Shown: one piece after another, positions 1 through 64,000 of the stretch
Layout of the letters: the number at the start of each line of letters is the position of its first letter
How positions within the stretch are numbered: position 1 is the stretch's first letter
Assembly (NCBI GenBank): GCA_048885865.1
Contig: JBHLLF010000005.1
Location: forward strand, 1-64,000
From: Candidatus Hermodarchaeota archaeon
Lineage (GTDB): Archaea > Asgardarchaeota > Thorarchaeia > Thorarchaeales > Thorarchaeaceae
Length of the DNA: 64,000 bases
Reading direction: 5' to 3'
Notes under the pieces: model-generated
The model's database searches: none
Told to the model about the DNA's origin: nothing
What the model saw: only the letters and a program-made list of their open reading frames with translations
Program-made: the position numbers and the translations under genes

Positions 1-76
1 ACCCATAGATGAGGAGAATGAGTCCTATGGCGAAGATACCCACATTCGCCAATGCGAGAACCAGCTGCATCGCCAT
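1..76 (-). CDS. 5' end of a membrane protein gene running off the window (possibly Ca2+/Na+ antiporter-like)
   Basis: Manual translation from ATG at 76: MAMQLVLALANVGIFAIGLILLIYG, hydrophobic and open to the window edge. Confidence 0.5.
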   Translation of the reverse strand, partial: MAMQLVLALANVGIFAIGLILLIYG

Positions 77-248
77 TGTCTGAAACCCTACTGTTTCATT
101 CGATTGAGTTCTTTTTGCTATTTCAGGTCTATGAAGATATCTGAATGACCTTGGGTGTAATCCAGATTCAATTTAAGAGAGGGTTTCACCAGTTGGCACA
201 TTACTCGCTAATCCAGTACTCTCCTCTGCCACTACTGGAAGAGAGAGA

Positions 249-2423
249 TTGAACATAGGAGGTCTGCTGAGAGTGACAGCAGAAACGACTGGAAATGGGA
301 AGAATCTACCATCAAGGGCAACCAGAGTTCTGCGGCCTGTAGTCCTGATAGCCGGTGTTCTGACAATTCACATGTTCTTCTTCAGTTTCATAGCTCTGAT
401 TATCGGTGTAGCCTTCTTTCTACTATCCAAAGAGCCAGTATGGAAGCGTCATGGAATAATCATGGCAGCCTGTGCGAGTGTCAGTACCTATATTGCGGAT
501 CACGGACTGGGCTTATCTCCATTGAAGCTGGCCTTCTTTTATGGTACCATTCCGTTTGTGGCCTACCTGGCAGTCCATGTTGTGTGGGAGATCTTTCTGA
601 GGAAACGGGTTGACACGTCGCGATGGACAGACAGGTTGTATGCTTCCGCAAAATCCCTGCCGCGACTAGCAAAAATGGTGGCTATGCTTCTCATTGTCCT
701 GGCACCAGTCACACTCTGGTCAAGCGTAAACATCAATCTTGGAGTCATGTTTGACAACAGACCCCGGCTGCTATGGGTGAACGTTCCATCCGTTGCAGAC
801 ACTGGCTCTGAGTTTACCATCACTGTTGAGGCTTGGGATGCATATGAAAGACTGAGTGCTGTCTATAAGGGCACAGTCCAGTTCTCACTCGAGTCGTATA
901 ACCTGACCACCTATGGAGCGGTTCACGGTGTATCTGCGGACCTACCCAATACCTATACCTTCTCTGGGCAGACTTTCGGGTCTGACATCGCTTATGAGAT
1001 TAATGATGGAAAAGACAATGGCATGCATATGTTTACAGCAGCCATAGACACCCCTGGCATTCATTATCTACTGGTAGAGGACTCCGTGACTGAGAACATC
1101 TACTACAGCAATCCCATAGTTGTAAGGGACTTGCTTGATACTGACCCCCGCATCTATTGGGGTGACTTGCATGCACATTCAGAGTTATCTGATGGTACAG
1201 GCACTGCAAGACACTCCTTCTACTACGGAAGATATGTCGCATGCCTGGACTTCATGGCACTCACTGATCACGGGGAGATCATGATGTGGACCCCTTGGTC
1301 AGTCGATATACTTGAAGCTGAAACAAACATGGCATATGACCCAGGGCATTTCGTCACATTTCAGGGGACAGAGTGGACCGATGTTGTGACTGGGCACTAT
1401 ACCTGCATATTCAACGGTGACCAATTGATCAAAGACCCAGTTCTCTCCTACCTCTCCCTTCCAACGCCTGATACACTCTGGGCCGCTCTTGATGACTTCA
1501 CAGAAGCCACCAGCTGCAGCGCGCTAGCACTTCCCCATCACACAACACAACTGGCCTACATCCAAGACTGGACATATATGAATCCTAAATACGTCAAGAT
1601 TGCAGAGGTTGCCTCAGTACATGGGGCATTTCTCTATGAGCAGAGGCACTCATTGAATTATGTGGGCGCAATTGATCCTCCACCCGAGTATGTGAACGGA
1701 TCCTCCATCATGGATGCCTTCAGGATGGGCTATCGAATGACTCTTTATGCATCAAGTGATGAACACGATGGACATCCAGGACATTCTCTGAGCCACACGC
1801 CTGCATATGTCGGACACCAACGGCCTTGGAGCATGTGGCAAACGCGCAACGAGCACCCCTATCCTGGAGGGCTTGTTGCTGTCTATGCAGAGAATCTCAC
1901 TCGAGAGTCCGTCTTCTTCGGACTGGATGCTCAGCGTGTCTTTGCAAACTCGGACCATGGTCGCCCAATCATTGACTTCTCAATAAACGGCACACGAGTT
2001 GGCGATGGTTCAACTCTAGTGGCAGCTAATGAGCTAGACCATCGAGAAATCACTGTGTTCTTGGCTCAGGATGGAGCACCTGCAGGATCGGAAAGCACCG
2101 CCACTTCAGTGACACCTGACTGGAGTCCTGATTGGGGCGCTACAATTGAGATAATCAAGAACGGAGAAATCCTTACCCAAATTCCCGTCACCAGTCCTGT
2201 AATCAATGTCACCTATGTTGATACCACAACAATAACTGGAACTTCCTACACGGATAGCTGTGTTCTGAGAAATGGACAATACTATATCAACAGCTACAGT
2301 GAAAACCCCATTGACCCCCTGGAGCTTCACACAGGCGGCATGGATTTCTATCTAATCCGCGTCGTAGCCAACAATGGCCGAATCAGCTATGCAGGTCCAA
2401 TCTGGGTCGAAGTGTCAAGCTAG
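249..2423 (+). CDS. Membrane-anchored DUF3604 / PHP-family metallohydrolase
   Basis: N-terminal TM helices; YWGDLHAHS..SDG, DFMALTDH, GTEWT and SSDEHDGHPG metal-binding motifs; true start may be slightly downstream. Confidence 0.75.
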   Translation: MNIGGLLRVTAETTGNGKNLPSRATRVLRPVVLIAGVLTIHMFFFSFIALIIGVAFFLLSKEPVWKRHGIIMAACASVSTYIADHGLGLSPLKLAFFYGTIPFVAYLAVHVVWEIFLRKRVDTSRWTDRLYASAKSLPRLAKMVAMLLIVLAPVTLWSSVNINLGVMFDNRPRLLWVNVPSVADTGSEFTITVEAWDAYERLSAVYKGTVQFSLESYNLTTYGAVHGVSADLPNTYTFSGQTFGSDIAYEINDGKDNGMHMFTAAIDTPGIHYLLVEDSVTENIYYSNPIVVRDLLDTDPRIYWGDLHAHSELSDGTGTARHSFYYGRYVACLDFMALTDHGEIMMWTPWSVDILEAETNMAYDPGHFVTFQGTEWTDVVTGHYTCIFNGDQLIKDPVLSYLSLPTPDTLWAALDDFTEATSCSALALPHHTTQLAYIQDWTYMNPKYVKIAEVASVHGAFLYEQRHSLNYVGAIDPPPEYVNGSSIMDAFRMGYRMTLYASSDEHDGHPGHSLSHTPAYVGHQRPWSMWQTRNEHPYPGGLVAVYAENLTRESVFFGLDAQRVFANSDHGRPIIDFSINGTRVGDGSTLVAANELDHREITVFLAQDGAPAGSESTATSVTPDWSPDWGATIEIIKNGEILTQIPVTSPVINVTYVDTTTITGTSYTDSCVLRNGQYYINSYSENPIDPLELHTGGMDFYLIRVVANNGRISYAGPIWVEVSS

Positions 2424-2490
2424 ATCCGGTCGAACGAAATTGAAGCCGTAGTTCAATGAGACTAAATGCACCGAGGGCTCTACCGAAAGG

Positions 2491-2510
2491 CTATTAACAA
2501 TTGTTAATAG
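2491..2510. promoter_or_regulatory. Perfect 20-bp palindrome overlapping the putative TATA box of the iron permease (candidate metal-repressor operator)
   Basis: CTATTAACAA-TTGTTAATAG, preceded by purine-rich GAAAGG (BRE-like), 10 nt before ATG 2521. Confidence 0.7.
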
Positions 2511-2520
2511 ATTGATAAAC

Positions 2521-3405
2521 ATGATAGTTGCTCCGACGATTGTATCCCTCAGAGAAGGTATTGAGGCCGCACTGGTAATCGCCATCATGCTCTCATACCT
2601 ACGCAAATCTGGGCGAGATGATCTAAGACAGTTTGTTCTTGGAGGAGCTTTTACTGCAATCCTCGCCAGTGTTGGGGTTGCACTCGTGATGGGCTTAGTC
2701 TGGGGCATTCTTGAAGGCCCAATCCTAGCTACCTTTGAGGGGGTCGTTGTTCTCATAGCGGCACTTCTATTGACAACCATGATTATATGGATGTGGAAAG
2801 CGGGTCCTAATGTTTCTTCAGAAATAGAGGAGTCGGTTGAGAGAAGATCTCTTAGCCAGAGTGGTATTGGAGTTGCACTCCTGAGCTTTGCTCTTGTGAT
2901 GCGGGAGGGCGTTGAGTTGGTCCTATTCAGCATGGCTCTGGTAATTCAGGAAGGGCTACAGGTGTATCTAGGAGTGTCTCTTGGACTATTGATTGCTGCA
3001 ATCATAGGATTGGGAATCTATCAGGGTTCGTTGAGAATCAGTCTGAGGTCGTTCTTCAAATGGACCTCAGCCTTTCTCATCCTGGTTGCCGCAGGGATGG
3101 TAGCCTATGGCATCCATGAACTGCAAGAGGCTGGTCTACTTCTTATTGGACCCATTGAGGTGTGGAACATCAATCCTCCAGTACTTCCTGATGGGAGTTA
3201 TCCATTGCTCCATGACAAGGGTCTGATTGGTGGGTTGCTAAAAGCCATGTTTGGATACAATGGAAATCCATCATTTCTGGAAGTGACTGCCTATGTCCTG
3301 TATCTGCTGATACTCGCCGGATATTATGCATATCAGCAGCGTGCATCATCGGCGAACATTGCAATCAAGACTCACGCGGAAGCTGCGCCCCAAGTTCCTG
3401 CCTGA
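2521..3405 (+). CDS. FTR1/EfeU-family high-affinity iron permease
   Basis: Two REGxE motifs (LREGIEA, MREGVEL), multiple TM helices, GIHELQEAG. Confidence 0.9.
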   Translation: MIVAPTIVSLREGIEAALVIAIMLSYLRKSGRDDLRQFVLGGAFTAILASVGVALVMGLVWGILEGPILATFEGVVVLIAALLLTTMIIWMWKAGPNVSSEIEESVERRSLSQSGIGVALLSFALVMREGVELVLFSMALVIQEGLQVYLGVSLGLLIAAIIGLGIYQGSLRISLRSFFKWTSAFLILVAAGMVAYGIHELQEAGLLLIGPIEVWNINPPVLPDGSYPLLHDKGLIGGLLKAMFGYNGNPSFLEVTAYVLYLLILAGYYAYQQRASSANIAIKTHAEAAPQVPA

Positions 3406-3647
3406 TGTTTTCAAAGCTCATCAATCCATACATAGAAATACACAGATTCGCACAACCAGAATGAACTAGAGAGTAAACTGATTACTTTGTGTTCTTCATT
3501 ACATGTTAGGAACACTCAAGCCTTGTAATTTGTGTCCAGTTGGGATACCAGAATAGAAAGGCACTCAAGTTGCACCTCTAAAATCAAATCATAATGAGGG
3601 GAAAAATAAAGATGAAAGTAAAACAACGGAGAGAGGGTGCTAGACAA

Positions 3648-4466
3648 ATGACAAAAGCCCAAAGACCGAGGCTCACCCTGAAGGAGAGAGTGCGCAAGGA
3701 ATTGGAGCAGAATGAATTATGCGCTATTGCCTTTGACGAACTTGAGAACGACATAGAGGTCCAAGCTCTACTTGAAGATTCAAACCGTATGGCCATAGAT
3801 AGGATGGGCTATTCAGATCATGGCCATACTCACTCGTTGATTGTGGCACAGAATGGAGTCCGCCTTTTCAGAGCACTTGTCAAGGGGCTTCAACCTTCAA
3901 TTGTACAGGAGGAAACAGGCACACAACAGGATGCAGAGTTAATCGTCTTTGTTGGCTGTTACCTTCATGACATAGGAATGGTAGTGGCCCGCGAAAATCA
4001 TGATATATTCACTGTGTTTTTGGCCACGCCCATACTCGATAGAATCTTAGAGAAAGCATACCCAAAGGATCGCCACAAACAGGTCCATGTTCGTGGACAC
4101 ATTCAGCATGCGATCTATACCCATGACATTGCAGCTCCGCCTCTGACTGTCGAAGCTGGCATTGTGGGAATCGCGGATGCACTCGACATGACGAAAGGCC
4201 GTGCAAGAATCCCGTTTGAGGCTGGAAGTGTTAATATCCACTCTGCGTCAGCCATGGCAATTGAACGAGTGAATATTCGCCAAGGTGAGGAGAAGACGGT
4301 TCGAATTGAGGTCATCATGAATAATGCATCGGGAATCTTCCAGATTCAGGAGCTACTGGAAAAGAAGGTGAGAAGCTCTCCTGCACTTCTGGAGCATATA
4401 GAGCTCTATGCTGTCATGTCAGCCAAAGAAGAGTCAATCTTGGAAGAAGAACTCAAGGTTTTGTAA
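3648..4466 (+). CDS. HD-domain phosphohydrolase
   Basis: DHGHTH, YLHDIG, GIADALD motifs; start placed at the ATG after GAGAGGGTG. Confidence 0.85.
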   Translation: MTKAQRPRLTLKERVRKELEQNELCAIAFDELENDIEVQALLEDSNRMAIDRMGYSDHGHTHSLIVAQNGVRLFRALVKGLQPSIVQEETGTQQDAELIVFVGCYLHDIGMVVARENHDIFTVFLATPILDRILEKAYPKDRHKQVHVRGHIQHAIYTHDIAAPPLTVEAGIVGIADALDMTKGRARIPFEAGSVNIHSASAMAIERVNIRQGEEKTVRIEVIMNNASGIFQIQELLEKKVRSSPALLEHIELYAVMSAKEESILEEELKVL

Positions 4467-4613
4467 AACAGTCATAGATTTGAGAGTGTTGAGTCGTTAT
4501 TCGGCGATTTCGAACGCCTTCAATTCCGAGTTCGTTCATAGCAGCTAATATATATGTACGATAGCGCGCATCCCTTGCTGACTCTTCGTCCATCATAATG
4601 GAGCTTGTTACCA

Positions 4614-5051
4614 ATGACACTTGACGATATTGACGAGAAAATCATCTCGATGCTACAGGACGACGGACGCCGATCGTATAGTGAAATCGCTGAAGCCGCA
4701 AAGAGGACTGAAGTGACCATTCGTCGCCGAGTAAAACGACTCATCGATGAGGGATACATCAAGAAATTCACTGTTATCTTAGACCCCATGAAAATGGGAC
4801 GCAAAATCCGTGCCATCATTCGAGTTAAGACAGTGATGAAAGAGGCCACAGTTATCTCTAAGAAAGTCCAGCATTTCAGCGAAGTGGACGAGGCCTATTT
4901 CTTGGATGGCGCATGTGGAATAATGCTCAAGGTCACCGTAGACGACCTAGCAAACCTTAGAGAGTTTCTCGAACTGAAACTTGGCAAGGTCCCCGGTGTA
5001 GGCGAAATAGAAACTTGCATTGTTCTTGAAGACATCAAGCCTCCATACTAA
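4614..5051 (+). CDS. Lrp/AsnC-family transcriptional regulator
   Basis: LDDIDEKIISMLQDDGRRSYSEIA...RRRVKRL HTH plus C-terminal RAM-like domain. Confidence 0.92.
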   Translation: MTLDDIDEKIISMLQDDGRRSYSEIAEAAKRTEVTIRRRVKRLIDEGYIKKFTVILDPMKMGRKIRAIIRVKTVMKEATVISKKVQHFSEVDEAYFLDGACGIMLKVTVDDLANLREFLELKLGKVPGVGEIETCIVLEDIKPPY

Positions 5052-5073
5052 TGGTAGAGCGTGGTGATTTCTG

Positions 5074-5499
5074 GTGCAACTTGTGCTGCGCCTGTCTGAG
5101 GATGATCTGAACAAACTACATGCGCATGCTGAGCAGAGTCTGCCGCTTGAAGCCGCAGCTCTTCTGTTTGGTTTTGCTAAGGATAATGATGTAGTTGTAA
5201 GTCATATTGAACTTGTGCCGAATACTGCGAAGTCAAGAACGTCTTTCTCAGTAGATCCCGAAACAGAATACAGGTTTCTTGTAGAGGCCGAAGAACGGGG
5301 AGAGGACTTAGTTGGCATTTTTCACTCACATCCCGCACCTCCTAGACCCTCCTCCAGTGACCTGCGAAATATGTCTCTGAATCCAGTAGTCTGGGTGATC
5401 TCCTCAAAATTAACAGGGAATTGGGCAAGTCGTGCATTCATTCTAGATGAAGACAACTTGGAAGAAGTTGAACTAGACCTGAAAAAGCTCACGTCTTGA
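5074..5499 (+). CDS. JAMM/MPN+ (M67) metalloprotease, desampylase-like
   Basis: Catalytic E (PLEAAALLFG) and GIFHSHP..PSSSD JAMM motif. Confidence 0.88.
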   Translation: MQLVLRLSEDDLNKLHAHAEQSLPLEAAALLFGFAKDNDVVVSHIELVPNTAKSRTSFSVDPETEYRFLVEAEERGEDLVGIFHSHPAPPRPSSSDLRNMSLNPVVWVISSKLTGNWASRAFILDEDNLEEVELDLKKLTS

Positions 5500-5797
5500 G
5501 TCCCTTATGTGTGCCTGATGTTTTCTTGGGCTCGAACGACACTCTGGTCCTTCCTATTGACCCTATTAGAACCGCCGAGGTTATCACCTGTTCCAGTAAC
5601 GCTGCATTGCATTGGAGTATGCCAATCCCATTGTCTTCGTTGTACTCGCTCAGATATAGTCTGGAGTCAGCAACTGCTACCTCACCATAAAGAGAGAGCA
5701 GGTTCTTCCTAATTTCTGTAACAAGCTGTTTGTCATTGACTGGATTGCCTTCCCTATGCAGACAGAACCGAAGATAGCGCTTTCTTCGACCTTTCAT
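5489..5797 (-). CDS. rnp2: RNase P protein component 2 (Pop5/Rpp14)
   Basis: RRKRYLRF N-terminus, LYGE, GILQC, KTSGT; follows Rpp30. Confidence 0.85.
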   Translation of the reverse strand: MKGRRKRYLRFCLHREGNPVNDKQLVTEIRKNLLSLYGEVAVADSRLYLSEYNEDNGIGILQCNAALLEQVITSAVLIGSIGRTRVSFEPKKTSGTHKGLKT

Positions 5798-6483
5798 TCG
5801 GTTCCACCTCTTTTGACCACCTCAATGCCGGGTGCTATGAAATCTGGACTCAATCGCTTTCTGTTTCTGTCAATGATACCTTGTGGTCCCTCATGAACCG
5901 CCGTCTTTGTATAGCGCCAATCCAAGCCAAGCAGTAGTCCTGCATATCGCATTGCAGTCGGCGATCTCATGGACGTCACGTTCTTTGAGCCGCTTGAGAG
6001 AATCACCTGCATTTTAGCTCCCACAGCAGTGTTCACATTCTCTCTGAAGACTTTGATAATTTTGGACCTTGCCAAGCCAGATGACTTTAGAAGTGGTCTT
6101 ATAGGGATTTCAAGTGCCGTGCCTGAAACAGCAGCTAGTTTTGCAGTACTCTCTCGCAAGATACACTCATTATTGGGCTTGTCAAGGGTCAAGAGGTCTA
6201 TACGCTCATCCTCAGCAGCCCAGTTTGCAATATCTACTCCTCGTAGAGGGATTGCGACCACGGCCGCGCTTGAACGCGCCTCTTTTACAGATTTCTTTGC
6301 AGCTCTGAGACCGCTCTCTGGCAAGTCTGCTCGTGTAAATAGATTCATACCACTTTCCAGAGTCACAAAGGGCTCGTCCCTGTCCAGAGATGTGGTGAAT
6401 CCAGTCCATCCAAGTTTTGCTGCCATTTTGACAAAAGAGTCCAAGTTCTTTGAGGTTGGGCTCACATTCAAGTCAATTGGCAT
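5794..6483 (-). CDS. rnp3: RNase P protein component 3 (Rpp30)
   Basis: IDLNV, RIDLL, ALEI, ILSSGS..MRSP motifs; conserved operon position. Confidence 0.85.
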   Translation of the reverse strand: MPIDLNVSPTSKNLDSFVKMAAKLGWTGFTTSLDRDEPFVTLESGMNLFTRADLPESGLRAAKKSVKEARSSAAVVAIPLRGVDIANWAAEDERIDLLTLDKPNNECILRESTAKLAAVSGTALEIPIRPLLKSSGLARSKIIKVFRENVNTAVGAKMQVILSSGSKNVTSMRSPTAMRYAGLLLGLDWRYTKTAVHEGPQGIIDRNRKRLSPDFIAPGIEVVKRGGTE

Positions 6484-6498
6484 CAGTTCACCTCGACG

Positions 6499-6945
6499 CT
6501 ATTGCAGACAGTCAGTCAGGAATATCTCTGCATCTGAGCGAAGACATCTTGGATATTCTCTCAGATGAACTCTAACACTGATTACGTCAGAGTTACTTGC
6601 CAGCCTTATTTCACCAAGATACGATGCCTGCTTATCAATCCTGAGAAAGAGAACACATTGGTCGTCTAGTCTTCGAGAGAGTGTCCTCCTTAGGGTCTTT
6701 CTCTCCTTTTCTGAAAGACTCTCAATAATTCTGGCGAAGGTCTGCGCACAATATGCCTTCTTCTCAATGGAAGCGAGAATGACGATTATCTCGGTATTCT
6801 TGTGACTTTCTGTTGCTTCAGCCTCAATCTCAACTGAATCTCGCAGTTCTTCAGGATAGAGATTCAGGACTGCCTCAGTTACCCTCTCGACTATTTCAGT
6901 GCCCCTTGAGTACGCACGCGCCTCAATTTTGCTGATAAATGGCAT
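6499..6945 (-). CDS. RNA-binding protein of the rpl15e-RNase P operon (DUF54-like)
   Basis: TE..ERV..A..NL and LFLRIDKQASY.G motifs; between rpl15e and rnp3. Confidence 0.75.
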   Translation of the reverse strand: MPFISKIEARAYSRGTEIVERVTEAVLNLYPEELRDSVEIEAEATESHKNTEIIVILASIEKKAYCAQTFARIIESLSEKERKTLRRTLSRRLDDQCVLFLRIDKQASYLGEIRLASNSDVISVRVHLREYPRCLRSDAEIFLTDCLQ

Positions 6946-6974
6946 TCACGAGTCCCCAGTGGGAGTCTAATGTA

Positions 6975-7559
6975 CTATTTGCCGACGTTACCCTTTGCAC
7001 CAAGGGACGGCCTGATCTTTTCAGCACCTCTTCCCTTTCTTCTAAGTCCTCTACTACGCTTTCCAGATGATGTGAGTCCGCGGCTCTCCCTGCCTTTCTG
7101 AACAGGATCGCAAATCCAATTGATTTCTGGATCGTTGTAGATGACTGGATGATTTGGGTCGACCAGAATGACCTCGTGCCAAACCCACTTGTGATCGGAG
7201 CCTACCCAGTAGGAGTTTAGAACACGGAGGTTTGGATACTTTCGAGCTGCTCTCTCTTCAGCAATCCACCGACGGGATTTCTGTGGCGTATACTTAGTGA
7301 CACCCATACTTCTTGGCTTTCTTCCCATTCGTGGCCTTGGTTTCTCTCTTGGCCCTCTTCCAGTCTTGATTCTCGCGACTACATAGCCCTGCTTTGCTTT
7401 GTAGCCAAGCGACCGTGCACGGCCTAGCCTTGTAGGCCTATCCAGCTTTACAATGGCGCCTTGTTTTCTCCAGACAATCAGTCTGCTCTTTACTATCTCG
7501 GAACGCTCTTGCTGTTCCTTAATCCAACTCTCATTCATGTGCCTGTATGCTGTAGGCAT
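6975..7559 (-). CDS. rpl15e: 50S ribosomal protein L15e
   Basis: RPTRLGRARSLGYKAKQG, NLRVLNSYWVG, RGLTSSGKRSRGL. Confidence 0.98.
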   Translation of the reverse strand: MPTAYRHMNESWIKEQQERSEIVKSRLIVWRKQGAIVKLDRPTRLGRARSLGYKAKQGYVVARIKTGRGPREKPRPRMGRKPRSMGVTKYTPQKSRRWIAEERAARKYPNLRVLNSYWVGSDHKWVWHEVILVDPNHPVIYNDPEINWICDPVQKGRESRGLTSSGKRSRGLRRKGRGAEKIRPSLGAKGNVGK

Positions 7560-7590
7560 GAAACTACCATCCTTTGTTGTAATTCATTCG

Positions 7591-7652
7591 CTTTGTTTGT
7601 GGTTCAGCCTCTATGGGCCACATCCCTTGCGGACGTATCCGCCTAAACAAAG
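7591..7652 (-). promoter_or_regulatory. Structured 5' leader of rpl15e (eL15-type ribosomal-protein leader candidate)
   Basis: Minus strand: CTTTGTTT/AAACAAAG closing stem, GCGGA-TACG-TCCGC hairpin, GGGATGTGG...CTGAACCAC arm. Confidence 0.65.
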
Positions 7653-7728
7653 GAAATGGTTTGGCTTTTCAGCCACTGTCTTTCCCATGTAATTCGCTTT
7701 TAGGTGTAGCGATTGGTCTCCCAGTGCA

Positions 7729-8640
7729 TCATTTGAACTCTGCAATCACTTTCTCTGCTGTAAGCTCCCCAACTCTGACCTGAGCCTCTGAGGTAGATGA
7801 TGATACATGCGGAGTGGCAATCACCTTTGGATGCTTGACTAGTCTCCAATCGACAGGCGGCTCTTTCTCAAAGACATCAAGCGCAGCACCAGCGATTTTG
7901 TTCTCGTCCAGGGCCTTGAGCAGAGCCTGTTCGTCTACGACTCCTCCTCGGGCTGTATTGATGAGAAAGGCTGACTCCTTCATCATCTCTAATTCCTTCT
8001 TGTCAATCAACCCTCTCGTTGCAGGAACAAGGGGGACATGCAAGGTAACATAGTCCGCTCGCTTGAGTAAGTCCTCCATTTCTGTTCTTTCAGCACCATA
8101 CTCTACACATGCCAAGTCAATGTCCACGACATCACAGGCTAGAACTTCCATATCGAGCGCTCTTGCTCTCCTTGCCACTTCGCATCCTATTCTACCAAAA
8201 CCTATGATGCCCAATGTCTTCTGCCAAAGCTCAGTGCCCTTTAGCTTCTTCTTTTCCCACCGTTCATCCTTCATTGAGCTGTCTGCGAAAGTCACGTTTC
8301 TTGATAATGCGAACATGAAAGCAATGACCATTTCCGCAACTGATACCGTTGGTGCTTCAGGAGTGTTCAGTACCTTGACACCCTTGTCCTTTGCAGCCTC
8401 AAGGTCGACATTGTCTAACCCCACGCCTGCCCTGACAACAAGCTTCAACGCATCCGCTGCATCGATGACGTCTCTGGTCACTTTTGTGGCACTGCGTACC
8501 ACAATGCAATCGAATCCCTTTATCTGGTCTTCAACCGGACCGTCGGTTTCACTATTCCTAATCACCACATCATGTCCCGCATTCTTCATCTTGGCAACAG
8601 CGGAATCTGCAACCGGATCGGCAATGAGTATACGTACCAT
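7729..8640 (-). CDS. serA: D-3-phosphoglycerate dehydrogenase-like D-2-hydroxyacid dehydrogenase (no ACT domain)
   Basis: VRSATKVT, RAGVGLDNVD, GIIGFGRIG, INTARGGVVDE, DVFEKEPP, TPHV. Confidence 0.85.
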   Translation of the reverse strand: MVRILIADPVADSAVAKMKNAGHDVVIRNSETDGPVEDQIKGFDCIVVRSATKVTRDVIDAADALKLVVRAGVGLDNVDLEAAKDKGVKVLNTPEAPTVSVAEMVIAFMFALSRNVTFADSSMKDERWEKKKLKGTELWQKTLGIIGFGRIGCEVARRARALDMEVLACDVVDIDLACVEYGAERTEMEDLLKRADYVTLHVPLVPATRGLIDKKELEMMKESAFLINTARGGVVDEQALLKALDENKIAGAALDVFEKEPPVDWRLVKHPKVIATPHVSSSTSEAQVRVGELTAEKVIAEFK

Positions 8641-8746
8641 TGTATGATACTCTCCAAACAATAGAGTGAGCTTGGGCCGTAGGAGGTTCATCTTAAGTTT
8701 GGTGGCCACGACATTTACTTAAGCATCAAATATCTCCCCCAGCGTC

Positions 8747-9286
8747 ATGAAGATAGAATGGAGGCCAACCACTGCAGTGGTGCCTTGTCCTGTAATTCTC
8801 CTCAGTGTAGCGGGCGAAGACCGACCAAACATCATCACATTATCTTGGGTCGCGAATGTATGCAGCAATCCTCCTACAGTTGTTGTTGGAATTAGAACCC
8901 AGCGACACAGCTATGAGCTGGTGAAGAACGCTGGCGAATTTGTCCTCAACATTCCGTCCATTGCTCAATTGGATGCTGCAGAGTTTGCAGGAACCAAGTC
9001 CGGGCGTAACCATGACAAGTTCAAGGAATGCAATTTAACGCCTGTTCCTGCGACGAAGGTCAATTCGCCAATGATTGAGGAATGCCCCATCAATATCGAA
9101 TGCAAGGTCATCAAGGTTGAGAGCGCTGGCGTACATGACGTATTTACAGCTGAGGTCGTTGCCGTCCATATAGATGATTCCGTTCTTGATGAGAATGGAC
9201 GATTCGTCACATCCAGAGCGCAGCTTTTTACATATCTGCCATTGAATGGAGAATACTGGTCTCTAGGCAAGCTTTTGCAGGCATGA
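8747..9286 (+). CDS. Flavin reductase family protein (flavoredoxin-like)
   Basis: PCPVILLS, NIITLSW, GEFVLNIP, GTKSGR..DKF, ECPINIEC, HDVF. Confidence 0.9.
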   Translation: MKIEWRPTTAVVPCPVILLSVAGEDRPNIITLSWVANVCSNPPTVVVGIRTQRHSYELVKNAGEFVLNIPSIAQLDAAEFAGTKSGRNHDKFKECNLTPVPATKVNSPMIEECPINIECKVIKVESAGVHDVFTAEVVAVHIDDSVLDENGRFVTSRAQLFTYLPLNGEYWSLGKLLQA

Positions 9287-9291
9287 GGGCT

Positions 9292-9732
9292 TTATGGTGT
9301 ACTGATCCGTACATTAATGCCCTCTGACTCCTCCTCGTCATAGAATCTAGGAGATTGCAGCTGGCGTACAGATGTTTCTCCGTCTGAATCGAGGATAATC
9401 CAAGCCCCTCTAGGGACATGATCTTCCTTCAAAAAGACATCAAAGGTGATTCCGGGGAATTCAACGATTATTGGTTCATGTCCAAGCAGATTAAACAACC
9501 CACAAGCCTCTTGAGCTCGGCTGACACTGTCCAGTCGTGTAAGGATTGGTATCCATTCGTCAGTGGCTCCTGACCACTTTAGTATAGGATGTGAATTTGG
9601 CGGCGGCCACATGCCTTTTCGCACTGCGGCATACTCTCCTGTACCAAGTTCATAGATTGTAGGTGCTCTACCTGCTCTTGCAAGAAAAGTACCGTGTGCC
9701 TTAGCATCAACAAGTGTAAGAAAAATCTCCAT
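9292..9732 (-). CDS. Hypothetical protein
   Basis: 146-aa ORF with GGTGA SD upstream; no recognised motif. Confidence 0.6.
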   Translation of the reverse strand: MEIFLTLVDAKAHGTFLARAGRAPTIYELGTGEYAAVRKGMWPPPNSHPILKWSGATDEWIPILTRLDSVSRAQEACGLFNLLGHEPIIVEFPGITFDVFLKEDHVPRGAWIILDSDGETSVRQLQSPRFYDEEESEGINVRISTP

Positions 9733-9937
9733 TTACTTCACCGTTGTGTGTACTCGACAGCACTTTGTTGTTGCAGAAACTGAGAAATCACACATCATCT
9801 GATATGCTCAGAATTGTCACAAAATTGCAAAAGGAAAGCCAGAGATTGTGATTCGTCTGCATTTTCCCACAGGAGTTTAAATTGGACGATACGTCACAGT
9901 TGTGGTTTGCCTGATAGGTTCTGATTTATCACTATGC

Positions 9938-11146
9938 TCACTTTGCTGATACCACACAGATGACATCGCGGTCCTTGAGCACATGTTTGTCTGAGATTCT
10001 CATCTTTGTACGAGCATCTATTGCATGAATGAATGATTCCATCAGATCTGTATGAATGTGCCCAGCGAATTCCTTTGCCGTTGTTCCTTCAGGGACGAGA
10101 TATACATCGGGTAGAACATTCCCATCACCATCCGTCAATGAATTTGCGTCCTGAACAGGATAGACAGTAATCATGTTGAGATATTCGAACACAGCCTTGT
10201 TCAGAATGTTTTGAACCCCCGTGCCCCCATATTTCTTGAGTATATACTCTCTGAGTTTCTCAAGCTGTTCAACTTCTGCATCCTTCAAGTCCTCTCTTTT
10301 GAGAATCTCAAAGTCATCGTCACCTGGAATGTATTTTATTACAGATTTCTTCTCCAAGTCTTTGAGCACCTTTTCAGCGAGGGCACTGACTGGCACAATG
10401 AGAAGGTCTGGGAATGTTTCTTTCAGCCTCTCATAGTTCTCTTCTGCCTTTGGTCTGTCAATCTTATTTGCCGCAATTATCAAGGGCTTAGCGACATGCC
10501 AGAGAGTCGATGCAAAGTTCCTCAGCTCCTCCTCTGACCATTGGTCGGCAGCCTCGGCCTTGAGTTCTGAGTCACGAATAGCCTTCAGGATATGTTTACG
10601 GGCGACCTTCAATCCAGATAGCTTCTCTAGCAGAATCTCATCCAATCTCGCTCCTTCTGCCCTGACACGGCCAGCTATTCTTCGCCAGTCCTTCTGGATG
10701 ATTGCTAATACCCACTCGGTGATCTCTTCCTCCAGAAATTTCACATCATCAATTGGATTGTGGCTTCCAGCGGCAACCTCTTGTCCTTCTGCATCCAAGG
10801 CGCCGCTAGCATCTACAATATGTATCAAAACATCAGCCTGCCTCAAGTCGTCTAGGAACTGATTGCCCATCCCCCGCCCCTCATGGGCGCCAGGCACAAG
10901 ACCTGCGACATCAATCAGTTTGATTGGAACTAGTCGAATTCGTTCAATACAGACTGAGTTCTGTGGATTATCATCTACATCAAAATCTCCACACGCGCAT
11001 GGAGTCCTAACATGGGTCACACCCACATTTGCTTGGATAGTTGTGAATGGATAGCTCCCTTCCTTGAAATTCGTCATACAGGCGGCATTAGTGAATGAGG
11101 TCTTTCCACATGACGGTTTTCCTACAATCCCCACACTGAATCCCAT
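9938..11146 (-). CDS. ychF: Archaeal YchF/OBG-family ATPase/GTPase with TGS domain
   Basis: GKPSCGKT, YPFTTI, DVAGLVPGAHEGRGMGNQFLDD, ANKID, C-terminal TGS. Confidence 0.93.
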   Translation of the reverse strand: MGFSVGIVGKPSCGKTSFTNAACMTNFKEGSYPFTTIQANVGVTHVRTPCACGDFDVDDNPQNSVCIERIRLVPIKLIDVAGLVPGAHEGRGMGNQFLDDLRQADVLIHIVDASGALDAEGQEVAAGSHNPIDDVKFLEEEITEWVLAIIQKDWRRIAGRVRAEGARLDEILLEKLSGLKVARKHILKAIRDSELKAEAADQWSEEELRNFASTLWHVAKPLIIAANKIDRPKAEENYERLKETFPDLLIVPVSALAEKVLKDLEKKSVIKYIPGDDDFEILKREDLKDAEVEQLEKLREYILKKYGGTGVQNILNKAVFEYLNMITVYPVQDANSLTDGDGNVLPDVYLVPEGTTAKEFAGHIHTDLMESFIHAIDARTKMRISDKHVLKDRDVICVVSAK

Positions 11147-11220
11147 TCTTCTTCTCTCCACACATACACAGCTCATAAGCCGGATTAAACTGTTCAGGTT
11201 CGTTTCTACCGAATGATTTT

Positions 11221-11260
11221 TATGAATTAGGATTCATAATTAATATTGAATCAGGATTCA
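11221..11260. promoter_or_regulatory. Two tandem TGAAT-N4-ATTCA palindromic operators upstream of the NifX/MinD operon
   Basis: TATGAAT-TAGG-ATTCATA (11221-11238) and TGAAT-CAGG-ATTCA (11247-11260). Confidence 0.65.
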
Positions 11261-11293
11261 TTATTCTGATGGACGACCTATGAATGTGAGAAT

Positions 11294-11713
11294 ATGACCA
11301 AGATTTGTGTGACCTCTCAGGGTGACGAAATGGACGCACCTATGGATCCCAGGTTCGGAAGATGCAGCTACTTCATATTTGTAAATTCAGATTCAGGGGA
11401 ATTCAGTGCGGTTGGAAATGACGCTGTTTCTCGTGCACATGGGGCTGGCATAAGGGCTGCTCAGACTGTAGTTTCAAATGGTGCAAATGTGGTGATAACT
11501 GGCACCCTAGGCCCAAATGCCTACCCAGCTCTGCGTAACGCTGGCATCAGAATACTGGCTGCAACATCAGGTTCGGTTAGAGATGTAATTGAATCATACA
11601 AGAAAGGTTCTCTCAACGAGATAGCATCTCCCGGTCCTGCACATATGGGAATTGGTGGAGGTATGGGTCGCGGAAGAGGTCGTGGTGGACGTAGAGGAAG
11701 AGGAGGATACTAG
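11294..11713 (+). CDS. NifB/NifX-family (MTH1175-like) cofactor-binding protein
   Basis: DPRFGRCSYF, GAGIRAAQ, GPNAY, Gly/Arg-rich tail. Confidence 0.9.
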   Translation: MTKICVTSQGDEMDAPMDPRFGRCSYFIFVNSDSGEFSAVGNDAVSRAHGAGIRAAQTVVSNGANVVITGTLGPNAYPALRNAGIRILAATSGSVRDVIESYKKGSLNEIASPGPAHMGIGGGMGRGRGRGGRRGRGGY

Positions 11714-11715
11714 GA

Positions 11716-12084
11716 TTGAAACGCAGACTACTGTTTCCGTGCGAAGATCCAAGTGGTCAATATATCGCCGCTCATTTCGGCCGTGCGCCCTATTTTGTGG
11801 CTGTCGACCTTGATGAGAGCGGCGCCGTCATGGAAAAGTCAGTTCATCCCAATACTGGAGAGCATACTGGCGGTAAGGGTCATGCCCACAGCAATGTTAT
11901 GAGCCTAGACCCAAACGTGGTGATTGTACATGGCATGGGGCCTCGAGGGCTAACAAGTTTCCAGAGCAGGGACATTGCAGTATTACAGGCCAATAGCAGT
12001 CTTGTCGATAATCTAGTGGATGCATACAAACGAAATGAGCTTCGAGAGCTCACAGAGGGCTGCTCACAGGCGCACCATAAATGA
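11716..12084 (+). CDS. NifB/NifX-family protein
   Basis: AHFGRAPYF, VIVHGMGPRG, His-rich end. Confidence 0.87.
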   Translation: MKRRLLFPCEDPSGQYIAAHFGRAPYFVAVDLDESGAVMEKSVHPNTGEHTGGKGHAHSNVMSLDPNVVIVHGMGPRGLTSFQSRDIAVLQANSSLVDNLVDAYKRNELRELTEGCSQAHHK

Positions 12085-12111
12085 ATGAACACGGGCTAGA
12101 GGCCGGCAGTC

Positions 12112-12951
12112 TTGATTATAACAGTTGCATCTGGAAAAGGTGGTACAGGCAAGACCACCGTCGCTGTGAACATGGCTTTGTCACTAGGAGATACAACTCT
12201 TCTTGATTGTGATGTAGAGGAACCCAACGTACACGCACTACTCCATCCTGAGAAAACGCACTCCGAACCTGTGATGGTACCAACCCCTCTTATTGACATG
12301 GACAGATGCACGCTCTGTGCAACATGTGCTGAGTTCTGCGAGTTTAACGCAATATTCGTTGGCAAGAGCGTACTTGTTTACCCAGAGATCTGTCATTCAT
12401 GTGGAGGCTGCTCCCTAGTCTGTCCTGAGGGTGCTATTGAGGAAAAGCCTCGTCAAGTTGGAAATCTATACAGAACGGGAGTAGATGGGATCCATCTTGC
12501 ATACGGAGAGCTCAATGTTGGAGAGCCTGTAGCAATCCCTGTTATCAAAGCAGTCAAGAAGATGATGGACCAAGAGGGAATCACGATTCTTGATGCCCCA
12601 CCAGGCACTGCCTGTCCAGTCATTGAAACGATGCAGGACAGTGACTTTGTTGTATTAGTGACTGAGCCCACACCCTTTGGACTTCATGATCTTTCAATGA
12701 CGGTTGATGTCATTAAGGAACTTGATATTCCCCATGGCGTTGTATTGAATCGTGTGGGGATTGGAAATGATGAGGTGAGAGAGTTCTGTAGAACAAAGGG
12801 TATTCCCGTCTTACTTGAGATTCCATTTGATAGAAAGATAGCTGAACTGTATTCCAAGGGAGTGCCCTTTGTCCAAGAGATGCCGGTCTGGAGAGAACGA
12901 TTCATACATCTGTTCGAGGTCATAAAGGAGATGTCAAGAAGTGGCAATTGA
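12112..12951 (+). CDS. MinD-superfamily P-loop ATPase with inserted 2x[4Fe-4S] ferredoxin
   Basis: SGKGGTGKTT, DCDVEEPN, two CxxCxxCxxxC motifs, DAPPGTACP, TEPTPFGLHD. Confidence 0.92.
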   Translation: MIITVASGKGGTGKTTVAVNMALSLGDTTLLDCDVEEPNVHALLHPEKTHSEPVMVPTPLIDMDRCTLCATCAEFCEFNAIFVGKSVLVYPEICHSCGGCSLVCPEGAIEEKPRQVGNLYRTGVDGIHLAYGELNVGEPVAIPVIKAVKKMMDQEGITILDAPPGTACPVIETMQDSDFVVLVTEPTPFGLHDLSMTVDVIKELDIPHGVVLNRVGIGNDEVREFCRTKGIPVLLEIPFDRKIAELYSKGVPFVQEMPVWRERFIHLFEVIKEMSRSGN

Positions 12952-13810
12952 GATTGCAATTGTCAGTGGAAAAGGCGGTACAGGTAAGACCACGATAGCA
13001 GCAGCATTCGCAGCAATCTCACAAGACCTTGTGACTGCTGATTGTGATGTGGATGCTCCAGATTTGCACATCCTTCTACAACCTGATAGGACAAAGACTG
13101 AGGAGTTTCAAAGCTCGAAAGTTGCATTGATTAAACTGGATACATGTACAGGATGTGGCCTGTGTGCAGAGAAGTGTCGTTTCGAAGCAATCAACCCTCC
13201 GGAGATTAACACAATAGCGTGTGAGGGATGTGGAGTCTGTGCATACGTCTGTCCTGAAAAGGCGATAGATATGACTCCCCGTACTTCAGGGTTCCTCCAT
13301 GAATCCATGACTCGTTTTGGTCCTATGTCTCATGCGAAACTGTTGCCTGGTGAAGGCAACTCTGGCAAGCTAGTGACCGAAGTTCGGAGGCAGGCCCAGA
13401 AACTTGCCGACAAGAATGGTCAGGACATTACTCTGATAGATGGGTCTCCAGGAATCGGCTGCCCTGTGATCGCTACAGTCAGTGGCATAAAATTGGGAGT
13501 GATAGTGACTGAACCCACCATGTCTGGCATTCATGATATGGAACGAGTCATAGCACTCCTGGAGCGGTTCAAGGTTCATACAATGGTTCTAGTCAACAAA
13601 TATGACCTCAATCCCGAGAACACTCTGCGAATTGAGCAGATATGTACTGAGAATGGAGTGGACTTTCTGGGCACAGTCCCATTTGATCCAGTCATGACCG
13701 AATCAATGGTGGCTGCTAAGACATTGCCCGAGTTTGTCCCCGATCACAAGATAACCCACTTGTTGAAGAGCATGTGGGGCAAAATCACTCAAGCTGTATC
13801 GATTGAATAG
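12941..13810 (+). CDS. MinD-superfamily P-loop ATPase with inserted ferredoxin (partner paralogue)
   Basis: SGKGGTGKTT, DCDVDAPD, CTGCGLC, CEGCGVC, DGSPGIGCP. Confidence 0.92.
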   Translation: MAIEIAIVSGKGGTGKTTIAAAFAAISQDLVTADCDVDAPDLHILLQPDRTKTEEFQSSKVALIKLDTCTGCGLCAEKCRFEAINPPEINTIACEGCGVCAYVCPEKAIDMTPRTSGFLHESMTRFGPMSHAKLLPGEGNSGKLVTEVRRQAQKLADKNGQDITLIDGSPGIGCPVIATVSGIKLGVIVTEPTMSGIHDMERVIALLERFKVHTMVLVNKYDLNPENTLRIEQICTENGVDFLGTVPFDPVMTESMVAAKTLPEFVPDHKITHLLKSMWGKITQAVSIE

Positions 13811-13814
13811 AGTG

Positions 13815-13829
13815 GGGGTGTAACACCCC
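13815..13829. terminator. Short hairpin between convergent genes
   Basis: GGGGTG-TAA-CACCCC between stops at 13810 and 13832. Confidence 0.35.
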
Positions 13830-13831
13830 TC

Positions 13832-14146
13832 TCATTCCTTTGCTTCTATCTCAGTGAGTCGTTTCTCGATTCTCTGAAAGGCTTCTTGGATTGATTTCAG
13901 CTGACTTTCTAACATGTCTCTCTGATACTGTAGCGCTTCACGCTCTTCTGTTGGAGTTATTTGACCTGCAATCGGAGGTCTCACTCCATAATCTCTCCAA
14001 TATCCAAGCGTCCAGCAAGAGCCGGGTCCATAGAGCCATCCTGGTCTCTCCCATGGAGGGAGATTTCGGAAAGGCCCATTTCCAGGCCATCTGCCGCCAC
14101 GACCCCCGCTACCTCTACGTCCATATCCATACATATGATTGCTCAA
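13832..14146 (-). CDS. DUF5320-like Gly/Arg-rich coiled-coil protein
   Basis: GRGGRWPGNGPFRNLPPWERPGW plus C-terminal coiled coil; typical neighbour of NifX/MinD clusters. Confidence 0.75.
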   Translation of the reverse strand: MSNHMYGYGRRGSGGRGGRWPGNGPFRNLPPWERPGWLYGPGSCWTLGYWRDYGVRPPIAGQITPTEEREALQYQRDMLESQLKSIQEAFQRIEKRLTEIEAKE

Positions 14147-14160
14147 CTCGTTATGTTATT

Positions 14161-14200
14161 TTGTGCATATGCACAACATTATTTATGTGCATACGAACGA
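14161..14200. promoter_or_regulatory. Palindromic operator between DUF5320 and DUF134 genes
   Basis: Perfect TTGTGCAT-ATGCACAA (14161-14176) and degenerate second copy ATGTGCATACGAACGA (14185-14200). Confidence 0.7.
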
Positions 14201-14263
14201 ATATAAGCATATTGGACTGACAAAGCTTGAAGCAAATCTGTTTGACAGAGTGGCTGGTGACAG

Positions 14264-14572
14264 ATGCATCGAAGAAGAAGGGGTCGTCGTGGGCGAATGC
14301 CAGTCCAACCACGACTAGGAGCACGATTCAAAGCAAATCGCATGAATCCTGAACCAAAGGCCGATGAACGACCCGTATATATCGATCCCGCAGAGGCAGA
14401 AGTCCTGCGACTTGTGGATCTTGAAGGTTTGTATCAAGAGCATGCTGGGGATGCAATGGGTGTGTCTAGAGGCACTATCTGGCGGCTTCTTGAGAGTGCT
14501 CGAAGAAAAGTGGTCAGATCACTCTTTGAAGGAAGACCCCTCATCATTGGTCACTCACCCGATGAGGACTGA
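14264..14572 (+). CDS. DUF134 (UPF0251) HTH DNA-binding protein
   Basis: EAEVLRLVDLEGLYQEHAGDAMGVSRGTIWRLLESARRK. Confidence 0.9.
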   Translation: MHRRRRGRRGRMPVQPRLGARFKANRMNPEPKADERPVYIDPAEAEVLRLVDLEGLYQEHAGDAMGVSRGTIWRLLESARRKVVRSLFEGRPLIIGHSPDED

Positions 14573-14808
14573 CAAGTTGGATGCTATAGGCCATATAGCC
14601 AATGCAACTCGTTTGACCGTTTGTTAAGCGCTCAAAAAACTGTTCTTCACTTCTGACTCTACGCATTACACACATTCTTGTATCTTAAAACCCGTCTTCT
14701 CAGAAAGTGCTTAGGGGCCTTCTAGGTCTCATTCCAGAGCACCAAATTGTGCGATGCTCCCTTATATGCCAATTCGCCAATCTGTCTAAATGGAGAGGAC
14801 AACTAACC

Positions 14809-15237
14809 ATGCAGACTGTACCCTCAGGACCCATCAGCGACCCAATTCTGGTCAGAAGACCTGCATTTCCACGATGGTGGGATCCGATTGCCAGACCTCA
14901 TGTTGCTATTGTTGTACGTGACCCTATTTCTGGACAGGACATCAGATACTACCTTTCACAGAGGGGCCATGGAAACACGAATGGAAGAGAACTGCTTGAA
15001 GTTGCTGACATAGATGGACTTGATGAGGGTACATTACTAGAGGTCCGATATAGTGCCACAAAGGCCAATCTTTACCGACTTGAACTGGTAGATGGCGTGT
15101 CCTGTTGGAGATGGATGGCTCGTTGTAGAGAGCTACCCGACTTCAATTATCCTGCTGAGATTCGATGGAACGGTCTTTTGGAAAACTCACCGATTGATAT
15201 CAGCGATTCCTTGTCATATAAGATTCAGACGAACTGA
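14809..15237 (+). CDS. Hypothetical protein
   Basis: ATG after GGAGAGG SD; 142 aa; no recognised motif. Confidence 0.55.
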   Translation: MQTVPSGPISDPILVRRPAFPRWWDPIARPHVAIVVRDPISGQDIRYYLSQRGHGNTNGRELLEVADIDGLDEGTLLEVRYSATKANLYRLELVDGVSCWRWMARCRELPDFNYPAEIRWNGLLENSPIDISDSLSYKIQTN

Positions 15238-15241
15238 AGCC

Positions 15242-15994
15242 CTAGAATATGACTGATAGGCAAGTGAGGGCTCCCTCACACTTCTCGAACTCGCTCATGT
15301 CTAGCGGTATGACTTCGAATCCGGCTTCTGTAACAAAAGTCTGAGTCTTGTGATGCCTTTTAGACACCAATACTGCATTACCAACAGTCAAGGTGTTTGC
15401 GGCATAGCCCTCTTCTCTTGGGACAACTATCTTGTCAAAGCCATGTAGTGTTGGATGACTTTCGAAATCTTCAGTCACAACTATGGTGTTTCTATCCAAG
15501 TATGTGACATGACTCTTCAGATGAATGACGGACTCATCTTCAATAGTGTCAGACTTGATGCTTAGCCATCTTGACATCTGTTTCACACCTTTTGCATTGG
15601 TCCTCTGGGTGATTCCTGTAATCAATCGATTAGGGAGATGAATGACATCGCCGCCCTCTATTGTGGCCGGCTTTCTGGCAAATCCTAGTTCAAGATAGTC
15701 CTTTAGCATCTCTGCCACTGCAAACTCTTCACCTCTGCGGCTTCCTTCTGCAAATCTTGTCATGAAGCCCCTGTTTCCATGAACAACTACAGTGTCTTCT
15801 ACGAAACATGAATCAGGATGCGTTTCATCCGGAGGGAGTCTGATTAGCTTCAGTCCCAGACTGGACAATGTTTGACAATATTCAGCATGTTGTTCTTGAG
15901 CTAGGGGCAGGTTCAGAGCATGATGCGCTGGGTGAGCCGAGATGCACCGTCTAAATGCACTGCTTGGTGGTCTAACAATCGCTTGCTTCATCAC
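15242..15994 (-). CDS. Dimethylarginine dimethylaminohydrolase (amidinotransferase fold)
   Basis: PDSCFVED, SRRGE, IEGGDV, RTN, HLKS, EGALTCLS. Confidence 0.92.
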   Translation of the reverse strand: MMKQAIVRPPSSAFRRCISAHPAHHALNLPLAQEQHAEYCQTLSSLGLKLIRLPPDETHPDSCFVEDTVVVHGNRGFMTRFAEGSRRGEEFAVAEMLKDYLELGFARKPATIEGGDVIHLPNRLITGITQRTNAKGVKQMSRWLSIKSDTIEDESVIHLKSHVTYLDRNTIVVTEDFESHPTLHGFDKIVVPREEGYAANTLTVGNAVLVSKRHHKTQTFVTEAGFEVIPLDMSEFEKCEGALTCLSVIF

Positions 15995-16048
15995 CTGAAA
16001 CCATGAAGCCAGTGTCTTATTACTTAGCTGGGAACCATAGCTTTAAAT

Positions 16049-16080
16049 GTAAAGTTTACTTTACGTAAAATGAACTTTAC
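16049..16080. promoter_or_regulatory. Two abutting GTAAAR-N4-CTTTAC operators for the XRE regulator
   Basis: GTAAAG-TTTA-CTTTAC (16049-16064) then GTAAAA-TGAA-CTTTAC (16065-16080), just downstream of TTTAAA TATA. Confidence 0.75.
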
Positions 16081-16100
16081 ATCCAAATAAGGTGATCAGT

Positions 16101-16337
16101 ATGATTGTGAACAGGCTGCGGGAACTCCGAGAAGCCAAGATGGAAACGTCAGAGCAACCTGAGCTATGGACTCAGGAGGGAACGGCGAAGCGTCTCGGAG
16201 TCACGAGGCAGACAATCATATCTATGGAGAAGAGGACGTATAATCCCTCTCTTACACTTGCCTTCAAGCTGGCGCGTCTATTTGGATTGAAGATTGAAGA
16301 CATATTCGAGTTTACGAGTGATGAGAATGAATCGTAG
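16101..16337 (+). CDS. XRE-family HTH transcriptional regulator
   Basis: NRLRELR..TQE..AKRLGVTRQTIISMEK..YNPSL.LAFKLA..F...IEDIF. Confidence 0.92.
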   Translation: MIVNRLRELREAKMETSEQPELWTQEGTAKRLGVTRQTIISMEKRTYNPSLTLAFKLARLFGLKIEDIFEFTSDENES

Positions 16338-16689
16338 TGTATTGGCTGGTCTGGGTATTGTGGTTGTGGTAATCATAGTGTTCACCATCATGTGGATTCT
16401 GGACATAGCTTCTCTAGCTGGCATTATGGGAGCCATTGGCGGTATGGTCGGCGGAATCCTTGGTGCTTCTTATATGAAGAGGTTCCACGATGAGAGGTTC
16501 TCTCTAATCACGAAGAAGTCCGCGAGCAATGCCTATTGGTTTGTCATGATAGCTCTGCCTCTTAGTTGGATTGTGATGATACGAGCAGAAACAATCACAA
16601 TTTCACTGGCTTTAGGGCTGGCCCTCGCAATCTGGATGTTGTCTTTCGTCGTACTCTACATTTCACTGTTCTACTACTATAGGAAATAA
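16327..16689 (+). CDS. DUF2178-like membrane protein
   Basis: TM helices, DER...I..KSA motif, YYY end; overlaps the XRE stop. Confidence 0.7.
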   Translation: MNRSVLAGLGIVVVVIIVFTIMWILDIASLAGIMGAIGGMVGGILGASYMKRFHDERFSLITKKSASNAYWFVMIALPLSWIVMIRAETITISLALGLALAIWMLSFVVLYISLFYYYRK

Positions 16690-16745
16690 CTCGCCTCTTC
16701 AATCGATTTGATGAAGGAAGTGGAATGGAATAGGAACGGACAGAA

Positions 16746-18152
16746 TCAGGAAGGCAGATGCTCCATGCAGTTCAAGGCGCTTCCAACCTGAACTCTTACT
16801 AGTTTCTGGATAGGAATTACTTCGAAATTTGTCCCCTTCAGGGTCCTTTTCACTGTGGACTCGACGTACTCGTTCAATTCGCTCTTGATTTCTGACAGCA
16901 TCTTGCTTTGGTTTGGATGTATCAGCATGGCTTCATCACACAATCTAGCTGTCATTGCGGGTCTAAAAGCACCATAGTATCTAGAAGCAGTCTTGGAGTC
17001 AAAGGCTTGAGCTACTGTTGCCTTTCCCTCATACATCGAGTCAGTCTTGGCGTGATGCATTTGAGGGGCAATTCGTTTCTCAAAGTTATCAATTGCATCT
17101 GCCACAGAACTGAAGATCTTAGACTTGGGGTCACAGAGGTTTCTAAATCGATTAAACCTCTCCTTGGTATATTTGTGAACTTCTATGAAGAAATCATATG
17201 AGTCTAGAACCAGCTTGCGACGGTCCTCTTCGGTAGGGGAGTCATCATCTAAATCCCGGTCATAGAAATAGGGCATCTCACAGACGAGAGTGAAACCACG
17301 ATTGCTAGTCACTCTTTTGAGATAGTCGTCTGATGATGTGCCACACAGAATGAGTTCCTGTGGGTTTTCTACCCCGTTTGCTTCGTAGAAGTCATAGTTC
17401 TCCGATATGCCAAACATTTGATAGATGCCAGGATGAAACTCCTTTAGGTAGGGCGCTTCAGGCTCTCCTTGATGTAGGGGCAGTTTTTCACGTTTTACAA
17501 GATTCACAAGTCCTGAAAACATCTCCTCGATTCGATGGCTGATGTAGTAGTAGACTCCACAGAATCCTGCATTATGAAGGCTGAACATGAAATCAGGCTT
17601 GGTTTCATCAATGATACGCATCAAGGCCCGTGTTTCCGGTGGGGAGTCAGTGAATTTGAGTTTCTTGTATTCGATAGGGAATGTCCACTCCATCTGCTCA
17701 TGTGAAGCAGGCCTATAGTAGTGCTTTGCGTACTTAACGGGATCAAAATCGCCCTTGAACCAACCCTCGTTCAGTGCTGCTCCATCAGGGTCAATCACCT
17801 TGATCAAGTGCCAAGTGAATCCTGTCTTCTTAGTGAAATCGGGGTTTTCGGCCAGATACTTGGACAGAAACTCCACAGTCATGCTGCCGATTGGCTCATT
17901 GGGATGAGGAAATGCAAAGAGCAGCGCGTTTCGGTCACCCGTGCCTATCTTCAGACATGATATTGGTCTTCCCTCCCTAGACTCTCCTATTTTCTCGAGA
18001 GTGACCTCTGAGAAATCTTCTGCGAGTTTCTTACTTGAGTTATCGAGTTCTTCAACCGTCATGAACTCTCTATATGTCGGAACTGCATCTAGGACCTCAT
18101 CAAAATTCAACAGTCTATCCTCCGCTGGCTGATGCTCTGTATGCAGAGACAC
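16746..18152 (-). CDS. M14-family zinc carboxypeptidase
   Basis: GESREGRPI, HPNEPIG, DPDGA, FSLHN, VCEMPY. Confidence 0.87.
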   Translation of the reverse strand: MSLHTEHQPAEDRLLNFDEVLDAVPTYREFMTVEELDNSSKKLAEDFSEVTLEKIGESREGRPISCLKIGTGDRNALLFAFPHPNEPIGSMTVEFLSKYLAENPDFTKKTGFTWHLIKVIDPDGAALNEGWFKGDFDPVKYAKHYYRPASHEQMEWTFPIEYKKLKFTDSPPETRALMRIIDETKPDFMFSLHNAGFCGVYYYISHRIEEMFSGLVNLVKREKLPLHQGEPEAPYLKEFHPGIYQMFGISENYDFYEANGVENPQELILCGTSSDDYLKRVTSNRGFTLVCEMPYFYDRDLDDDSPTEEDRRKLVLDSYDFFIEVHKYTKERFNRFRNLCDPKSKIFSSVADAIDNFEKRIAPQMHHAKTDSMYEGKATVAQAFDSKTASRYYGAFRPAMTARLCDEAMLIHPNQSKMLSEIKSELNEYVESTVKRTLKGTNFEVIPIQKLVRVQVGSALNCMEHLPS

Positions 18153-18253
18153 GAACCCTCCTTATATTTGCGGAGTTTCATCTCGAATAAGCCACAAGGA
18201 GAGGACCGGAACCCTGAAACGGTTTCGGGATATAATCCACCTGAGAATATAGA

Positions 18254-18481
18254 TTGATTGTAGTCTATCTGATGGTGCTAGGTATCCTGATCGGGCTGGC
18301 TTTCTATAGCTACATCCGTTTCATCCGGGCATCAGATCGACCTAGTTACCAACCGACTGAAGTAAGTACCATGATTGGTGGTCGAGTGGAGCATATCACT
18401 ACAGGAGCCGTACCCAAGCTTATGCCCCGTCACTTGATGAGTGAGTCGGAACGGGATGAAGAGTGGCAGCTCGAGCAATGA
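18254..18481 (+). CDS. Small single-TM hypothetical protein
   Basis: 75 aa, N-terminal hydrophobic helix, TATA-like ATATAA upstream. Confidence 0.5.
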   Translation: MIVVYLMVLGILIGLAFYSYIRFIRASDRPSYQPTEVSTMIGGRVEHITTGAVPKLMPRHLMSESERDEEWQLEQ

Positions 18482-18492
18482 CTCCTAATCTG

Positions 18493-18513
18493 AGAAGTGG
18501 TAGCAGGTAGATG
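18493..18513 (-). repeat. Isolated copy of the tRNA-iMet 3'-end-like motif
   Basis: AGAAGTGGTAGCAGGTAGATG matches 27022-27042 at 20/21 positions. Confidence 0.7.
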
Positions 18514-18556
18514 CTCCATTGAGTTGGTATTTGAATCCTTCAGGGGTTTTTCAAGG

Positions 18557-18832
18557 CTAATCATCTGACCAATCCCCTGAGGATATGTCAGCCAAGGATT
18601 TTCTCTTCTGTCTACTCATGCGATACAGAATGACACTCATAAGCATCGGAGTCAACACCATCAGGACTATCAACAACAGAACTTCATCCTGCGTAAGTGA
18701 GTAATAAGGCGCTAGAATGGATTGTATCACTGCCGAGAGCATAAAGACAGCTACAAAGGCGCAGCATATGGAACATCCCCTATACATCACTCTAGCAGTC
18801 GCGTCCAAACCTTCTCCCGTTGCAGTGGCCAT
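18557..18832 (-). CDS. Small two-TM hypothetical protein
   Basis: 91 aa, two hydrophobic helices. Confidence 0.55.
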   Translation of the reverse strand: MATATGEGLDATARVMYRGCSICCAFVAVFMLSAVIQSILAPYYSLTQDEVLLLIVLMVLTPMLMSVILYRMSRQKRKSLADISSGDWSDD

Positions 18833-18928
18833 GTCAATCCCACAACACTAGATTCTACGCCTTTCAGATAGAAATTGTGGTTTCAAAGAAGATGGCTCTA
18901 ATCTTAATTCTAATATGACATGTAATCC

Positions 18929-19267
18929 ATGGTTGCCCAGATGGAGATTATGCAACTACCAAGAATGAAGATAACCGTAGTACGAAGGTACAGTCCAGAG
19001 GAAGTGTTTGGACATCCAATGACTCAGTCCTCGTCAGGCAAAGCGATACCAGCCTGCCGAATCTTGGAAGATGGACAGGAGTTCATTGCTGATAACAGCT
19101 TCACGATGCCTGAAGGTTTCTGCGGATGGGCCTGGAGGGACTTGACTGTCCGATTCACTAAATTCGACCTAGTCGATATGGATTGGCCTGGTCCAAATGT
19201 GACCTATGTGGCATGTGGGGATGGCGTGAGGCCAGTTATCTTTCGACTGGAGAAGCTTGATGATTGA
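18929..19267 (+). CDS. TIGR04076-family protein
   Basis: KITVV, C..LEDGQEF, PEGFCGWAW, ACGDGVRPVIFRLE. Confidence 0.85.
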   Translation: MVAQMEIMQLPRMKITVVRRYSPEEVFGHPMTQSSSGKAIPACRILEDGQEFIADNSFTMPEGFCGWAWRDLTVRFTKFDLVDMDWPGPNVTYVACGDGVRPVIFRLEKLDD

Positions 19268-19380
19268 TGTCGACTATGGAGGCAACTCACAGAAAACAAA
19301 CAGAGAAGAAGTCGTAGTGGATGAGTGACCGTTTCACTGGCTCTCTGAGTTCGAGTCTTGTACCAGTTCTTTGGTCCATA

Positions 19381-20322
19381 CTAACTGGATTTGTAGAGAT
19401 CCGTACTAAGGTACTTGACACCTGAATCAACCAGCAACGTGACAACTGTGGCACCAGGTCCCAGTCTCTTGGCTATTCTGATTGCTGCCGCTACATTTGC
19501 TCCTGATGAGGTACCTGCACAGAGCCCCTCTTCTCTTGCCAGCCGTCTTGCCATCTCCTTGGCCTCTTTGGTGGGAATGCGAACAATCTCATCGACTAGA
19601 CTACTATCCCATAGGGGTGGAAGAAATCCTATCCCAATGCCCTCTATATCATGTGAACCACTCTCCCCTCCCGACAACACCGGGGACTCGTCCGGTTCAA
19701 CAGCGACAATTCTCACCCGTGAGTTGCGTTCTCTCAACGTTCTGGAGGTACCAATAATAGAACCAGCAGTCCCAGCCACATGCACGAAGGCATCGACTAG
19801 GCCATTCGTCTGTTCCCATATCTCTTCACCCAATTGGAGATAGCCAGACACATTGTCCTTATTGTACAGTTGATTTGTCCAGTAAGTACCTGGTTCATCA
19901 CTCAGCTCTCGGGCGGCCTCTATCATCTTCTCGATTAGTTCTTTCCTGATCCCAAGACCCTCGCTTGGAATAATTGTGACTTCTGCACCAAGAGCCCTCA
20001 TGTGGTCTAGTTTCTCTTGACTAAACGCATCAGAGGAAACAACACGAAAACGATATCCTTTGATAGCACAGATAAATGCCAGCGATGTTCCTGTGCTCCC
20101 TCCAGTATATTCCACCACCGTGCTACCAGGACCTAATCTCCCGTCTTCCTCTGCTTTTTCAATCATGGCTTGAGCCATGCGATCTTTCATACTTCCCGTG
20201 GGATTCTCCCATTCTAGCTTGACTAGCACTCTACCATGGTCTTGAGGAACCACCTTTTTCAACTGCACTAAGGATGTATTCCCAATCGCATCCAAGGCAT
20301 CTTCGGCAATCTTCACGCTCAC
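19381..20322 (-). CDS. cysK: Cysteine synthase (PLP-dependent) family protein
   Basis: KLEWENPTGSMKDR, GTAGS, IEGIG, SSGAN, DSGVKYLST. Confidence 0.88.
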   Translation of the reverse strand: MSVKIAEDALDAIGNTSLVQLKKVVPQDHGRVLVKLEWENPTGSMKDRMAQAMIEKAEEDGRLGPGSTVVEYTGGSTGTSLAFICAIKGYRFRVVSSDAFSQEKLDHMRALGAEVTIIPSEGLGIRKELIEKMIEAARELSDEPGTYWTNQLYNKDNVSGYLQLGEEIWEQTNGLVDAFVHVAGTAGSIIGTSRTLRERNSRVRIVAVEPDESPVLSGGESGSHDIEGIGIGFLPPLWDSSLVDEIVRIPTKEAKEMARRLAREEGLCAGTSSGANVAAAIRIAKRLGPGATVVTLLVDSGVKYLSTDLYKSS

Positions 20323-20415
20323 ACTTCCTGCACCCCAATGAGCTACACGTCTATAACATATTCGCCTCAGAGCAAAGATTGCCTGGATTATAACGACACC
20401 AATTGTGGATGAATG

Positions 20416-20572
20416 AGCGGGTAGATGGCGGGCTTCGGAAATCTTATGTTGGATATCAGCGCATAGTTCTAGTTCAGAGTGTTGTCATATCTATGACACA
20501 GCCTCAAAATTCTCTGTTTGTCTAAGAGAATACAGCGACTTCTTACATTCCAACACCATTGGGAGGAGAATA
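20416..20572 (+). repeat. Conserved upstream element copy 1 (promoter plus structured leader)
   Basis: Homologous to 22512-22681, 24760-24930 and 27019-27190. Confidence 0.9.
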
Positions 20573-22477
20573 ATGGAAAGAAATCAAATGACTGCCATGG
20601 TAATGGTTGTAATCGTGATTATGGGAGTTGGACTAGGCTACGTTCTCATGACTCAGCCAACAAGGCCGCCGATTGACGAGTACATCTATGAAACAATAGG
20701 CAATCCCATCAGTATGGACCCACACGTCAATTACGAGAGTCTTGGTGTCTTCGTACAGGAACAAGTCTATGAAACACTATACTACTACCCATTTAGTGCG
20801 AATAGTACAATGCCCTCCATGCCTCTATTGGCATCTGCGGCTCCAGTCATTTCGGCAGATGGTCGACAATACAACATCTCCCTTCGTCAGAACGTCATCT
20901 TCCATGATGGTACACCATTCAATGCCAGTGTGGTCAGATGGAATGTCGAGAGGGCAGTAAAGACTTTCCGTCTCGCGGGTCAAGTCTGGATGATCATTAA
21001 GCCACTCAGAGGCGGCTTGGCAGTGGAGGAAGCTGCCTATGGTGAAGGGACTGATTCACAGGCGTTTACTGATGCATTTGACGACTGGGTCGCCAACTCC
21101 GGCGCAATCGTCGTTCTAGACACCTACACCATCCAGTTTAACCTTGAGGAAGCATTCGCTCCATTCATTGCAGCGATGACCTTCAGAGTAGGAGCTATGA
21201 TGAGTCCTACCTATGTCCTGTCCAACCCGTGTAACGACTCAGTTCCCGTTGGTGGCGACTGGAGAGAACACTATGGCAATGATTATGGCGAGTGGGAATC
21301 CACCTGGATGGAGAACCACACCTGTGGTACAGGTCCATATATGCTAGAAGAGTGGAAACCAAACGAGTATATCCACCTACGCCTGTTTGAGGACTACTGG
21401 AGAGCTGATGCCACGGAAGCAGCTATAAGACCACCAGCCTATGCGGGTTCAGTCAAGCACATCTGGTGCAGGAACAACGAAAACTGGACACTCAGGAAAG
21501 AGAATCTCGTGACTGGTGTTGTTGACGATACGTATTGGCCGACTACGTACTGGGAAGAGATCTATGACAAAGACACGCAGGGCAGCAAGGATCCAAACAT
21601 CTTTGTCAGAACCGGCGGTGTTTCATTCACAGTGATGGCACTCTCGTTCCAGATGGGAATAATGAACTGGTCTCTTACCAATGGGTCCAGCGTCGAGACT
21701 TACGCTCCGAGTCACTGGAGAGAGTTTCGGAACATGATGGCATATCTCCTAGACTATGATGCCTGCATCCAAGCGGTCTACGAAGGTTGGACTGTCAAGG
21801 CACAGGGCCCAATTCCGATTGAAATGCACTACCATAACGCAAGCTATTGGACCGAACATTATGACCTACAGATTGCAGTCGAGTACTGGAACGAGGCCAT
21901 GCAGGACCCAGGCTTTGTGGGCGTCATGAACACAATCGAGGGTGACATCAAGCTCTACTACAACGAAGGCAGCGCCACACGAGAGCCGGTCTTTCTGCTT
22001 GTGAAGGAGTGCTTCGAAGACATGAAACAGCTGCCTCAAATGAACACAACAGGACTGGACTACGAACCAAAGTTCACGCCCATCGGACTCCCCTGGTCCC
22101 CCAGTCTCATGACAGGGAGCGACCCTGAGCTGTCGATGTGGGTCACAGGCTGGATACCGGACTACTCAGACCCTGACAACATTTTGACACCATTCTTGCA
22201 CTCTGAAGGTGTGTTTGCGCAGATGTTTGGCTACAGCAACAGTGTGATGGATGACTTGATTGTGCAAGGCAGGGCCGAGACCGACCCAGTTGCTAGGCAG
22301 CAGATCTACAACCAGATCCAGAAACTGGCCGCCTATGACCGTCCATCGTTGTGGCTGTACTCGCCATCGGAGTTTACAGTATTCAGGGCATGGCTGAAGG
22401 GAACTGGGTTGAGATACCAACCAGCGTCCTCGTATTACTACATCTACCACGTGTACAAGGACTACGAGAACTACTAG
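20573..22477 (+). CDS. ABC transporter family-5 substrate-binding protein, paralogue 1 (N-anchor only)
   Basis: DPH..YETL, LRQNVIFHDGTPFNAS, CGTGPYML, GWIPDYSDPD, R.QIYNQIQ. Confidence 0.9.
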   Translation: MERNQMTAMVMVVIVIMGVGLGYVLMTQPTRPPIDEYIYETIGNPISMDPHVNYESLGVFVQEQVYETLYYYPFSANSTMPSMPLLASAAPVISADGRQYNISLRQNVIFHDGTPFNASVVRWNVERAVKTFRLAGQVWMIIKPLRGGLAVEEAAYGEGTDSQAFTDAFDDWVANSGAIVVLDTYTIQFNLEEAFAPFIAAMTFRVGAMMSPTYVLSNPCNDSVPVGGDWREHYGNDYGEWESTWMENHTCGTGPYMLEEWKPNEYIHLRLFEDYWRADATEAAIRPPAYAGSVKHIWCRNNENWTLRKENLVTGVVDDTYWPTTYWEEIYDKDTQGSKDPNIFVRTGGVSFTVMALSFQMGIMNWSLTNGSSVETYAPSHWREFRNMMAYLLDYDACIQAVYEGWTVKAQGPIPIEMHYHNASYWTEHYDLQIAVEYWNEAMQDPGFVGVMNTIEGDIKLYYNEGSATREPVFLLVKECFEDMKQLPQMNTTGLDYEPKFTPIGLPWSPSLMTGSDPELSMWVTGWIPDYSDPDNILTPFLHSEGVFAQMFGYSNSVMDDLIVQGRAETDPVARQQIYNQIQKLAAYDRPSLWLYSPSEFTVFRAWLKGTGLRYQPASSYYYIYHVYKDYENY

Positions 22478-22511
22478 TGCCTCCTGGAGTTCTGCAGTAT
22501 ACCATATATGC

Positions 22512-22681
22512 AGAAGAAGTGGTGGCGGATAGATGGCGGGCTTCGGAAATCTTATGTTGGAACCCAGCGCATAGTTCTAGTTCATAGTGTTGTCATATCT
22601 ATGATGCAGCCTCAAAGTTCTCTGTTTGTCTGAGAGAATGCAGCGACTTCTTTCATTCTAGCACTAGTAGGAGGAGAGTGA
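22512..22681 (+). repeat. Conserved upstream element copy 2
   Basis: See copy 1. Confidence 0.9.
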
Positions 22682-24724
22682 TTGCGAAGAGAGCAATTGA
22701 CCGCCATCATATTGATTGCAGTCATGGCTGTGGGAGCTGGCGCCGTCATTGCCTTTGCCACTCAGTCTACTAGACCACCAGTTGATTCGTTTGTGTATGA
22801 ATATCCTCCTGGTCCTTACCTTTTGGACCCGCATATCTATTGGGGGAGTGAACAAATCGAACAGGTCTATGAAACGCTGTATACGTACCCATGGGGAAGC
22901 GGGGAACGTGGAGGTCATCCTGAGAGCACTCCAACCATACCCCTCTTGGCTGCAGGTGCTCCAGTCATCACAGAGAATGGAACCGTGTACACCATACCAC
23001 TTAGGCAAGGCATAACCTTCCATGATGGAACTCCTTTCAATGCCAGTGCAGCTGTCTGGAACTTCAAGAGAGCCATGAAGATGTTCGCCTACGGTTCCGT
23101 AGGAGCAATTGCCGATGCTATCAAGGGCGGCATGCAAGTGAGGGATGCCGCCTCGACATACGGCACGGCCTCAGATGAGTTCAAGGCCGCATTCGATGTC
23201 TGGGAGGTCACGGACGCAGTAGAGGCTACCAACACTTACGAGGTCACCTACAGACTGGAACAACCAGCTGCCCACTTCATACCAGCGATGACCAACGGGT
23301 TGGGTCGCATGATGAGTCCTACATTCGCCGAGAAGCATGCATCCACTCCTGGAGCCTCATTCGGAGTTGACTACGGCGAGGAACTCACCTACATGTACAA
23401 CCACACCTGTGGGACCGGCCCCTACCAGGTCGTTGAGATGAAGCAGCATGAGTACGTCCACATGACCCTTAATGAGGACTACTGGAGAGCTGACGCGACT
23501 GAGGCCGCAATCGCGCCTCCGTCTTACGCTGGCTCCATAAAGGAAATCTGGAGCAAGGTCAACGCCGACTTGATAAACAAGAAAGAGAACCTTCTGAATG
23601 GATTCGTTGATGCCTTCTTCTGGCCGCCAGGATGGCATACGGACGAGATCTACGACAGCGTCACATTGGGTAGCAAGGACCCTAACATATTCTTCAGGAC
23701 CGGTGGTGTGCGGTATCACGTGGTAGGAATATCATTCGAGATGGGATTGGTGAACTGGACTGGATCACCGGACTTCGAGGCCTACTCCCCATTCCACTGG
23801 AGAGCACTCAGGAACATGCTGGCATGGTTTCTCGACTACGATGCCATTATCCAAGCGCGTTACGGTGACTTGGCGGTCCGAGCAGAAGGTCCAATCCCGG
23901 TTGGTACGCCCTACCAGAACAGTAGCTATTGGACTAAACAGTCCGATCCAGAAACTGCAGTTGAGTATTGGAACGAGGCTATGCAAGACCCTGATTTCAT
24001 AGACACAATGAATACAATTGGGTGCGAGATCCCGTTCGCCCTAAGTCATTGGAACGATACAACAACACATCTGGTTTCTCTACAGCTGAAGGAAGGGTTC
24101 GATGCCATGAAACAGATGCCCCAAATGAACATGACAGGATTGAACCATGAACCCGAGATTAGCCTGTATCCTCCATCCCATCCGTGGTTCCCGTCTTCTT
24201 TCCCGATAGATAGAGAGCTGATACATACATGGAGCAGTAGAGCTCACTACGCCGATACTGACGCCTTTGTATTTCCATGTCTACACTCTTCTGTGGCTCG
24301 ATGGTACGGCTACAACAACAGCGTGATGGACGACCTGATCATGCAAGGCAGGGCCGAGACCGACCCAGTTGCAAGACAGCAGATCTACAACCAGATCCAG
24401 GAACTGGCCGCCAACGACCGGCCATTCCTGTGGCTGTGCTGGCCTAGAGAGTTCACCACGTTCAGAGCTTGGCTGAAGGGTATTGGCTTGAGATTCCAGC
24501 CATGGACGTGGCATTACATCTACCATGTGTACAAGGAATATACGACGACCACAACATATACGACGACAACGGGCGCGACAACTTTCACATCGCCAGAGCT
24601 TTCCGACATTGGCTCACTAGTGCCTATCTACTTTCTAGCAGGACTCGGATGGGCAGTGGTTGTTGTTCTTCTCATTGCATTTCATAGATGGAAACCTAGA
24701 GCACAAAGTACAGTAAACTATTAG
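22682..24724 (+). CDS. Family-5 substrate-binding protein, paralogue 2 (Thr linker plus C-terminal TM)
   Basis: Same SBP motifs; TTTT linker and hydrophobic C-terminal helix; TTG start after AGGAGG. Confidence 0.9.
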   Translation: MRREQLTAIILIAVMAVGAGAVIAFATQSTRPPVDSFVYEYPPGPYLLDPHIYWGSEQIEQVYETLYTYPWGSGERGGHPESTPTIPLLAAGAPVITENGTVYTIPLRQGITFHDGTPFNASAAVWNFKRAMKMFAYGSVGAIADAIKGGMQVRDAASTYGTASDEFKAAFDVWEVTDAVEATNTYEVTYRLEQPAAHFIPAMTNGLGRMMSPTFAEKHASTPGASFGVDYGEELTYMYNHTCGTGPYQVVEMKQHEYVHMTLNEDYWRADATEAAIAPPSYAGSIKEIWSKVNADLINKKENLLNGFVDAFFWPPGWHTDEIYDSVTLGSKDPNIFFRTGGVRYHVVGISFEMGLVNWTGSPDFEAYSPFHWRALRNMLAWFLDYDAIIQARYGDLAVRAEGPIPVGTPYQNSSYWTKQSDPETAVEYWNEAMQDPDFIDTMNTIGCEIPFALSHWNDTTTHLVSLQLKEGFDAMKQMPQMNMTGLNHEPEISLYPPSHPWFPSSFPIDRELIHTWSSRAHYADTDAFVFPCLHSSVARWYGYNNSVMDDLIMQGRAETDPVARQQIYNQIQELAANDRPFLWLCWPREFTTFRAWLKGIGLRFQPWTWHYIYHVYKEYTTTTTYTTTTGATTFTSPELSDIGSLVPIYFLAGLGWAVVVVLLIAFHRWKPRAQSTVNY

Positions 24725-24759
24725 GCAGCCATCCAGTGTAGAAGGACTATGGATTCTAG

Positions 24760-24930
24760 AAAGAAGTAGTTGCAGATAGACGGCGGGCTTCGCAAATCTT
24801 ATGTCGAAACCCAGCACATAGTTCTAGATCACAGTGTTGTCATATCCATGACACAGCCTCAAAGTTCTCTCTTTTTGTCTGAGAGAATGCAGCGACCTCT
24901 CACGTTCCAACACTAGTAGGAGGAGAACAC
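24760..24930 (+). repeat. Conserved upstream element copy 3
   Basis: See copy 1. Confidence 0.9.
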
Positions 24931-26964
24931 TTGGGAAGAGACCAGCTGACCGCAATCGTATTGATCGTAGTTATGATTGTGGGAGCTGGTAGTGTCCTTG
25001 TCTTAGCCACTCAGCCTACTAGACCACCAATTGACTCGTATGTATATGAGATGGAACCATATAATGGGTACTTTATCGTGTCTATCGATCCTCACTATCA
25101 TTATGGCGACGATGGAAGTATTGCAGTGATTGAACAGGTCTACGAAACCTTGTATACCTATCCATGGGGAAGCGGCGAACGTGGGGGCCATCCTGAAAGC
25201 ACTCCAACCATACCACTCTTGGCTGCGGGTCCGCCGACGATATCTGAGAATGGTACTGTCTACACTATAGAACTGAGGCAAGGCGTCACCTTCCATGATG
25301 GGACTCCATTTAATGCCAGCGCAGCAGTGTGGAACTTCAAGAGAGCCATGAAGATGGGTCTGCGTTATGCCGAACTGATCAAGGGTGGGACGGAAATGAA
25401 GGATGTTGCCCGGGCATATGGCTCGACTTCAGATGAGTTCAAGGATGTGTTTGAAGCCTGGGAAGCCACAGACGCAGTAGAGGCTAGCGGTACATATGAA
25501 ATCACCTACAGACTGGAAGAAGCGGTCGCATTCTTCATTCCAGTAATGACCGATCCAACTTTCTGCATGATGAGCCCTACCTTCGCCGAGAAACATGCAG
25601 TGAATCATAGCGATTCATTCGGAGTAGAATACGGCGAGATATTCACCTACATGTGCAACCACACTTGTGGGACTGGCCCCTACAAGGTGGTTGAGTTGAA
25701 GAGAAGTGAGCACGTCCGCATGACACTCAACCAGAACTACTGGAGAGCTGAAGCGACTGAGGCTACGATTGCACCTCCACTCTATGCTGGCTCGATAAGG
25801 GAGATTTGGTTCAAGGCTAACGAAGACCAGACAAGCATGAACCTGAACCTCAAGAATGGAGTCGCTGACGACACTTACTGGCCGTCATCGTATGCGGACG
25901 AGATCTATGACAGCGTTACACTTGGTAGCAAAGACCCTAACATCTTCTTCAGAACCGGTGGTGTGTCCTCTTACATGAGTGGATTCCGGTTCCAGATGGG
26001 AATAATGAACTGGACTATCGGGTCGGACACCTTTGAGATTTACTCCCCATTCCACTGGAGAGGGCTCAGGAAGGCCATGGCGTATCTCCTCGACTACGAT
26101 GCCTATATCCAATCGGTAACCAGTGGCTGGAACGTCAAGGCACAAGGACCGATTCCGGCTTGGATGCCTTACCATAACTCGAGTCATTGGACTGAGCATT
26201 ATGAACCAGAGATTGCAGTCGGGTATTGGAATGACGCCATGCAAGATCCCGATTTCGTGGCTGTCATGAACGCAATCAGGGGCAAGATCATACTCCCCTA
26301 CCATGTCTTCCAAAACCCCCTAGAACTGATCTCGTTGCTGCTGAAGGACGGTTTCGATGCCATGAAACTACTGCCTGAGATGAACACCACGGGATTGGAC
26401 TACGAGCCAATGATCACGCCTGCGCCCTCCTATATCGGCCTTCCTCGTGAAGAGCCGCTGCTACTGTCAAATCAATGGATTGCTAGGTACGCTGACCCTC
26501 ACGACCTCGTATTCTTCTACCTACACTCCAGAGGTTATTCTTCACAGTTGCAGGGTTACAACAACAGCGTGATGGACAACCTAATCATGCAAGGCAGGGC
26601 CGAAACTGACCCAGTCGTCAGACAGGACATCTATAACCAGATTCAGGAACTAGCTGCCTACGACCAACCATTCTTGGGGCTGTACTCGCCCAAGGAGTTC
26701 ACCACGTTCAGAGCTTGGCTGAAGGGCATTGGTCTGAGATACCAGCCATTATGCTCGTATTATTACATCTACCACGTGTACAAGGATTATACGACAACGG
26801 ACACGACGACCACACCCGGAGATCAGATTACAACTGGCACTCCACTCCCCACATCGCCAGAGCTTCCCGACATCGGCTCACTAGTGCCTATCTACTTTCT
26901 AGCAGGACTCGGATGGGCAGTGGTTGTTGTTCTTCTCATTGCATTTCATAGATGGGAATCTTGA
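24931..26964 (+). CDS. Family-5 substrate-binding protein, paralogue 3
   Basis: Same SBP motifs; C-terminal anchor nearly identical to paralogue 2. Confidence 0.9.
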   Translation: MGRDQLTAIVLIVVMIVGAGSVLVLATQPTRPPIDSYVYEMEPYNGYFIVSIDPHYHYGDDGSIAVIEQVYETLYTYPWGSGERGGHPESTPTIPLLAAGPPTISENGTVYTIELRQGVTFHDGTPFNASAAVWNFKRAMKMGLRYAELIKGGTEMKDVARAYGSTSDEFKDVFEAWEATDAVEASGTYEITYRLEEAVAFFIPVMTDPTFCMMSPTFAEKHAVNHSDSFGVEYGEIFTYMCNHTCGTGPYKVVELKRSEHVRMTLNQNYWRAEATEATIAPPLYAGSIREIWFKANEDQTSMNLNLKNGVADDTYWPSSYADEIYDSVTLGSKDPNIFFRTGGVSSYMSGFRFQMGIMNWTIGSDTFEIYSPFHWRGLRKAMAYLLDYDAYIQSVTSGWNVKAQGPIPAWMPYHNSSHWTEHYEPEIAVGYWNDAMQDPDFVAVMNAIRGKIILPYHVFQNPLELISLLLKDGFDAMKLLPEMNTTGLDYEPMITPAPSYIGLPREEPLLLSNQWIARYADPHDLVFFYLHSRGYSSQLQGYNNSVMDNLIMQGRAETDPVVRQDIYNQIQELAAYDQPFLGLYSPKEFTTFRAWLKGIGLRYQPLCSYYYIYHVYKDYTTTDTTTTPGDQITTGTPLPTSPELPDIGSLVPIYFLAGLGWAVVVVLLIAFHRWES

Positions 26965-27018
26965 GCACAAAGTGCGGGGTTCATTGCGAGAGCAATCTGA
27001 AATGCTGGAGAGGGTTTG

Positions 27019-27190
27019 AGAAGAAGTGGTAGCGGGTAGATGGCGGGCTTCGGAAATCTTATGTTGGAAATCAGGGCATAGTTCTAGTTCAGAGTGTTGT
27101 CATATCTATGACACAGCTTCAATGCTCTCTCTGTTCGTCTGAGAGGGTGCAGCGACTTCTTACATTCCAACACTAGTAGGAGGAGAACAC
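27019..27190 (+). repeat. Conserved upstream element copy 4
   Basis: See copy 1. Confidence 0.9.
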
Positions 27191-29284
27191 TTGAGAAGAG
27201 ACCAGCTGACCGCCATCATATTGATCGGAGTCATGATTGTGGGAGCTGGCGGTGTCCTTGTCTTCGCCACTCAGCCCACTAGACCACCAGTTGATGCATA
27301 CGTGTATGATATAGGAGAAGGTCCCAACACCTTGGACCCGTACACTACTTTTTGGGGTAGCATGATCGAACAGGTCTATGAAACGCTGTATACGTACCCA
27401 TGGGGAAGCGGGGAACATGGAGACCATCCCGAAATCACTCCAAGCATACCCCTCTTGGCTGCAGGCGCTCCAGTCATAACAGAGAACGGCACCGTGTACA
27501 CCATACCCCTCAGGCAAGGCATCAATTTCCATGATGGTACTCCGTTCAATGCCAGTGCAGCTGTCTGGAATTTAAAGAGAGCCATGAAGATGTTCCACAT
27601 TTCGAGTCTCATTGTCGATGTTATCAAGGGTGGTATGCAAGTGAAGGATGCTGCCTCGACATACGGCACGACCTCAGATGAGTTCAAGGCCGCATTCGAT
27701 GCCTGGGATGCCACAGACGCAGTAGAGGCTACTGACACCTACGAGGTCACCTACAGACTGGAACAACCGGCAGCTCACTTCATTCCAGCGATGACCAACA
27801 CGTTCGGTTGCATGATAAGTCCCACATTCGCCGAGAAGCATGCAACGAGTCCCGGAGTCTCATTCGGAGTCGACTACGGCGAGGAAATCACCTACATGTA
27901 TAACCACACTTGCGGAACCGGCCCCTACCAAGTTGTCGAGTGGAAGACAGGCGAGTATGTCCACATGACCCTGAATGAGGACTACTGGAGAGCCGACGCG
28001 ACTGAGGCCGCAATCGCACCGCCATCCTACGCCGGCTCGATAAAGGATATCTGGTGCAGGATAGACGAAGACTGGACAATCACGAGCCTGTGCAATGACT
28101 TTCGGAATGGAGTCGTTGATGCCCTCAACTGGCCATGGTCGCAGAAGGATGAGATCTACGACAGCGTCACAATGAGTAGCAAGGACCCGAACATCTTCAT
28201 CAGGACCGATGGTGTGGACTCTTTCATCGAGGGAATAAGGTTCGAGATGGGATTGTTGAACTGGACCGGCCACTCGGAGGACTACGAGGCTTACTCCCCA
28301 TTCCACTGGAGAGCACTCAGGAACATGGTGGCGTATCTTCTCGACTACGATGCCATTGTCCAAGGGGCATACGGTTTCTGGGCGTTACGAGCAGAAGGGC
28401 CAATTCCGATTGGAATGTGCTACCATAACGCGAGCTATTGGACTGAACACTATGATCCAGAGATTGCAGTCGAATACTGGAACGAGGCCATGCAGGATCC
28501 CGAATTTATAGACACTATGAACACGATCGGATGCCAAATCCCGCTCGCCTGCAGCTATTCGAACAGTACGCTAGATCTGGTCTATCTACAGTTGAGGGAC
28601 GGCTTCGAGGCCATGAAACAACTGCCCCAAATGAACACCACAGGCTTGGATTGCGAACCAAAGATCCGCTTCTGGACCCCATGGCTCTATATCTATAGGT
28701 ACTACGATGTTCCGATAGGAAACAGAGGGCTGATAGGGCATTCCTGGTGTGTATCGAGCTATGCCGACCCTGACGGCTTTCTATTATCGTGCCTATACTC
28801 CAGATGCATTCAGGCTCAGCAGGTCGGTTACAACAACAGCGTGATGGACGACCTGATCATGCAAGGCAGGGCTGAAACTGACCCTGTTGCGAGACAAGAC
28901 ATCTACAATCAGATCCAGGAACTGGCTGCCTACGATAGTCCATACCTGTGGCTGTACTCGTTCAAGGAGTTCAGCACATTCGGAGCGTGGCTGAAGGGCA
29001 TAGGCATGAGATACCAGCCTATGTCACGTTACTATTACATCTACCACGTGTACAAGGATTATACCGGGTGTTGGTGGGATTATACGACGACAACGGACAC
29101 GACAACAACGGACACAACAACCACAACGGGCCCAACAGGTGATCAGGAGCCACAGCCCCTGGGGCTGTATCCACTTGTTCTAGGAGGTTCAGGTGTCGTT
29201 ATAGCAGTGGCTGCGGTCTACATTATCTATCGTAAAAGATCGGATATTGCAGCTGCTACCGAAGCAGTCCTCTGGGGAACTTAA
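27191..29284 (+). CDS. Family-5 substrate-binding protein, paralogue 4
   Basis: Same SBP motifs; Thr linker and a different C-terminal TM. Confidence 0.9.
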   Translation: MRRDQLTAIILIGVMIVGAGGVLVFATQPTRPPVDAYVYDIGEGPNTLDPYTTFWGSMIEQVYETLYTYPWGSGEHGDHPEITPSIPLLAAGAPVITENGTVYTIPLRQGINFHDGTPFNASAAVWNLKRAMKMFHISSLIVDVIKGGMQVKDAASTYGTTSDEFKAAFDAWDATDAVEATDTYEVTYRLEQPAAHFIPAMTNTFGCMISPTFAEKHATSPGVSFGVDYGEEITYMYNHTCGTGPYQVVEWKTGEYVHMTLNEDYWRADATEAAIAPPSYAGSIKDIWCRIDEDWTITSLCNDFRNGVVDALNWPWSQKDEIYDSVTMSSKDPNIFIRTDGVDSFIEGIRFEMGLLNWTGHSEDYEAYSPFHWRALRNMVAYLLDYDAIVQGAYGFWALRAEGPIPIGMCYHNASYWTEHYDPEIAVEYWNEAMQDPEFIDTMNTIGCQIPLACSYSNSTLDLVYLQLRDGFEAMKQLPQMNTTGLDCEPKIRFWTPWLYIYRYYDVPIGNRGLIGHSWCVSSYADPDGFLLSCLYSRCIQAQQVGYNNSVMDDLIMQGRAETDPVARQDIYNQIQELAAYDSPYLWLYSFKEFSTFGAWLKGIGMRYQPMSRYYYIYHVYKDYTGCWWDYTTTTDTTTTDTTTTTGPTGDQEPQPLGLYPLVLGGSGVVIAVAAVYIIYRKRSDIAAATEAVLWGT

Positions 29285-29398
29285 TGATCTGCCACAGCAT
29301 CAGCATAAGTATCCGTTGTATCGACCCGTTCAAAACAATCACTTCTTGGTCATCCTATGAAAACCCTTAATACCCTCATCGCGGCAAATGCAGCTTGC

Positions 29399-29477
29399 AG
29401 CGGGTTGGGGAAGCCAGGCCAATCCCGCAGGGCTCATAACCCTGAGATCGGAAGTTCAAATCTTCCACCCGCTACCA
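29399..29477 (+). tRNA. tRNA-iMet (CAT), initiator type, CCA encoded
   Basis: AGCGGGT/ACCCGCT acceptor with A1:U72; CAGGG-CTCATAA-CCCTG with three G-C pairs; GGAAG-TTCAAAT-CTTCC T arm; upstream AAACCCTTAATA promoter. Confidence 0.96.
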
Positions 29478-29898
29478 TTTCTTTCTCCAATATTGCAAGA
29501 AAATGAATTCCTGGCTTCCACGATGAAGGCATCAATTATACTCATGGGAGGAAGCCAGGTCCGGCTGTTTCTCAAAATGGCTCCGGCGGTGGAGTAAATG
29601 GTTTCAAACCCCTGGGTTCTTGAGGAGGAGCAAATAGTTTGTTACTAACTAGTTCTTTTTGCCGTAGTATCATTGCGATCAAAATGAGATGCGGTTTTCT
29701 TGGCAGAATCCCATTCAGCAGTTCATTGCATTTTGAACCCGCTCTACAGTTCAGTTCTTAGCAAAATGACGCCTTTGAGAGTGAGGGTTCTTATAGGGAC
29801 TTAATAAGTCCCAGGTGTCAATTTCTCAAGAAACTCAATGAAGATATAGCCAGTAGTGCGCACGGAGTTCTGACCAGGAAAATCTGGAAGGGTTACAA

Positions 29899-30162
29899 AT
29901 GCAAGTGTTCGTAGAAGTTTCATTGTTGACTGCAATCTATGCAGTCTGGATCTTGCTTCTGGTCAACGCCATGGTGTCCAGTGAAGAGGTATCCCTTACC
30001 ATCGCCACACTTCCATTCATAGTCACTTTCCCAATCGCACTACTTCTTGCCGCGTCAGCTGAAGTCTTCATGCCGGGTGTCCTTGGAGTTGACATCCTTC
30101 TCACTGTAATCATGGGAGTCCTTCTGTTTGTGAGATGGGTGATGGCAATCGTTGGTGAGTAA
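29899..30162 (+). CDS. Small multi-TM hypothetical protein
   Basis: 87 aa, almost entirely hydrophobic, GGAAGGG upstream. Confidence 0.65.
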   Translation: MQVFVEVSLLTAIYAVWILLLVNAMVSSEEVSLTIATLPFIVTFPIALLLAASAEVFMPGVLGVDILLTVIMGVLLFVRWVMAIVGE

Positions 30163-30215
30163 CCTACAGAACTCACTAAAGATGGGAAAATGAACAATAA
30201 TCAAGAACTCGAAGG

Positions 30216-30380
30216 CTACTTCTGACCCTTACGCTTGAACTCTGTGTATCCACAGCGGCCACATGCGAAGCGATCAAAATGTTCAGCCATATAGGTCCCC
30301 TTCTCACATCGAGGGCAGGTTCTCTTGTTGGGTGTGACCTTTCCAGTCTTCGAGTCTACCTTGTACATTTTGTGCGCCAT
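30216..30380 (-). CDS. rps27ae: 30S ribosomal protein S27ae (eS31); missing from ORF track
   Basis: Manual translation [54 protein letters not shown]. Confidence 0.95.
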
Positions 30381-30689
30381 CTAGGACTCCTCTCCTGCCT
30401 TCTTTGCCCCATGCCTCTTTACGATGTGATTAAGCTCGACCCTCTTCATCTGCTCGGGATCAGAGTATATCCTTGCAGACCCCTCTGTCATTCCAGCACC
30501 AAACTTGGTGTCAAGACTTCGGATGACCACTGTGTCTGCATCTGCATCAAACTGAGCCACTATCTTGGCCTTTACGTCAGCCCTACTAGGAGTGGTTTCA
30601 CCGATATGTTCCACTCTGAAGTCTATCTCTTTCCTAGCGAGAGGTCTGTTTTCTTTCTCTTGAAGAATCTCAATCTTCATTTGCATCAC
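30381..30689 (-). CDS. rps24e: 30S ribosomal protein S24e
   Basis: ENRPLARKEI, TPSRADVK, TKFG...G.ARIY. Confidence 0.95.
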   Translation of the reverse strand: MMQMKIEILQEKENRPLARKEIDFRVEHIGETTPSRADVKAKIVAQFDADADTVVIRSLDTKFGAGMTEGSARIYSDPEQMKRVELNHIVKRHGAKKAGEES

Positions 30690-30782
30690 TCTTTACATCT
30701 GGACTGACCTCTGAGGTGAGTCAGCCATTCGACCTTGGGTTGTCTAATAAAGCTTTCACCACAGACAATCTGAAATCACTGT

Positions 30783-30995
30783 CTAGCGAACTTTCAGAGC
30801 GTATTTGCCAGGTCTGTCAATGTTAAGCCGTTCAGCTATGTAGGAACTATTTCGTGGGTCTTCGTTCTTATTTCGCCCTGGGAGAATCACCACAATTCCA
30901 GTGTATGAAGTAGACAGACTAGTGCTTTTACAGTTGGGACACTGGTCCTCATTTGTCAGAAAATGGCAGGACCTACAGGCTCTTTGCTTTGCCAT
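30783..30995 (-). CDS. spt4: Transcription elongation factor Spt4 (RpoE'')
   Basis: ACRSC..CPNC..Y.G.VVI..S.IA..L.I..PGKYALKVR. Confidence 0.95.
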   Translation of the reverse strand: MAKQRACRSCHFLTNEDQCPNCKSTSLSTSYTGIVVILPGRNKNEDPRNSSYIAERLNIDRPGKYALKVR

Positions 30996-31008
30996 GGAAT
31001 CTCCTCAG

Positions 31009-31623
31009 CTACTTCTTCTTGTCCTTCTTTGACTTCTCCCCACGGGCACTTCTGACATCATCCTCTACCCATGAGTTCTGTGGGCCAATCTTGCCCAGGA
31101 AAGGTTGCCGCATGGTGAGACCCAGCTTTCCAGATCTGTTACCAGACTCGAAGCTGATTGAAGTGATACGAGCTCTGACACTATCTCCCTCAGCAAGGGT
31201 CCTTCCGGTTTCCTTACCCAGCAATGCACTGCCCTTAGAGTCTTGAGTAATGAAATCATCACATATCTGGCTCACGTGACAGAGACCGTCTAGAGGCCCC
31301 ATTCTGATGAATGCCCCAAAGTCCATCAGCTCGACTACATTCCCTTCCACAAGTTCCCCTCTTATCGGTTTGAACACTAGAACCTGGTAGGTGACTGAAT
31401 GATAGGTAGCACCGTCGCCTGGCATGAGTCGTCCCTGGCCAATGTCATCGATACCAATGACCGCGATCATGAGTCCGACATCTCTGTCTAGGACATTCTC
31501 ATGCTGCTTGCGTAAATGGACCATTGCAGCATCTTCTATCTGAGAACCAAACTCCTTTGGAGGAATTCGGACGACATCTCTTACTGTGACAACGCTGTAT
31601 ATCTTAATCACCGACCTGGACAA
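31009..31623 (-). CDS. rpoE1: DNA-directed RNA polymerase subunit E' (Rpo7)
   Basis: VRIPP..FG, GDGATY, FGAFIRMGPLDGLCHVSQI, GLTMRQPFLG; start uncertain. Confidence 0.95.
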   Translation of the reverse strand: MSRSVIKIYSVVTVRDVVRIPPKEFGSQIEDAAMVHLRKQHENVLDRDVGLMIAVIGIDDIGQGRLMPGDGATYHSVTYQVLVFKPIRGELVEGNVVELMDFGAFIRMGPLDGLCHVSQICDDFITQDSKGSALLGKETGRTLAEGDSVRARITSISFESGNRSGKLGLTMRQPFLGKIGPQNSWVEDDVRSARGEKSKKDKKK

Positions 31624-31720
31624 TCATAGAATAATCAGACTATCGCCTAGATGCATTAGTCTGGACCCAACGGCTCAGCGGTGCAACCATTTGGTAAACA
31701 TAAAAAGATTGTGAATAGGT

Positions 31721-32134
31721 CTATGATACATCTCCTTCGAGAGCAAGCCGCTTCCTGCCTCTGAGAAGCAACACAGGAAGCCCCTTCACTCGCGCACGGG
31801 CCCGCAGGTCCTTGTCATTTGTTGCCAACACGCCGCCAGCCTGGGATGTGTATTCTATAAGCTGGTCATCAACGGTCATTTCTGAAAGCGTGTCTTGAAC
31901 GTCTACTTTCCTGCAATTCTCAGCCAGTTCCAAAGCTATTCGAAAGGCTCGTTTATCACTACCCTTCGCTGTTTTCGCAAGTTTGTTGATTTCTTCCAAA
32001 ACAGAATCAAGGATCACGAATTCCACTCGTTGTTCCAGAATCGTTTCAGCCTCAGAGAAGACATCCACGCTAAACTGGGGGGGCACGGTGAGGAAGTTGG
32101 TATCAACCACGACAAGAATGACCACTTTGTTCAC
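31721..32134 (-). CDS. PIN-domain protein (Fcf1/Utp24-like)
   Basis: VDTNFL, VLEEI, VDDQLI, LATNDKDLR; conserved position after eif2g. Confidence 0.88.
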   Translation of the reverse strand: MNKVVILVVVDTNFLTVPPQFSVDVFSEAETILEQRVEFVILDSVLEEINKLAKTAKGSDKRAFRIALELAENCRKVDVQDTLSEMTVDDQLIEYTSQAGGVLATNDKDLRARARVKGLPVLLLRGRKRLALEGDVS

Positions 32135-32145
32135 GAGCTTTTCTT

Positions 32146-33378
32146 TCAAGTTTCTGCATACCCAATGAGTCGCCACTTGTTCTCGACTCTGCGTCCAATG
32201 GCAATCCGTTGTCCTTTCTCCACAGCCACAGGTCTCTTGAGTTCAAGCTCGATCTCTTTTCCGTGAAGTCTAGTAATCACACCCACAGTGGCTGCAGTCC
32301 CAACAACAAGCATGAGGGGCTCATTGTGTCTGAGATTCCCTACATCTCTCTCGGATTCCATTCCCACAACCCTCTCCATCAGAATGGGCTCGATCATTAG
32401 CTTGTCAATGGTCTTTGGCATCTTGCCGGCTCTACCAACAACATTTCCTACAAGCCTGTCTGCGCGAGTAGACGCAGGGTCAAGAGCGGTTCCAACACCA
32501 ATCAGGCCTCCCGGTCGAGCCTCAGATAGTTCATTTCCACTTCCTGAGAGCAGACTAGTTATCTTTGCTCGAATTGGCTGAAATCCTTTCTCTCCTCGAG
32601 CTCCTGGCGCTATCTCTATCTCATCCCCTACCGACAAAACGCCCCTGACAATGGAACCACCAACTACGCCGCCTCGCAGCTGGTCTGGTAGACTTCCTGG
32701 CTTGTTGATATCAAATGATCTGGCCACAAACATCTTTGGGACCGCATCTGCATCTCTTTCAGGAGTCGGAATCACTTCCTCTATCTTCTGGATTAGCAGG
32801 TCTGTGTTTGCTCCAAACACCGCAGAAACAGGGACTATTGGTGCCTCTTCAGCTGTTGTACCCTTGACAAATGCCTTGATCTGATTGTAGTGGTCTATGG
32901 CTTCTTCTTTCGAAACCAGTTCGATCTTGTTTTGAACGATGATTATCTTCTTAACGCCGACAATCTCCAGAGCGCGAAGGTGTTCAGAGGTCTGTGGCAT
33001 TGGACAGGGCTCATTGGCTGCTATAACAAGGATTGCGCCATCCATGAGGCTTGCTCCACTAAGACAGGTTGCCATCAAGGACTCGTGACCAGGACTGTCT
33101 ACAAACGATATCTCACGGATGGTTTCCAATTTTCCTTGACATTTCGGACACTCTCCATCCTTTGCTAAGTGGGATGTTGTGTATGCCTGTGGTTCTGAGC
33201 ATTTTGTACACTTCATGAGCGTGGTCGCTGCATACCCAAGCCTGATTGAGATTCCCCTTCTTACCTCGTCTGAATGACGATCCGTCCACTCTCCAGTGAG
33301 GTATTCCACAAGGGTCGTCTTACCATGGTCGACGTGGCCCAAGGTACCAATGCTTATCTCAGATTGTCCTTCATACAC
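32146..33378 (-). CDS. eif2g: Translation initiation factor aIF2 gamma
   Basis: GHVDHGKTT, RGISIRLGYA, DSPGHE, QNKIE, WRLIGY. Confidence 0.98.
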   Translation of the reverse strand: MYEGQSEISIGTLGHVDHGKTTLVEYLTGEWTDRHSDEVRRGISIRLGYAATTLMKCTKCSEPQAYTTSHLAKDGECPKCQGKLETIREISFVDSPGHESLMATCLSGASLMDGAILVIAANEPCPMPQTSEHLRALEIVGVKKIIIVQNKIELVSKEEAIDHYNQIKAFVKGTTAEEAPIVPVSAVFGANTDLLIQKIEEVIPTPERDADAVPKMFVARSFDINKPGSLPDQLRGGVVGGSIVRGVLSVGDEIEIAPGARGEKGFQPIRAKITSLLSGSGNELSEARPGGLIGVGTALDPASTRADRLVGNVVGRAGKMPKTIDKLMIEPILMERVVGMESERDVGNLRHNEPLMLVVGTAATVGVITRLHGKEIELELKRPVAVEKGQRIAIGRRVENKWRLIGYAET

Positions 33379-33468
33379 CTAATCGTCACTTCCAAGTGTC
33401 CTGGTCTAATATGCTCTGAAACATCCGAAGGTGGTTTAAAGTCTGTGGTTGGCCCACAGTAAAACCCG

Positions 33469-33852
33469 TTATGCAGCCTTCATCACGAGCTCTTCGAGTG
33501 GAGTGCTGCCTTTCTCCTCAATTCTCATGTTGACCTGAGATATGTCCAAGTTAAGTTCTCTGCCCCGAACAGTCTTTCTCTTTGCCATTCCTTTTCTCTT
33601 GGACCTGAAACCCGGAGGGCCCTTAATCAAAATTCTCTTCTTTCCGCTACCATGAACATCTGGGCGTATCGGAAAGCCTGATGCATCACTCCCCCCAGTT
33701 ATCTTCAACTTGTATCCGGGGAGACCGAGCACATCACCTTCAACCACATCGCCCACACTCTTACCAACTAATGCGTTGGTCTTGGCATCATCTAGCTCAT
33801 ATTGGATTGCCTTTCCTTCTTCAGGGTCGGAGATTACTAACTTGAATGGCAA
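33469..33852 (-). CDS. rps6e: 30S ribosomal protein S6e
   Basis: FKLVISDP, LKITGGSD.SGFP, RKTVRG. Confidence 0.97.
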   Translation of the reverse strand: MPFKLVISDPEEGKAIQYELDDAKTNALVGKSVGDVVEGDVLGLPGYKLKITGGSDASGFPIRPDVHGSGKKRILIKGPPGFRSKRKGMAKRKTVRGRELNLDISQVNMRIEEKGSTPLEELVMKAA

Positions 33853-34048
33853 CTAACTGTTCGCCTACCTTGAAACTATACTAGGATGGTCCTAGGCCTG
33901 TTCGGCGGCGTAGCCAGAGTGCATCACTTTATGAGGATTGTGGTCGAACCCAGTAGAATGCGACTTGACCCAGCCTTGTTGTAATTGGCCTAGGACACAA
34001 CCATTATAACCTCCACCCCTCCTGACCCAAAGAACCACCCCACGAGAC

Positions 34049-35233
34049 TTGAACAGCATGGACCCCCTCATCTTTCTAGCAATTGCAGCAGTCATCTGGA
34101 TTCTCGTCTTCATCCTCGCTCAGTATATTGGTTTTGAGAAGCTCAACCAACGGGGTATTGAGGCTAGCACACCGTTCTTCCTCCTCATCAAGACAGAGAG
34201 ATTGAATGCATTTCTCACAAAGTGGGGGAAGAAGTTCCCACGAGTCTTTTGGAATGCCGGGATAGTTGTTGGCTTCGGAGGAATGATTGTCGGTTTCTAC
34301 ATCTTTGCTGATAACTTCATCAAGTTCTTCATCCAGCCTGCCCAGGCTGGCGGGGTTGTGCCAATCATTCCTGGAGTGACAATCACTGGTCTTCCTCTAA
34401 TCTACATGCTGATCGGCCTTGCTGTGACTCTTATCACCCACGAGTTCGCTCATGGACTGGCTTCATCGCGTGAAGACATTCCGATAAAGAGCTCAGGCCT
34501 TCTCTTCTTCTATGTGATATTTGGAGGATTCGTCGAGCCTGACGAAGAAACGTTTGAGCAAAAGGCTGGACCAAAGTCAAGGATGCGAATGCTTGCCGCA
34601 GGGTCCTTTGCCAACCTAATCACCGGACTCATAGTCTTCATACTGATAGCTAACTTCAATCCTATAGCGTCGATTGCCTATAATCCACCAAACGGAGCTT
34701 ACATCTATGAAACGCAGGCAGGGTCACCAGGGGCTGCAGCTCTACAGATTGGTGATGTCATTGTCGGGCTTAATGACACAGAGATAGCCACATGGGGTGA
34801 CGTTGATCGATTCATGGATAATGCGACATCCGGGTCTTTGCTTACCATATATACCACGAACCCGTTGACGAATGACACGACGATAATTCTTGCTGAAAAT
34901 CCTTCCAATGCATCGCAGGGTTATATCGGAATCTTTGGCGCAGACTATTGGGAACCAAAGCCGGGCTGGGATGTGATACTCACGCCTCTCACTGTATTCC
35001 ATGCGCAACAGATTCTCATCTGGCTGTGGATCATTCTGGTTTCCATAGGGTTGCTCAATCTTCTCCCAATACCTGCGTTTGATGGGGACAAGCTGCTGAG
35101 CAATGCGCTGAGTCTTGTCACCGATGATGAGAAGAAGATTAAGTACGTGATGTGGCCGGCACGAATACTCTCTATCACAATTCTCCTCGGCAGCATTATC
35201 CTCAGTCTAGTCTTAGGGAAGGCAATATTCTAG
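34049..35233 (+). CDS. Site-2 protease (M50) with PDZ-like insert
   Basis: THEFAHG, GGFVEPDE, AAGSFAN, NLLPIPAFDG. Confidence 0.93.
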   Translation: MNSMDPLIFLAIAAVIWILVFILAQYIGFEKLNQRGIEASTPFFLLIKTERLNAFLTKWGKKFPRVFWNAGIVVGFGGMIVGFYIFADNFIKFFIQPAQAGGVVPIIPGVTITGLPLIYMLIGLAVTLITHEFAHGLASSREDIPIKSSGLLFFYVIFGGFVEPDEETFEQKAGPKSRMRMLAAGSFANLITGLIVFILIANFNPIASIAYNPPNGAYIYETQAGSPGAAALQIGDVIVGLNDTEIATWGDVDRFMDNATSGSLLTIYTTNPLTNDTTIILAENPSNASQGYIGIFGADYWEPKPGWDVILTPLTVFHAQQILIWLWIILVSIGLLNLLPIPAFDGDKLLSNALSLVTDDEKKIKYVMWPARILSITILLGSIILSLVLGKAIF

Positions 35234-35302
35234 GTCAGTTTATGTACAGAATCTAATTATCGGACCTAAAAAGGGACCATTTGGACAATTCACCGATGCA
35301 AT

Positions 35303-35728
35303 ATGATTTCAGCACAGATAGGTACAATGCAAAATGTTCGTGAGAAGGCCCGTAAGGCACTAACTGACTATCTCACAATGTATCTTCCAGGTACTTGGAC
35401 TGAAGCCCTCGCAAGATTGAAGCTGCTCCTTCAATCAAATTCTGATATTGACTGGGAAGCCCTCAAAGGTCATGCTTTGTTCTTCTTCGATGAGAAACGA
35501 CTCTCAAATGACAGAGTGGAGTGCCTTGCTCGAGTTGAGCGGTTGGGCGAGGCCCTCAAAGAGATACATGGTGCACTTTCGCCAGCGGAATGGCACAAGA
35601 CGGTTGATGACATAGCTCACGCAGCAAACTTCAGGGTCTCAAAGGCCGCAATTCAAGCTACCAAACTACATGGGGTAGAAGAGCCAAAGGAAAAGGATAC
35701 AAAGAGGCCTGAACGACCCAAAGCCTGA
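35303..35728 (+). CDS. Hypothetical helical protein
   Basis: 141-aa ORF, no recognised motif; likely start ATG 35327. Confidence 0.65.
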   Translation: MISAQIGTMQNVREKARKALTDYLTMYLPGTWTEALARLKLLLQSNSDIDWEALKGHALFFFDEKRLSNDRVECLARVERLGEALKEIHGALSPAEWHKTVDDIAHAANFRVSKAAIQATKLHGVEEPKEKDTKRPERPKA

Positions 35729-35864
35729 TTATAACCCACTCAAAAGCCAGGTCAAACGGATGGCTATTAGCCGAGAAAACCAATAGATGGCACTATAGCA
35801 GCCTGTCTCTAGATGAGAGTCTTTAACTGCGATTCCTGTCACAGTCTGCTAGGAGTACCCATAC

Positions 35865-36794
35865 ATGTCTGTCAAGTGCTCGAAGTGTGGAAAGCCTGCA
35901 GTATATCTGAGAAGGTACACCGCCGAGCGGCTTTGCAAGGCTTGTCTGACATCTACAACACTACAAAGAGTAAGACGGACTATAAACAGAGAGAAAATGT
36001 TACTTGAAGATGATCGAATAGCTGTTGCGATCTCAGGGGGGAAGGACAGCGCAGTTCTATTGGACGTCTTGTCCCGAATCGAACAAGATTTTCCCAGTGT
36101 TGAACTAGTTCCCATTACAATTGACGAAGGAATACAGGGATATCGTGACAAAGCACTAGTAGCTGCTAAGGAATTAACAGCCAAACTGAACCTGAAACTT
36201 GAAGTGCAGGACTTTTCAAGTATCTTTGGTCGGTCATTGGATGAGATTGTGACCAGTCGTGATGATAACTCAGTGGGTCCATGCTCATACTGTGGTGTTC
36301 TAAGAAGAAGAGCTATAAACACAACAGCGAAAGAACTGGCGGCTGATGTTGTCGTTACGGGACACAATTTGGACGACGAGGCACAGACAATCATGATGAA
36401 CATGATGCGCGGTGACAGCCGTAGAATAGCTCGTACCAATAGGTCCAGAGCGAATCCAATAGATGGCCTTGTTCCTCGCGTCAAGCCCATCAAGGAGCTC
36501 TCTGAGAGGGACATCGTTGCTTATACTCATCATCTCTCACTTCCATACCATGATGTACCCTGTCCATATGCTGTAGAGGCCTATCGAAACGATATTCGTG
36601 AGTTTCTGAATCGGATGGAGCATAAGCGTCCCGGTACGCTTCTAGCGATTCTGCGATCATCTGAATCAATAGCTGAGGCATTTGAACAGAGTGCTGACGA
36701 GTCGAATCTCCAGACATGCGATACATGTGGAGATCCAAGTTCTTCAAGAATCTGCAAAGTTTGCTCAATGCTTGATGCTCTAAGAGCTGAGTGA
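35865..36794 (+). CDS. ncsA: tRNA 2-thiolation protein NcsA/TtuA (TIGR00269-like)
   Basis: N- and C-terminal Zn fingers, SGGKDS PP-loop, CSYCGVLRR, GHNLDDEAQT, CPY. Confidence 0.9.
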   Translation: MSVKCSKCGKPAVYLRRYTAERLCKACLTSTTLQRVRRTINREKMLLEDDRIAVAISGGKDSAVLLDVLSRIEQDFPSVELVPITIDEGIQGYRDKALVAAKELTAKLNLKLEVQDFSSIFGRSLDEIVTSRDDNSVGPCSYCGVLRRRAINTTAKELAADVVVTGHNLDDEAQTIMMNMMRGDSRRIARTNRSRANPIDGLVPRVKPIKELSERDIVAYTHHLSLPYHDVPCPYAVEAYRNDIREFLNRMEHKRPGTLLAILRSSESIAEAFEQSADESNLQTCDTCGDPSSSRICKVCSMLDALRAE

Positions 36795-36795
36795 A

Positions 36796-37497
36796 ATGAC
36801 AAAACGACCTGAAACCCTGCATGAAACTCGAGAGGTTGTCTACGATGAAGATCACTGGAGTCTGCTAGGATCGTTGCGCGAGAAGGCATTGAAGGTTATG
36901 CAGAAGCTTGATGATGCAGGTATGAGATCTTTCACCTATGGGTCTATTGCACGCGGAGATGTACACAAGTCTTCAGACATCGACGTGATTGTGCCATATC
37001 CCGTATCAAGCTATAAAATCGAAGTGAGTATCGGGAGAGGAGTCCATAGAGAACTTGTGCAGGCAACCCCCTCAACAGTGATCAAGGGTCATATTCATCT
37101 AAGTAATGATTTGGTTGTGACTTTTCCACTCTTCAAGCTCATGCCTAGGGAAGAGGAGTTCTATCAGTGGGGTGGGCAGGTGAATATTGACCAGATTCAT
37201 GATGAGGTTCGTGTGCCAGGTGTCGACAAACGACTGGTCCTGATAGACCCTACGGAAACTGGTCATATCGAACATGGTGTCATTGGCTACGAACATGAAG
37301 TTGCCAAGAGAATTGGGGTAAGCATCGCAATTGCTCAGGAGCGTGTACGTGTGCTGAGGAGACGCAATAATGTGGGAAGAACTGGAGTGTACCTCACTAG
37401 ACCACTCTCTGAGGACGAGAGCTTTGAAACTGTGGCTAAGAGTCTGAAGGACAGTGATCCAGCTATAAGACGAACAATAGGGCGAAGAGGGGAATAG
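36796..37497 (+). CDS. Pol-beta-superfamily nucleotidyltransferase
   Basis: YGSIARGDVHKSSDIDV, RVPGVDKRL, GRTGVY. Confidence 0.87.
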   Translation: MTKRPETLHETREVVYDEDHWSLLGSLREKALKVMQKLDDAGMRSFTYGSIARGDVHKSSDIDVIVPYPVSSYKIEVSIGRGVHRELVQATPSTVIKGHIHLSNDLVVTFPLFKLMPREEEFYQWGGQVNIDQIHDEVRVPGVDKRLVLIDPTETGHIEHGVIGYEHEVAKRIGVSIAIAQERVRVLRRRNNVGRTGVYLTRPLSEDESFETVAKSLKDSDPAIRRTIGRRGE

Positions 37498-37510
37498 AGG
37501 TGCCACACTG

Positions 37511-38623
37511 ATGCGTTCAGTTCACAAGACCAAGGGAGAATCATTGCTTGTAGGCAAGATGCCAGCTGGCTGCAAAATGTGCGCTCTAGGCACCAAGATG
37601 GTCCTGTTTGTCACTGGCTTATGCGAAAGTGCCTGTTTCTACTGTCCATTATCCCAAGATAAGGCGGGAAATGATGTTGTGTTTGCTGATGAAATGCCGG
37701 TACATAATGACAATGATATCCTTGAAGAATTGGAGGCGATAGGTGCTGAAGGGGCAGGTTTTAGCGGAGGCGATCCACTCTGTCGATTACAAAGAACGCT
37801 AGGATACATTTCACTCCTAAAGGACTCTCAGGGCGATGATTTCCATATACACCTCTATACCTCTCAGTCTGATGCTGATATGCAGCAAATCAAGAACCTA
37901 TATGAAGCCGGCTTGGACGAGATTAGATTCCATCCAATGACCGATAATTGGTCTGCTGTCGAAACAGCCGTGAGTCTTGGAATGGAAGTAGGGATTGAAG
38001 TTCCAGCTATTCCAGGTGAGATTGAATTACTGAAGAAGACAGCTAAGAGAGCAGAAGCAATTGGAGTTTCATATCTAAATATCAATGAACTGGAGAGCAG
38101 TGAGACCAACTTCGAATCGCTCAGTTCCCTTGGACTAAGATTAAGAAACATGGAGTCTGCATCTATTGCAGGGAGCGCGGAGTTAGCTGAGGAAATCATC
38201 AAGTGGTCTGCAGAAGAGCTGGAAACGATTTCAGTCCACTACTGTTCAGCCCATTTCAAAGATGCTATACAGATGCGTAATCGTCTGGAACGCCGTCTTG
38301 AGAGAACCGCGAGAGAGTTTGAAGAACGTGCAGACGACGACCCTCTCCTGATACTTGGAGTGATCAGAGCGCCTTTTGGAGAAGAACTAGACAATGAAAT
38401 GCTGAGTCAGATAAGAAACGTCCTGGAATCACAATTTGATGTTCCATCAACTCAGTTGAATATCGACTTACCTAGAAGGAGAATCGAGATGGCTGGATGG
38501 ATACTTGCAGAGATTGCACAAGATCTCAGGTCATCTGTGAAGAATGGCGATGCTCTAGAGATTGGTATTGCATACGAGTATCCATCATGGGACCGTCTTC
38601 AGACGCTTTTCGACCCTCTATGA
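37511..38623 (+). CDS. Radical SAM protein (uncharacterised archaeal family)
   Basis: GCKMC..G.KMVLFVTGLCESACFYCP, SGGDP, HIHLYT, GLDEIRFH. Confidence 0.9.
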   Translation: MRSVHKTKGESLLVGKMPAGCKMCALGTKMVLFVTGLCESACFYCPLSQDKAGNDVVFADEMPVHNDNDILEELEAIGAEGAGFSGGDPLCRLQRTLGYISLLKDSQGDDFHIHLYTSQSDADMQQIKNLYEAGLDEIRFHPMTDNWSAVETAVSLGMEVGIEVPAIPGEIELLKKTAKRAEAIGVSYLNINELESSETNFESLSSLGLRLRNMESASIAGSAELAEEIIKWSAEELETISVHYCSAHFKDAIQMRNRLERRLERTAREFEERADDDPLLILGVIRAPFGEELDNEMLSQIRNVLESQFDVPSTQLNIDLPRRRIEMAGWILAEIAQDLRSSVKNGDALEIGIAYEYPSWDRLQTLFDPL

Positions 38624-39709
38624 TTGGTCAATCTTGAATCTCAAAATGGCAGCAACACCTCCAAGATTCTGGAGTTGGTCGCCAGCTGGATGGTCTGTGG
38701 ACACGATATGGAATTGACCGCGTGTTTTCTCGGTGTTTCGAATTAGATTGTCCATCCAATGTCGCTGCTCCTCATCGCCTTCTCTTAGCCTCTTGTCTGT
38801 AATCAGGAGATGTTCTACTGCTCCATACTGGACTGCGGCTCTTACTTCCTTATCACCATAGGCCCCAAGGCCGTCACCCTTTGCAATGTGCTCTATTAAT
38901 CCCTCAATAAGCTGCGTTTCAACCTCGAGTTTCAGACCCTCTATAGCTTTTGAGATCACTCCTCTGAACAGAATCTCTTTTGCACCTGGATATCCTATCG
39001 AGTTCAAGCTCTCAACAGATACAGGTGGTTGGTCTTTAATCTTCATTCCACGAAGGAACTCGCTAAAGTGGTCTTTCACAAATCCTGGTCCTGCAATTAT
39101 GATGATTGCTATCTCATTCTGCTCCAATTGGGAACGGATAGCAACTCCTACATTTGAGAAGAAATCCCGCATGGTGGCATCATACGCCTTCTGGTCTCCA
39201 CGCTTTCTAGATATGCTTGTTCGCACGCGAACAGCCTCTCGTATTCCAAAATCTGCAACAAGGAACAGCTCGGCAACTCCATCCTCTATTGTCACCAGCA
39301 GAGCAACCGGACTCTGAGCTTTCTTCTCTGCCTCCTTTATTCGTTCCAGCATGAAATGGGGCCAGTGCTCCTTGATTATCGTCAGGGTACTTCCTTCTTC
39401 CACATTGAATGTGTGATACGAGCCTATGTTGACTAAATCTCCGGGCCCCTCCAGAATGATGCCCTTTAGCCTCACGCGATTGGAGAATGCATGAAACATG
39501 ACATCCTCGACCTTCAAGACTAGTGTCATCGGCTTGCGCACACTATCCTGTTTTCTAGCATCCTCATCGCCAACTTTGACCCTTCGAGTCGTTCTGGAAA
39601 CAACGGTATCACCAGGACTGACTAGATTATACAAATGCCAGAGATCATCAAGGGTCTCTATCTTGAGGGCGATTTTTCCCTCTTTCAGATTGCGCTTCAA
39701 TACCTTCAC
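38618..39709 (-). CDS. pelA: Pelota (ribosome rescue factor)
   Basis: ETLDDLWHL, GSYHT, AGPGFVKD, YG..EV, LGGVAAILRF. Confidence 0.96.
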   Translation of the reverse strand: MKVLKRNLKEGKIALKIETLDDLWHLYNLVSPGDTVVSRTTRRVKVGDEDARKQDSVRKPMTLVLKVEDVMFHAFSNRVRLKGIILEGPGDLVNIGSYHTFNVEEGSTLTIIKEHWPHFMLERIKEAEKKAQSPVALLVTIEDGVAELFLVADFGIREAVRVRTSISRKRGDQKAYDATMRDFFSNVGVAIRSQLEQNEIAIIIIAGPGFVKDHFSEFLRGMKIKDQPPVSVESLNSIGYPGAKEILFRGVISKAIEGLKLEVETQLIEGLIEHIAKGDGLGAYGDKEVRAAVQYGAVEHLLITDKRLREGDEEQRHWMDNLIRNTEKTRGQFHIVSTDHPAGDQLQNLGGVAAILRFKIDQS

Positions 39710-39736
39710 GGTGACACCATCAAAGGAACATCTGTT

Positions 39737-41194
39737 TCAGAAGAAATAGTCTCCGTAGTTACTTTGAGAAATATTATCTCCCTGACCAACACCACGAGGA
39801 TTGTACGAATCCAAGCCCTTTGTCAATGATTCAGCTCTCTTGATATGCAACGGTTTCACGTATTCCGAGGATTCCTGGACGGCTAGGTCTCCCGCAACGC
39901 GAATCAGTCCTCCAAGCTCACGAAGTCTAAGAGTCAAAGCACTACTCGCCCCATCCAGCTTCTGTGCCATAGACTCAGCAGCTTTCAAGACCGAGATAAT
40001 CGCCTCTGTGTTTAGATGAGGAATCCTAGCATCTTCTCTCACTGTCTGAGCCATGAACCTCACGATATCTCTCGTAGTTTCCGGTGTCTTTGCCATCCAT
40101 GAGTCAAGCATAATCTCGTAGCCGTAGCCCCGTATTCGCGACCTCAGAGGTACCAATATCTTGTGCAAGTCTTCCACATTGCACGCTCCAAACAAGACAA
40201 ACCTGCAGGGCACGTCGTCCACACGGACAGCAGCTCCGGAGCTGTGAGGATTTCGTCCAGCAATTGGAAAGGTGCCATCTTGCATCGCCGTGAGCAAATG
40301 CTTTTGATACTGACCTAAGGCAGCAATCTCATCCACGTATAGAATTCCCTCGTGCGCCTCGTGAATTGCACCAGGAATCACTCTGAGATATGGTGCTTTT
40401 CCCAATGACTCTGCGCTTCCATATGGATCATGTTCAACATCACCAAGTAGCTCCACAGGACTAGCTCCGCTAGCCCTCACAAAACGGCTGGAGGCATGTG
40501 AAACCAATACATGATTTGGGGAATCTCCTGGGGGGGCCTGGGGACTAGTTGAATCGTGCACATATTGGACACTGATGGTGTCGTCCTGGGTTCTTTCATA
40601 TGTGGCAACCATAGATACTCCTTTGATTACCTCATGTTGCACAACTGTTGTTAGCGCAGGGTCATCTAACAAATCCAAGGTTCGAAAGAGTCCAGAGAAA
40701 GACGTACTGTCTGTTTCTCCAAAAGTCCAGTCACAACGTTTTATCGCATCGCACTCCATGCATACGCTCTGACTGGGCAGAGAAAGGCTTCCACATCTTG
40801 AACATCGATACCCCATCTTTACCGCTACTTCAAAAGGCGCGTTGTCTGGTCTGATGTAAATCGAGTCTAGCACAGTAGTCGGAATTCCTTCGTCCTGATT
40901 CTCGTCAATCCGCTCAATAACAACTTCCGGGCGATTAGGGCGAGAAGGATTGTGCCGCAGCGATATTTGCTCTTCAGGCTGAGGCAGGAGTGAGGCTGCA
41001 GCATTTGCTAGCATCGATTTTCCGACGCCAGGCACACCACAGAGCAAAACATGTCTCCGTTGTTTCACTGCAGAGCGCACAAGTACTACAGCCCGTTCTT
41101 GGCCTATAATCCTCTCAAAAGGGTCACTCGGCGTTGAAACTTCCTCCGTCGAGTCGATATCCTCAACTATGGCTATGTCTTCATTGAGCCTCAA
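39737..41194 (-). CDS. LonB-like AAA+ ATPase with Zn-ribbon insert, lacking a protease domain
   Basis: IIGQE, GVPGVGKS, LLGDVEHDPY, PGAIHEAHEGILYVDE, LRSRIRGYGYE, LRLRELGGLIR. Confidence 0.85.
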   Translation of the reverse strand: MRLNEDIAIVEDIDSTEEVSTPSDPFERIIGQERAVVLVRSAVKQRRHVLLCGVPGVGKSMLANAAASLLPQPEEQISLRHNPSRPNRPEVVIERIDENQDEGIPTTVLDSIYIRPDNAPFEVAVKMGYRCSRCGSLSLPSQSVCMECDAIKRCDWTFGETDSTSFSGLFRTLDLLDDPALTTVVQHEVIKGVSMVATYERTQDDTISVQYVHDSTSPQAPPGDSPNHVLVSHASSRFVRASGASPVELLGDVEHDPYGSAESLGKAPYLRVIPGAIHEAHEGILYVDEIAALGQYQKHLLTAMQDGTFPIAGRNPHSSGAAVRVDDVPCRFVLFGACNVEDLHKILVPLRSRIRGYGYEIMLDSWMAKTPETTRDIVRFMAQTVREDARIPHLNTEAIISVLKAAESMAQKLDGASSALTLRLRELGGLIRVAGDLAVQESSEYVKPLHIKRAESLTKGLDSYNPRGVGQGDNISQSNYGDYFF

Positions 41195-41241
41195 GTCTCT
41201 CCTGATACCGTCCTAGATGCAAATGATAACAGTGAGTATTA

Positions 41242-42525
41242 CTATTCCATCAGGTCATCGAATGTGGCTATCTGAAGACCGCGTGGGCGCTTATCGAGGT
41301 CTGCAACAGCAGCTCCAATGAGAAGTTTGACATTCTTCGTGGAAGCTGAGTCCGCAAGACGCTGGGTCACTACACCATCGAACACAATAGCATCAGCATT
41401 GTCGATGCTCTCAAGAGTCTTTGCAAGGTCTGCGACACTGCACTCTGCTACAATATTCTTTTCAGCATCAAAGACCACAGCCTTGAAGGTTTCCTTTATC
41501 TCGTCTATCTGACCCAGATACGTATCGTCTACCTCAAGTACAGGTCTACGTGGAGGCTTTTCTCTTCTCGGCTCTCGATATACCGGTCTTTCATACTCTT
41601 CGCTGGGTCGACGGTCTTCTCTTCTTGTTCTCGGTTCTCTTTTTGGTCTCTTGACGGATGTCTTCTTTCTCTCTGAGGGCTTCCTGTCGCTTACCAATGC
41701 CAATGCTTGATCAGCTGGAATCCGTGTCTGAAGAGCCTTATCAACCTCCAGCCGAGAAAGTTCTTCCACCTCTTTACCTTCCGGAGCTCTTGCTATATAG
41801 TCAATCTTGGCAACTTGCATCAGTTCTCGCAGAATCAGGTCTCCCCCTCTATCCCCGTCAAGGAATGCGATGACCTTCTTGCCACGTTTCCTTGTCAGGT
41901 CTGCAATGCTCTTTGGAATATGGGTTCCTTCCACAGCAACTGTGTTATTAATCCCATATTTCATGAGATTGAGAATATCGGCTCTTCCCTCAACAATGAT
42001 TATCTCTTTGCTTTTGGCTAGTTCTGGGCCAGCTGGGAGATTGTCAGGCCCAAACTTGGCAACGCCTCCCTTCCTTCCCTTTGTCACTGCAGTTGTAATT
42101 TCGGTAGCTCCTGGTGCAATATCCTCTTCCCATCCCTTCAGAATGCTGATTGCTCTGCTGACAACCTTCCGCCGCTTTGCGCCTCGGATATCTTCCACTT
42201 TTTCTAGGGTCACCTTAGCCGTGCAGGGTCCTACTCTGTCTACGGTTTCCAGTGACGCTGCGAGTATAGCTGTTGCTGTCTTGTTGAGAGAAACTGGAAT
42301 GACAATCTCGCCGCGACTGTGTCCGCCCTGCGACTTGATGGCAATCTGGATTCTACCAATTCTCCCTGTTCGTTGTAGCTCCCGCAGATCAAGATCCTCT
42401 CCCAAGAGGCCCTCTGTCTGTCCGAATACTGCTCCCACAACATCTGGTTTGTCTACTACACCATCGATGTCAATTTTTGCTCTTATGACGTATTTTGCAG
42501 TACTTGAATCGAAATCTGTTCCCAA
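41242..42525 (-). CDS. dnaG: Archaeal DnaG (primase-like, exosome-associated)
   Basis: VDKPDVVGAVFGQTEGLLG, TOPRIM IVEGRAD / FLDGDRGG, FDGVVTQRL. Confidence 0.97.
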   Translation of the reverse strand: MGTDFDSSTAKYVIRAKIDIDGVVDKPDVVGAVFGQTEGLLGEDLDLRELQRTGRIGRIQIAIKSQGGHSRGEIVIPVSLNKTATAILAASLETVDRVGPCTAKVTLEKVEDIRGAKRRKVVSRAISILKGWEEDIAPGATEITTAVTKGRKGGVAKFGPDNLPAGPELAKSKEIIIVEGRADILNLMKYGINNTVAVEGTHIPKSIADLTRKRGKKVIAFLDGDRGGDLILRELMQVAKIDYIARAPEGKEVEELSRLEVDKALQTRIPADQALALVSDRKPSERKKTSVKRPKREPRTRREDRRPSEEYERPVYREPRREKPPRRPVLEVDDTYLGQIDEIKETFKAVVFDAEKNIVAECSVADLAKTLESIDNADAIVFDGVVTQRLADSASTKNVKLLIGAAVADLDKRPRGLQIATFDDLME

Positions 42526-42840
42526 TGATGGTATCTCCTATGTCATACTGCCCGGTGCTTTTGCCCCTCATAATGAGATGCACTCTTCGCGCACCATCAT
42601 GGTACAGGTACCTATCTCCAACCTCTTCATGTTCGACTAGGAATGGACCCACAGAGTCGGCTTTCTCCCATGCCCTTTTTGTGCAATGATGATTAGATGA
42701 TTCTGATGATTTTGTGATTGATAAACGTCTTATGACGCGCGCGACGGCACCTCACTTCAGGAGGTCAAGCCGTGGCTTGTGATATGATGATATGATGATC
42801 GTAAAGCACACCCGATTCCTTTAGGGTGTGACTCCTTACA
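42526..42840 (-). promoter_or_regulatory. Long structured 5' leader of dnaG with ATC(A) repeats
   Basis: Several hairpins separated by ATCATC-rich tracts; TATA-like CTTCAAATA near 42862-42870. Confidence 0.5.
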
Positions 42841-43271
42841 TGGTTGGTCTGAACTGATGCGTATTTGAAGCTGTCGTTAGCACCATCAGGTTGGCCTGTT
42901 TCTCCACAAATGCCCGAGAATCGCGCCAATTGACAACGCTAATAACCATTGATTCCAAATTCTATACGTTCAGGAGAAATGACCCATTCACGAGGGCACA
43001 CAGAGGCTTTGCCTATGAGGTGTTGCGCAAGGGATGGGTGACAGCCTGGACGATGCCTGTCGAAAACCGTTTGGACGAGTCATAACGGACTCATATGATG
43101 AAACTTAGTTTCAGATGAAATGTGGGTCACCCAGACTTCGTACATTGACAGGCCGGTCGATGCCAATATGCCCAGCACGAGACAACTCGGTGGAGCCAGA
43201 TGCATTTCTGATGCTGTGATGCTGGGAGTTAGTGGTATGGGACACAGGCATCGGCCCCCTCTGATTTGGAC

Positions 43272-43472
43272 CTAATTACCAGATGACGAATCAGGTTCTG
43301 ACCATAACTGAATGAAACCGCATTCTGGACATCGAAAGGCAGAAACCTTGGAAGCTTCTCTGCTGAAGATACCAGTTCTTTGGCCTTTCCATAAGACAGC
43401 CATCTCTCCGGGGGATCCAAGATGTCCGGATGTCATCATCCCGCCACAATTGGAACATGTCCTAGACTCCAA
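43272..43472 (-). CDS. Small Zn-ribbon protein (DUF6487-like)
   Basis: CSNCGG.M..G....W...AFRCPECG; AGGTGA SD. Confidence 0.7.
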   Translation of the reverse strand: MESRTCSNCGGMMTSGHLGSPGEMAVLWKGQRTGIFSREASKVSAFRCPECGFIQLWSEPDSSSGN

Positions 43473-43580
43473 GTAATATCACCTACTTAATCCAAGAAAC
43501 AGAATAGTCTCTTATCGAGTTCAATTTGGCGGCTCATCTTATAAGCTAGAAGCTGCGAGTCGTCAACAGTACACCAAAAC

Positions 43581-44255
43581 TCAAAACTTGAGTTCACGAC
43601 TATCTCCAGGATTCATGACTTCTACTTTCACATCAGATGCCATCTTAGAAACAAGCACTTCGAATTCCTTTGGATCTTGTTCAATTGCAGGAAATGTGTT
43701 GTAATGCATTGGGATGACAGTCTTTGGTCTGACAAGCTTTGTTGCCCATGCAGCTTCTTCTAGTCCACACGTGTAGTACGAGCCTATGGGAATGAAGAGT
43801 AATTCTATGCCATGCATCTTTCCAAGCAATTCCATATCTAGGAACACTCCTGTGTCACCAGTATGATAGACTATACCACATGGAAGATTGACAATGAATC
43901 CTGTTGGAGCACCTATCCCGCATGAATGAAACGCATGAACCAGAGTGACTCTGATGTCACCGATATCTACGCTACCACCAATGTTGAGCGTGTGCACGTT
44001 CTCAACCCCTGCACTCTGTGCCTGCAGTGCAAGCTCGTTGATTGCAACAAAGTATGCACCCGTCTTCTTGCAAATCTCAATAGCTTCTGTATAACCATGA
44101 TCCCCATGGTCATGTGTAACCATGACAATGTCTGCCTTTTCAACGTCTTCCGCCTTCAATGGTGAAGTCGGCCCACTCAACCATGGGTCTATGAAGGCAA
44201 TTCTCTCTCCGCACTCGATTTTGAAGGATGCGTGACCAAGATATGTGACTCTCAT
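43581..44255 (-). CDS. Metallo-beta-lactamase-fold metal-dependent hydrolase (UPF0173-like)
   Basis: YLGHASF, IDPW, THDHGDH, HAFHS, YHTGDT, IPMHYNTF. Confidence 0.92.
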   Translation of the reverse strand: MRVTYLGHASFKIECGERIAFIDPWLSGPTSPLKAEDVEKADIVMVTHDHGDHGYTEAIEICKKTGAYFVAINELALQAQSAGVENVHTLNIGGSVDIGDIRVTLVHAFHSCGIGAPTGFIVNLPCGIVYHTGDTGVFLDMELLGKMHGIELLFIPIGSYYTCGLEEAAWATKLVRPKTVIPMHYNTFPAIEQDPKEFEVLVSKMASDVKVEVMNPGDSRELKF

Positions 44256-44365
44256 CTCATATTTCCCCTGTTGATGATTTGCTGTAACTTGGGAAAGCAG
44301 GAGCGTCGTCACTTAAATCAGTCACTTCTGCGGGCAGGTATTTCTTTGCTATGACGCCAGGTGGC

Positions 44366-44827
44366 TTAGATGGTTGACTGCAAATTCTGTCTAAGCACAA
44401 GAAGACCAATGAGGGCAACAACCGATGGGGCTGGAAGAGGAATTACAAAAACTGCCGGAGGTCCACCCAGCAAAAGAATCGGTGCTGATACCTGCAATAT
44501 TAGAGTGAATAGGACCCCAACTATTGCCTGCCAAAAGCGTGTTCTAAGGAGAAGGAGAACTGCTAGGAATATTGCAGCCAATATCCATATGGCAGCTAAA
44601 GCCAAGAACGAATCGAATCGGGGGTCATAGACCGGCCACCTGTAATGGAATGTGCCTGAATAGAAGTTGACACAACCAAATATGAAAGTCCATCCCGAGA
44701 TTGGATATGTCAACATCAAAGGCACAGCGCCAAGCTCGATGAATGCCATTGGAGTTGCGATAGTCACTGCTATGACAAGAGAGATGAAAATCCCCTGAAC
44801 TGACGGCATTCTATCCCTGAGATTCAT
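44366..44827 (-). CDS. Hypothetical membrane protein
   Basis: 153 aa, several TM helices, PLPAP motif. Confidence 0.65.
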   Translation of the reverse strand: MNLRDRMPSVQGIFISLVIAVTIATPMAFIELGAVPLMLTYPISGWTFIFGCVNFYSGTFHYRWPVYDPRFDSFLALAAIWILAAIFLAVLLLLRTRFWQAIVGVLFTLILQVSAPILLLGGPPAVFVIPLPAPSVVALIGLLVLRQNLQSTI

Positions 44828-44952
44828 TCCAACTCTTTCCTAAGATGATTATAGGAAGAATCACATATCAATGATACAGGCTGGACCAAGATGTAGGTTG
44901 AAGAAATGGACTGTATAGAACTCCTTAAGATTACAATCTACAGCCCTCGTAA

Positions 44953-45852
44953 GTGACAATGACCTCTCCTCATCCTGATTTCATTAAGGCTGGCCGAATT
45001 GCAGCAAGAGTCCTAAAGGAAATGAGCCCTCAAGTCAAGCCTGGAGTCAAGGTTTTGAGAATCTGCACCCTTACAGAGAAGAAGATACTGGAGTATGGAG
45101 GGGGCCTAGCCTTTCCCTGTAATGTTTCTCTGAATGAGGAAGCTGCACATTATACCAGTCCCCATAATGATAGCAGGGTGTTTCCAAAAAAGGGCTTGGT
45201 CAAACTGGATATTGGTGCTCATGTCAATGGTCACCTAGTGGATACAGCTGTCACTATTGATCTAGATGGGTCCTATGAGAACTTCATCGCGGCATCAAGT
45301 TCTGCACTGGACGCCGCTATAGAAGTGATTCAGCCAGGAGTCCGTGTAGGAGAGGTTGGTGCTGCAATCGAACGAGCCATCAAGAAGCATGGTTTGCGCC
45401 CCATTCATCAGCTCTCAGGTCACCAGCTCAAACAGTGGAATCTTCATGCAGGAACGACTGTTCCCAATGTTGGTACACGCAGAGGCGCGAAGATGAATCT
45501 AGGTGAAACCTTCGCAGTGGAACCTTTCGCAACTGATGGCAATGGAACAGTGAAATCGTCACCAGAATCCTACATCTTCGCGAATGTGCTGACCAACAAG
45601 AAAAAACTGGATCGACTGACAAACCAGGTTCGCACCGCCGCACGCAAGAAGTTTGGTCCACTTCCTTGGGCATCAAGATGGCTTAGTAAGTCCCGAGTCG
45701 ATGTTGCGGCAGCACTTCATACTCTTCTCAGAGCAGGTGCAATCAGAAGCTATCCTGTGCTCATTGAGGGCAAGGGTGGTATGGTGTCTCAGTTTGAACA
45801 CAGTCTATTTGTTGGAGAAAAGGGAGCCATAGTTACAACCCTGCGCGATTAA
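44953..45852 (+). CDS. map: Type II methionine aminopeptidase, copy 1
   Basis: AFPCN, AAHYT, KLDIG, DTA, SGH, AVEPF, QFEH. Confidence 0.93.
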   Translation: MTMTSPHPDFIKAGRIAARVLKEMSPQVKPGVKVLRICTLTEKKILEYGGGLAFPCNVSLNEEAAHYTSPHNDSRVFPKKGLVKLDIGAHVNGHLVDTAVTIDLDGSYENFIAASSSALDAAIEVIQPGVRVGEVGAAIERAIKKHGLRPIHQLSGHQLKQWNLHAGTTVPNVGTRRGAKMNLGETFAVEPFATDGNGTVKSSPESYIFANVLTNKKKLDRLTNQVRTAARKKFGPLPWASRWLSKSRVDVAAALHTLLRAGAIRSYPVLIEGKGGMVSQFEHSLFVGEKGAIVTTLRD

Positions 45853-45916
45853 TTCTCCTGAAAGCGTGTATGAAACGTCTTAAGAACAGACATGTCAAGC
45901 AAATTCGTGATGCGTC

Positions 45917-46822
45917 ATGACGCTTGGTCCTCATCCTGACTATGTGAAGGCGGGGAAAATTGCAGCCCGTGTGCTGGATGAGGTGAGTCAAGCGGCTGTG
46001 CCCAAGACCAAGGTCATTAAACTCTGTACAATGGCTGAAAGGAAGATTGTCGACTACGGCGGTCGTCCTGCTTTTCCCTGTAACATTTGCATTGATCATA
46101 TCGCCGCTCATCGCACTTCCCCTTTGAATGATGACGCAGCAATTCCTGCCTTTGGGTTGGTGAAGATTGACATAGGTGTGCATATTGACGGACATATAGT
46201 CGATACTGCATTGACTAAGGACATGGATGGCACTCTTGAGGGATTTATCACAGCCACAGAAGATGCACTTGACGATGCTTTGGACTTGATGCGACCTGGC
46301 ATCGAACTCAGTGAAGTTGGAAAGTCAATCGAGAAAGTCATCAAGGCATATGGCCTAAGACCGATCAAGAACCTCACTGGTCATAACATTAAACGCTACA
46401 AGCTACATGGGGGGAAGACGCTTCCCAATACCAAGACACGAAGTCGAGGAAGGATAGAAGCGGGTGAATACTATGCTATCGAACCCTATGCCACAACTGG
46501 CTTCGGTGAGGTATTGGATACGGATTTCGTCTATATATTCACCAATTCCGTTCTAGATGAGCCATCGAAAGGAACCACTGAGAAACTCAGAGTGTATCTC
46601 AGAAAGAAGTATGGTCCATTACCTTTTACTGCACGCTGGATAAAATCAACGAGTTCCGAAGTGAGTCTCCTAGACGAGTTTAAGCTGCTAGTCAAATCTA
46701 AGGCAATCATCGGTCATCCGATGCAGGTAGAGAAAGGAACGCGACCTGTGAGCGTATCGGAGCATACTGTCTTCATCTCTGACAAGAAGCCCATTATTCT
46801 TACAAAGCTTAGAGAAGACTGA
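45917..46822 (+). CDS. map: Type II methionine aminopeptidase, copy 2
   Basis: AFPCN, AAHRT, KIDIG, DTA, TGH, AIEPY, SEH. Confidence 0.9.
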   Translation: MTLGPHPDYVKAGKIAARVLDEVSQAAVPKTKVIKLCTMAERKIVDYGGRPAFPCNICIDHIAAHRTSPLNDDAAIPAFGLVKIDIGVHIDGHIVDTALTKDMDGTLEGFITATEDALDDALDLMRPGIELSEVGKSIEKVIKAYGLRPIKNLTGHNIKRYKLHGGKTLPNTKTRSRGRIEAGEYYAIEPYATTGFGEVLDTDFVYIFTNSVLDEPSKGTTEKLRVYLRKKYGPLPFTARWIKSTSSEVSLLDEFKLLVKSKAIIGHPMQVEKGTRPVSVSEHTVFISDKKPIILTKLRED

Positions 46823-46827
46823 GCCGT

Positions 46828-47181
46828 CTATTCTGGCTCCTCTTCTCTGACAACATACACTCCATGGATTGTCATGGTGCTGTGACAAGTCGGGCATTGA
46901 GTTTCCATGGGCTTTAGGATATAGTCGCCTGCCTGGAAATCTCTGATTTCCTTGAATGTGCAGTCCGGATTGTCACATCTTATCTCTGTCACAGTTGGTG
47001 GCGGTGGTTTCTTCTCTCCAGCCGTGCTTCTTGAGGTGACCAATGTCAGTCCTACAGACATCAGTATGAGGCCTAGTATGTAGTAACCAAAGGACCAGAC
47101 AGGATCTGACGACCCAAAGAACAGGATTGCTATCCCTGACCCAGCGATGATGATTCCAAATAGTCTGCTAACTAATCCCAT
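46828..47181 (-). CDS. Two-TM protein with C-terminal Zn ribbon
   Basis: CDNPDC..KEIRDF..GDYI..CPTC. Confidence 0.75.
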   Translation of the reverse strand: MGLVSRLFGIIIAGSGIAILFFGSSDPVWSFGYYILGLILMSVGLTLVTSRSTAGEKKPPPPTVTEIRCDNPDCTFKEIRDFQAGDYILKPMETQCPTCHSTMTIHGVYVVREEEPE

Positions 47182-47193
47182 ATTTCTGTCACC

Positions 47194-48354
47194 TCAGAGT
47201 CCAATTCCAATAGTGTTTCCAATTCCAGCTAGGATGACTTTGTCACCGGGTTTTGTTCTCTTCAGAATCGATGTCTTGATTCTCTCTATGACCTCGGGTA
47301 CGGAGTCAAGAATTTTCTTGTCCATCACGCCGACGGCTGCAGCCTCATCCTCTTTAATGACAATGGCCTCGATGCCGATATCATTCTCTGTTGCAGTCTG
47401 CTCCATGGCATGCTTCTCAGGACCTGGGTCTCCAATTGCTGCACCAGTGCCTTCTGACACCCGTCCTAAGTCCTCTCCCTCAAGTTTCAGAGCTGCATCA
47501 ATCGTAATGATTCTCGCAATCTTGCCCTTGTTATCGTCCACGAGTTTCTTGACCGCAAAGCCTGGTTTGCCTACAGTACCGCCTGGACCGGTGGCTCTGA
47601 GTGCATAGACAGTGCGGCCCTCGACCTCTATAGGATAGTAGCCAACTTCTCTGCTTATTTCATGGACATAATTGTCGGGAGTTCCGCCATATTCACGAGC
47701 GAACCGAGTGATTACCAATGGTCCGATTCCATCTCCAATAGGCTTGCCCTCTGCAAACGCATCGAGGGCATCGAAGTATGCTTTTGCTAGTCGCATGATA
47801 TCCGGGAGCTGCATGTGAATCTGCATGATCATGATTTGACTTCCAGTCTTCTTCCCAATCAGGTAGAAGTGTCGAACGATTCGGAAGATCAGGTCTAGAA
47901 CCTGAGTTACTTCAAGGGTATTCTCCAATGATTGATGTTCAGCTGAAACACCCTCTGGCGCAAGCTCCGAAACGAATTCTTGGAAGCGGTCTCTTCGTTC
48001 ATCCAGAAGATGGTCTAACCGTTTCAGTATCCCAGCTGGGTCTAGGTCCACAGGCATTATTGTGAAGTAGTCCAACCAGCGAGCTAGCTCCTTCTCAACC
48101 TCTTCCTCAGGCCTACCGTATTTCTTGAATGTGTCTGTAGCTTTCTGAGTTGATTCCTTTTTCATCTGCTCAAGTTCAGCGAGGCTCGCCTCTATCTGCT
48201 TGAGCCACTGCCACATCTGGATTCTGGCGCCATAGAGACTCATCATGATAATGAACACGAGGAATACAATATTGATGAGCCCTGTGAAGTCGCCTTCTAG
48301 ACCTGGAAACTGCATTTGTATCATCTCGAAAAACTCGAGTTCTCCTTTAACCAT
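47194..48354 (-). CDS. DUF1512-family protein
   Basis: PVDLDPAGI, PIGDGIGP, GPGGTVGKPG, IITIDAALKLEGE, GIGNTIG. Confidence 0.85.
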   Translation of the reverse strand: MVKGELEFFEMIQMQFPGLEGDFTGLINIVFLVFIIMMSLYGARIQMWQWLKQIEASLAELEQMKKESTQKATDTFKKYGRPEEEVEKELARWLDYFTIMPVDLDPAGILKRLDHLLDERRDRFQEFVSELAPEGVSAEHQSLENTLEVTQVLDLIFRIVRHFYLIGKKTGSQIMIMQIHMQLPDIMRLAKAYFDALDAFAEGKPIGDGIGPLVITRFAREYGGTPDNYVHEISREVGYYPIEVEGRTVYALRATGPGGTVGKPGFAVKKLVDDNKGKIARIITIDAALKLEGEDLGRVSEGTGAAIGDPGPEKHAMEQTATENDIGIEAIVIKEDEAAAVGVMDKKILDSVPEVIERIKTSILKRTKPGDKVILAGIGNTIGIGL

Positions 48355-48416
48355 TACTCATTGGGCATATGATTGCGCATGTTGCCCTGTTGGTGAAAGC
48401 CTTGGAATAAGGAGAA

Positions 48417-48535
48417 TGTGGCAGCTTGCAGGCCTGTCACGCGCTCGCGCAGCGCACATCTCCTGCAACGACACCGGGCTTAATTTCCGAGATCGGAACG
48501 GGATCGGATGGACCCCGGCGCCTATGGCCGCCATC
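48417..48535 (-). rRNA. rrf: 5S rRNA, stand-alone
   Basis: Minus strand TGGCGGCCATAG..GGGG..CCGATCCCGTTCCGATCTCGGAAATTAAGCCC..GCTGCCA; termini pair (TGGCGGC/GCTGCCA); ~119 nt; TTTAAAA TATA about 25-30 nt upstream. Confidence 0.9.
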
Positions 48536-48638
48536 AAGTTCCGTGGTCTGATACTTTGGGTTTTAAACATTGTCCTCTGGCAGGGTTTCTTCTAGAGGCC
48601 CACAAGCTGGCACATTCTCTCTTCCATACTTCTCACTG

Positions 48639-49526
48639 CTATACGAATCCAATATGGCTGGCAAGGCTCTGTTTCAGAATTCTCTCAGCCTCTTCATGTT
48701 TGGTCAGGTCTGTAGCCGCCAGTGGATGAACTTCCATGTTGAAGACCTTCTCAACCACTGATGGTGCTAGGGCATTAGGCAGGTCCTGTTTATTGGCTAT
48801 CACTGTCAGAGAAGCTGTTTCTGCACAGCTCATGACTTCAGACGCCAGCTTTTGAGACTCCAAGACGTTCTTCAGAGTTGAGTCTGTCACCAACAGTATG
48901 ACATCAACATTGACTAAGCATGATTCCCAGACCTTGTTGACTTCGTCATCTCCTCCGAGATCCCATAGATCAACAGTGCAGTTTGAAATGTCCATTCCAT
49001 CAAGGCTCTCAGTGTTCATACCCATTGTGGGAATATAGACCTCGGGAGGTCTTTGTCCAAGCAGCAAGTGCATGGTGGTGGTCTTTCCTACGCCCCTAGT
49101 CCCTACTAGAGCGACCACGAGCTTAGACTCTAAGAATGGTGTCACAATCTCGGTGTATTTCTTGAACACCTTTGTGACTGACTGGTTTTCCAGTTCGCTC
49201 CTTACTGCACGACCTGCCCGGCGTATTCTATCTGTGATTATCTTGTCTGACTCTTTGCCGTCTGTGATGAGGATGACAAATAGGTCATCAGTGCACTCGT
49301 ATGCATACCATCTGCTACTATTGAAATTCCGCCGTAGCACAGATCCCTTTCTGAGTTTGGACTTTCGCTCAATGATCCACGGAGTCAGCTTTGATAGTAT
49401 CTCCTTCTCGCCATCGATTGGCCAAATTCTAGCCCACGCCTTCTTGATTTTCGGGGCAACCTTTAGCAAGATACTACCCAGGATCAATAGAATACCTTCT
49501 GTGCCATCAGATTTTTCATTCAACAT
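48639..49526 (-). CDS. Arf-like small GTPase with N-terminal extension domain
   Basis: GTRGVGKT, YIPTMG, WDLGG, ANKQD. Confidence 0.85.
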   Translation of the reverse strand: MLNEKSDGTEGILLILGSILLKVAPKIKKAWARIWPIDGEKEILSKLTPWIIERKSKLRKGSVLRRNFNSSRWYAYECTDDLFVILITDGKESDKIITDRIRRAGRAVRSELENQSVTKVFKKYTEIVTPFLESKLVVALVGTRGVGKTTTMHLLLGQRPPEVYIPTMGMNTESLDGMDISNCTVDLWDLGGDDEVNKVWESCLVNVDVILLVTDSTLKNVLESQKLASEVMSCAETASLTVIANKQDLPNALAPSVVEKVFNMEVHPLAATDLTKHEEAERILKQSLASHIGFV

Positions 49527-49604
49527 CAGGCAGTTACAGAGAATGTATTTCTAACATTGTGTGACACATGGCATGGAACTTCGAATCTGTCATTCACAAG
49601 ACAC

Positions 49605-51641
49605 CTACTCCCCCTCCCCTGACAAGGCCTTCTTCATTGATCTCACCTGTGACAGAAAACCAGTGACATCATCGTTCCAAGTCCCATCGTCAGACAGTAG
49701 ACGTTGATACAGAGTTCTGGTGTAGTTCCATAATGCCCTTGGCTGGAGGCACCGAATTGTAAGCCCCTCTTCCTGCCCCCTTGCAGGCAACTCGGCCATT
49801 AAACTATAAACGTCTTCATTTGGCATTCTGGAGAAGACAATCAGCATCTTCCCTTCATCATCAATCATTACCAGTGAAATGGGAGTGTACTCAAGGAACG
49901 CATTTGCAAGAGCATATACACTTCCAGGTGATCCCTGAACAACGGTGAACAGAGAAATAAGACTAGGCTCATCTGGTTGATACGCAATATTCACTATCTC
50001 CTTCTCCGAGAACCGCGTCAGGACTGATTTTACCTTAGCCCTAGTCAGACCCAAATAATCCATGAGCTTCTTGTCCTCAAAATCGGCTAAGTAGAAAGTG
50101 CTAGCAGCAGTATCAAGTACCTTGGCCTCATCATGATTGATTTGATGAATCTGTGTACCCTTCCATTTTCCGTGGCGTGATTTGAGCTTCCGAATTGTAC
50201 TTTTCCTTGCAACAGACTCCACAATCTTGGTTGTGGAGGTCTTCCATCCCTCATTGCTATCGAAAAGTTGGTGATTCACAACTCTTGCAGACCACGCAAC
50301 GTCCGTCACACTGGGTAGCGCTCTTCGAACACGCTCTGCAGAGTGTGGCGGCATATGCATGATCTGTAGATAAGGAGGACTCTCTCCCAATTCTCCCAGT
50401 CTGGTAATCCATGCCATATGTTTGTGGGGCCACCTATGGGCCGAACCGAAATATGCCAGAGTATGAAGGCCAATTGCACGCGTCTTGATATGTGCTCGTA
50501 GTTGTACGCCAGAACTTAGCAGAGCAAAACGGTTTATCCATGCTTTTGTGCTGCGTTTTGCAGCTGATCTACTCACAGGCAACGAATTGGCGACACTGTC
50601 AGCCTGATTGAGGTCAATAATGAATTTCCTAACACGACCATACCAACTAGGAAACATTGCGTATACTTTCTCCCAGAATATCAACCAAGGTGTTCTCTCA
50701 GCTAGTGTCGGTGAGGGGCGATCTGGGAGTTCCAGCTGTCTTCTCTCAGCCATGTTCATTAGTCGAACATACTGCGGAGGGTCCACGCCATCGATAATGC
50801 ACTGAATATGTCCCATGACGAGTGCTCGTAGAGTTGGAGTGGCATTTAGTCCTCCAAAGAAATCAACCGGATCAGATTTGGGAATCTCTCTCTTTGTAAT
50901 CCATGCAAGAAATGCCATTAGTTCTTCTCGAACATCTGATGGGAAAGATAGAGGCACCAAGGGCTCTAACGACTCCTGCATATCTCTTCCAATTTTCAGG
51001 TCTGGTATAACAACGCCCTTTATCAGCTCCGCAATCTTCTCTAGGGGAGGCGATGGTGCTTTGAGCATCCGTAGCGCATTCTCTCTAGCTCTTTCGGGAT
51101 CCTCTTGACCAAAGTATCTATTCACAGACTCGATTAGTTCCCAATCCTCCTGCAGTTCCAGGATCCCACCCTCATATTTCTGAATCATGTGACTCTCGTA
51201 TATCGTTTCTGAGCTGCTATCAGAAATCGTAAGCCAATAATTCTGGCTATCCTTTACAGGCTGCACTATGAAGATTGCCTCCTCCTTGCCGCCCAAAACC
51301 CTGCCATACCATCCCACTGTGGCTGGAGGCCAAAATGGGTCTGGCATCTGTCCCATCCCTCGTGAGTATGGTTTCTTTGTCACAAGTATCGGCTTGAGGA
51401 ATACCTCGAGCTTCTGGTCGAGCGGTTCAGCCTGACTCCTTCCATCCTTTCCGACAACGATTGTAGTCAATGGGGTGAAGTATTCGTCACCAGAACCGGC
51501 ATGGAGTACTTCTCCGGTGATGGATCTTATCATCACGCCGTCTTTTGATACTACTAGGTCTCCCTTATCTCCTGAACTACAGTAGACGGGCAAGCTTGTG
51601 AACCTAGTCCACTCTCTCAACCAGCTGCACACTCTTCCCAA
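49605..51641 (-). CDS. Large hypothetical protein, possible C-terminal winged-helix/Lrp-like module
   Basis: 678-aa ORF; LMDYLGLTRAKVKSVLTRF HTH-like segment; start uncertain. Confidence 0.7.
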   Translation of the reverse strand: MGRVCSWLREWTRFTSLPVYCSSGDKGDLVVSKDGVMIRSITGEVLHAGSGDEYFTPLTTIVVGKDGRSQAEPLDQKLEVFLKPILVTKKPYSRGMGQMPDPFWPPATVGWYGRVLGGKEEAIFIVQPVKDSQNYWLTISDSSSETIYESHMIQKYEGGILELQEDWELIESVNRYFGQEDPERARENALRMLKAPSPPLEKIAELIKGVVIPDLKIGRDMQESLEPLVPLSFPSDVREELMAFLAWITKREIPKSDPVDFFGGLNATPTLRALVMGHIQCIIDGVDPPQYVRLMNMAERRQLELPDRPSPTLAERTPWLIFWEKVYAMFPSWYGRVRKFIIDLNQADSVANSLPVSRSAAKRSTKAWINRFALLSSGVQLRAHIKTRAIGLHTLAYFGSAHRWPHKHMAWITRLGELGESPPYLQIMHMPPHSAERVRRALPSVTDVAWSARVVNHQLFDSNEGWKTSTTKIVESVARKSTIRKLKSRHGKWKGTQIHQINHDEAKVLDTAASTFYLADFEDKKLMDYLGLTRAKVKSVLTRFSEKEIVNIAYQPDEPSLISLFTVVQGSPGSVYALANAFLEYTPISLVMIDDEGKMLIVFSRMPNEDVYSLMAELPARGQEEGLTIRCLQPRALWNYTRTLYQRLLSDDGTWNDDVTGFLSQVRSMKKALSGEGE

Positions 51642-51968
51642 TCAGACTTTGGGTCGAATATTAGATTATCCATGCATGTATAGGAGTGAGTAGCGGGCAG
51701 TGAGTTCTTGGCTTGATAGCTAGATCAAAAAGCCTGATTGCTACCAAGGTTCAGGGTAAAATGGTCTACCTGGATGCTTTGATTTCATTGACTTGCTCAC
51801 CTACTCAGCCGTCGTGTTCCTTGAACGTTAACTTCCAATAGGCGAGTTTTACATTCGGGCCCTCATGATCTGTCGAAAACTGGCATCTAGAAGCTTCATC
51901 ATAGCATCTTCATGAGTGGTCTTTATTACACTCATAATGAAAATGACTTGTTTGCCACACAGAATACT

Positions 51969-52835
51969 CTAAGAACTGGCATCCTTGCTTACGAGAAGGC
52001 CTCTCAATTTATGCAATGGTAGCCTGATTTTCCCCTTGATATGTAAAATTGTCAATATAATTGACAGGAAAAATGATCCCCAAAGAAGAATCGCCACAGC
52101 TGCATCAAAGGCCACAAACCATGGTGCTATGCCATCCAAGGTTGCTGTGAGATAATTCGAATCAAATGTATATGTCGTACTACCTGCATTCTGAAGAACA
52201 GATGCACTCGGATCGATCTCATTATTGTATTTCTCTATCCTTATCTGGATATCCTCTTCCGAGAGGAGGAATTCAGAACCATCATCCATGACAAATGTGA
52301 GTCCTGAGAAAACGAATGTGCCTCCGTACTCAGCGATATGAGACGTCACTGCGTCGTCATCTAAGATGGATGTTGTGACTACCAATTGACCGTCCTTAAT
52401 TGTATCATTGAGCATGAACATCGAATGAATCGAAAGCAGGTCATGTGGAAATCCTGCACTATCATGCCACTTGGGGTAGAATGCAATATAGTCAGCCAAT
52501 ACGTTTCTAACCACTGGTCTTCCCAACATAGTCCTCCCATAATAGAACCCTACAAGGAGGTTCAAGGAGTGCTTACTGTAGTATAGACTACCTCCTATGT
52601 TTTCCAGCGAATATGTGTATGTGACTTTGAATGTAGCACGAATTAAGAATAGCTCCACGCCGTCCTCGAGTTGGAATGACAGTCTGTAACCAAACTTGTC
52701 TATGGTCCTCATCCTTAGGGCTGGAACAAAATCACGACCTTGAATATCAGCAGCATGAGCAGAAGGCAGCATGACTCCAGGAATCACCATTAGAAGGATA
52801 AGGGCCCATGTCAAGGGACGTCCAGCCCGAGTCAT
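51969..52835 (-). CDS. Secreted/membrane-anchored hypothetical protein
   Basis: Signal peptide ending in AHA; C-terminal TM with basic tail. Confidence 0.7.
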   Translation of the reverse strand: MTRAGRPLTWALILLMVIPGVMLPSAHAADIQGRDFVPALRMRTIDKFGYRLSFQLEDGVELFLIRATFKVTYTYSLENIGGSLYYSKHSLNLLVGFYYGRTMLGRPVVRNVLADYIAFYPKWHDSAGFPHDLLSIHSMFMLNDTIKDGQLVVTTSILDDDAVTSHIAEYGGTFVFSGLTFVMDDGSEFLLSEEDIQIRIEKYNNEIDPSASVLQNAGSTTYTFDSNYLTATLDGIAPWFVAFDAAVAILLWGSFFLSIILTILHIKGKIRLPLHKLRGLLVSKDASS

Positions 52836-52985
52836 GATGATGCTACAACTCCGAATTGTGTGAAAACAGACTACCTGTAGCTAAAAAGTGGTTGCTATAT
52901 CAGCAATTGCGGCAAATTAGAGAACCTTATGGAACCTGATTGACGAAAGGTTCTTAACTCGTTCCAGCATCCTGCCCCTCGATTC

Positions 52986-53123
52986 GGGGCGGTGGCCTAG
53001 TCCGGTATGGCGACGGGCTCCAGATCTAGATGCATTTCGCGTCTGAATAGCGGGGTCAAAACGCTGACCGTCGTCGTAGAAGACACTCGTCGATCGTGGG
53101 TTCGAATCCCATCCGCCCCACCA
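52986..53123 (+). tRNA. tRNA-Trp (CCA) with 61-nt intron at 37/38 (53024-53084), CCA encoded
   Basis: GGGGCGG/CCGCCCC acceptor; ACGGG-CTCCAG|A-CTCGT anticodon arm; GGTTCGAATCC T arm; upstream GAAAGGTTCTTAA promoter. Confidence 0.93.
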
Positions 53124-53182
53124 CTTTCAATTCTACGCGAGCTGTCGAGTATACAATAAGCAAGATGGAACGGTCCCAGAAC

Positions 53183-53872
53183 ATGAGCAATAAGGGGGAA
53201 GTCTTGAGAGGAGTGGCAGGGATTGACGAGGCAGGCCGAGGGCCAATGATAGGGCCCCTGGTTGTCGCTGGAGTCTTGGTTCGCGAAGATAAGCTACCAG
53301 GGCTTGAAGCCAGTGGAGTGAGAGATTCAAAGACACTCTCTCCAAAACGGAGGGGCATCTTGGCAGAAGTGATTACTGGGCTTGTTGATAGGACTGAGAT
53401 AAGTGTCATAACGGCAGCTGAGATAGATGGTCTTAGAGGCAGAGGAGTTTCTCTCAATGAGATTGAGGTTCAGCAGTTCGTTTCAGTCCTCTCAAAGCTG
53501 CGTCCAAAGACTGCTTATCTTGATGCAGCAGATGTCAAAGCAGATAGATTCGGGGACATCATTGGAAACCGGAGTGGGCTAACAGCCCTTGGCTGCAAGA
53601 TCATATCAGAACATAAGGCTGACTCGAAGTTTCCAATCGTGTCTGCTGCATCGATTATTGCGAAAGAAGAACGAGAACGCATAATTGCTAGTCTACATCA
53701 AGAATATGGCAACTTTGGTTCTGGCTATCCCTCAGATCCAACTTCTATAGATTTCATCCGCAGGCTCATTGAAGATGGAGAAAAACTCCCCCCGATTGTG
53801 AGAAAGAGTTGGGAGTCCGTTAGAAGACTTCAGGATGATGCAGAAACAACACAAAAGAAACTAGGTGTCTAG
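53183..53872 (+). CDS. rnhB: Ribonuclease HII
   Basis: GIDEAGRGPMIGP, VRDSK, EHKAD, VSAASIIAK, GSGYPSD; start moved downstream of the tRNA. Confidence 0.96.
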   Translation: MSNKGEVLRGVAGIDEAGRGPMIGPLVVAGVLVREDKLPGLEASGVRDSKTLSPKRRGILAEVITGLVDRTEISVITAAEIDGLRGRGVSLNEIEVQQFVSVLSKLRPKTAYLDAADVKADRFGDIIGNRSGLTALGCKIISEHKADSKFPIVSAASIIAKEERERIIASLHQEYGNFGSGYPSDPTSIDFIRRLIEDGEKLPPIVRKSWESVRRLQDDAETTQKKLGV

Positions 53873-53875
53873 GCT

Positions 53876-54835
53876 TCATTCAGACCTCTCGCTGATTATC
53901 TTCTTCAGCTCATGAGGTTCGTCAATATCTTCGAGTTCTATCTGTCTAATAACAGGCAAATCTGAAACAGCCTGTTCGGTTTGCCCCTCCTCCACAATGA
54001 GCACAGCATCTGACTCTGTGACCTCGGACACACTCTTGAGAATCTCCACTCGCCTTTTCAGAGCCTTGCTCTTGATTGAACCCACACCTGTCATCAGAGG
54101 CGGGCCTTCTTCTTTTGCGATTACATGGAATGGAGCTCTATCGGTCCATAACACACTCATCTCCAGCTTCTCAAAGAAGTCTTTCACTCGTTTGGCTAGG
54201 TCAAGGTTTTCTATCGATGCTGCTGTCTGAGGCTGTTCATCAGGAATTACTACGGAACTTAGCAGGTCCACAGGAATAACCAGGTCGGTCTTCAATTCTC
54301 TCTCAAGTTTGCCTGCTGCGTCAACACTGACCGCCATCTCATTCTTCTCATAGGCCAAGACAGCCCTTGCAGAGACCTGAATGCAATCGGCCAGTTCCTC
54401 CTGAGTCATGTTGAGGGAGAGCCTGACCTCCTTCAGTTTCTCGCCATCTATGGACACGAATCGCCCTCCACGCTGGATAAACTGTCGAGGCTGCTGCTCT
54501 TCGACGATCATCCTCTCAAAACTGTGAGGTGCAATGGTTGGGACACCATACCTCTTGTACACAACGCCATCGTCAAGAGCTCCTCTTCGAGTAGTCTTGC
54601 CCACAATCAATGGAATGGCATCGAAGAACTGAGCTACGAGCTGCAATATAATGGCATCGTCCTTCTTGAATGCATCAATATTAGCGAGGGTCTTAATCAA
54701 AATGATCTTGTCGTCCCTGCGGGCAACCATGTCAAAACAGCTTGGTCTGACATCGCAATGCGATGATATATCGAACCCAGCCTCCACTAGATGTGATGTG
54801 ACTTCTTGCATCAGCTGAGTTCGGGCTTTTGTCAT
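53876..54835 (-). CDS. Archaeal HTH transcriptional regulator (COG1395-like)
   Basis: SCFDMVAR, GVVYKRYG, RGGRFVSIDG, central XRE HTH. Confidence 0.85.
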   Translation of the reverse strand: MTKARTQLMQEVTSHLVEAGFDISSHCDVRPSCFDMVARRDDKIILIKTLANIDAFKKDDAIILQLVAQFFDAIPLIVGKTTRRGALDDGVVYKRYGVPTIAPHSFERMIVEEQQPRQFIQRGGRFVSIDGEKLKEVRLSLNMTQEELADCIQVSARAVLAYEKNEMAVSVDAAGKLERELKTDLVIPVDLLSSVVIPDEQPQTAASIENLDLAKRVKDFFEKLEMSVLWTDRAPFHVIAKEEGPPLMTGVGSIKSKALKRRVEILKSVSEVTESDAVLIVEEGQTEQAVSDLPVIRQIELEDIDEPHELKKIISERSE

Positions 54836-54906
54836 TATTACTCGGACCTAAGGACTCATCTGCCTTTGAAGGTTTTTAGCCATTGCTGATTGTGAAAAAT
54901 GCTAGA

Positions 54907-55365
54907 CTACTGAAGCGCTTCATCATTATTCTGCGTAGAGGTAACAAAGCCAATGCATGATGTAGAGGGCAATTTCCGTCTTATTGCCTGCACTTGGGGG
55001 CGCATGAGCTTCTCAATGGGTTTCCATTTCTGAAAATCCTCCCATTCTAGGTCAACATATCCTAGCAGATGGTGAACCATAAAGAGTTCTGCTTTGCCTC
55101 CTGCTATAGTGTAGATTCCAGTGCCATAGTCCATTCTACGTAGAATCACTACAGGAAGTCTGATTTCATTATGGAATTTCGAGGGTACCAGCTTCAAGAG
55201 TGCAGCTATCTCCTCCTTCTTGAGGATAGACTTCTCCCCATTTCTTGTCATATAATGTGGGTCTTCTAATTCAGCCAATTCACTCAGAGTGAATCTATTG
55301 GTGGGCATGTGGTCATTTATGGAATCAATCTCATGCTGAACAATCTTGTCGATTGGCGGAGTCAC
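54907..55365 (-). CDS. DUF61 (UPF0216) family protein
   Basis: INDHMP...TL.EL, RLPVVI, RRKLPS. Confidence 0.75.
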   Translation of the reverse strand: MTPPIDKIVQHEIDSINDHMPTNRFTLSELAELEDPHYMTRNGEKSILKKEEIAALLKLVPSKFHNEIRLPVVILRRMDYGTGIYTIAGGKAELFMVHHLLGYVDLEWEDFQKWKPIEKLMRPQVQAIRRKLPSTSCIGFVTSTQNNDEALQ

Positions 55366-56063
55366 TTTTGCCCCTCCGTGACACGACAGACTAAGAATCG
55401 ATGGTCTTTCTCCAAGGGATCAAGGTTCACATTCTCAATCACCTCAAGACCTTGGGAGTCCAATATGGCTATCTCGTTGCTGTAGATCTCATCAATCGGT
55501 GCAGTCGAGTCTATGCTTCTTGCTTTAAGAGCAATCAATCCCCATGCACCGAATCCGCAAAAAATCCTGATGTTATCGCTGAGAATACGTGCCTGATTCG
55601 GCTGTGCAATGTCTTGATAGACTACATCAATAGGTCCAGCTATGAATGGAGCATACTTCGTCGGGTGTCTTGCGTCCTCAATGATTGGTATGATGTTATT
55701 CCGTGATTCAGCTAGTTGGAGGAGTCCTCGAGCCGTGCGTGCTGAGAACTCAACAGCATAAACGATTCCTTGGTCGCCCACAATATCTGAACAGTGACTA
55801 ACGGTGGTTCCTGATGCTGCACCAAGATACAGGACTCTGGACCCTGGCTGGATTGGCATCTCCATGACCCCCTTTTGGATTGCTGCAGCCAGCTTGGACC
55901 TTCGAGGATTCCATAGCCGAAATTCTCCTTTTCCCTCAATATTCAGGATCCTTTCCCCATAGACGCTCTGTCCGGAAACAATACTCCGCGTAGCAAGGGA
56001 TGATTTGGATTTGTCAACGACTTGGAAGACGCCTGGAAACTTGTGACTCTTTACTTCTGTCAT
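55362..56063 (-). CDS. flpA: Fibrillarin-like 2'-O-methyltransferase
   Basis: WNPRRSKLAA, VLYLGAASGTTVSH, YAVEFS, DIAQPNQ. Confidence 0.97.
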   Translation of the reverse strand: MTEVKSHKFPGVFQVVDKSKSSLATRSIVSGQSVYGERILNIEGKGEFRLWNPRRSKLAAAIQKGVMEMPIQPGSRVLYLGAASGTTVSHCSDIVGDQGIVYAVEFSARTARGLLQLAESRNNIIPIIEDARHPTKYAPFIAGPIDVVYQDIAQPNQARILSDNIRIFCGFGAWGLIALKARSIDSTAPIDEIYSNEIAILDSQGLEVIENVNLDPLEKDHRFLVCRVTEGQK

Positions 56064-57310
56064 TTCTTCTTCGCACCTCGTTTCCTATTCTGCCTAGTAC
56101 GGTCTCTCCCGCGCTTTGCTGGTTTCTTGGTGACTTTTTTCACAGGCTTTGGCGGTGGTTCCTCCGCATTCTGTCTCTGAATCTCATCAACTCTCTGAAG
56201 GAATTTCTTCTTGAGATCTGTTCCTATGTTTCTCTTGGAATACGCATCGATACGCGCAGCAATGGCTATTTTCCCTGCCAGCGCTCTTGCGATTTTTCCT
56301 CTTTGCCAATATGGGGCACTATGAACTTCAGGGACTTGATAGATGATTCCATGCTTCGGTGGATCTGTTCCAGTCTTCAGACTTCTAAACAGTGCCTTTT
56401 CCGCGCCATAGATTTGGACTGTGCTTGACGGCTTCTGAGCAAGACCCTTCAACGATCCAGCGAGGCTGATTAAGCGAGCCCCTACCATCGGACCAACGAG
56501 AGCGGTGATGTTAGGTGCAACAGATTCCATCATCTGACCAACATATTCCTCAATCTCGCGTCTCTTCGCATAGAGCGTCTGAACGGTATTTGCTAGACTT
56601 TGTGCGATAGACAGATCGTTTGCTTCGAAAGGTGCCCCTAGGTCTCTTGGCACTGCACTCATAATACTCTCAATCTGTTGTGCCGAGCATCCGGCTTCTG
56701 ATAGGCATTCAGAATCGATGCTTGAACGGCCTCCACATATGCTCACCACATTTGCAAACACTTCGTGGTCTTCTACTAGGTCGTTCAATGAAGGGTGATG
56801 AAGCGAATACCATTCTCTCAGCCTCATTGCTAGAATGTTGATGGACCTATCAACCTCACTGATTGCATCTATTGCATGTTTCACAAGAAGGTCCTTTTCT
56901 TCACTAGCGGCCGTGATTGTTGCTCGAGCGATACGGACAGCCACCTCCCGTCTAAATGATACAACATCTTCCTTCTCTTTCGCAAGGTCTGATTTCAATA
57001 AGTATGAGTCCTGAGCATCTCGGAAGGTCTTGAACATAGCTGATGTTTCCTTGACACTTACAGGGATTTGAGTTAGGCCAGACAATGCCCGACCCATCAT
57101 TCCATTCTCAACCACAACAGTATCGACGCCAAGCTTCGCAAATTCCTCTGCCATGTCCTCCAAGAGTTCTGTGGGCTGTCCTTCCCCAAGCACTGTGAAC
57201 TGGGAAGACATCTTTTCCACATCGGGGTACACGATCTGTTCTGAGATGACCTTCCCTCTCTCATTAAGCAAGAAGAGACCAAAGCTAGTGAGGACCAAAT
57301 GAGCTTCCAA
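56060..57310 (-). CDS. nop5: C/D box sRNP protein Nop5 (Nop56/58)
   Basis: RLREWY, APNITALVG..VGARLI, GAEKALFR, PPKHGII, RGKIAR. Confidence 0.96.
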   Translation of the reverse strand: MEAHLVLTSFGLFLLNERGKVISEQIVYPDVEKMSSQFTVLGEGQPTELLEDMAEEFAKLGVDTVVVENGMMGRALSGLTQIPVSVKETSAMFKTFRDAQDSYLLKSDLAKEKEDVVSFRREVAVRIARATITAASEEKDLLVKHAIDAISEVDRSINILAMRLREWYSLHHPSLNDLVEDHEVFANVVSICGGRSSIDSECLSEAGCSAQQIESIMSAVPRDLGAPFEANDLSIAQSLANTVQTLYAKRREIEEYVGQMMESVAPNITALVGPMVGARLISLAGSLKGLAQKPSSTVQIYGAEKALFRSLKTGTDPPKHGIIYQVPEVHSAPYWQRGKIARALAGKIAIAARIDAYSKRNIGTDLKKKFLQRVDEIQRQNAEEPPPKPVKKVTKKPAKRGRDRTRQNRKRGAKKK

Positions 57311-57433
57311 ACTATTCTACCCCGAGCTTGATTCACTGCTTGTGAGTCGGATAAGTTTAGTGCTAGACGACGTTTGTCAGCAGCCGTCTACCTTATTACG
57401 AGTTGGCTGCCAAATTGCCGCCTAGGTGCTCTC

Positions 57434-58300
57434 TTGAAGATACAAGGATATTGGCTTGCTTCAGGGATTCTGGGAGTCACCAGTTCTACTCTGCGCCGCG
57501 TTCATGAGTCGGGAGCAGATGCTGTTGTGACAAAATCCATTGGTTCTGTGCCAAGAAAGGGCCATCCAGGACCAATCCTTGCTACTTCTCATGGAGGATT
57601 GATCAATGCAGTGGGTCTTACGAATCCTGGCATTGAATCTTTTGTGGACGAGATGGCTGCACTAAAGGAGAGTGGTGTTCCAGTTGTCCTCAGCATCTTT
57701 GGGAACTCACCCAAGGAGTTAGCTGATGTAGCATCAAAAGGCATAGAGATGAAGCCGGAAGCCATTGAGCTGAATCTGTCCTGCCCTCATGCTGAAATTG
57801 CACAGATTGCTCATGACCCCGATCTCACATACCAATTTGTGAAAGCTGTGAAAGGAGTCGTAGATTGTCCGATATTCGCTAAGATTACTCCCAATGCTTC
57901 TGATATTGTCGCAGTAGGAATGGCAGCCGAGCGGGCCGAGGCTGATGCCGTCGTTGCAATCAACACTGTTCGAGCAATGAAGATCGACATTCATCAAAAG
58001 CGTCCTATTCTGGGTAACAGAGTCGGTGGTCTATCTGGCCCTCCCATATTTCCAATTGCTGTAAGGTGCATATACGACCTTCATAATGCACTCTCAATAC
58101 CCATCATAGGTGTGGGCGGAGTGACCACATGGCAGGATGCCGTAGAGATGCATCTTGCTGGTGCTAGGGCGATCCAAATTGGAACTGCAATGATGGATGG
58201 AATTGGTGTCTTTAGACATATCAAGGCGGGCATTCAGAATTATCTCCAAGATGAGGGATTCTCAGAGGTGTCGGAAATAGTGGGTTTAGCTGGGAGGTAG
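57434..58300 (+). CDS. pyrD: Dihydroorotate dehydrogenase, family 1B catalytic subunit
   Basis: NAVGLTNPG, ELNLSCPH, KITPN, INT, GGLSG, IGVGGV; TTG start after AGGTG. Confidence 0.93.
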   Translation: MKIQGYWLASGILGVTSSTLRRVHESGADAVVTKSIGSVPRKGHPGPILATSHGGLINAVGLTNPGIESFVDEMAALKESGVPVVLSIFGNSPKELADVASKGIEMKPEAIELNLSCPHAEIAQIAHDPDLTYQFVKAVKGVVDCPIFAKITPNASDIVAVGMAAERAEADAVVAINTVRAMKIDIHQKRPILGNRVGGLSGPPIFPIAVRCIYDLHNALSIPIIGVGGVTTWQDAVEMHLAGARAIQIGTAMMDGIGVFRHIKAGIQNYLQDEGFSEVSEIVGLAGR

Positions 58301-58305
58301 GCGTC

Positions 58306-59130
58306 TTGGATCTTGATAGACTAATGGGCCGTCCGATATCTGTAAGAGTCACCAACGTAATCGATGAGAGCGATACCACTCGAACAATCAATTTCAACTA
58401 TCCATTTAGTGACACTCATTTCCAATCCGGCCAATTCATGATGATCTGGGTTCCAGGTGTTGATGAGATTCCAATGAGTGTGTCATACTGGAATCCTCCC
58501 GATGCTGGAGTAACAGTGGCACCTATCGGTGAAGCAACCAATGCTTTGGCCTCATTGAGTGTTGGTCAGCTAATTGGAATTCGTGGACCATTTGGTACTG
58601 CTTTCAATACAGATGCCAAGAAGGCACTTGTAGTTGGTGGTGGCATAGGGATGGCACCATTGAAACCACTCACGTACGAATTACTCGACAAAGAGGCGCA
58701 TGTCACATTGCTGATTGCCGCTAGGACAAAAGGAGAAATCGTGTATTTGAATGAGTTTAAGGGTCTTGGAGGCGATAAATTCCGGCTCCAGACATCTACT
58801 GATGATGGATCTATGGGTTACAAAGGACTTGCAACCGATGCCGTCAAGGAAATTCTGGAGGGAGAAACTCCGGATACAATCTATACATGCGGTCCTGAAC
58901 TGATGATGTTGGGCCTCTACGAGCTGGCAAAGGAACACGATATCTACTTTCAAGCCTCACTAGAGCGTTTCATGAAGTGCGGATGTGGAATCTGTGGGAC
59001 TTGTGCCCTTGATCCTACGGGTGATCTCGTCTGTATCGAAGGTCCTGTCTTTGACGGTGACCAACTATCAAATATCACTGAGTTTGGAAAGTTCCATCGT
59101 GATTCAATGGGCTTAAAGAAACAGTGCTGA
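58306..59130 (+). CDS. pyrK: Dihydroorotate dehydrogenase electron transfer subunit
   Basis: GQFMMIW, RGPFG, GGGIG, CGPE.MM, MKCGCGICGTC...VCIEGPVF. Confidence 0.93.
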   Translation: MDLDRLMGRPISVRVTNVIDESDTTRTINFNYPFSDTHFQSGQFMMIWVPGVDEIPMSVSYWNPPDAGVTVAPIGEATNALASLSVGQLIGIRGPFGTAFNTDAKKALVVGGGIGMAPLKPLTYELLDKEAHVTLLIAARTKGEIVYLNEFKGLGGDKFRLQTSTDDGSMGYKGLATDAVKEILEGETPDTIYTCGPELMMLGLYELAKEHDIYFQASLERFMKCGCGICGTCALDPTGDLVCIEGPVFDGDQLSNITEFGKFHRDSMGLKKQC

Positions 59131-59132
59131 TA

Positions 59133-59300
59133 CTACCTAGTCTTGGCCTGTCCGACCAACTTCCCTTTAACAAATCGCTTTGTGAAGTTCCTCTTATTGC
59201 GAACTCGAGGAATAGGTGTGTGGCGTTCACGCCCTTTGACCTTTGGAGTTGACTCTCGGACCTTTCCAGCCTTTGTCAATGAACCATGTGAACCAGGCAT
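59133..59300 (-). CDS. rps30e: 30S ribosomal protein S30e; missing from ORF track
   Basis: Manual translation [55 protein letters not shown]; GGAGGT SD. Confidence 0.95.
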
Positions 59301-59431
59301 ATTGTTTACCTCTCCGGTTGTATATCTGGAAAACTTGTTGTTGTTTTAAGGATTACCTTGTGGAATGGCATCTGCAACGCGCTTTGGCAGACCGCATCCT
59401 TTAACCGGATACTGGGGTCTAGCTTCTTGGA

Positions 59432-61030
59432 ATGCCTCTTTCAGATGACTATGCATTGTATAGAGAGATCATCGAATCCCTTCTTAGTTCGGAAAAGGTA
59501 CTTGACCGACGTGAGATAAATCGGATCAAGAGCAGAATCTGTGGATTGCATAAGGCATCCCGTGTCCCATCAAATGCAGATGTGTTGCAAGCGGCAATTC
59601 CTGAAGAACTAGAAATACTTCAACCCCTGATGCAGAAGCGACCTGTTCGTACAGTTTCTGGGGTCGCTGTTGTAGCTGTGATGACAGAGCCCCATAAGTG
59701 TCCTCATGGGGAGTGTGCCTATTGTCCAGGTGGACCTGATGCTGGAGTTCCACAGAGCTATACAGGTCATGAACCTGCCACAATGAGAGGATTGCAAAAC
59801 GATTTTGATTCATTTAGGCAGGTAGAGAGCAGATTAAATCAGTTAGACGCGATTGGCCACTCTGTTCAGAAGGTGGAACTAATAGTCATGGGTGGCGACT
59901 GGTGCTCAAAGGAGCCCGTCTACAGGGAGTCATTTGTCAAGGGCTGTTTCGATGCAATGAACGGAACAGTCAGCGAGAGTTTGAATGAATCACAGAAGAG
60001 GAATGAAACAGCGGAGGTTCGCAACGTAGGACTCACATTCGAAACTCGACCAGACTGGGTGAATCCCGAAAGCATCGATAGCATGCTGGAAATGGGTGCT
60101 ACCCGTGTGGAAATAGGTGTTCAAACGCTCTCGGATGAGGTTCTAGAACATGTGCAGAGAGGACATCTGCTTGAACAGACCATCGAAGCCACAAAGACGC
60201 TCAGAGATAGCGGACTGAAAGTATGCTACCATATGATGCCTGGTCTACCTGGAAATACTCCAGACTCTGACCTCGCAGACTTTGAAGCATTATTCACTGA
60301 CTCTAGGTTTCGACCAGACATGCTAAAGATCTATCCTACGCTTGTGGTGAAGAATACAAAGCTGTTCGAGTGGTGGGAACAGGGAATATACAGTCCCTAT
60401 TCTGATGATCAAGTCGTGGAACTCGTTTCTAATGCAGTCAGCAAGATGCCCGAGTATGTTCGTATCCAGAGGATGCAGAGGGACATCCCACTCCATCAGA
60501 TAGAGGCTGGTTTCAGCAAAGGAAACCTGCGAGAGCTGGTGCATGATCGAATGAGTGAGAAAGGGCTGAGAAACCCAACGATTCGATACAGAGAGATTGG
60601 CCACTTTCAGATGCGGACCGGACAAAAGGTGAGTTTTGAAGGCATTGAGCTGGTACGACGTGATTATGAGGCTGCAGATGGCCTAGAGATTTTTCTTTCC
60701 TTCGAGGAGCAAAGTCAAGATATCATCTTTGGATTCCTCAGACTTCGCATGCCCAGTGACCAGGCTCACCGTCCCGAGATCAATAGGAGTCCCTGCGTCA
60801 TTATTAGAGAGCTCAGAGTTTATGGTCCTGTTGTGGAGATAGGCGAGAGGAATCCGGATGCGTGGCAGCATTTGGGTCTAGGAGACCGCATGCTCAAAGA
60901 GGCAGAGCGAATCGCGCTCGAGGATTTCCAAGTCAACAGATTGATTGTGAACAGCGGAATTGGAGTCAAAGAATACTATCGCGCTCTTGGATTCAACGAT
61001 ACAGGACCCTACCTTGAGAAGAGAATTTAG
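59432..61030 (+). CDS. elp3: Elp3 tRNA U34 carboxymethyltransferase (radical SAM plus KAT)
   Basis: RTVSGVAVVAVM, CPHGECAYCPGG, QSYTG.EPA, ETRPD, KIYPT, WQHLGLG. Confidence 0.96.
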   Translation: MPLSDDYALYREIIESLLSSEKVLDRREINRIKSRICGLHKASRVPSNADVLQAAIPEELEILQPLMQKRPVRTVSGVAVVAVMTEPHKCPHGECAYCPGGPDAGVPQSYTGHEPATMRGLQNDFDSFRQVESRLNQLDAIGHSVQKVELIVMGGDWCSKEPVYRESFVKGCFDAMNGTVSESLNESQKRNETAEVRNVGLTFETRPDWVNPESIDSMLEMGATRVEIGVQTLSDEVLEHVQRGHLLEQTIEATKTLRDSGLKVCYHMMPGLPGNTPDSDLADFEALFTDSRFRPDMLKIYPTLVVKNTKLFEWWEQGIYSPYSDDQVVELVSNAVSKMPEYVRIQRMQRDIPLHQIEAGFSKGNLRELVHDRMSEKGLRNPTIRYREIGHFQMRTGQKVSFEGIELVRRDYEAADGLEIFLSFEEQSQDIIFGFLRLRMPSDQAHRPEINRSPCVIIRELRVYGPVVEIGERNPDAWQHLGLGDRMLKEAERIALEDFQVNRLIVNSGIGVKEYYRALGFNDTGPYLEKRI

Positions 61031-61815
61031 AACACGTGTTCCAAGAACTCACCTAGCACTCGATTGAACTCGGCGGGATTCTCTAGATTGGAGGCATGTC
61101 CAGCATCCGAAATGATAACCCTCTTTGAGCCCTCAATCAGCTCTATCATCTTGTCTGCATGCGGGAAGACCGACTTGCGCTCATTTTCACCCACTACCAC
61201 CAGCGTTGGCACTTTGATGCTGGCAAGGTCAAGCAGCTTGAAGCCATAGATGGCATCCATCAGCTTAAGGAACTCGGTCTGATTCATCCGGAGTTGTTCC
61301 TGAATCAGATACTCTCTCACATCCTCCTTCATGTCGAAGTACTTGAATGACCATCTCGCATAATCTTCAGGAGTCTTTCTTCGAATATACCATTTAATCA
61401 GACTAGCTGGGAACATCAATTTCTGAAGCTTATCTGAGAGAGTCAGGGCGGAGGCTACAGCGGTGTCCGCCAGCACAAGTCCAGCAAGCTTGGATTGATG
61501 CCTCACGGCATACTGCTGGGCTATCATCCCTCCAAGAGAGAGTCCACAGACCACGGGTCGTTCTAGCTCGAGTGCGGTTATCAGACCACTCAGATCATCT
61601 GCGAAGAGTTCACAGCTATATTTTCTGTCAGACCCACCTGACTTTCCGTGTCCCCTTATGTCGTATGTCACGACTTTGAAGCGGTCGGAGAGGTGCTTAA
61701 CCTGAGGGTGCCAGTTATCATGAGAACCAGCTGCGCCGTGGACAAACAAGATTGGTTCCCCTTCGCCAGTTATTTCATAGAAGGTTTCAATGTCATCTGT
61801 CGGGACTGAGGGCAT
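61027..61815 (-). CDS. Alpha/beta hydrolase
   Basis: VHG, DIRGHG.S, GLSLGG nucleophile elbow, GENE, AGHASNLE. Confidence 0.9.
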   Translation of the reverse strand: MPSVPTDDIETFYEITGEGEPILFVHGAAGSHDNWHPQVKHLSDRFKVVTYDIRGHGKSGGSDRKYSCELFADDLSGLITALELERPVVCGLSLGGMIAQQYAVRHQSKLAGLVLADTAVASALTLSDKLQKLMFPASLIKWYIRRKTPEDYARWSFKYFDMKEDVREYLIQEQLRMNQTEFLKLMDAIYGFKLLDLASIKVPTLVVVGENERKSVFPHADKMIELIEGSKRVIISDAGHASNLENPAEFNRVLGEFLEHVF

Positions 61816-61905
61816 GAACTGCTTGAGGATACCCTGTGAGATAAATCCTCTTTCATACAACACTTGAAAGAAGAGTTAAAACTCAGGAGCCCTTCTGAGG
61901 AAATC

Positions 61906-63177
61906 ATGAAAGAAGCTTGGCTGGTCGATTATGCGCGTACTCCTTTCTCACGATCACGTCCCAATAAGCCAGAAACTGACGTGTTCGGTGAGATCCGGGG
62001 AGATGAGCTCCTATCACGGTTACTGATGAGGTTCTTTGATGGGTCTCTAGCAAGTAAAGGAATTGAGAAGAAGGACATCGATGAGATTACCGTCGGCGTG
62101 GCCTCCGGAGTCCTTGAGAACTGGACCTATGGGGGCAAGATTCCTGCCTTCCTGTCAGGATTTCCACATGATGTTCCCTCTATCTTTGTTGACCGTCAGT
62201 GTGGGTCTGCAGGCTCTGGAATGCATATTGGTATCATGGAGATTATGACAGGATACAGCAAAACAGTGCTATCGACGGGGTTTGAGCATATGACCCGAGT
62301 GAGGGGAACGGGCGTCGAACCCAACCTATCTTTTGGCGACGAGTCGTCAGAGTTCTACCGACCCGGCCTGGATGTCGCGACTGTATTCAACATGTTGCAG
62401 ACGGCCCAAAAGCTATACGAAGAAGAGGTTCCCACCTTTACCAAGGAGGACATGGACAAATTCGGCGTCAGAAGTCATAATTTAACCGTGAAGAACCAGG
62501 AGAGCGGATGGTTCAAGGGGGAGATTATCCCTATGGAGGGACATGCGCCCGGCAATGTAGATGAACCCCTTCTAGTTGACAGGGATTTGAGTGCACGACC
62601 TTCAACGCTTGAGAAGGTCTCTACCCTGCCGAGAGTATCAACCCCCTTCTTCCTTGAGAAAAATGGTGGAAAAGAGGGCTATATCAAAAGAGAAGGTACT
62701 GATGAGGGAGTGATTACACCGGGCAATGCCTCGCCTCTCAATGCAGGTGCCACAGCCGCAGTCTTAATGGAGGCAAAGGAGGCCGAAAAGCGAGGTCTGG
62801 AACCCATGGCAAGAATAGTTTCCATGGGGTGGGCTGGAGTTGATCCAACTGTAATGGGTCGTGGTCCTGTTCCTGCAACCAAAAAGGCTCTCAAGCATGC
62901 AGGATTAAGCGTCGAAGATATAGACTACTGGGAAATAAATGAGGCCTTCTGCATTGTTGCCCTCAATTGCATGGACAAACTGAACATTCCAGAGGAGAAA
63001 GTGAATGTGATGGGTGGTTCTACTGCGATTGGACATCCTCTGGGTTCAACCATGATTAGGCTGACTGGTACTCTGGCGAGAATTCTCAAAGATAAGAAAG
63101 CGAAATACGGAGTTGCCAATGCCTGTGTGGGCGGCGGACAGGGTGTCGCCACAGTCATTGAGAATCCAGACGCCTAG
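61906..63177 (+). CDS. Acetyl-CoA C-acyltransferase (thiolase)
   Basis: DRQCGS, EINEAF, GHPLG, CVGGGQG. Confidence 0.94.
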   Translation: MKEAWLVDYARTPFSRSRPNKPETDVFGEIRGDELLSRLLMRFFDGSLASKGIEKKDIDEITVGVASGVLENWTYGGKIPAFLSGFPHDVPSIFVDRQCGSAGSGMHIGIMEIMTGYSKTVLSTGFEHMTRVRGTGVEPNLSFGDESSEFYRPGLDVATVFNMLQTAQKLYEEEVPTFTKEDMDKFGVRSHNLTVKNQESGWFKGEIIPMEGHAPGNVDEPLLVDRDLSARPSTLEKVSTLPRVSTPFFLEKNGGKEGYIKREGTDEGVITPGNASPLNAGATAAVLMEAKEAEKRGLEPMARIVSMGWAGVDPTVMGRGPVPATKKALKHAGLSVEDIDYWEINEAFCIVALNCMDKLNIPEEKVNVMGGSTAIGHPLGSTMIRLTGTLARILKDKKAKYGVANACVGGGQGVATVIENPDA

Positions 63178-63214
63178 TGTGAGCACAGCATTAAGTACGG
63201 GTTGGATGATAGTC

Positions 63215-63823
63215 ATGAATCTATTTCAAATTCTAGCAATCTGCGGAATGCTGAGTCCAATAATCTATACTCTGATGTGGATTATCGGAGGAATCATCCA
63301 ACCGGATTACAGTCATGTTCGAGATGATGTAAGTTCACTCATGGCCGTTGATGCACCTAACAAGAAGCTGTTTGACAAGTTCATCATTACGTCTAGCACT
63401 CTCCTTTTCTTCTTCTACCTTGGTCTTCATTGGGGAGTGAATAATGGAGTAGGCTCAATTATCGGGCCTATTCTATTCATAATCAGTGGCCTCTTTGGAG
63501 TGCTTGTTGCCCTTTTCTTCCCTCTTGATGCTGGCGGTGAGATTGTTACTACCCGTGGAAAGATGCACCTCATCCTGATTGTAATATCTGGGATTTTGAC
63601 AACAGCAGGGATGGTGGCAATGTGGTTTCGTTTGGAATCAGTAGTCGAGTGGAACACATTTGCTACATTTTCATTGATTACAGCAATAGTTTCCCTGATT
63701 CTTGTCATTATCTCGTCATTTACAGCCACAAGCAGATACTTCGGTCTGATTGAGAGGCTTATGGTCAGTTGCTATCAGATCTACTACTTTGCCTTGGCCT
63801 TGATGGTATTTCTGACCAATTAG
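63215..63823 (+). CDS. DUF998-family membrane protein
   Basis: PDYSH....VSSL, FPLD, GKMH, GLIERL; multiple TMs. Confidence 0.8.
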   Translation: MNLFQILAICGMLSPIIYTLMWIIGGIIQPDYSHVRDDVSSLMAVDAPNKKLFDKFIITSSTLLFFFYLGLHWGVNNGVGSIIGPILFIISGLFGVLVALFFPLDAGGEIVTTRGKMHLILIVISGILTTAGMVAMWFRLESVVEWNTFATFSLITAIVSLILVIISSFTATSRYFGLIERLMVSCYQIYYFALALMVFLTN

Positions 63824-64000
63824 TAGCAAGGATTGCTGCTGCCTTACTCGGACTATGCGAGATTCCAATGCCACAGGAAATGTGTTATCTACCGAGAGTA
63901 GTCTTGTATAGCACTTGGTCTGTCGTGGGCCCTCAGACGAACCATCTCGGTTTCTAACTCAGCATCTTCCCAATTGCCTGCCTGAGTAATCATATTGCTC

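Follow-up and report, generated by a model that had tools for sequence, protein, structure and literature searches.

Why do copies of the 3' end of an initiator-tRNA gene lie upstream of that gene, and in the opposite direction? The question is raised by a 64,000-nt stretch of contig JBHLLF010000005.1 from a Thorarchaeaceae archaeon (the window), in which a motif of about 25 nt occurs in six co-oriented copies within 18491-27043. The motif is demonstrably tRNA-derived. Its reverse complement reads as the 3' end of tRNA-iMet, from a few bases of the T-stem through the acceptor strand and CCA to about 9 nt of trailer. The copies share one orientation, are inverted relative to the present tRNA and stand on its 5' side. 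Across the family, arrays of tRNA-iMet 3' fragments are normally downstream of the tRNA as direct repeats, as an earlier note on this DNA had stated of tRNA fragments. We confirmed such classical arrays in G023, G083, G022, G011, G043 and G048; they comprise at least 12 copies in 27 kb in G023 and 6 copies in 6 kb in G083.

Pattern scanning of the window with TCYACCYGCTACCAYTTCT, allowing up to 3 mismatches, gave five matches, whereas 0.05 were expected from shuffles. Four of them, at 18493, 22515, 24762 and 27022, are minus-strand matches; the fifth is the tRNA end itself, a plus-strand match at 29464. An edit-distance scan with a 24-nt consensus (edit distance 6 or less; 0-2 sites in shuffled windows) revealed the six co-oriented copies and, on the other strand, the tRNA end (edit 5). 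The inverted copies upstream of the tRNA that the earlier note had described were thus confirmed, including its free copy at 18493-18513, its very degenerate one near 19303 and its truncated one at 20416, at edit distances of 3, 6 and 4, respectively. Two other edit-6 sites on the minus strand, 26289-26314 and 53109-53134, were taken as chance, and a degenerate candidate at the junction of the left flank and the M14 gene (~16703-16728) has an edit distance of 8, which is noise level. The features of the locus are as follows.

16746..18152, minus strand: M14 carboxypeptidase gene (Pfam), outer boundary of the array block
18491..18513, plus strand: DR1, free-standing motif copy (edit-scan span 18488-18513; edit distance 3)
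18514..19302, no strand assigned: DR1-DR2 cassette with two small ORFs (18557-18832, minus; 18929-19267, plus)
19303..19325, plus strand: DR2, degenerate motif copy (edit-scan span 19300-19325; edit distance 6)
19381..20322, minus strand: gene of a PLP-dependent enzyme (PALP; Pfam), between DR2 and DR3
20416..20428, plus strand: DR3, truncated motif copy, inner half only, outer half missing (edit-scan span 20403-20428; edit 4)
20429-20572, 22541-22681 and 24788-24930, plus strand: leaders of units 1-3, equivalent to that of unit 4 by sequence similarity
20573..22477, plus strand: SBP_bac_5 solute-binding protein, unit 1, 634 aa (PF00496, E 1e-47), the most divergent
22512..22536, plus strand: DR4, before binding-protein unit 2 (edit-scan span 22511-22536; edit 2)
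22682..24724, plus strand: SBP_bac_5 protein, unit 2, 680 aa (Pfam)
24760..24783, plus strand: DR5, before unit 3 (edit-scan span 24758-24783; edit 6)
24931..26964, plus strand: SBP_bac_5 protein, unit 3, 677 aa (Pfam); ortholog in G062 with 94% DNA identity
27020..27043, plus strand: DR6, before unit 4 (edit-scan span 27018-27043; edit 0, exact consensus)
27048..27190, plus strand: promoter and 5' leader of unit 4, beginning directly after the motif
27191..29284, plus strand: SBP_bac_5 protein, unit 4, 697 aa (Pfam)
29353..29483, plus strand: tRNA module of about 132 bp, consisting of the promoter CCTATGAAAACCCTTAATACC, the initiator tRNA gene and 6 nt of trailer
29399-29477, plus strand: tRNA-iMet gene (ARAGORN and Rfam agree), the sole tRNA-Met gene in the assembly by ARAGORN

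The motif is unique to this locus. The genome-wide search proposed in the earlier note showed that it is not common; in the 3.58-Mb genome, matches with 0-2 mismatches are confined to the array locus, which rules out a generic terminator or intergenic motif downstream of ordinary genes. Matches elsewhere have 3 mismatches (6 forward and 8 reverse in all), a number close to the 4 and 5 of a reversed-pattern control. The copies form no hairpin: DNA folding gave -0.5 to -4.9 kcal/mol (z -0.68 to +0.54) and neither strand was above shuffled controls, ruling out an attC-like or terminator-like hairpin. The inner part of the copies (GGATG or AGATG) fits the T-stem of the tRNA of G055 and not that of the window genome's own tRNA (GGAAG), as expected of imported or older tails. 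Homology to the tRNA running on into the leader (T-arm, anticodon loop) was not significant (p 0.08-0.52). Ten-mers identical to the tRNA D-arm at 29510 and 29550, just 3' of the tRNA, and a 12-mer at 19180 are at chance level. The independent assembly GCA_048937605.1 is 99.92% identical over 15,994 nt and has the same order and the same tRNA orientation. Exact-protein look-ups returned one near-identical assembly and nothing else.

Each of the four peptide-binding-protein units consists of the motif, a family-wide promoter and leader, and the gene, and a conserved BRE/TATA-like box with the leader directly follows the motif in every unit. The leaders are 85-90% identical, which exceeds the coding identity of unit 1 with units 2-4, and the leader is present at 29 distinct loci in the window genome (G000) and 19 other genomes from 4 genera. 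Comparison of the units in the window showed that inter-unit similarity starts at the motif, in agreement with the earlier note. DR3 adjoins the upstream region of the PALP gene. Neither ORF of the DR1-DR2 cassette had a Pfam match over threshold.

Does gene content change at the copies? Comparison with relatives revealed that it does. Synteny breakpoints relative to G062, G063, G065, G066 and G060/G061 coincide with motif copies, at 19291-19311, 20391, 24763 and 27044. At DR2, where synteny with G062, G063 and G065 breaks (19291-19311), G062 has a 3.3-kb cassette at 19294/19301; the DR2 orthologs in G062, G063 and G066 are better preserved than the window copy. The G062 segment orthologous to unit 3 is 94% identical from motif to motif (24763-27044), with DR5 at its left end and DR6 at its right, and beyond the DR6 equivalent a different cassette follows ...GGGTAGAT. 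At the position of DR3, G066 and G065 carry a full copy and then a different cassette, and G060 differs from G061 by a 1.1-kb indel with a copy on each side. The DR1-DR2 cassette is common to G062 and G066 and in part to G063. The DR1 counterpart in G062 has a 7-nt deletion, so free-standing copies decay. No tail copy was detected at the far end of the 5.3-kb insert that follows the tRNA in G063 and G066. Since synteny breaks fall on the copies, the sequence comparison indicates that they are cassette junctions at which content turns over, and this turnover goes on among genomes with the window's arrangement. These results support the earlier proposal of a cassette array formed by recombination at a tRNA-derived site.

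What accounts for the inverted geometry? Among JGI metagenome contigs the exact 22-mer had no match, and a looser pattern found contig CAJHYO010000124.1 (L123), which shares with the window its flanks and the array's left part but has the tRNA on the opposite strand. Its order is left flank, M14 gene (minus), two copies, the region of a 75-aa ORF, tRNA (minus) and right flank. Relative to this tRNA the window copies are direct, and the tRNA's own 3' end in L123 aligns to the window copy at 18493 (its tail aligns to window 18511-18242). The stretch inverted in L123 relative to both conserved flanks is window 29353-29483, about 132 bp, that is, the tRNA module. This module is 97.8% identical to that of G063, and the DNA on both sides is unrelated. 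Relative to fixed flanks, both orientations of the module are thus found, one in the window, G063 and G055 and the other in L123, between organisms and not in one population. Its borders have hexamer-scale repeats only (CTTCTT/AAGAAG). In G055 and G065 the M14 carboxypeptidase gene is in reversed orientation on the other side of the tRNA; altogether, three layouts occur among the relatives, and the tRNA gene is flipped in one of them. Next to the tRNA, different genera carry a three-gene HerA-like module in one or the other orientation relative to it. In G043, from another genus, a PALP-type gene (85% amino acid identity to the window PALP) lies directly 5' of tRNA-iMet and divergent from it; compared with this, a tail copy in the window's genus occupies the site where the tRNA promoter would be. 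The opposite tRNA strand in L123 fits the local tRNA inversion that the earlier note had considered, and the inverted geometry would result from a flip of the tRNA module itself.

Taken together, sequence comparisons suggest that the copies are probably displaced initiator-tRNA tails, scars of repeated recombination, in an array that was built before the tRNA module inverted. Recombination would have occurred repeatedly at the initiator-tRNA 3' end, leaving tails as scars. Each incoming piece would bring a new tRNA tail and push the old tail and the earlier cassettes away from the tRNA, and recombination between tails may later delete, duplicate or swap cassettes. The four peptide-binding-protein units would be cassettes of this kind, each with a tail, its own promoter and leader and a gene, that were either inserted separately or duplicated at the repeats. 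The array would have been assembled while the tRNA was on the minus strand at its right end; inversion of the module of promoter and tRNA would then have left the tails upstream and inverted. We infer this order of events as well as the recombination chemistry, which may involve a trans-acting recombinase, perhaps encoded by a mobile element, or homologous recombination by single crossover with circles that carry one tail. Several points count against this explanation: at least two inversions are needed to pass from the arrangement of G055 and G065 to that of the window, the copies left of the conserved PALP gene require additional steps, the module has hexamer-scale repeats only at its borders, the 5.3-kb insert in G063 and G066 lacks a tail copy at its far end, and the searches for a recombinase and for a donor element, given next, were negative.

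The earlier note had seen no integrase in the window, and the search of the whole genome extended this result. The 87%-complete genome had no match to tyrosine recombinase (PF00589), serine recombinase (PF00239) or Cas1 (PF01867), and only sub-threshold matches to TnpB (PF07282). IntI is absent, as there is no PF00589 match, and the flipped module lies in a genome with no match to a resolvase/invertase or tyrosine recombinase. No integrase was found inside the arrays examined in G023, G022 and G083. A search for a donor virus or plasmid with the site gave four chance-like matches in unrelated sequence, and three longer tRNA-tail patterns had no match among viruses and plasmids. Our literature search found no Thorarchaeota tRNA-fragment arrays, which is weak evidence of absence.

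The identical motif-leader junction, shared by all four units with their 85-90% identical leaders, is also compatible with simple tandem duplication of a single unit. The binding-protein gene and its upstream region would then have been amplified by unequal crossing-over, the likeness of the motif to tRNA would have no mechanistic meaning, and the seams would reflect homologous recombination between repeats. Strong conservation of the leader, as a functional module, across many genomes and the negative recombinase searches are consistent with this account. However, copies stand alone or before unrelated genes (18493, 19303, 11654 in G062 and the gene in G060/G061), they also precede cassettes with an ORF of ~1050 aa in G062, G066 and G065, and they have sharp ends on both sides. 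Furthermore, tail-type repeats bound unrelated cassettes family-wide, and in L123 the counterpart of the copy at 18493 is the 3' end of the tRNA itself. We therefore consider tandem duplication unlikely. This last observation also bears on a model without a flip, in which the array grew where it now stands, 5' of the tRNA, by use of a secondary upstream site in inverted orientation. G017 and G018, from another genus, do have a single tail copy in inverted orientation, 135-165 nt before the tRNA, and the continuing cassette turnover among genomes sharing the window's arrangement would agree with such growth. Nevertheless, the L123 tRNA is encoded on the opposite strand and its tail runs into the array without a break, and in the window the copy nearest to the tRNA promoter is 2.3 kb away, with none directly before it, so growth in place is quite improbable.

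It is also very doubtful that selection has kept the motif as a functional cis-element, be it an upstream activator, a signal for 3'-end formation or processing, or the terminus of an antisense transcript bearing a tRNA-like CCA tail. In three unrelated cassettes the motif is fixed at 32-34 nt from a TATA-like CTTATGT box, and it often lies close behind the stop codon of a co-oriented gene, as might be expected of such an element. On the other hand, the motif is less conserved than the leader, with 5/21 changes in the copy at 24760, a copy truncated in G063 and the outer half gone at 20416, in addition to the 7 nt missing from the free copy in G062. Secondary structure does not exceed shuffled controls on either strand, leaders in other genomes do without the motif, and the motif is nowhere else in the genome. 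The antisense-transcript reading, which the earlier note had offered as an alternative, is unsupported because the copies decay and do not fold.

Displaced tRNA tails followed by a flip of the module thus remain our preferred reading, and it would mean that gene-sized cassettes are exchanged at leftover tRNA tails without a recognisable integrase, and that the initiator-tRNA gene, the sole tRNA-Met gene of the assembly by ARAGORN, can turn around inside the array. The locus would be a nutrient-uptake gene family expanded inside a tRNA-tail array. Should a single dedicated mechanism be at work, this would be a new system of gene capture; should homologous recombination of the general type be enough, conserved gene ends, though short, can by themselves give order to a flexible island. 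Among relatives, the three layouts supply concrete junctions. A more far-reaching possibility, which we hold only tentatively and think rather unlikely, is that the promoter and initiator-tRNA module is a small invertible unit whose flips let cassettes stack on both sides of the tRNA, giving a bidirectional, integron-like and Thorarchaeota-specific platform that is integrase-independent or uses new machinery.

Site-specific invertible segments are known from the Hin/Gin/Cin and Fim-type switches. As in these, a short promoter-bearing segment is found here in both orientations against fixed flanks; unlike them, it has hexamer-scale border repeats only and no adjacent invertase, and its two orientations are in different organisms rather than one population. 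Tycheposons of Prochlorococcus are tRNA-targeted integrative elements with tandem accretion (bioRxiv 10.1101/2020.12.28.424599). The present array resembles tycheposons and tRNA/tmRNA islands in that partial tRNA 3' ends flank inserted DNA, newer arrivals would displace older ones outward from the tRNA, and a variable island beside the tRNA gene is dotted with degenerate partial tRNAs. It differs in that searches of array and genome found no tyrosine recombinase, most cassettes comprise a single gene that appears to have a promoter of its own, and the array is 5' and inverted, the tRNA module having apparently flipped. Integrons have been reported in archaea (PMC9668308). With integrons and integrase-less attC clusters the locus shares small, swappable, mostly one-gene cassettes between short recurrent sites, whose order and content vary among close relatives; it lacks IntI, however, its site is a linear tRNA-derived sequence instead of an attC hairpin, and its cassettes appear to have their own promoters with no reliance on a common Pc. 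Aloposons (PMC8813620), large transposon-like elements with giant genes, are not comparable with the array. The array also resembles the classical iMet arrays of Thorarchaeota relatives, whose repeats likewise consist of the tRNA 3' end plus a few trailer bases and which, in those examined in G023, G022 and G083, contain no integrase. In the window, by contrast, the repeats stand 5' of the tRNA in inverted orientation, and among the cassettes is a family of transporter proteins that has been amplified together with a conserved leader. To iMet tail arrays, this locus adds an apparent flip and an array on the 5' side of the tRNA.

The earlier note had read a series of sites upstream of the initiator tRNA gene as inverted copies of its 3' end. 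This tRNA-end pattern does recur in the window, with five matches against 0.05 expected. An edit-distance scan of the window with the 24-nt consensus GAAGAAGTGGTAGCGGGTAGATGG found six co-oriented copies of the motif, which is a ~25-nt reverse complement of the tRNA-iMet 3' end and trailer, and also recovered the tRNA end itself on the opposite strand; shuffled windows yield 0-2 sites at the same threshold. The copies lie among the following features.

Features of the locus (window coordinates)
16746-18152, minus strand, M14 carboxypeptidase gene, upstream of the SBP_bac_5 genes
18488-18513, motif copy (edit-distance scan, as for the five below)
19300-19325, motif copy
19381-20322, minus strand, PLP-dependent enzyme gene, upstream of the SBP_bac_5 genes
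PLP-enzyme/M14 region, three small ORFs, upstream of the SBP_bac_5 genes
20403-20428, motif copy
20429-20572, leader of unit 1
20573-22477, plus strand, SBP_bac_5 solute-binding protein, unit 1 (PF00496)
22511-22536, motif copy
22541-22681, leader of unit 2
22682-24724, plus strand, SBP_bac_5 solute-binding protein, unit 2 (PF00496)
24758-24783, motif copy
24788-24930, leader of unit 3
24931-26964, plus strand, SBP_bac_5 solute-binding protein, unit 3 (PF00496)
27018-27043, motif copy
27048-27190, leader of unit 4
27191-29284, plus strand, SBP_bac_5 solute-binding protein, unit 4 (PF00496)
29399-29477, plus strand, tRNA with anticodon CAT, the sole one found (ARAGORN and Rfam)

As read from the sequence, the end pair of the tRNA is A1:U72 and its anticodon stem contains three G:C pairs, which makes it an archaeal initiator type; the gene encodes its own CCA. 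The likeness of the copies to it spans a few T-stem bases, the acceptor 3' strand, the discriminator base, CCA and ~9 nt of trailer. Because the trailer is included, the copies derive from the tRNA gene and not from the mature tRNA. An extension of the likeness into the following leader was tested and was not significant, and the copies do not fold. In G062, a genome of the same genus, a 7-nt deletion has shortened the free-standing copy at 18493, indicating that the copies act as decaying scars rather than conserved elements. A generic terminator had been considered as another identity for the motif. This reading fails, since a search of the whole 3.58-Mb assembly found close matches at this locus only. 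Just 3' of the tRNA, an inverted repeat with a 10-bp stem (CCTGGCTTCC...GGAAGCCAGG) lies at 29510-29559; its stem arm equals a tRNA D-arm 10-mer, which is at chance level for a 64-kb window. In relatives, the tRNA-iMet gene is interrupted by between one and three insertions, which lie in the D-loop, anticodon loop and T-loop (L096 of G050, 12016-12179; L089 of G023, 4598-4739; L093 of G083, 5856-5966; L056 of G064, 100-210), and the window gene has none. The displaced tails of G023 include a few intron bases adjoining the 3' exon.

The four SBP_bac_5 genes stand in tandem upstream of the tRNA (PF00496, E 1e-38 to 1e-47), and each unit consists of motif, ~145-nt leader and gene. Leader identity among the four units is 85-90%, and the coding region of unit 1 has only ~45-65% DNA identity to the others. 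The leader, without the motif, precedes many other SBP_bac_5-family genes (22 of 86 family genomes, four genera, in a first search) and occurs at three further places in the window's own genome (C1:103424-103548, C1:105399-105532, C26:30863-30946). Thus the motif lies just outside a promoter/leader module and is locus-specific. An alignment of 29 loci showed that the leader is conserved nearly base for base across four genera, with a BRE/TATA-like box GGAAACCTTATGTCGAAG, an invariant palindrome TGTCATATCTATGACA, a hairpin CTCTCTCAG...CTGAGAGA and a Shine-Dalgarno sequence. It has the appearance of an operator and structured 5' UTR common to peptide-uptake genes; an Rfam search of window 16000-32000 gave no match for it.

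Comparison with relatives upheld the copies as cassette boundaries: locus content differs at them in G062, G063, G065, G066 and G060/G061. In G062, a 3.3-kb cassette (diverged motif, promoter and 1054-aa ORF) is inserted at window 19294/19301 with motif copies on both sides. Its ortholog of gene 3 is 94% identical, the common stretch running from motif to motif (24763-27044), and after ...GGGTAGAT a different cassette follows from that in the window. Window 19300-29348 is wholly absent from G063, where a truncated copy is followed by ~480 nt to the tRNA. At 20391, where the copy of the window is truncated, the copy in G066 and G065 is complete and another cassette accompanies it. A 1.1-kb piece with a copy on either side distinguishes G060 and G061 from each other. 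On the other side of the tRNA, a 5.3-kb insert begins exactly 6 nt past the CCA in G063 (L052, 12125-17484) and G066 (L053, 13073-18431); its two ORFs encode a 675-aa protein that matches no Pfam family and an 873-aa protein containing beta-propeller/FG-GAP repeats. Its position holds only ~80-170 nt in the window, and no tail copy was detected at its far end in either genome. Contig JBHLMZ010000069.1 of GCA_048937605.1, 99.92% identical, terminates exactly at the tRNA CCA (29477), the G066 and G060 contigs stop at or inside the tRNA, and a G064 contig starts ~100 nt upstream. Such breaks are what variable DNA there would produce.

Many members of the family have arrays of tRNA-iMet 3' fragments (~22-60 nt plus trailer, one every 0.6-4 kb), with at least 12 copies over 27 kb in G023, 6 over 6 kb in G083 and at least 9 in G022. 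Sampled cassettes encode assorted accessory proteins (TPR protein, deaminase, HerA-like ATPase, beta-propeller protein). Where the tRNA is on the array contig, so that orientation could be judged (G011, G043, G048, G081, G083, G023), the copies follow the tRNA as direct repeats on its 3' side, the geometry that the earlier note had called normal.

Three arrangements, written with conserved flanks L and R and tRNA T, bear on the inverted geometry of the window. Arrangement A (G055, G065) is L, T(+), array of direct copies, M14(+), R; B (window, G063) is L, M14(-), array of inverted copies, T(+), R, and in G059 the copies adjoining L are oriented as in B. C, on metagenome contig CAJHYO010000124.1 (~81% identical to the window), is L, M14(-), two copies, a 75-aa ORF region, T(-), R; its tRNA tail, together with the trailer, is aligned with window 18511-18242, the free copy at 18493. 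C is A with the whole block inverted, and B differs from C by extra cassettes and inversion of window 29353-29483 only, a piece containing promoter, tRNA and 6 nt of trailer and bordered only by CTTCTT/AAGAAG hexamers. Another possible route to C starts from a B-like ancestor with T(-) and deletes the stretch between the 18493 copy and the tRNA tail. That the arrangements are misassemblies is unlikely: two false joins, each at a repeat of at most 27 nt, would have been needed to produce C, and a second assembly shows the window's arrangement. Both tRNA orientations thus exist among relatives (window and G063 versus CAJHYO010000124.1), which fits the suggested local inversion of the tRNA.

The PLP-enzyme gene shares 85% identity with a gene of G043, from a different genus (L106, 9487-10422), and is as conserved between the two as aIF2-gamma (83%). 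In G043 it is the immediate 5' neighbour of the tRNA and diverges from it; in the window genus, a tail copy stands where the tRNA promoter would be. This placement fits tRNA flipping. In the window the gene lies between two tail copies, and it is missing at this locus in G063, G055 and the metagenome contig; a gene conserved across genera thus behaves like a cassette. A three-gene module (HerA-like ATPase of ~910 aa, then 720-830 aa and 210-270 aa) is found next to tRNA-iMet in five genomes from four genera (L093 256-5763, L104 19-2960, L089 9-4562, L096 5705-11708, L042 1-4745). It is beside the promoter in three genomes, beside the tRNA tail and bounded by a tail copy in G050, and after a tail copy on a contig without tRNA in G044. 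Its opposite orientations relative to the tRNA between genera also fit flipping. In L096 of G050, tRNA-iMet is present a second time at 14170-14290, as its 5' three-quarters only and cut in the T-loop; a 581-aa ORF separates this fragment from the intact gene ~2 kb downstream. Replacement on the 5' side therefore seems to occur too.

The seams originate from the tRNA, content turns over at them, and the tRNA occurs in both orientations. We infer that the tRNA tail was the point of entry for cassettes at a time when the tRNA stood on the minus strand, with the oldest ones farthest from it; the tails would afterwards have served as recombination sites, and the tRNA module would have flipped last, after the array was built. 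The copies left of the PLP-enzyme gene require rearrangements beyond these steps. The absence of an integrase, noted earlier for the window, extends to the genome: a profile search of the 87%-complete assembly gave no match to PF00589 (Phage_integrase, XerA-like included), PF00239 or PF01867, and only sub-threshold matches to PF07282. PF00589 was also not found in G022, nor any recombinase in the sampled family cassettes. The chemistry may have been that of a recombinase acting in trans, of Campbell-type homologous recombination between the locus and circles with one tail, or of a nuclease-driven process.

Of the systems described so far, tRNA-targeted integrative elements that accrete in tandem, for example tycheposons (bioRxiv 10.1101/2020.12.28.424599), and integrons come closest. 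The locus departs from the tRNA-targeted elements in the integrase, and from integrons in both the integrase and attC structure. A literature search found no paper on such arrays in Thorarchaeota. What sets this locus apart is an initiator-tRNA module that has probably flipped, with the array on its 5' side.

Follow-up and report, generated by a model that had tools for sequence, protein, structure and literature searches.

Promoter reuse has been described for putative mobile promoters, where highly similar upstream regions occur before unrelated genes, both within and between related genomes (PMC3575422). The module that we report here resembles these cases, as a homologous upstream region before at least 18 unrelated protein clusters from different Pfam families. 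It differs from them in that it adds a leader of ~105 nt under block-wise selection, is old, and shows no mobile-element hallmarks.

Two further types of system invite comparison. The glycolytic motif of the Thermococcales, a palindrome near the promoter that is bound by TrmB-family regulators, marks a dispersed regulon including solute-binding-protein genes. The module also has a palindrome near the promoter and probably marks a dispersed regulon that includes such genes. In contrast to the single palindromes of ~17 bp in the Thermococcales, however, ~105 bp are conserved 3' of the predicted start, and the P3 spacer is variable. With riboswitches and other structured 5' leaders of the Rfam classes, which control transporter genes, the module shares its 5' position, the presence of one element before many genes, and a nested, inverted-repeat architecture ending next to the SD. 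In contrast to these classes, it has no Rfam match and no significant covariation in P1 or P2, its stems are more conserved than its junctions, and its gene set does not point to a ligand.

To our knowledge, gene regulation in Asgard archaea is almost unstudied, and we know of no cis-regulatory RNA from this group that has been characterised. We consider it slightly better than an even chance that the module is a lineage-specific expression module, used regulon-wide, which combines a BRE/TATA promoter, a variable spacer and a cis-acting leader.

Layout of the module in the window

Sequence and profile comparison located four copies of the module in the window (the whole stretch of 64,000 nucleotides that was analysed), each heading a solute-binding-protein gene:

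20430..20576, + strand: element copy 1 (BRE/TATA-like box 20436-20449; variable spacer; P1 5' arm 20478-83; P2 20484-97; P3 hairpin 20509-31; J3/1 block 20533-50; P1 3' arm 20552-57; SD 20562-68; ATG 20573)
20573..22477, + strand: SBP_bac_5 gene 1 (634 aa, N-terminal membrane anchor)
22538..22684, + strand: element copy 2 (BRE/TATA 22544-57; P1 5' arm 22586-91; P2 22592-605; P3 22617-39; J3/1 22641-58; P1 3' arm 22660-65, AGCACT; SD 22670-76; TTG 22682)
22682..24724, + strand: SBP_bac_5 gene 2 (680 aa)
24785..24933, + strand: element copy 3 (BRE/TATA 24791-804; P1 5' arm 24833-38; P2 24839-52; P3 24864-88; J3/1 24890-907; P1 3' arm 24909-14; SD 24919-25; TTG 24931)
24931..26964, + strand: SBP_bac_5 gene 3 (677 aa)
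27045..27193, + strand: element copy 4 (BRE/TATA 27051-64; P1 5' arm 27093-98; P2 27099-112; P3 27124-48; J3/1 27150-67; P1 3' arm 27169-74; SD 27179-85; TTG 27191)
27191..29284, + strand: SBP_bac_5 gene 4 (697 aa)

The module measures roughly 150 bases and joins a predicted archaeal-type promoter to a long conserved putative 5' leader. Each copy consists of four parts, namely a BRE/TATA-like box, a fast-evolving spacer of 27 nt, a slow-evolving leader of ~105 nt, and the SD with the start codon. In all four window copies the BRE/TATA-like box reads CG(G/C)AAATCTTATGT, the P1 5' arm is AGTGTT, P2 is formed by GTCAT and ATGA(C/T), and the SD (GGAGGAG) lies 4 nt 3' of P1. The four copies were retrieved by nhmmer with E-values of 1e-52 to 1e-55, far above chance. 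They are 0.81-0.89 identical, versus ~0.65 for the coding sequence, and no other part of the 2.2-kb duplication unit is as well conserved as the element.

An earlier, sequence-only reading had placed four copies here, and all were found with box, P1, P2, P3 and SD at those places. The substitutions that it listed are correct as well: AGCACT and ATGAT in copy 2, a loop change in copy 3 and an altered P3 in copy 4. It had also called the solute-binding genes orphans, and the 131-kb contig indeed carries no BPD_transp_1 permease. The CAGC motifs, described as invariant on the basis of four copies, vary in the wider family. The upstream TGTTGGAA, proposed as an alternative pairing partner, is limited to the four window copies and lies 5' of the predicted transcription start.

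Distribution and downstream genes

The source genome contains seven copies, the four in the window and three more diverged ones; similarity between copies of one genome is only about 75%. In total, a covariance model found 60 copies at E<1e-6 in 28 of the 86 genomes of one Thorarchaeota family. In contrast, a leader-only model found none in 125 genomes from other families of the phylum. A metagenome scan for the core motif yielded only 10 contigs, five of them with full elements, and these were mostly duplicates of genomes already in the set. When the source genome was searched for additional partial copies and for a complementary small RNA, only chance 12-14-mers came up.

Every copy abuts a start codon on its 5' side and is co-oriented with it. 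Besides the four binding-protein genes, about 55 other genes are headed by the module, most of them encoding exported proteins; an N-terminal hydrophobic segment is present in 37 of the 50 downstream products. The named families are SBP_bac_5, Beta_helix/NosD, Amidohydro_3, Beta-lactamase, Abhydrolase_1, BNR, DUF7948/SBBP and FIMAH, together with several unknowns. This breadth of at least 18 unrelated families dissolves the link to solute-binding genes as such that the four window copies had suggested. A 110-aa protein downstream of eight copies was considered as a regulator and rejected; it belongs to no family and matches only Asgard hypothetical clusters.

Element subfamilies follow their gene family across genera, and hence the association between module and gene is old. 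In tandem arrays, too, each gene has its own copy of the module, which therefore probably marks a co-regulated set of genes, a regulon. In about ten copies the start codon lies ~45 nt from P1, so that proximity of the SD to P1 is not universal.

Promoter-like box and evolutionary rates

Archaeal BRE/TATA promoters consist of an A/T-rich box after a purine-rich BRE, about 25-30 nt upstream of the transcription start. The 5' boundary of the module is the box CGGAAACCTT(A/T)TGT, which is similar to boxes found 32-36 nt 5' of the genome's own tRNA genes (CCTTAATA / CTTTTATA; for tRNA-Met, GAAAACCCTTAATA).

Rates of evolution were calculated as parsimony changes per alignment column. The region upstream of the module had 14.5 changes per column, the BRE/TATA box 4.9, with an A/T wobble at one position, and the spacer 11.0. 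In the leader, we counted 1.0 changes per column in the P1 5' arm, 2.5 in the P1 3' arm, 4.9 in P2, 3.8 in the P3 stems, 11.6 in the P3 loop, 8.1 in J2/3 and 6.7 in J3/1. The stems thus evolve slowest and the junctions faster. Given the drop from 11.0 in the spacer to 1.0 at the start of the leader, conservation begins at the predicted transcript start. The leader is under purifying selection, as judged from the aligned copies. Among orthologues of the 110-aa gene, leader conservation was no better than that of third codon positions. Neither a hairpin or palindrome between TATA and P1 nor a stem enclosing the TATA box showed excess stability (z about 0) or a pairing bias.

A passive promoter-UTR cassette, spread by promoter reuse and conferring strong constitutive expression and mRNA stability without condition-specific sensing, would account for homologous upstream regions before non-homologous genes and for the exact limits of the module, with the BRE at one end and the start codon at the other. 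In keeping with such a cassette, the purine-rich ribosome-binding 17-mer of the module is also present at other places in the genome that lack the leader. Against it stand the strong block-wise selection in the leader, with 1-4 changes per column versus 11 in the spacer, and the strong bias of the gene set to exported proteins. These two features favour a specific shared function over a generic strong promoter, and we therefore regard a passive cassette as improbable.

Stems, strand and access to the SD

Covariation was evaluated on an alignment of 56-60 copies with a tree-aware null test. The sequence-only reading had derived P1, P2 and P3 from four copies; in the wider alignment covariation was not significant for P1 (p 0.40) or P2 (p 0.13) and marginal for P3 (p 0.04). 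Pairs in which both sides had changed numbered 5, versus 4.7 in shuffles. By this sequence comparison P3 (hairpin z-score -3.0) is a real hairpin, because it has compensatory changes at two pairs in the Beta_helix subfamily (7 sequences each) and a variable loop length, with a 5-nt deletion in the 110-aa subfamily. For P2 (z-score -2.5) the comparative support is equivocal, and the aligned copies are compatible with either a local hairpin or a palindrome. A 9-nt insertion enlarges the P2 loop in one copy, and another copy carries a compensated GUCG/CGAC version. Two further pairings were rejected. J2/3 CAAGA and J3/1 UCUUG show steady uncompensated mismatches in several subfamilies, and a fourth small hairpin in J3/1, suggested by RNAalifold, has many mismatches.

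The earlier claim that substitutions tend to keep pairing on the plus strand was not borne out for P2 or P3. Ratios of G-U to A-C events were 8:3 in P1, 11:14 in P2 and 16:14 in P3, hence without strand bias in P2 or P3. Folding showed no strand preference either (reverse complement -22.9 vs plus strand -20.8 kcal/mol, z-scores -1.35 and -1.5).

This absence of a strand signal is what would be expected if control were at the DNA level only, with the P2 palindrome (TGTCATA-N2-TATGACA), and perhaps other inverted repeats, serving as operators for one or more transcription factors just 3' of the start, and the RNA playing no role. An operator would also fit arms that are conserved in sequence next to varying spacers and loops, the fixed P2 spacing in 53 of the 56 copies, and the partial copies that retain the promoter, AGTGTTG and P2 and lack the remainder. 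Conservation is not confined to the palindrome, however. The ~80 conserved bases 3' of P2 would be left unexplained, and the three inverted repeats have no common half-site. P3 has a loop that is free in sequence and 5 nt longer in some subfamilies than in others, a variation incompatible with a dimeric operator. Furthermore, archaeal repressors usually bind between TATA and the start, and this 27-nt stretch is the least conserved part of the module. We consider an operator unlikely, and return to the reading as a promoter with a leader that acts in cis.

The status of P1 bears on two RNA-based alternatives. One is a new Asgard-specific structured RNA class, a P1-closed three-way junction at the mRNA 5' end that would bind a small molecule or a dedicated protein and so coordinate translation or stability of mRNAs for exported hydrolases and binding proteins; we hold this to be a rather slim possibility. 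The other is a metabolite-sensing riboswitch, in which a ligand-stabilised P1 of a P1/P2/P3 junction, 4-5 nt before the SD, would gate ribosome access. RNAalifold with RIBOSUM scoring recovered such a three-way junction, whereas the default settings did not recover the three stems from 56 leaders. Hence, the consensus fold depends on the scoring parameters. P1, proposed as the closing stem, had a mean predicted pairing probability of only 0.03 and was also absent when alignments of 4 or 7 copies were folded. Nonetheless, the P1 3' arm has eight transitions, every one giving a G-U pair, against three A-C events, and a copy without P3 retains P1 via two wobble changes.

For the riboswitch in particular, the location of the element as a putative 5' leader before many genes is as expected. 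Cmscan against 4227 Rfam families, with E up to 10, returned only tRNA and two chance matches, in line with the earlier failure to assign a known class, and a riboswitch would thus be a new one. The absence of P1 covariation and of P1 in most folds argues against it, as does the SD lying away from P1 in some copies. The downstream genes do not single out a metabolic pathway. Moreover, the junctions and core nucleotides of riboswitches are more conserved than the helices, the reverse of what we found. Predicted accessibility of the SD was 0.33 in the element versus 0.39 in 149 control genes; as accessibility is the same as in controls, occlusion of the SD is not supported as a special property of the element. 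From the earlier proposal of a switch acting by SD occlusion, the conserved cis element in 5' position has stood, while covariation, strand bias and SD access fail to support the switch, which we regard as very doubtful.

Mobile repeats can be dismissed: the module shares with MITE-like repeats a 7-bp inverted repeat (AGTGTTG / CAACACT) bracketing ~80 bp and several copies per genome, but all 60 copies have one orientation and context, from promoter box to start codon, and the alignments contain no target-site duplication or flanking direct repeat.

A leader peptide was likewise rejected. Frames starting from AUG or GUG in P2 stop after 2 to 28 codons, depending on the copy. A frame from the AUG in P2 to a UAG before the SD is open in the consensus and not conserved, as indels of 2 nt and 5 nt shift it.

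Proposed mode of action

The reading that we favour, a promoter with a cis-acting leader, would work as follows. Transcription would start ~26-32 nt past the TATA-like box, and the resulting leader of ~105 nt would begin a few bases before AGUGUUG and end at the SD and start codon. The rate profile, together with the promoter-like box, leads us to infer that the module acts at the RNA level, with the leader working in cis on the mRNA through two local hairpins, P3 and the putative P2, whose arms are conserved in sequence. With arms conserved in this way, a metabolite pocket would be a poorer fit than recognition by a putative trans-acting protein or a function in the stability or translation of the mRNA. 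Pyrimidine tracts in the leader (the P3 5' arm and CUUCUU in J3/1) are complementary to the purine-rich SD and predicted to be able to pair with it, and the P3 3' arm mimics the SD; therefore, the tract's choice of partner could tune translation.

Spread of the module by reuse of promoter and leader together probably predates the split of the genera. Taken as sequence comparison presents it, the module is probably a regulon-wide promoter and cis leader recognised by a protein.

Significance

The module defines, from sequence alone, a probably co-expressed set of exported hydrolases, solute-binding proteins and unknown small proteins in uncultured Thorarchaeota. It thereby offers a handle on the control of nutrient scavenging in these sediment heterotrophs. 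An RNA of 110 nt and a promoter fragment of 150 bp are compact material for tests, both in metatranscriptomes and in vitro. Binding of a ligand or protein by the leader, if it proves to occur, would make this the first class of regulatory RNA specific to the lineage.

The window copies and their gene array

Each of the four tandem SBP_bac_5 genes in the window is preceded by the ~150-nt element.

Features of the array and its flanks
16749-18152 (-), Peptidase_M14 carboxypeptidase gene, upstream flank, without element
18497-18508 (+), further near-copy of the GTGGTAGCGGGT motif
19384-20322 (-), PLP-dependent enzyme gene, upstream flank, without element
20573-22477, SBP_bac_5 gene 1
22519-22530 (+), GTGGTAGCGGGT motif
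22682-24724, SBP_bac_5 gene 2
24931-26964, SBP_bac_5 gene 3
27026-27037 (+), GTGGTAGCGGGT motif
27191-29284, SBP_bac_5 gene 4
29399-29477 (+), tRNA-Met

The motifs and substitutions described in the sequence-only reading were all found in the four copies, at the positions given there; the copies are 85-90% alike. The element is the best-conserved stretch of the 2.2-kb duplication unit, with an identity of 0.81-0.89; the coding sequence reaches ~0.65 and the remainder of the spacer 0.25-0.5. The genes were rightly called orphans, since no BPD_transp_1 permease gene is present on the 131-kb contig.

In the four SBP units, the promoter box has the motif GTGGTAGCGGGT (exact in copy 4) ~10-20 nt ahead of it. 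Read in reverse complement, this motif corresponds to the 3' acceptor end of the adjacent tRNA-Met (one mismatch at 29467-29478, minus strand). It is missing from element copies outside these units, and is thus a part of the duplication or cassette unit, not of the leader.

Similarity between copies begins at the box CGGAAACCTT(A/T)TGT. Similar boxes (CCTTAATA, CTTTTATA, CCTTTTAT), with A-rich purines in front, are found in the same genome 32-36 nt ahead of mature tRNA 5' ends, and we therefore read the element's box as a putative BRE/TATA. Transcription is predicted to start ~26-32 nt downstream of the box, 2-10 nt before AGUGUUG.

Distribution and downstream genes

The window's genome has three further copies, ~75% identical to the window copies. 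Their downstream genes encode a protein of unknown family (110 aa), a membrane protein (187 aa) and a BNR-repeat protein. A search with a covariance model of all seven copies (R1) gave 60 copies (E<1e-6), which come from 28 of the 86 genomes of one family and from 5 of its 16 genera; a single genome can carry up to ten or more. No element was found with a model of the leader alone (R2) in 125 genomes from other families of the phylum, which does not prove its absence, and a metagenome scan brought nothing new.

Every copy is oriented toward, and abuts, a start codon. The element is not specific to solute-binding genes, but also stands ahead of many unrelated genes; the downstream proteins form at least 18 unrelated clusters, and 37 of 50 products carry a hydrophobic N-terminal segment.

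Downstream clusters
Beta_helix/NosD, 12 copies
SBP_bac_5, 8 copies
110-aa unknown protein, 8 copies
187-aa membrane protein, 4 copies
Secreted protein of ~250 aa, 4 copies
Other families: Amidohydro_3, Beta-lactamase fold, Abhydrolase_1, DUF7948/SBBP, BNR, FIMAH

Neighbouring genes each have their own copy. Copies are often paired in this way, as separate promoter-leaders instead of an operon (in the genome G000, contig C1, 105388-105535 and 103414-103561, minus strand; likewise at loci L043, L025/L034 and L056 of genomes G004, G016 and G076). The main non-exported group in the set is the 110-aa family (107-114 aa, N-terminus MPYIVTHSWYPTHKIPE...; L019:1163-1492, minus strand, with seven orthologues, among them G000 contig C26 30949-31344); it has no Pfam family, and its ESM Atlas matches are Asgard hypothetical clusters only.

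Element subfamilies track gene families across genera, with a common 5-nt deletion in the P3 loop before the 110-aa genes and a common rewritten P3 before the Beta_helix genes. The association between element and gene is therefore old.

Conservation of the leader

Changes per column were counted by parsimony on a tree of 56 copies.

Changes per column, by block
Upstream of box, 14.5
BRE/TATA, 4.9
Spacer, 11.0
P1 5' arm, 1.0
P2, 4.9
J2/3, 8.1
P3 stems, 3.8
P3 loop, 11.6
J3/1, 6.7
P1 3' arm, 2.5
Linker and SD, 8.8

The divergence is long enough for unconstrained positions to be randomised. The onset of constraint coincides with the predicted transcript start, and this is our main argument that the function lies in the transcribed leader. 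Among the 110-aa orthologues, conservation of the leader does not exceed that of third codon positions, so that the case for selection rests on the contrast between blocks and on the likeness of elements before unrelated genes.

Of the stems claimed to be conserved, P3 stood up in a tree-aware null test (p 0.04), whereas P2 (p 0.13) and P1 (p 0.40) did not. P3 forms a genuine hairpin: in the Beta_helix subfamily UCUCUCAG/CUGAGAGA has given way to UCCUUAGG/CCU(C)AAGGA, and at each of two pairs seven sequences carry double changes; the loop varies freely in length and sequence, and the local z-score is -3.0. P2 is predicted to fold locally into a stable hairpin (z -2.5); one copy is compensated, one replaces G-C by A-U and one has a 9-nt loop insertion, and uncompensated mismatches are numerous (11 G-U versus 14 A-C events). 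P1 shows eight G-U-forming transitions, all in the 3' arm, versus three A-C events, and is kept via two wobbles in one copy without P3. No double changes in P1 were found among the copies compared, its mean pairing probability was 0.03 in partition-function folds of 55 leaders, and it did not appear in alignment folds of four and seven copies. RNAalifold recovered all three stems with RIBOSUM scoring only, not with default scoring. The reverse complement folds no worse than the plus strand, at -22.9 versus -20.8 kcal/mol (z -1.35 versus -1.5).

Some copies are partial (L023, L033, L024, L046, L051, L045): the promoter box, AGTGTTG and P2 are retained, but P3 or the 3' half is missing. They stand before genes of further families (160 aa; 416 aa, secreted; 293+ aa). 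The 5' arm of L024 reads GGTCTTG and pairs without mismatch with CAAGACT, a block in J2/3 that nearly duplicates the P1 3' arm.

Alternative explanations

Several findings speak against a classical riboswitch; one confined to a narrow lineage is conceivable, but nothing positive supports it. The leader indeed matches no class in Rfam, as the sequence-only reading had supposed, covariation is significant in P3 only, and the downstream genes point to no metabolite. Aptamer cores have junctions conserved above stems; here the stems are conserved above the junctions. The proposed switching by SD occlusion found no support, with a predicted SD accessibility of 0.33, the same as the 0.39 of 149 control genes with an SD, and some ten copies have their start codon about 45 nt past P1.

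P2 alone would make a passable palindromic DNA operator. A pure operator, however, leaves ~80 more conserved bases beyond P2 without explanation, the spacing of P3 varies in a way that a dimeric site would not allow, and the three inverted repeats have no half-site in common. Moreover, archaeal repressors usually sit between TATA and the transcription start; here the stretch from TATA to the predicted start is the least constrained part.

A mobile repeat is argued against by the single context and orientation, the lack of target duplication and the mere ~75% likeness within a genome, and a uORF from the AUG in P2 by a frame that stops after 2-28 codons depending on the copy.

A probable promoter-plus-leader module

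The best reading of these comparisons is that the element represents a regulon-wide promoter-plus-leader module. Because the inverted repeats have both arms conserved in sequence and their loops free, we consider a ligand pocket less likely than a three-way sequence constraint or recognition by a protein, which would bind RNA or, in the case of P2, possibly DNA. In such a constraint, both the CUUCUU tract and the 5' arm of P3 would complement the purine-rich SD, and the 3' arm of P3 would mimic it. In the Beta_helix subfamily the SD region changed from GGAGAGG to GGAAAGG together with both P3 arms (UUCCUU/AAGGAA), which would fit this constraint but is suggestive only, being a single lineage event.

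The 17-mer TAGGAGAGGAGAGAATG comprises SD and start, and many copies end in such a sequence. It also occurs without the leader (G000 contig C1 34687-34703, minus strand), which suggests that this organism commonly uses it as a strong ribosome-binding site.

The module may control mRNA stability, translation or transcription. It would have spread via promoter-leader reuse (compare promoter reuse, PMC3575422) before the genera diverged, and selection would have kept it since.
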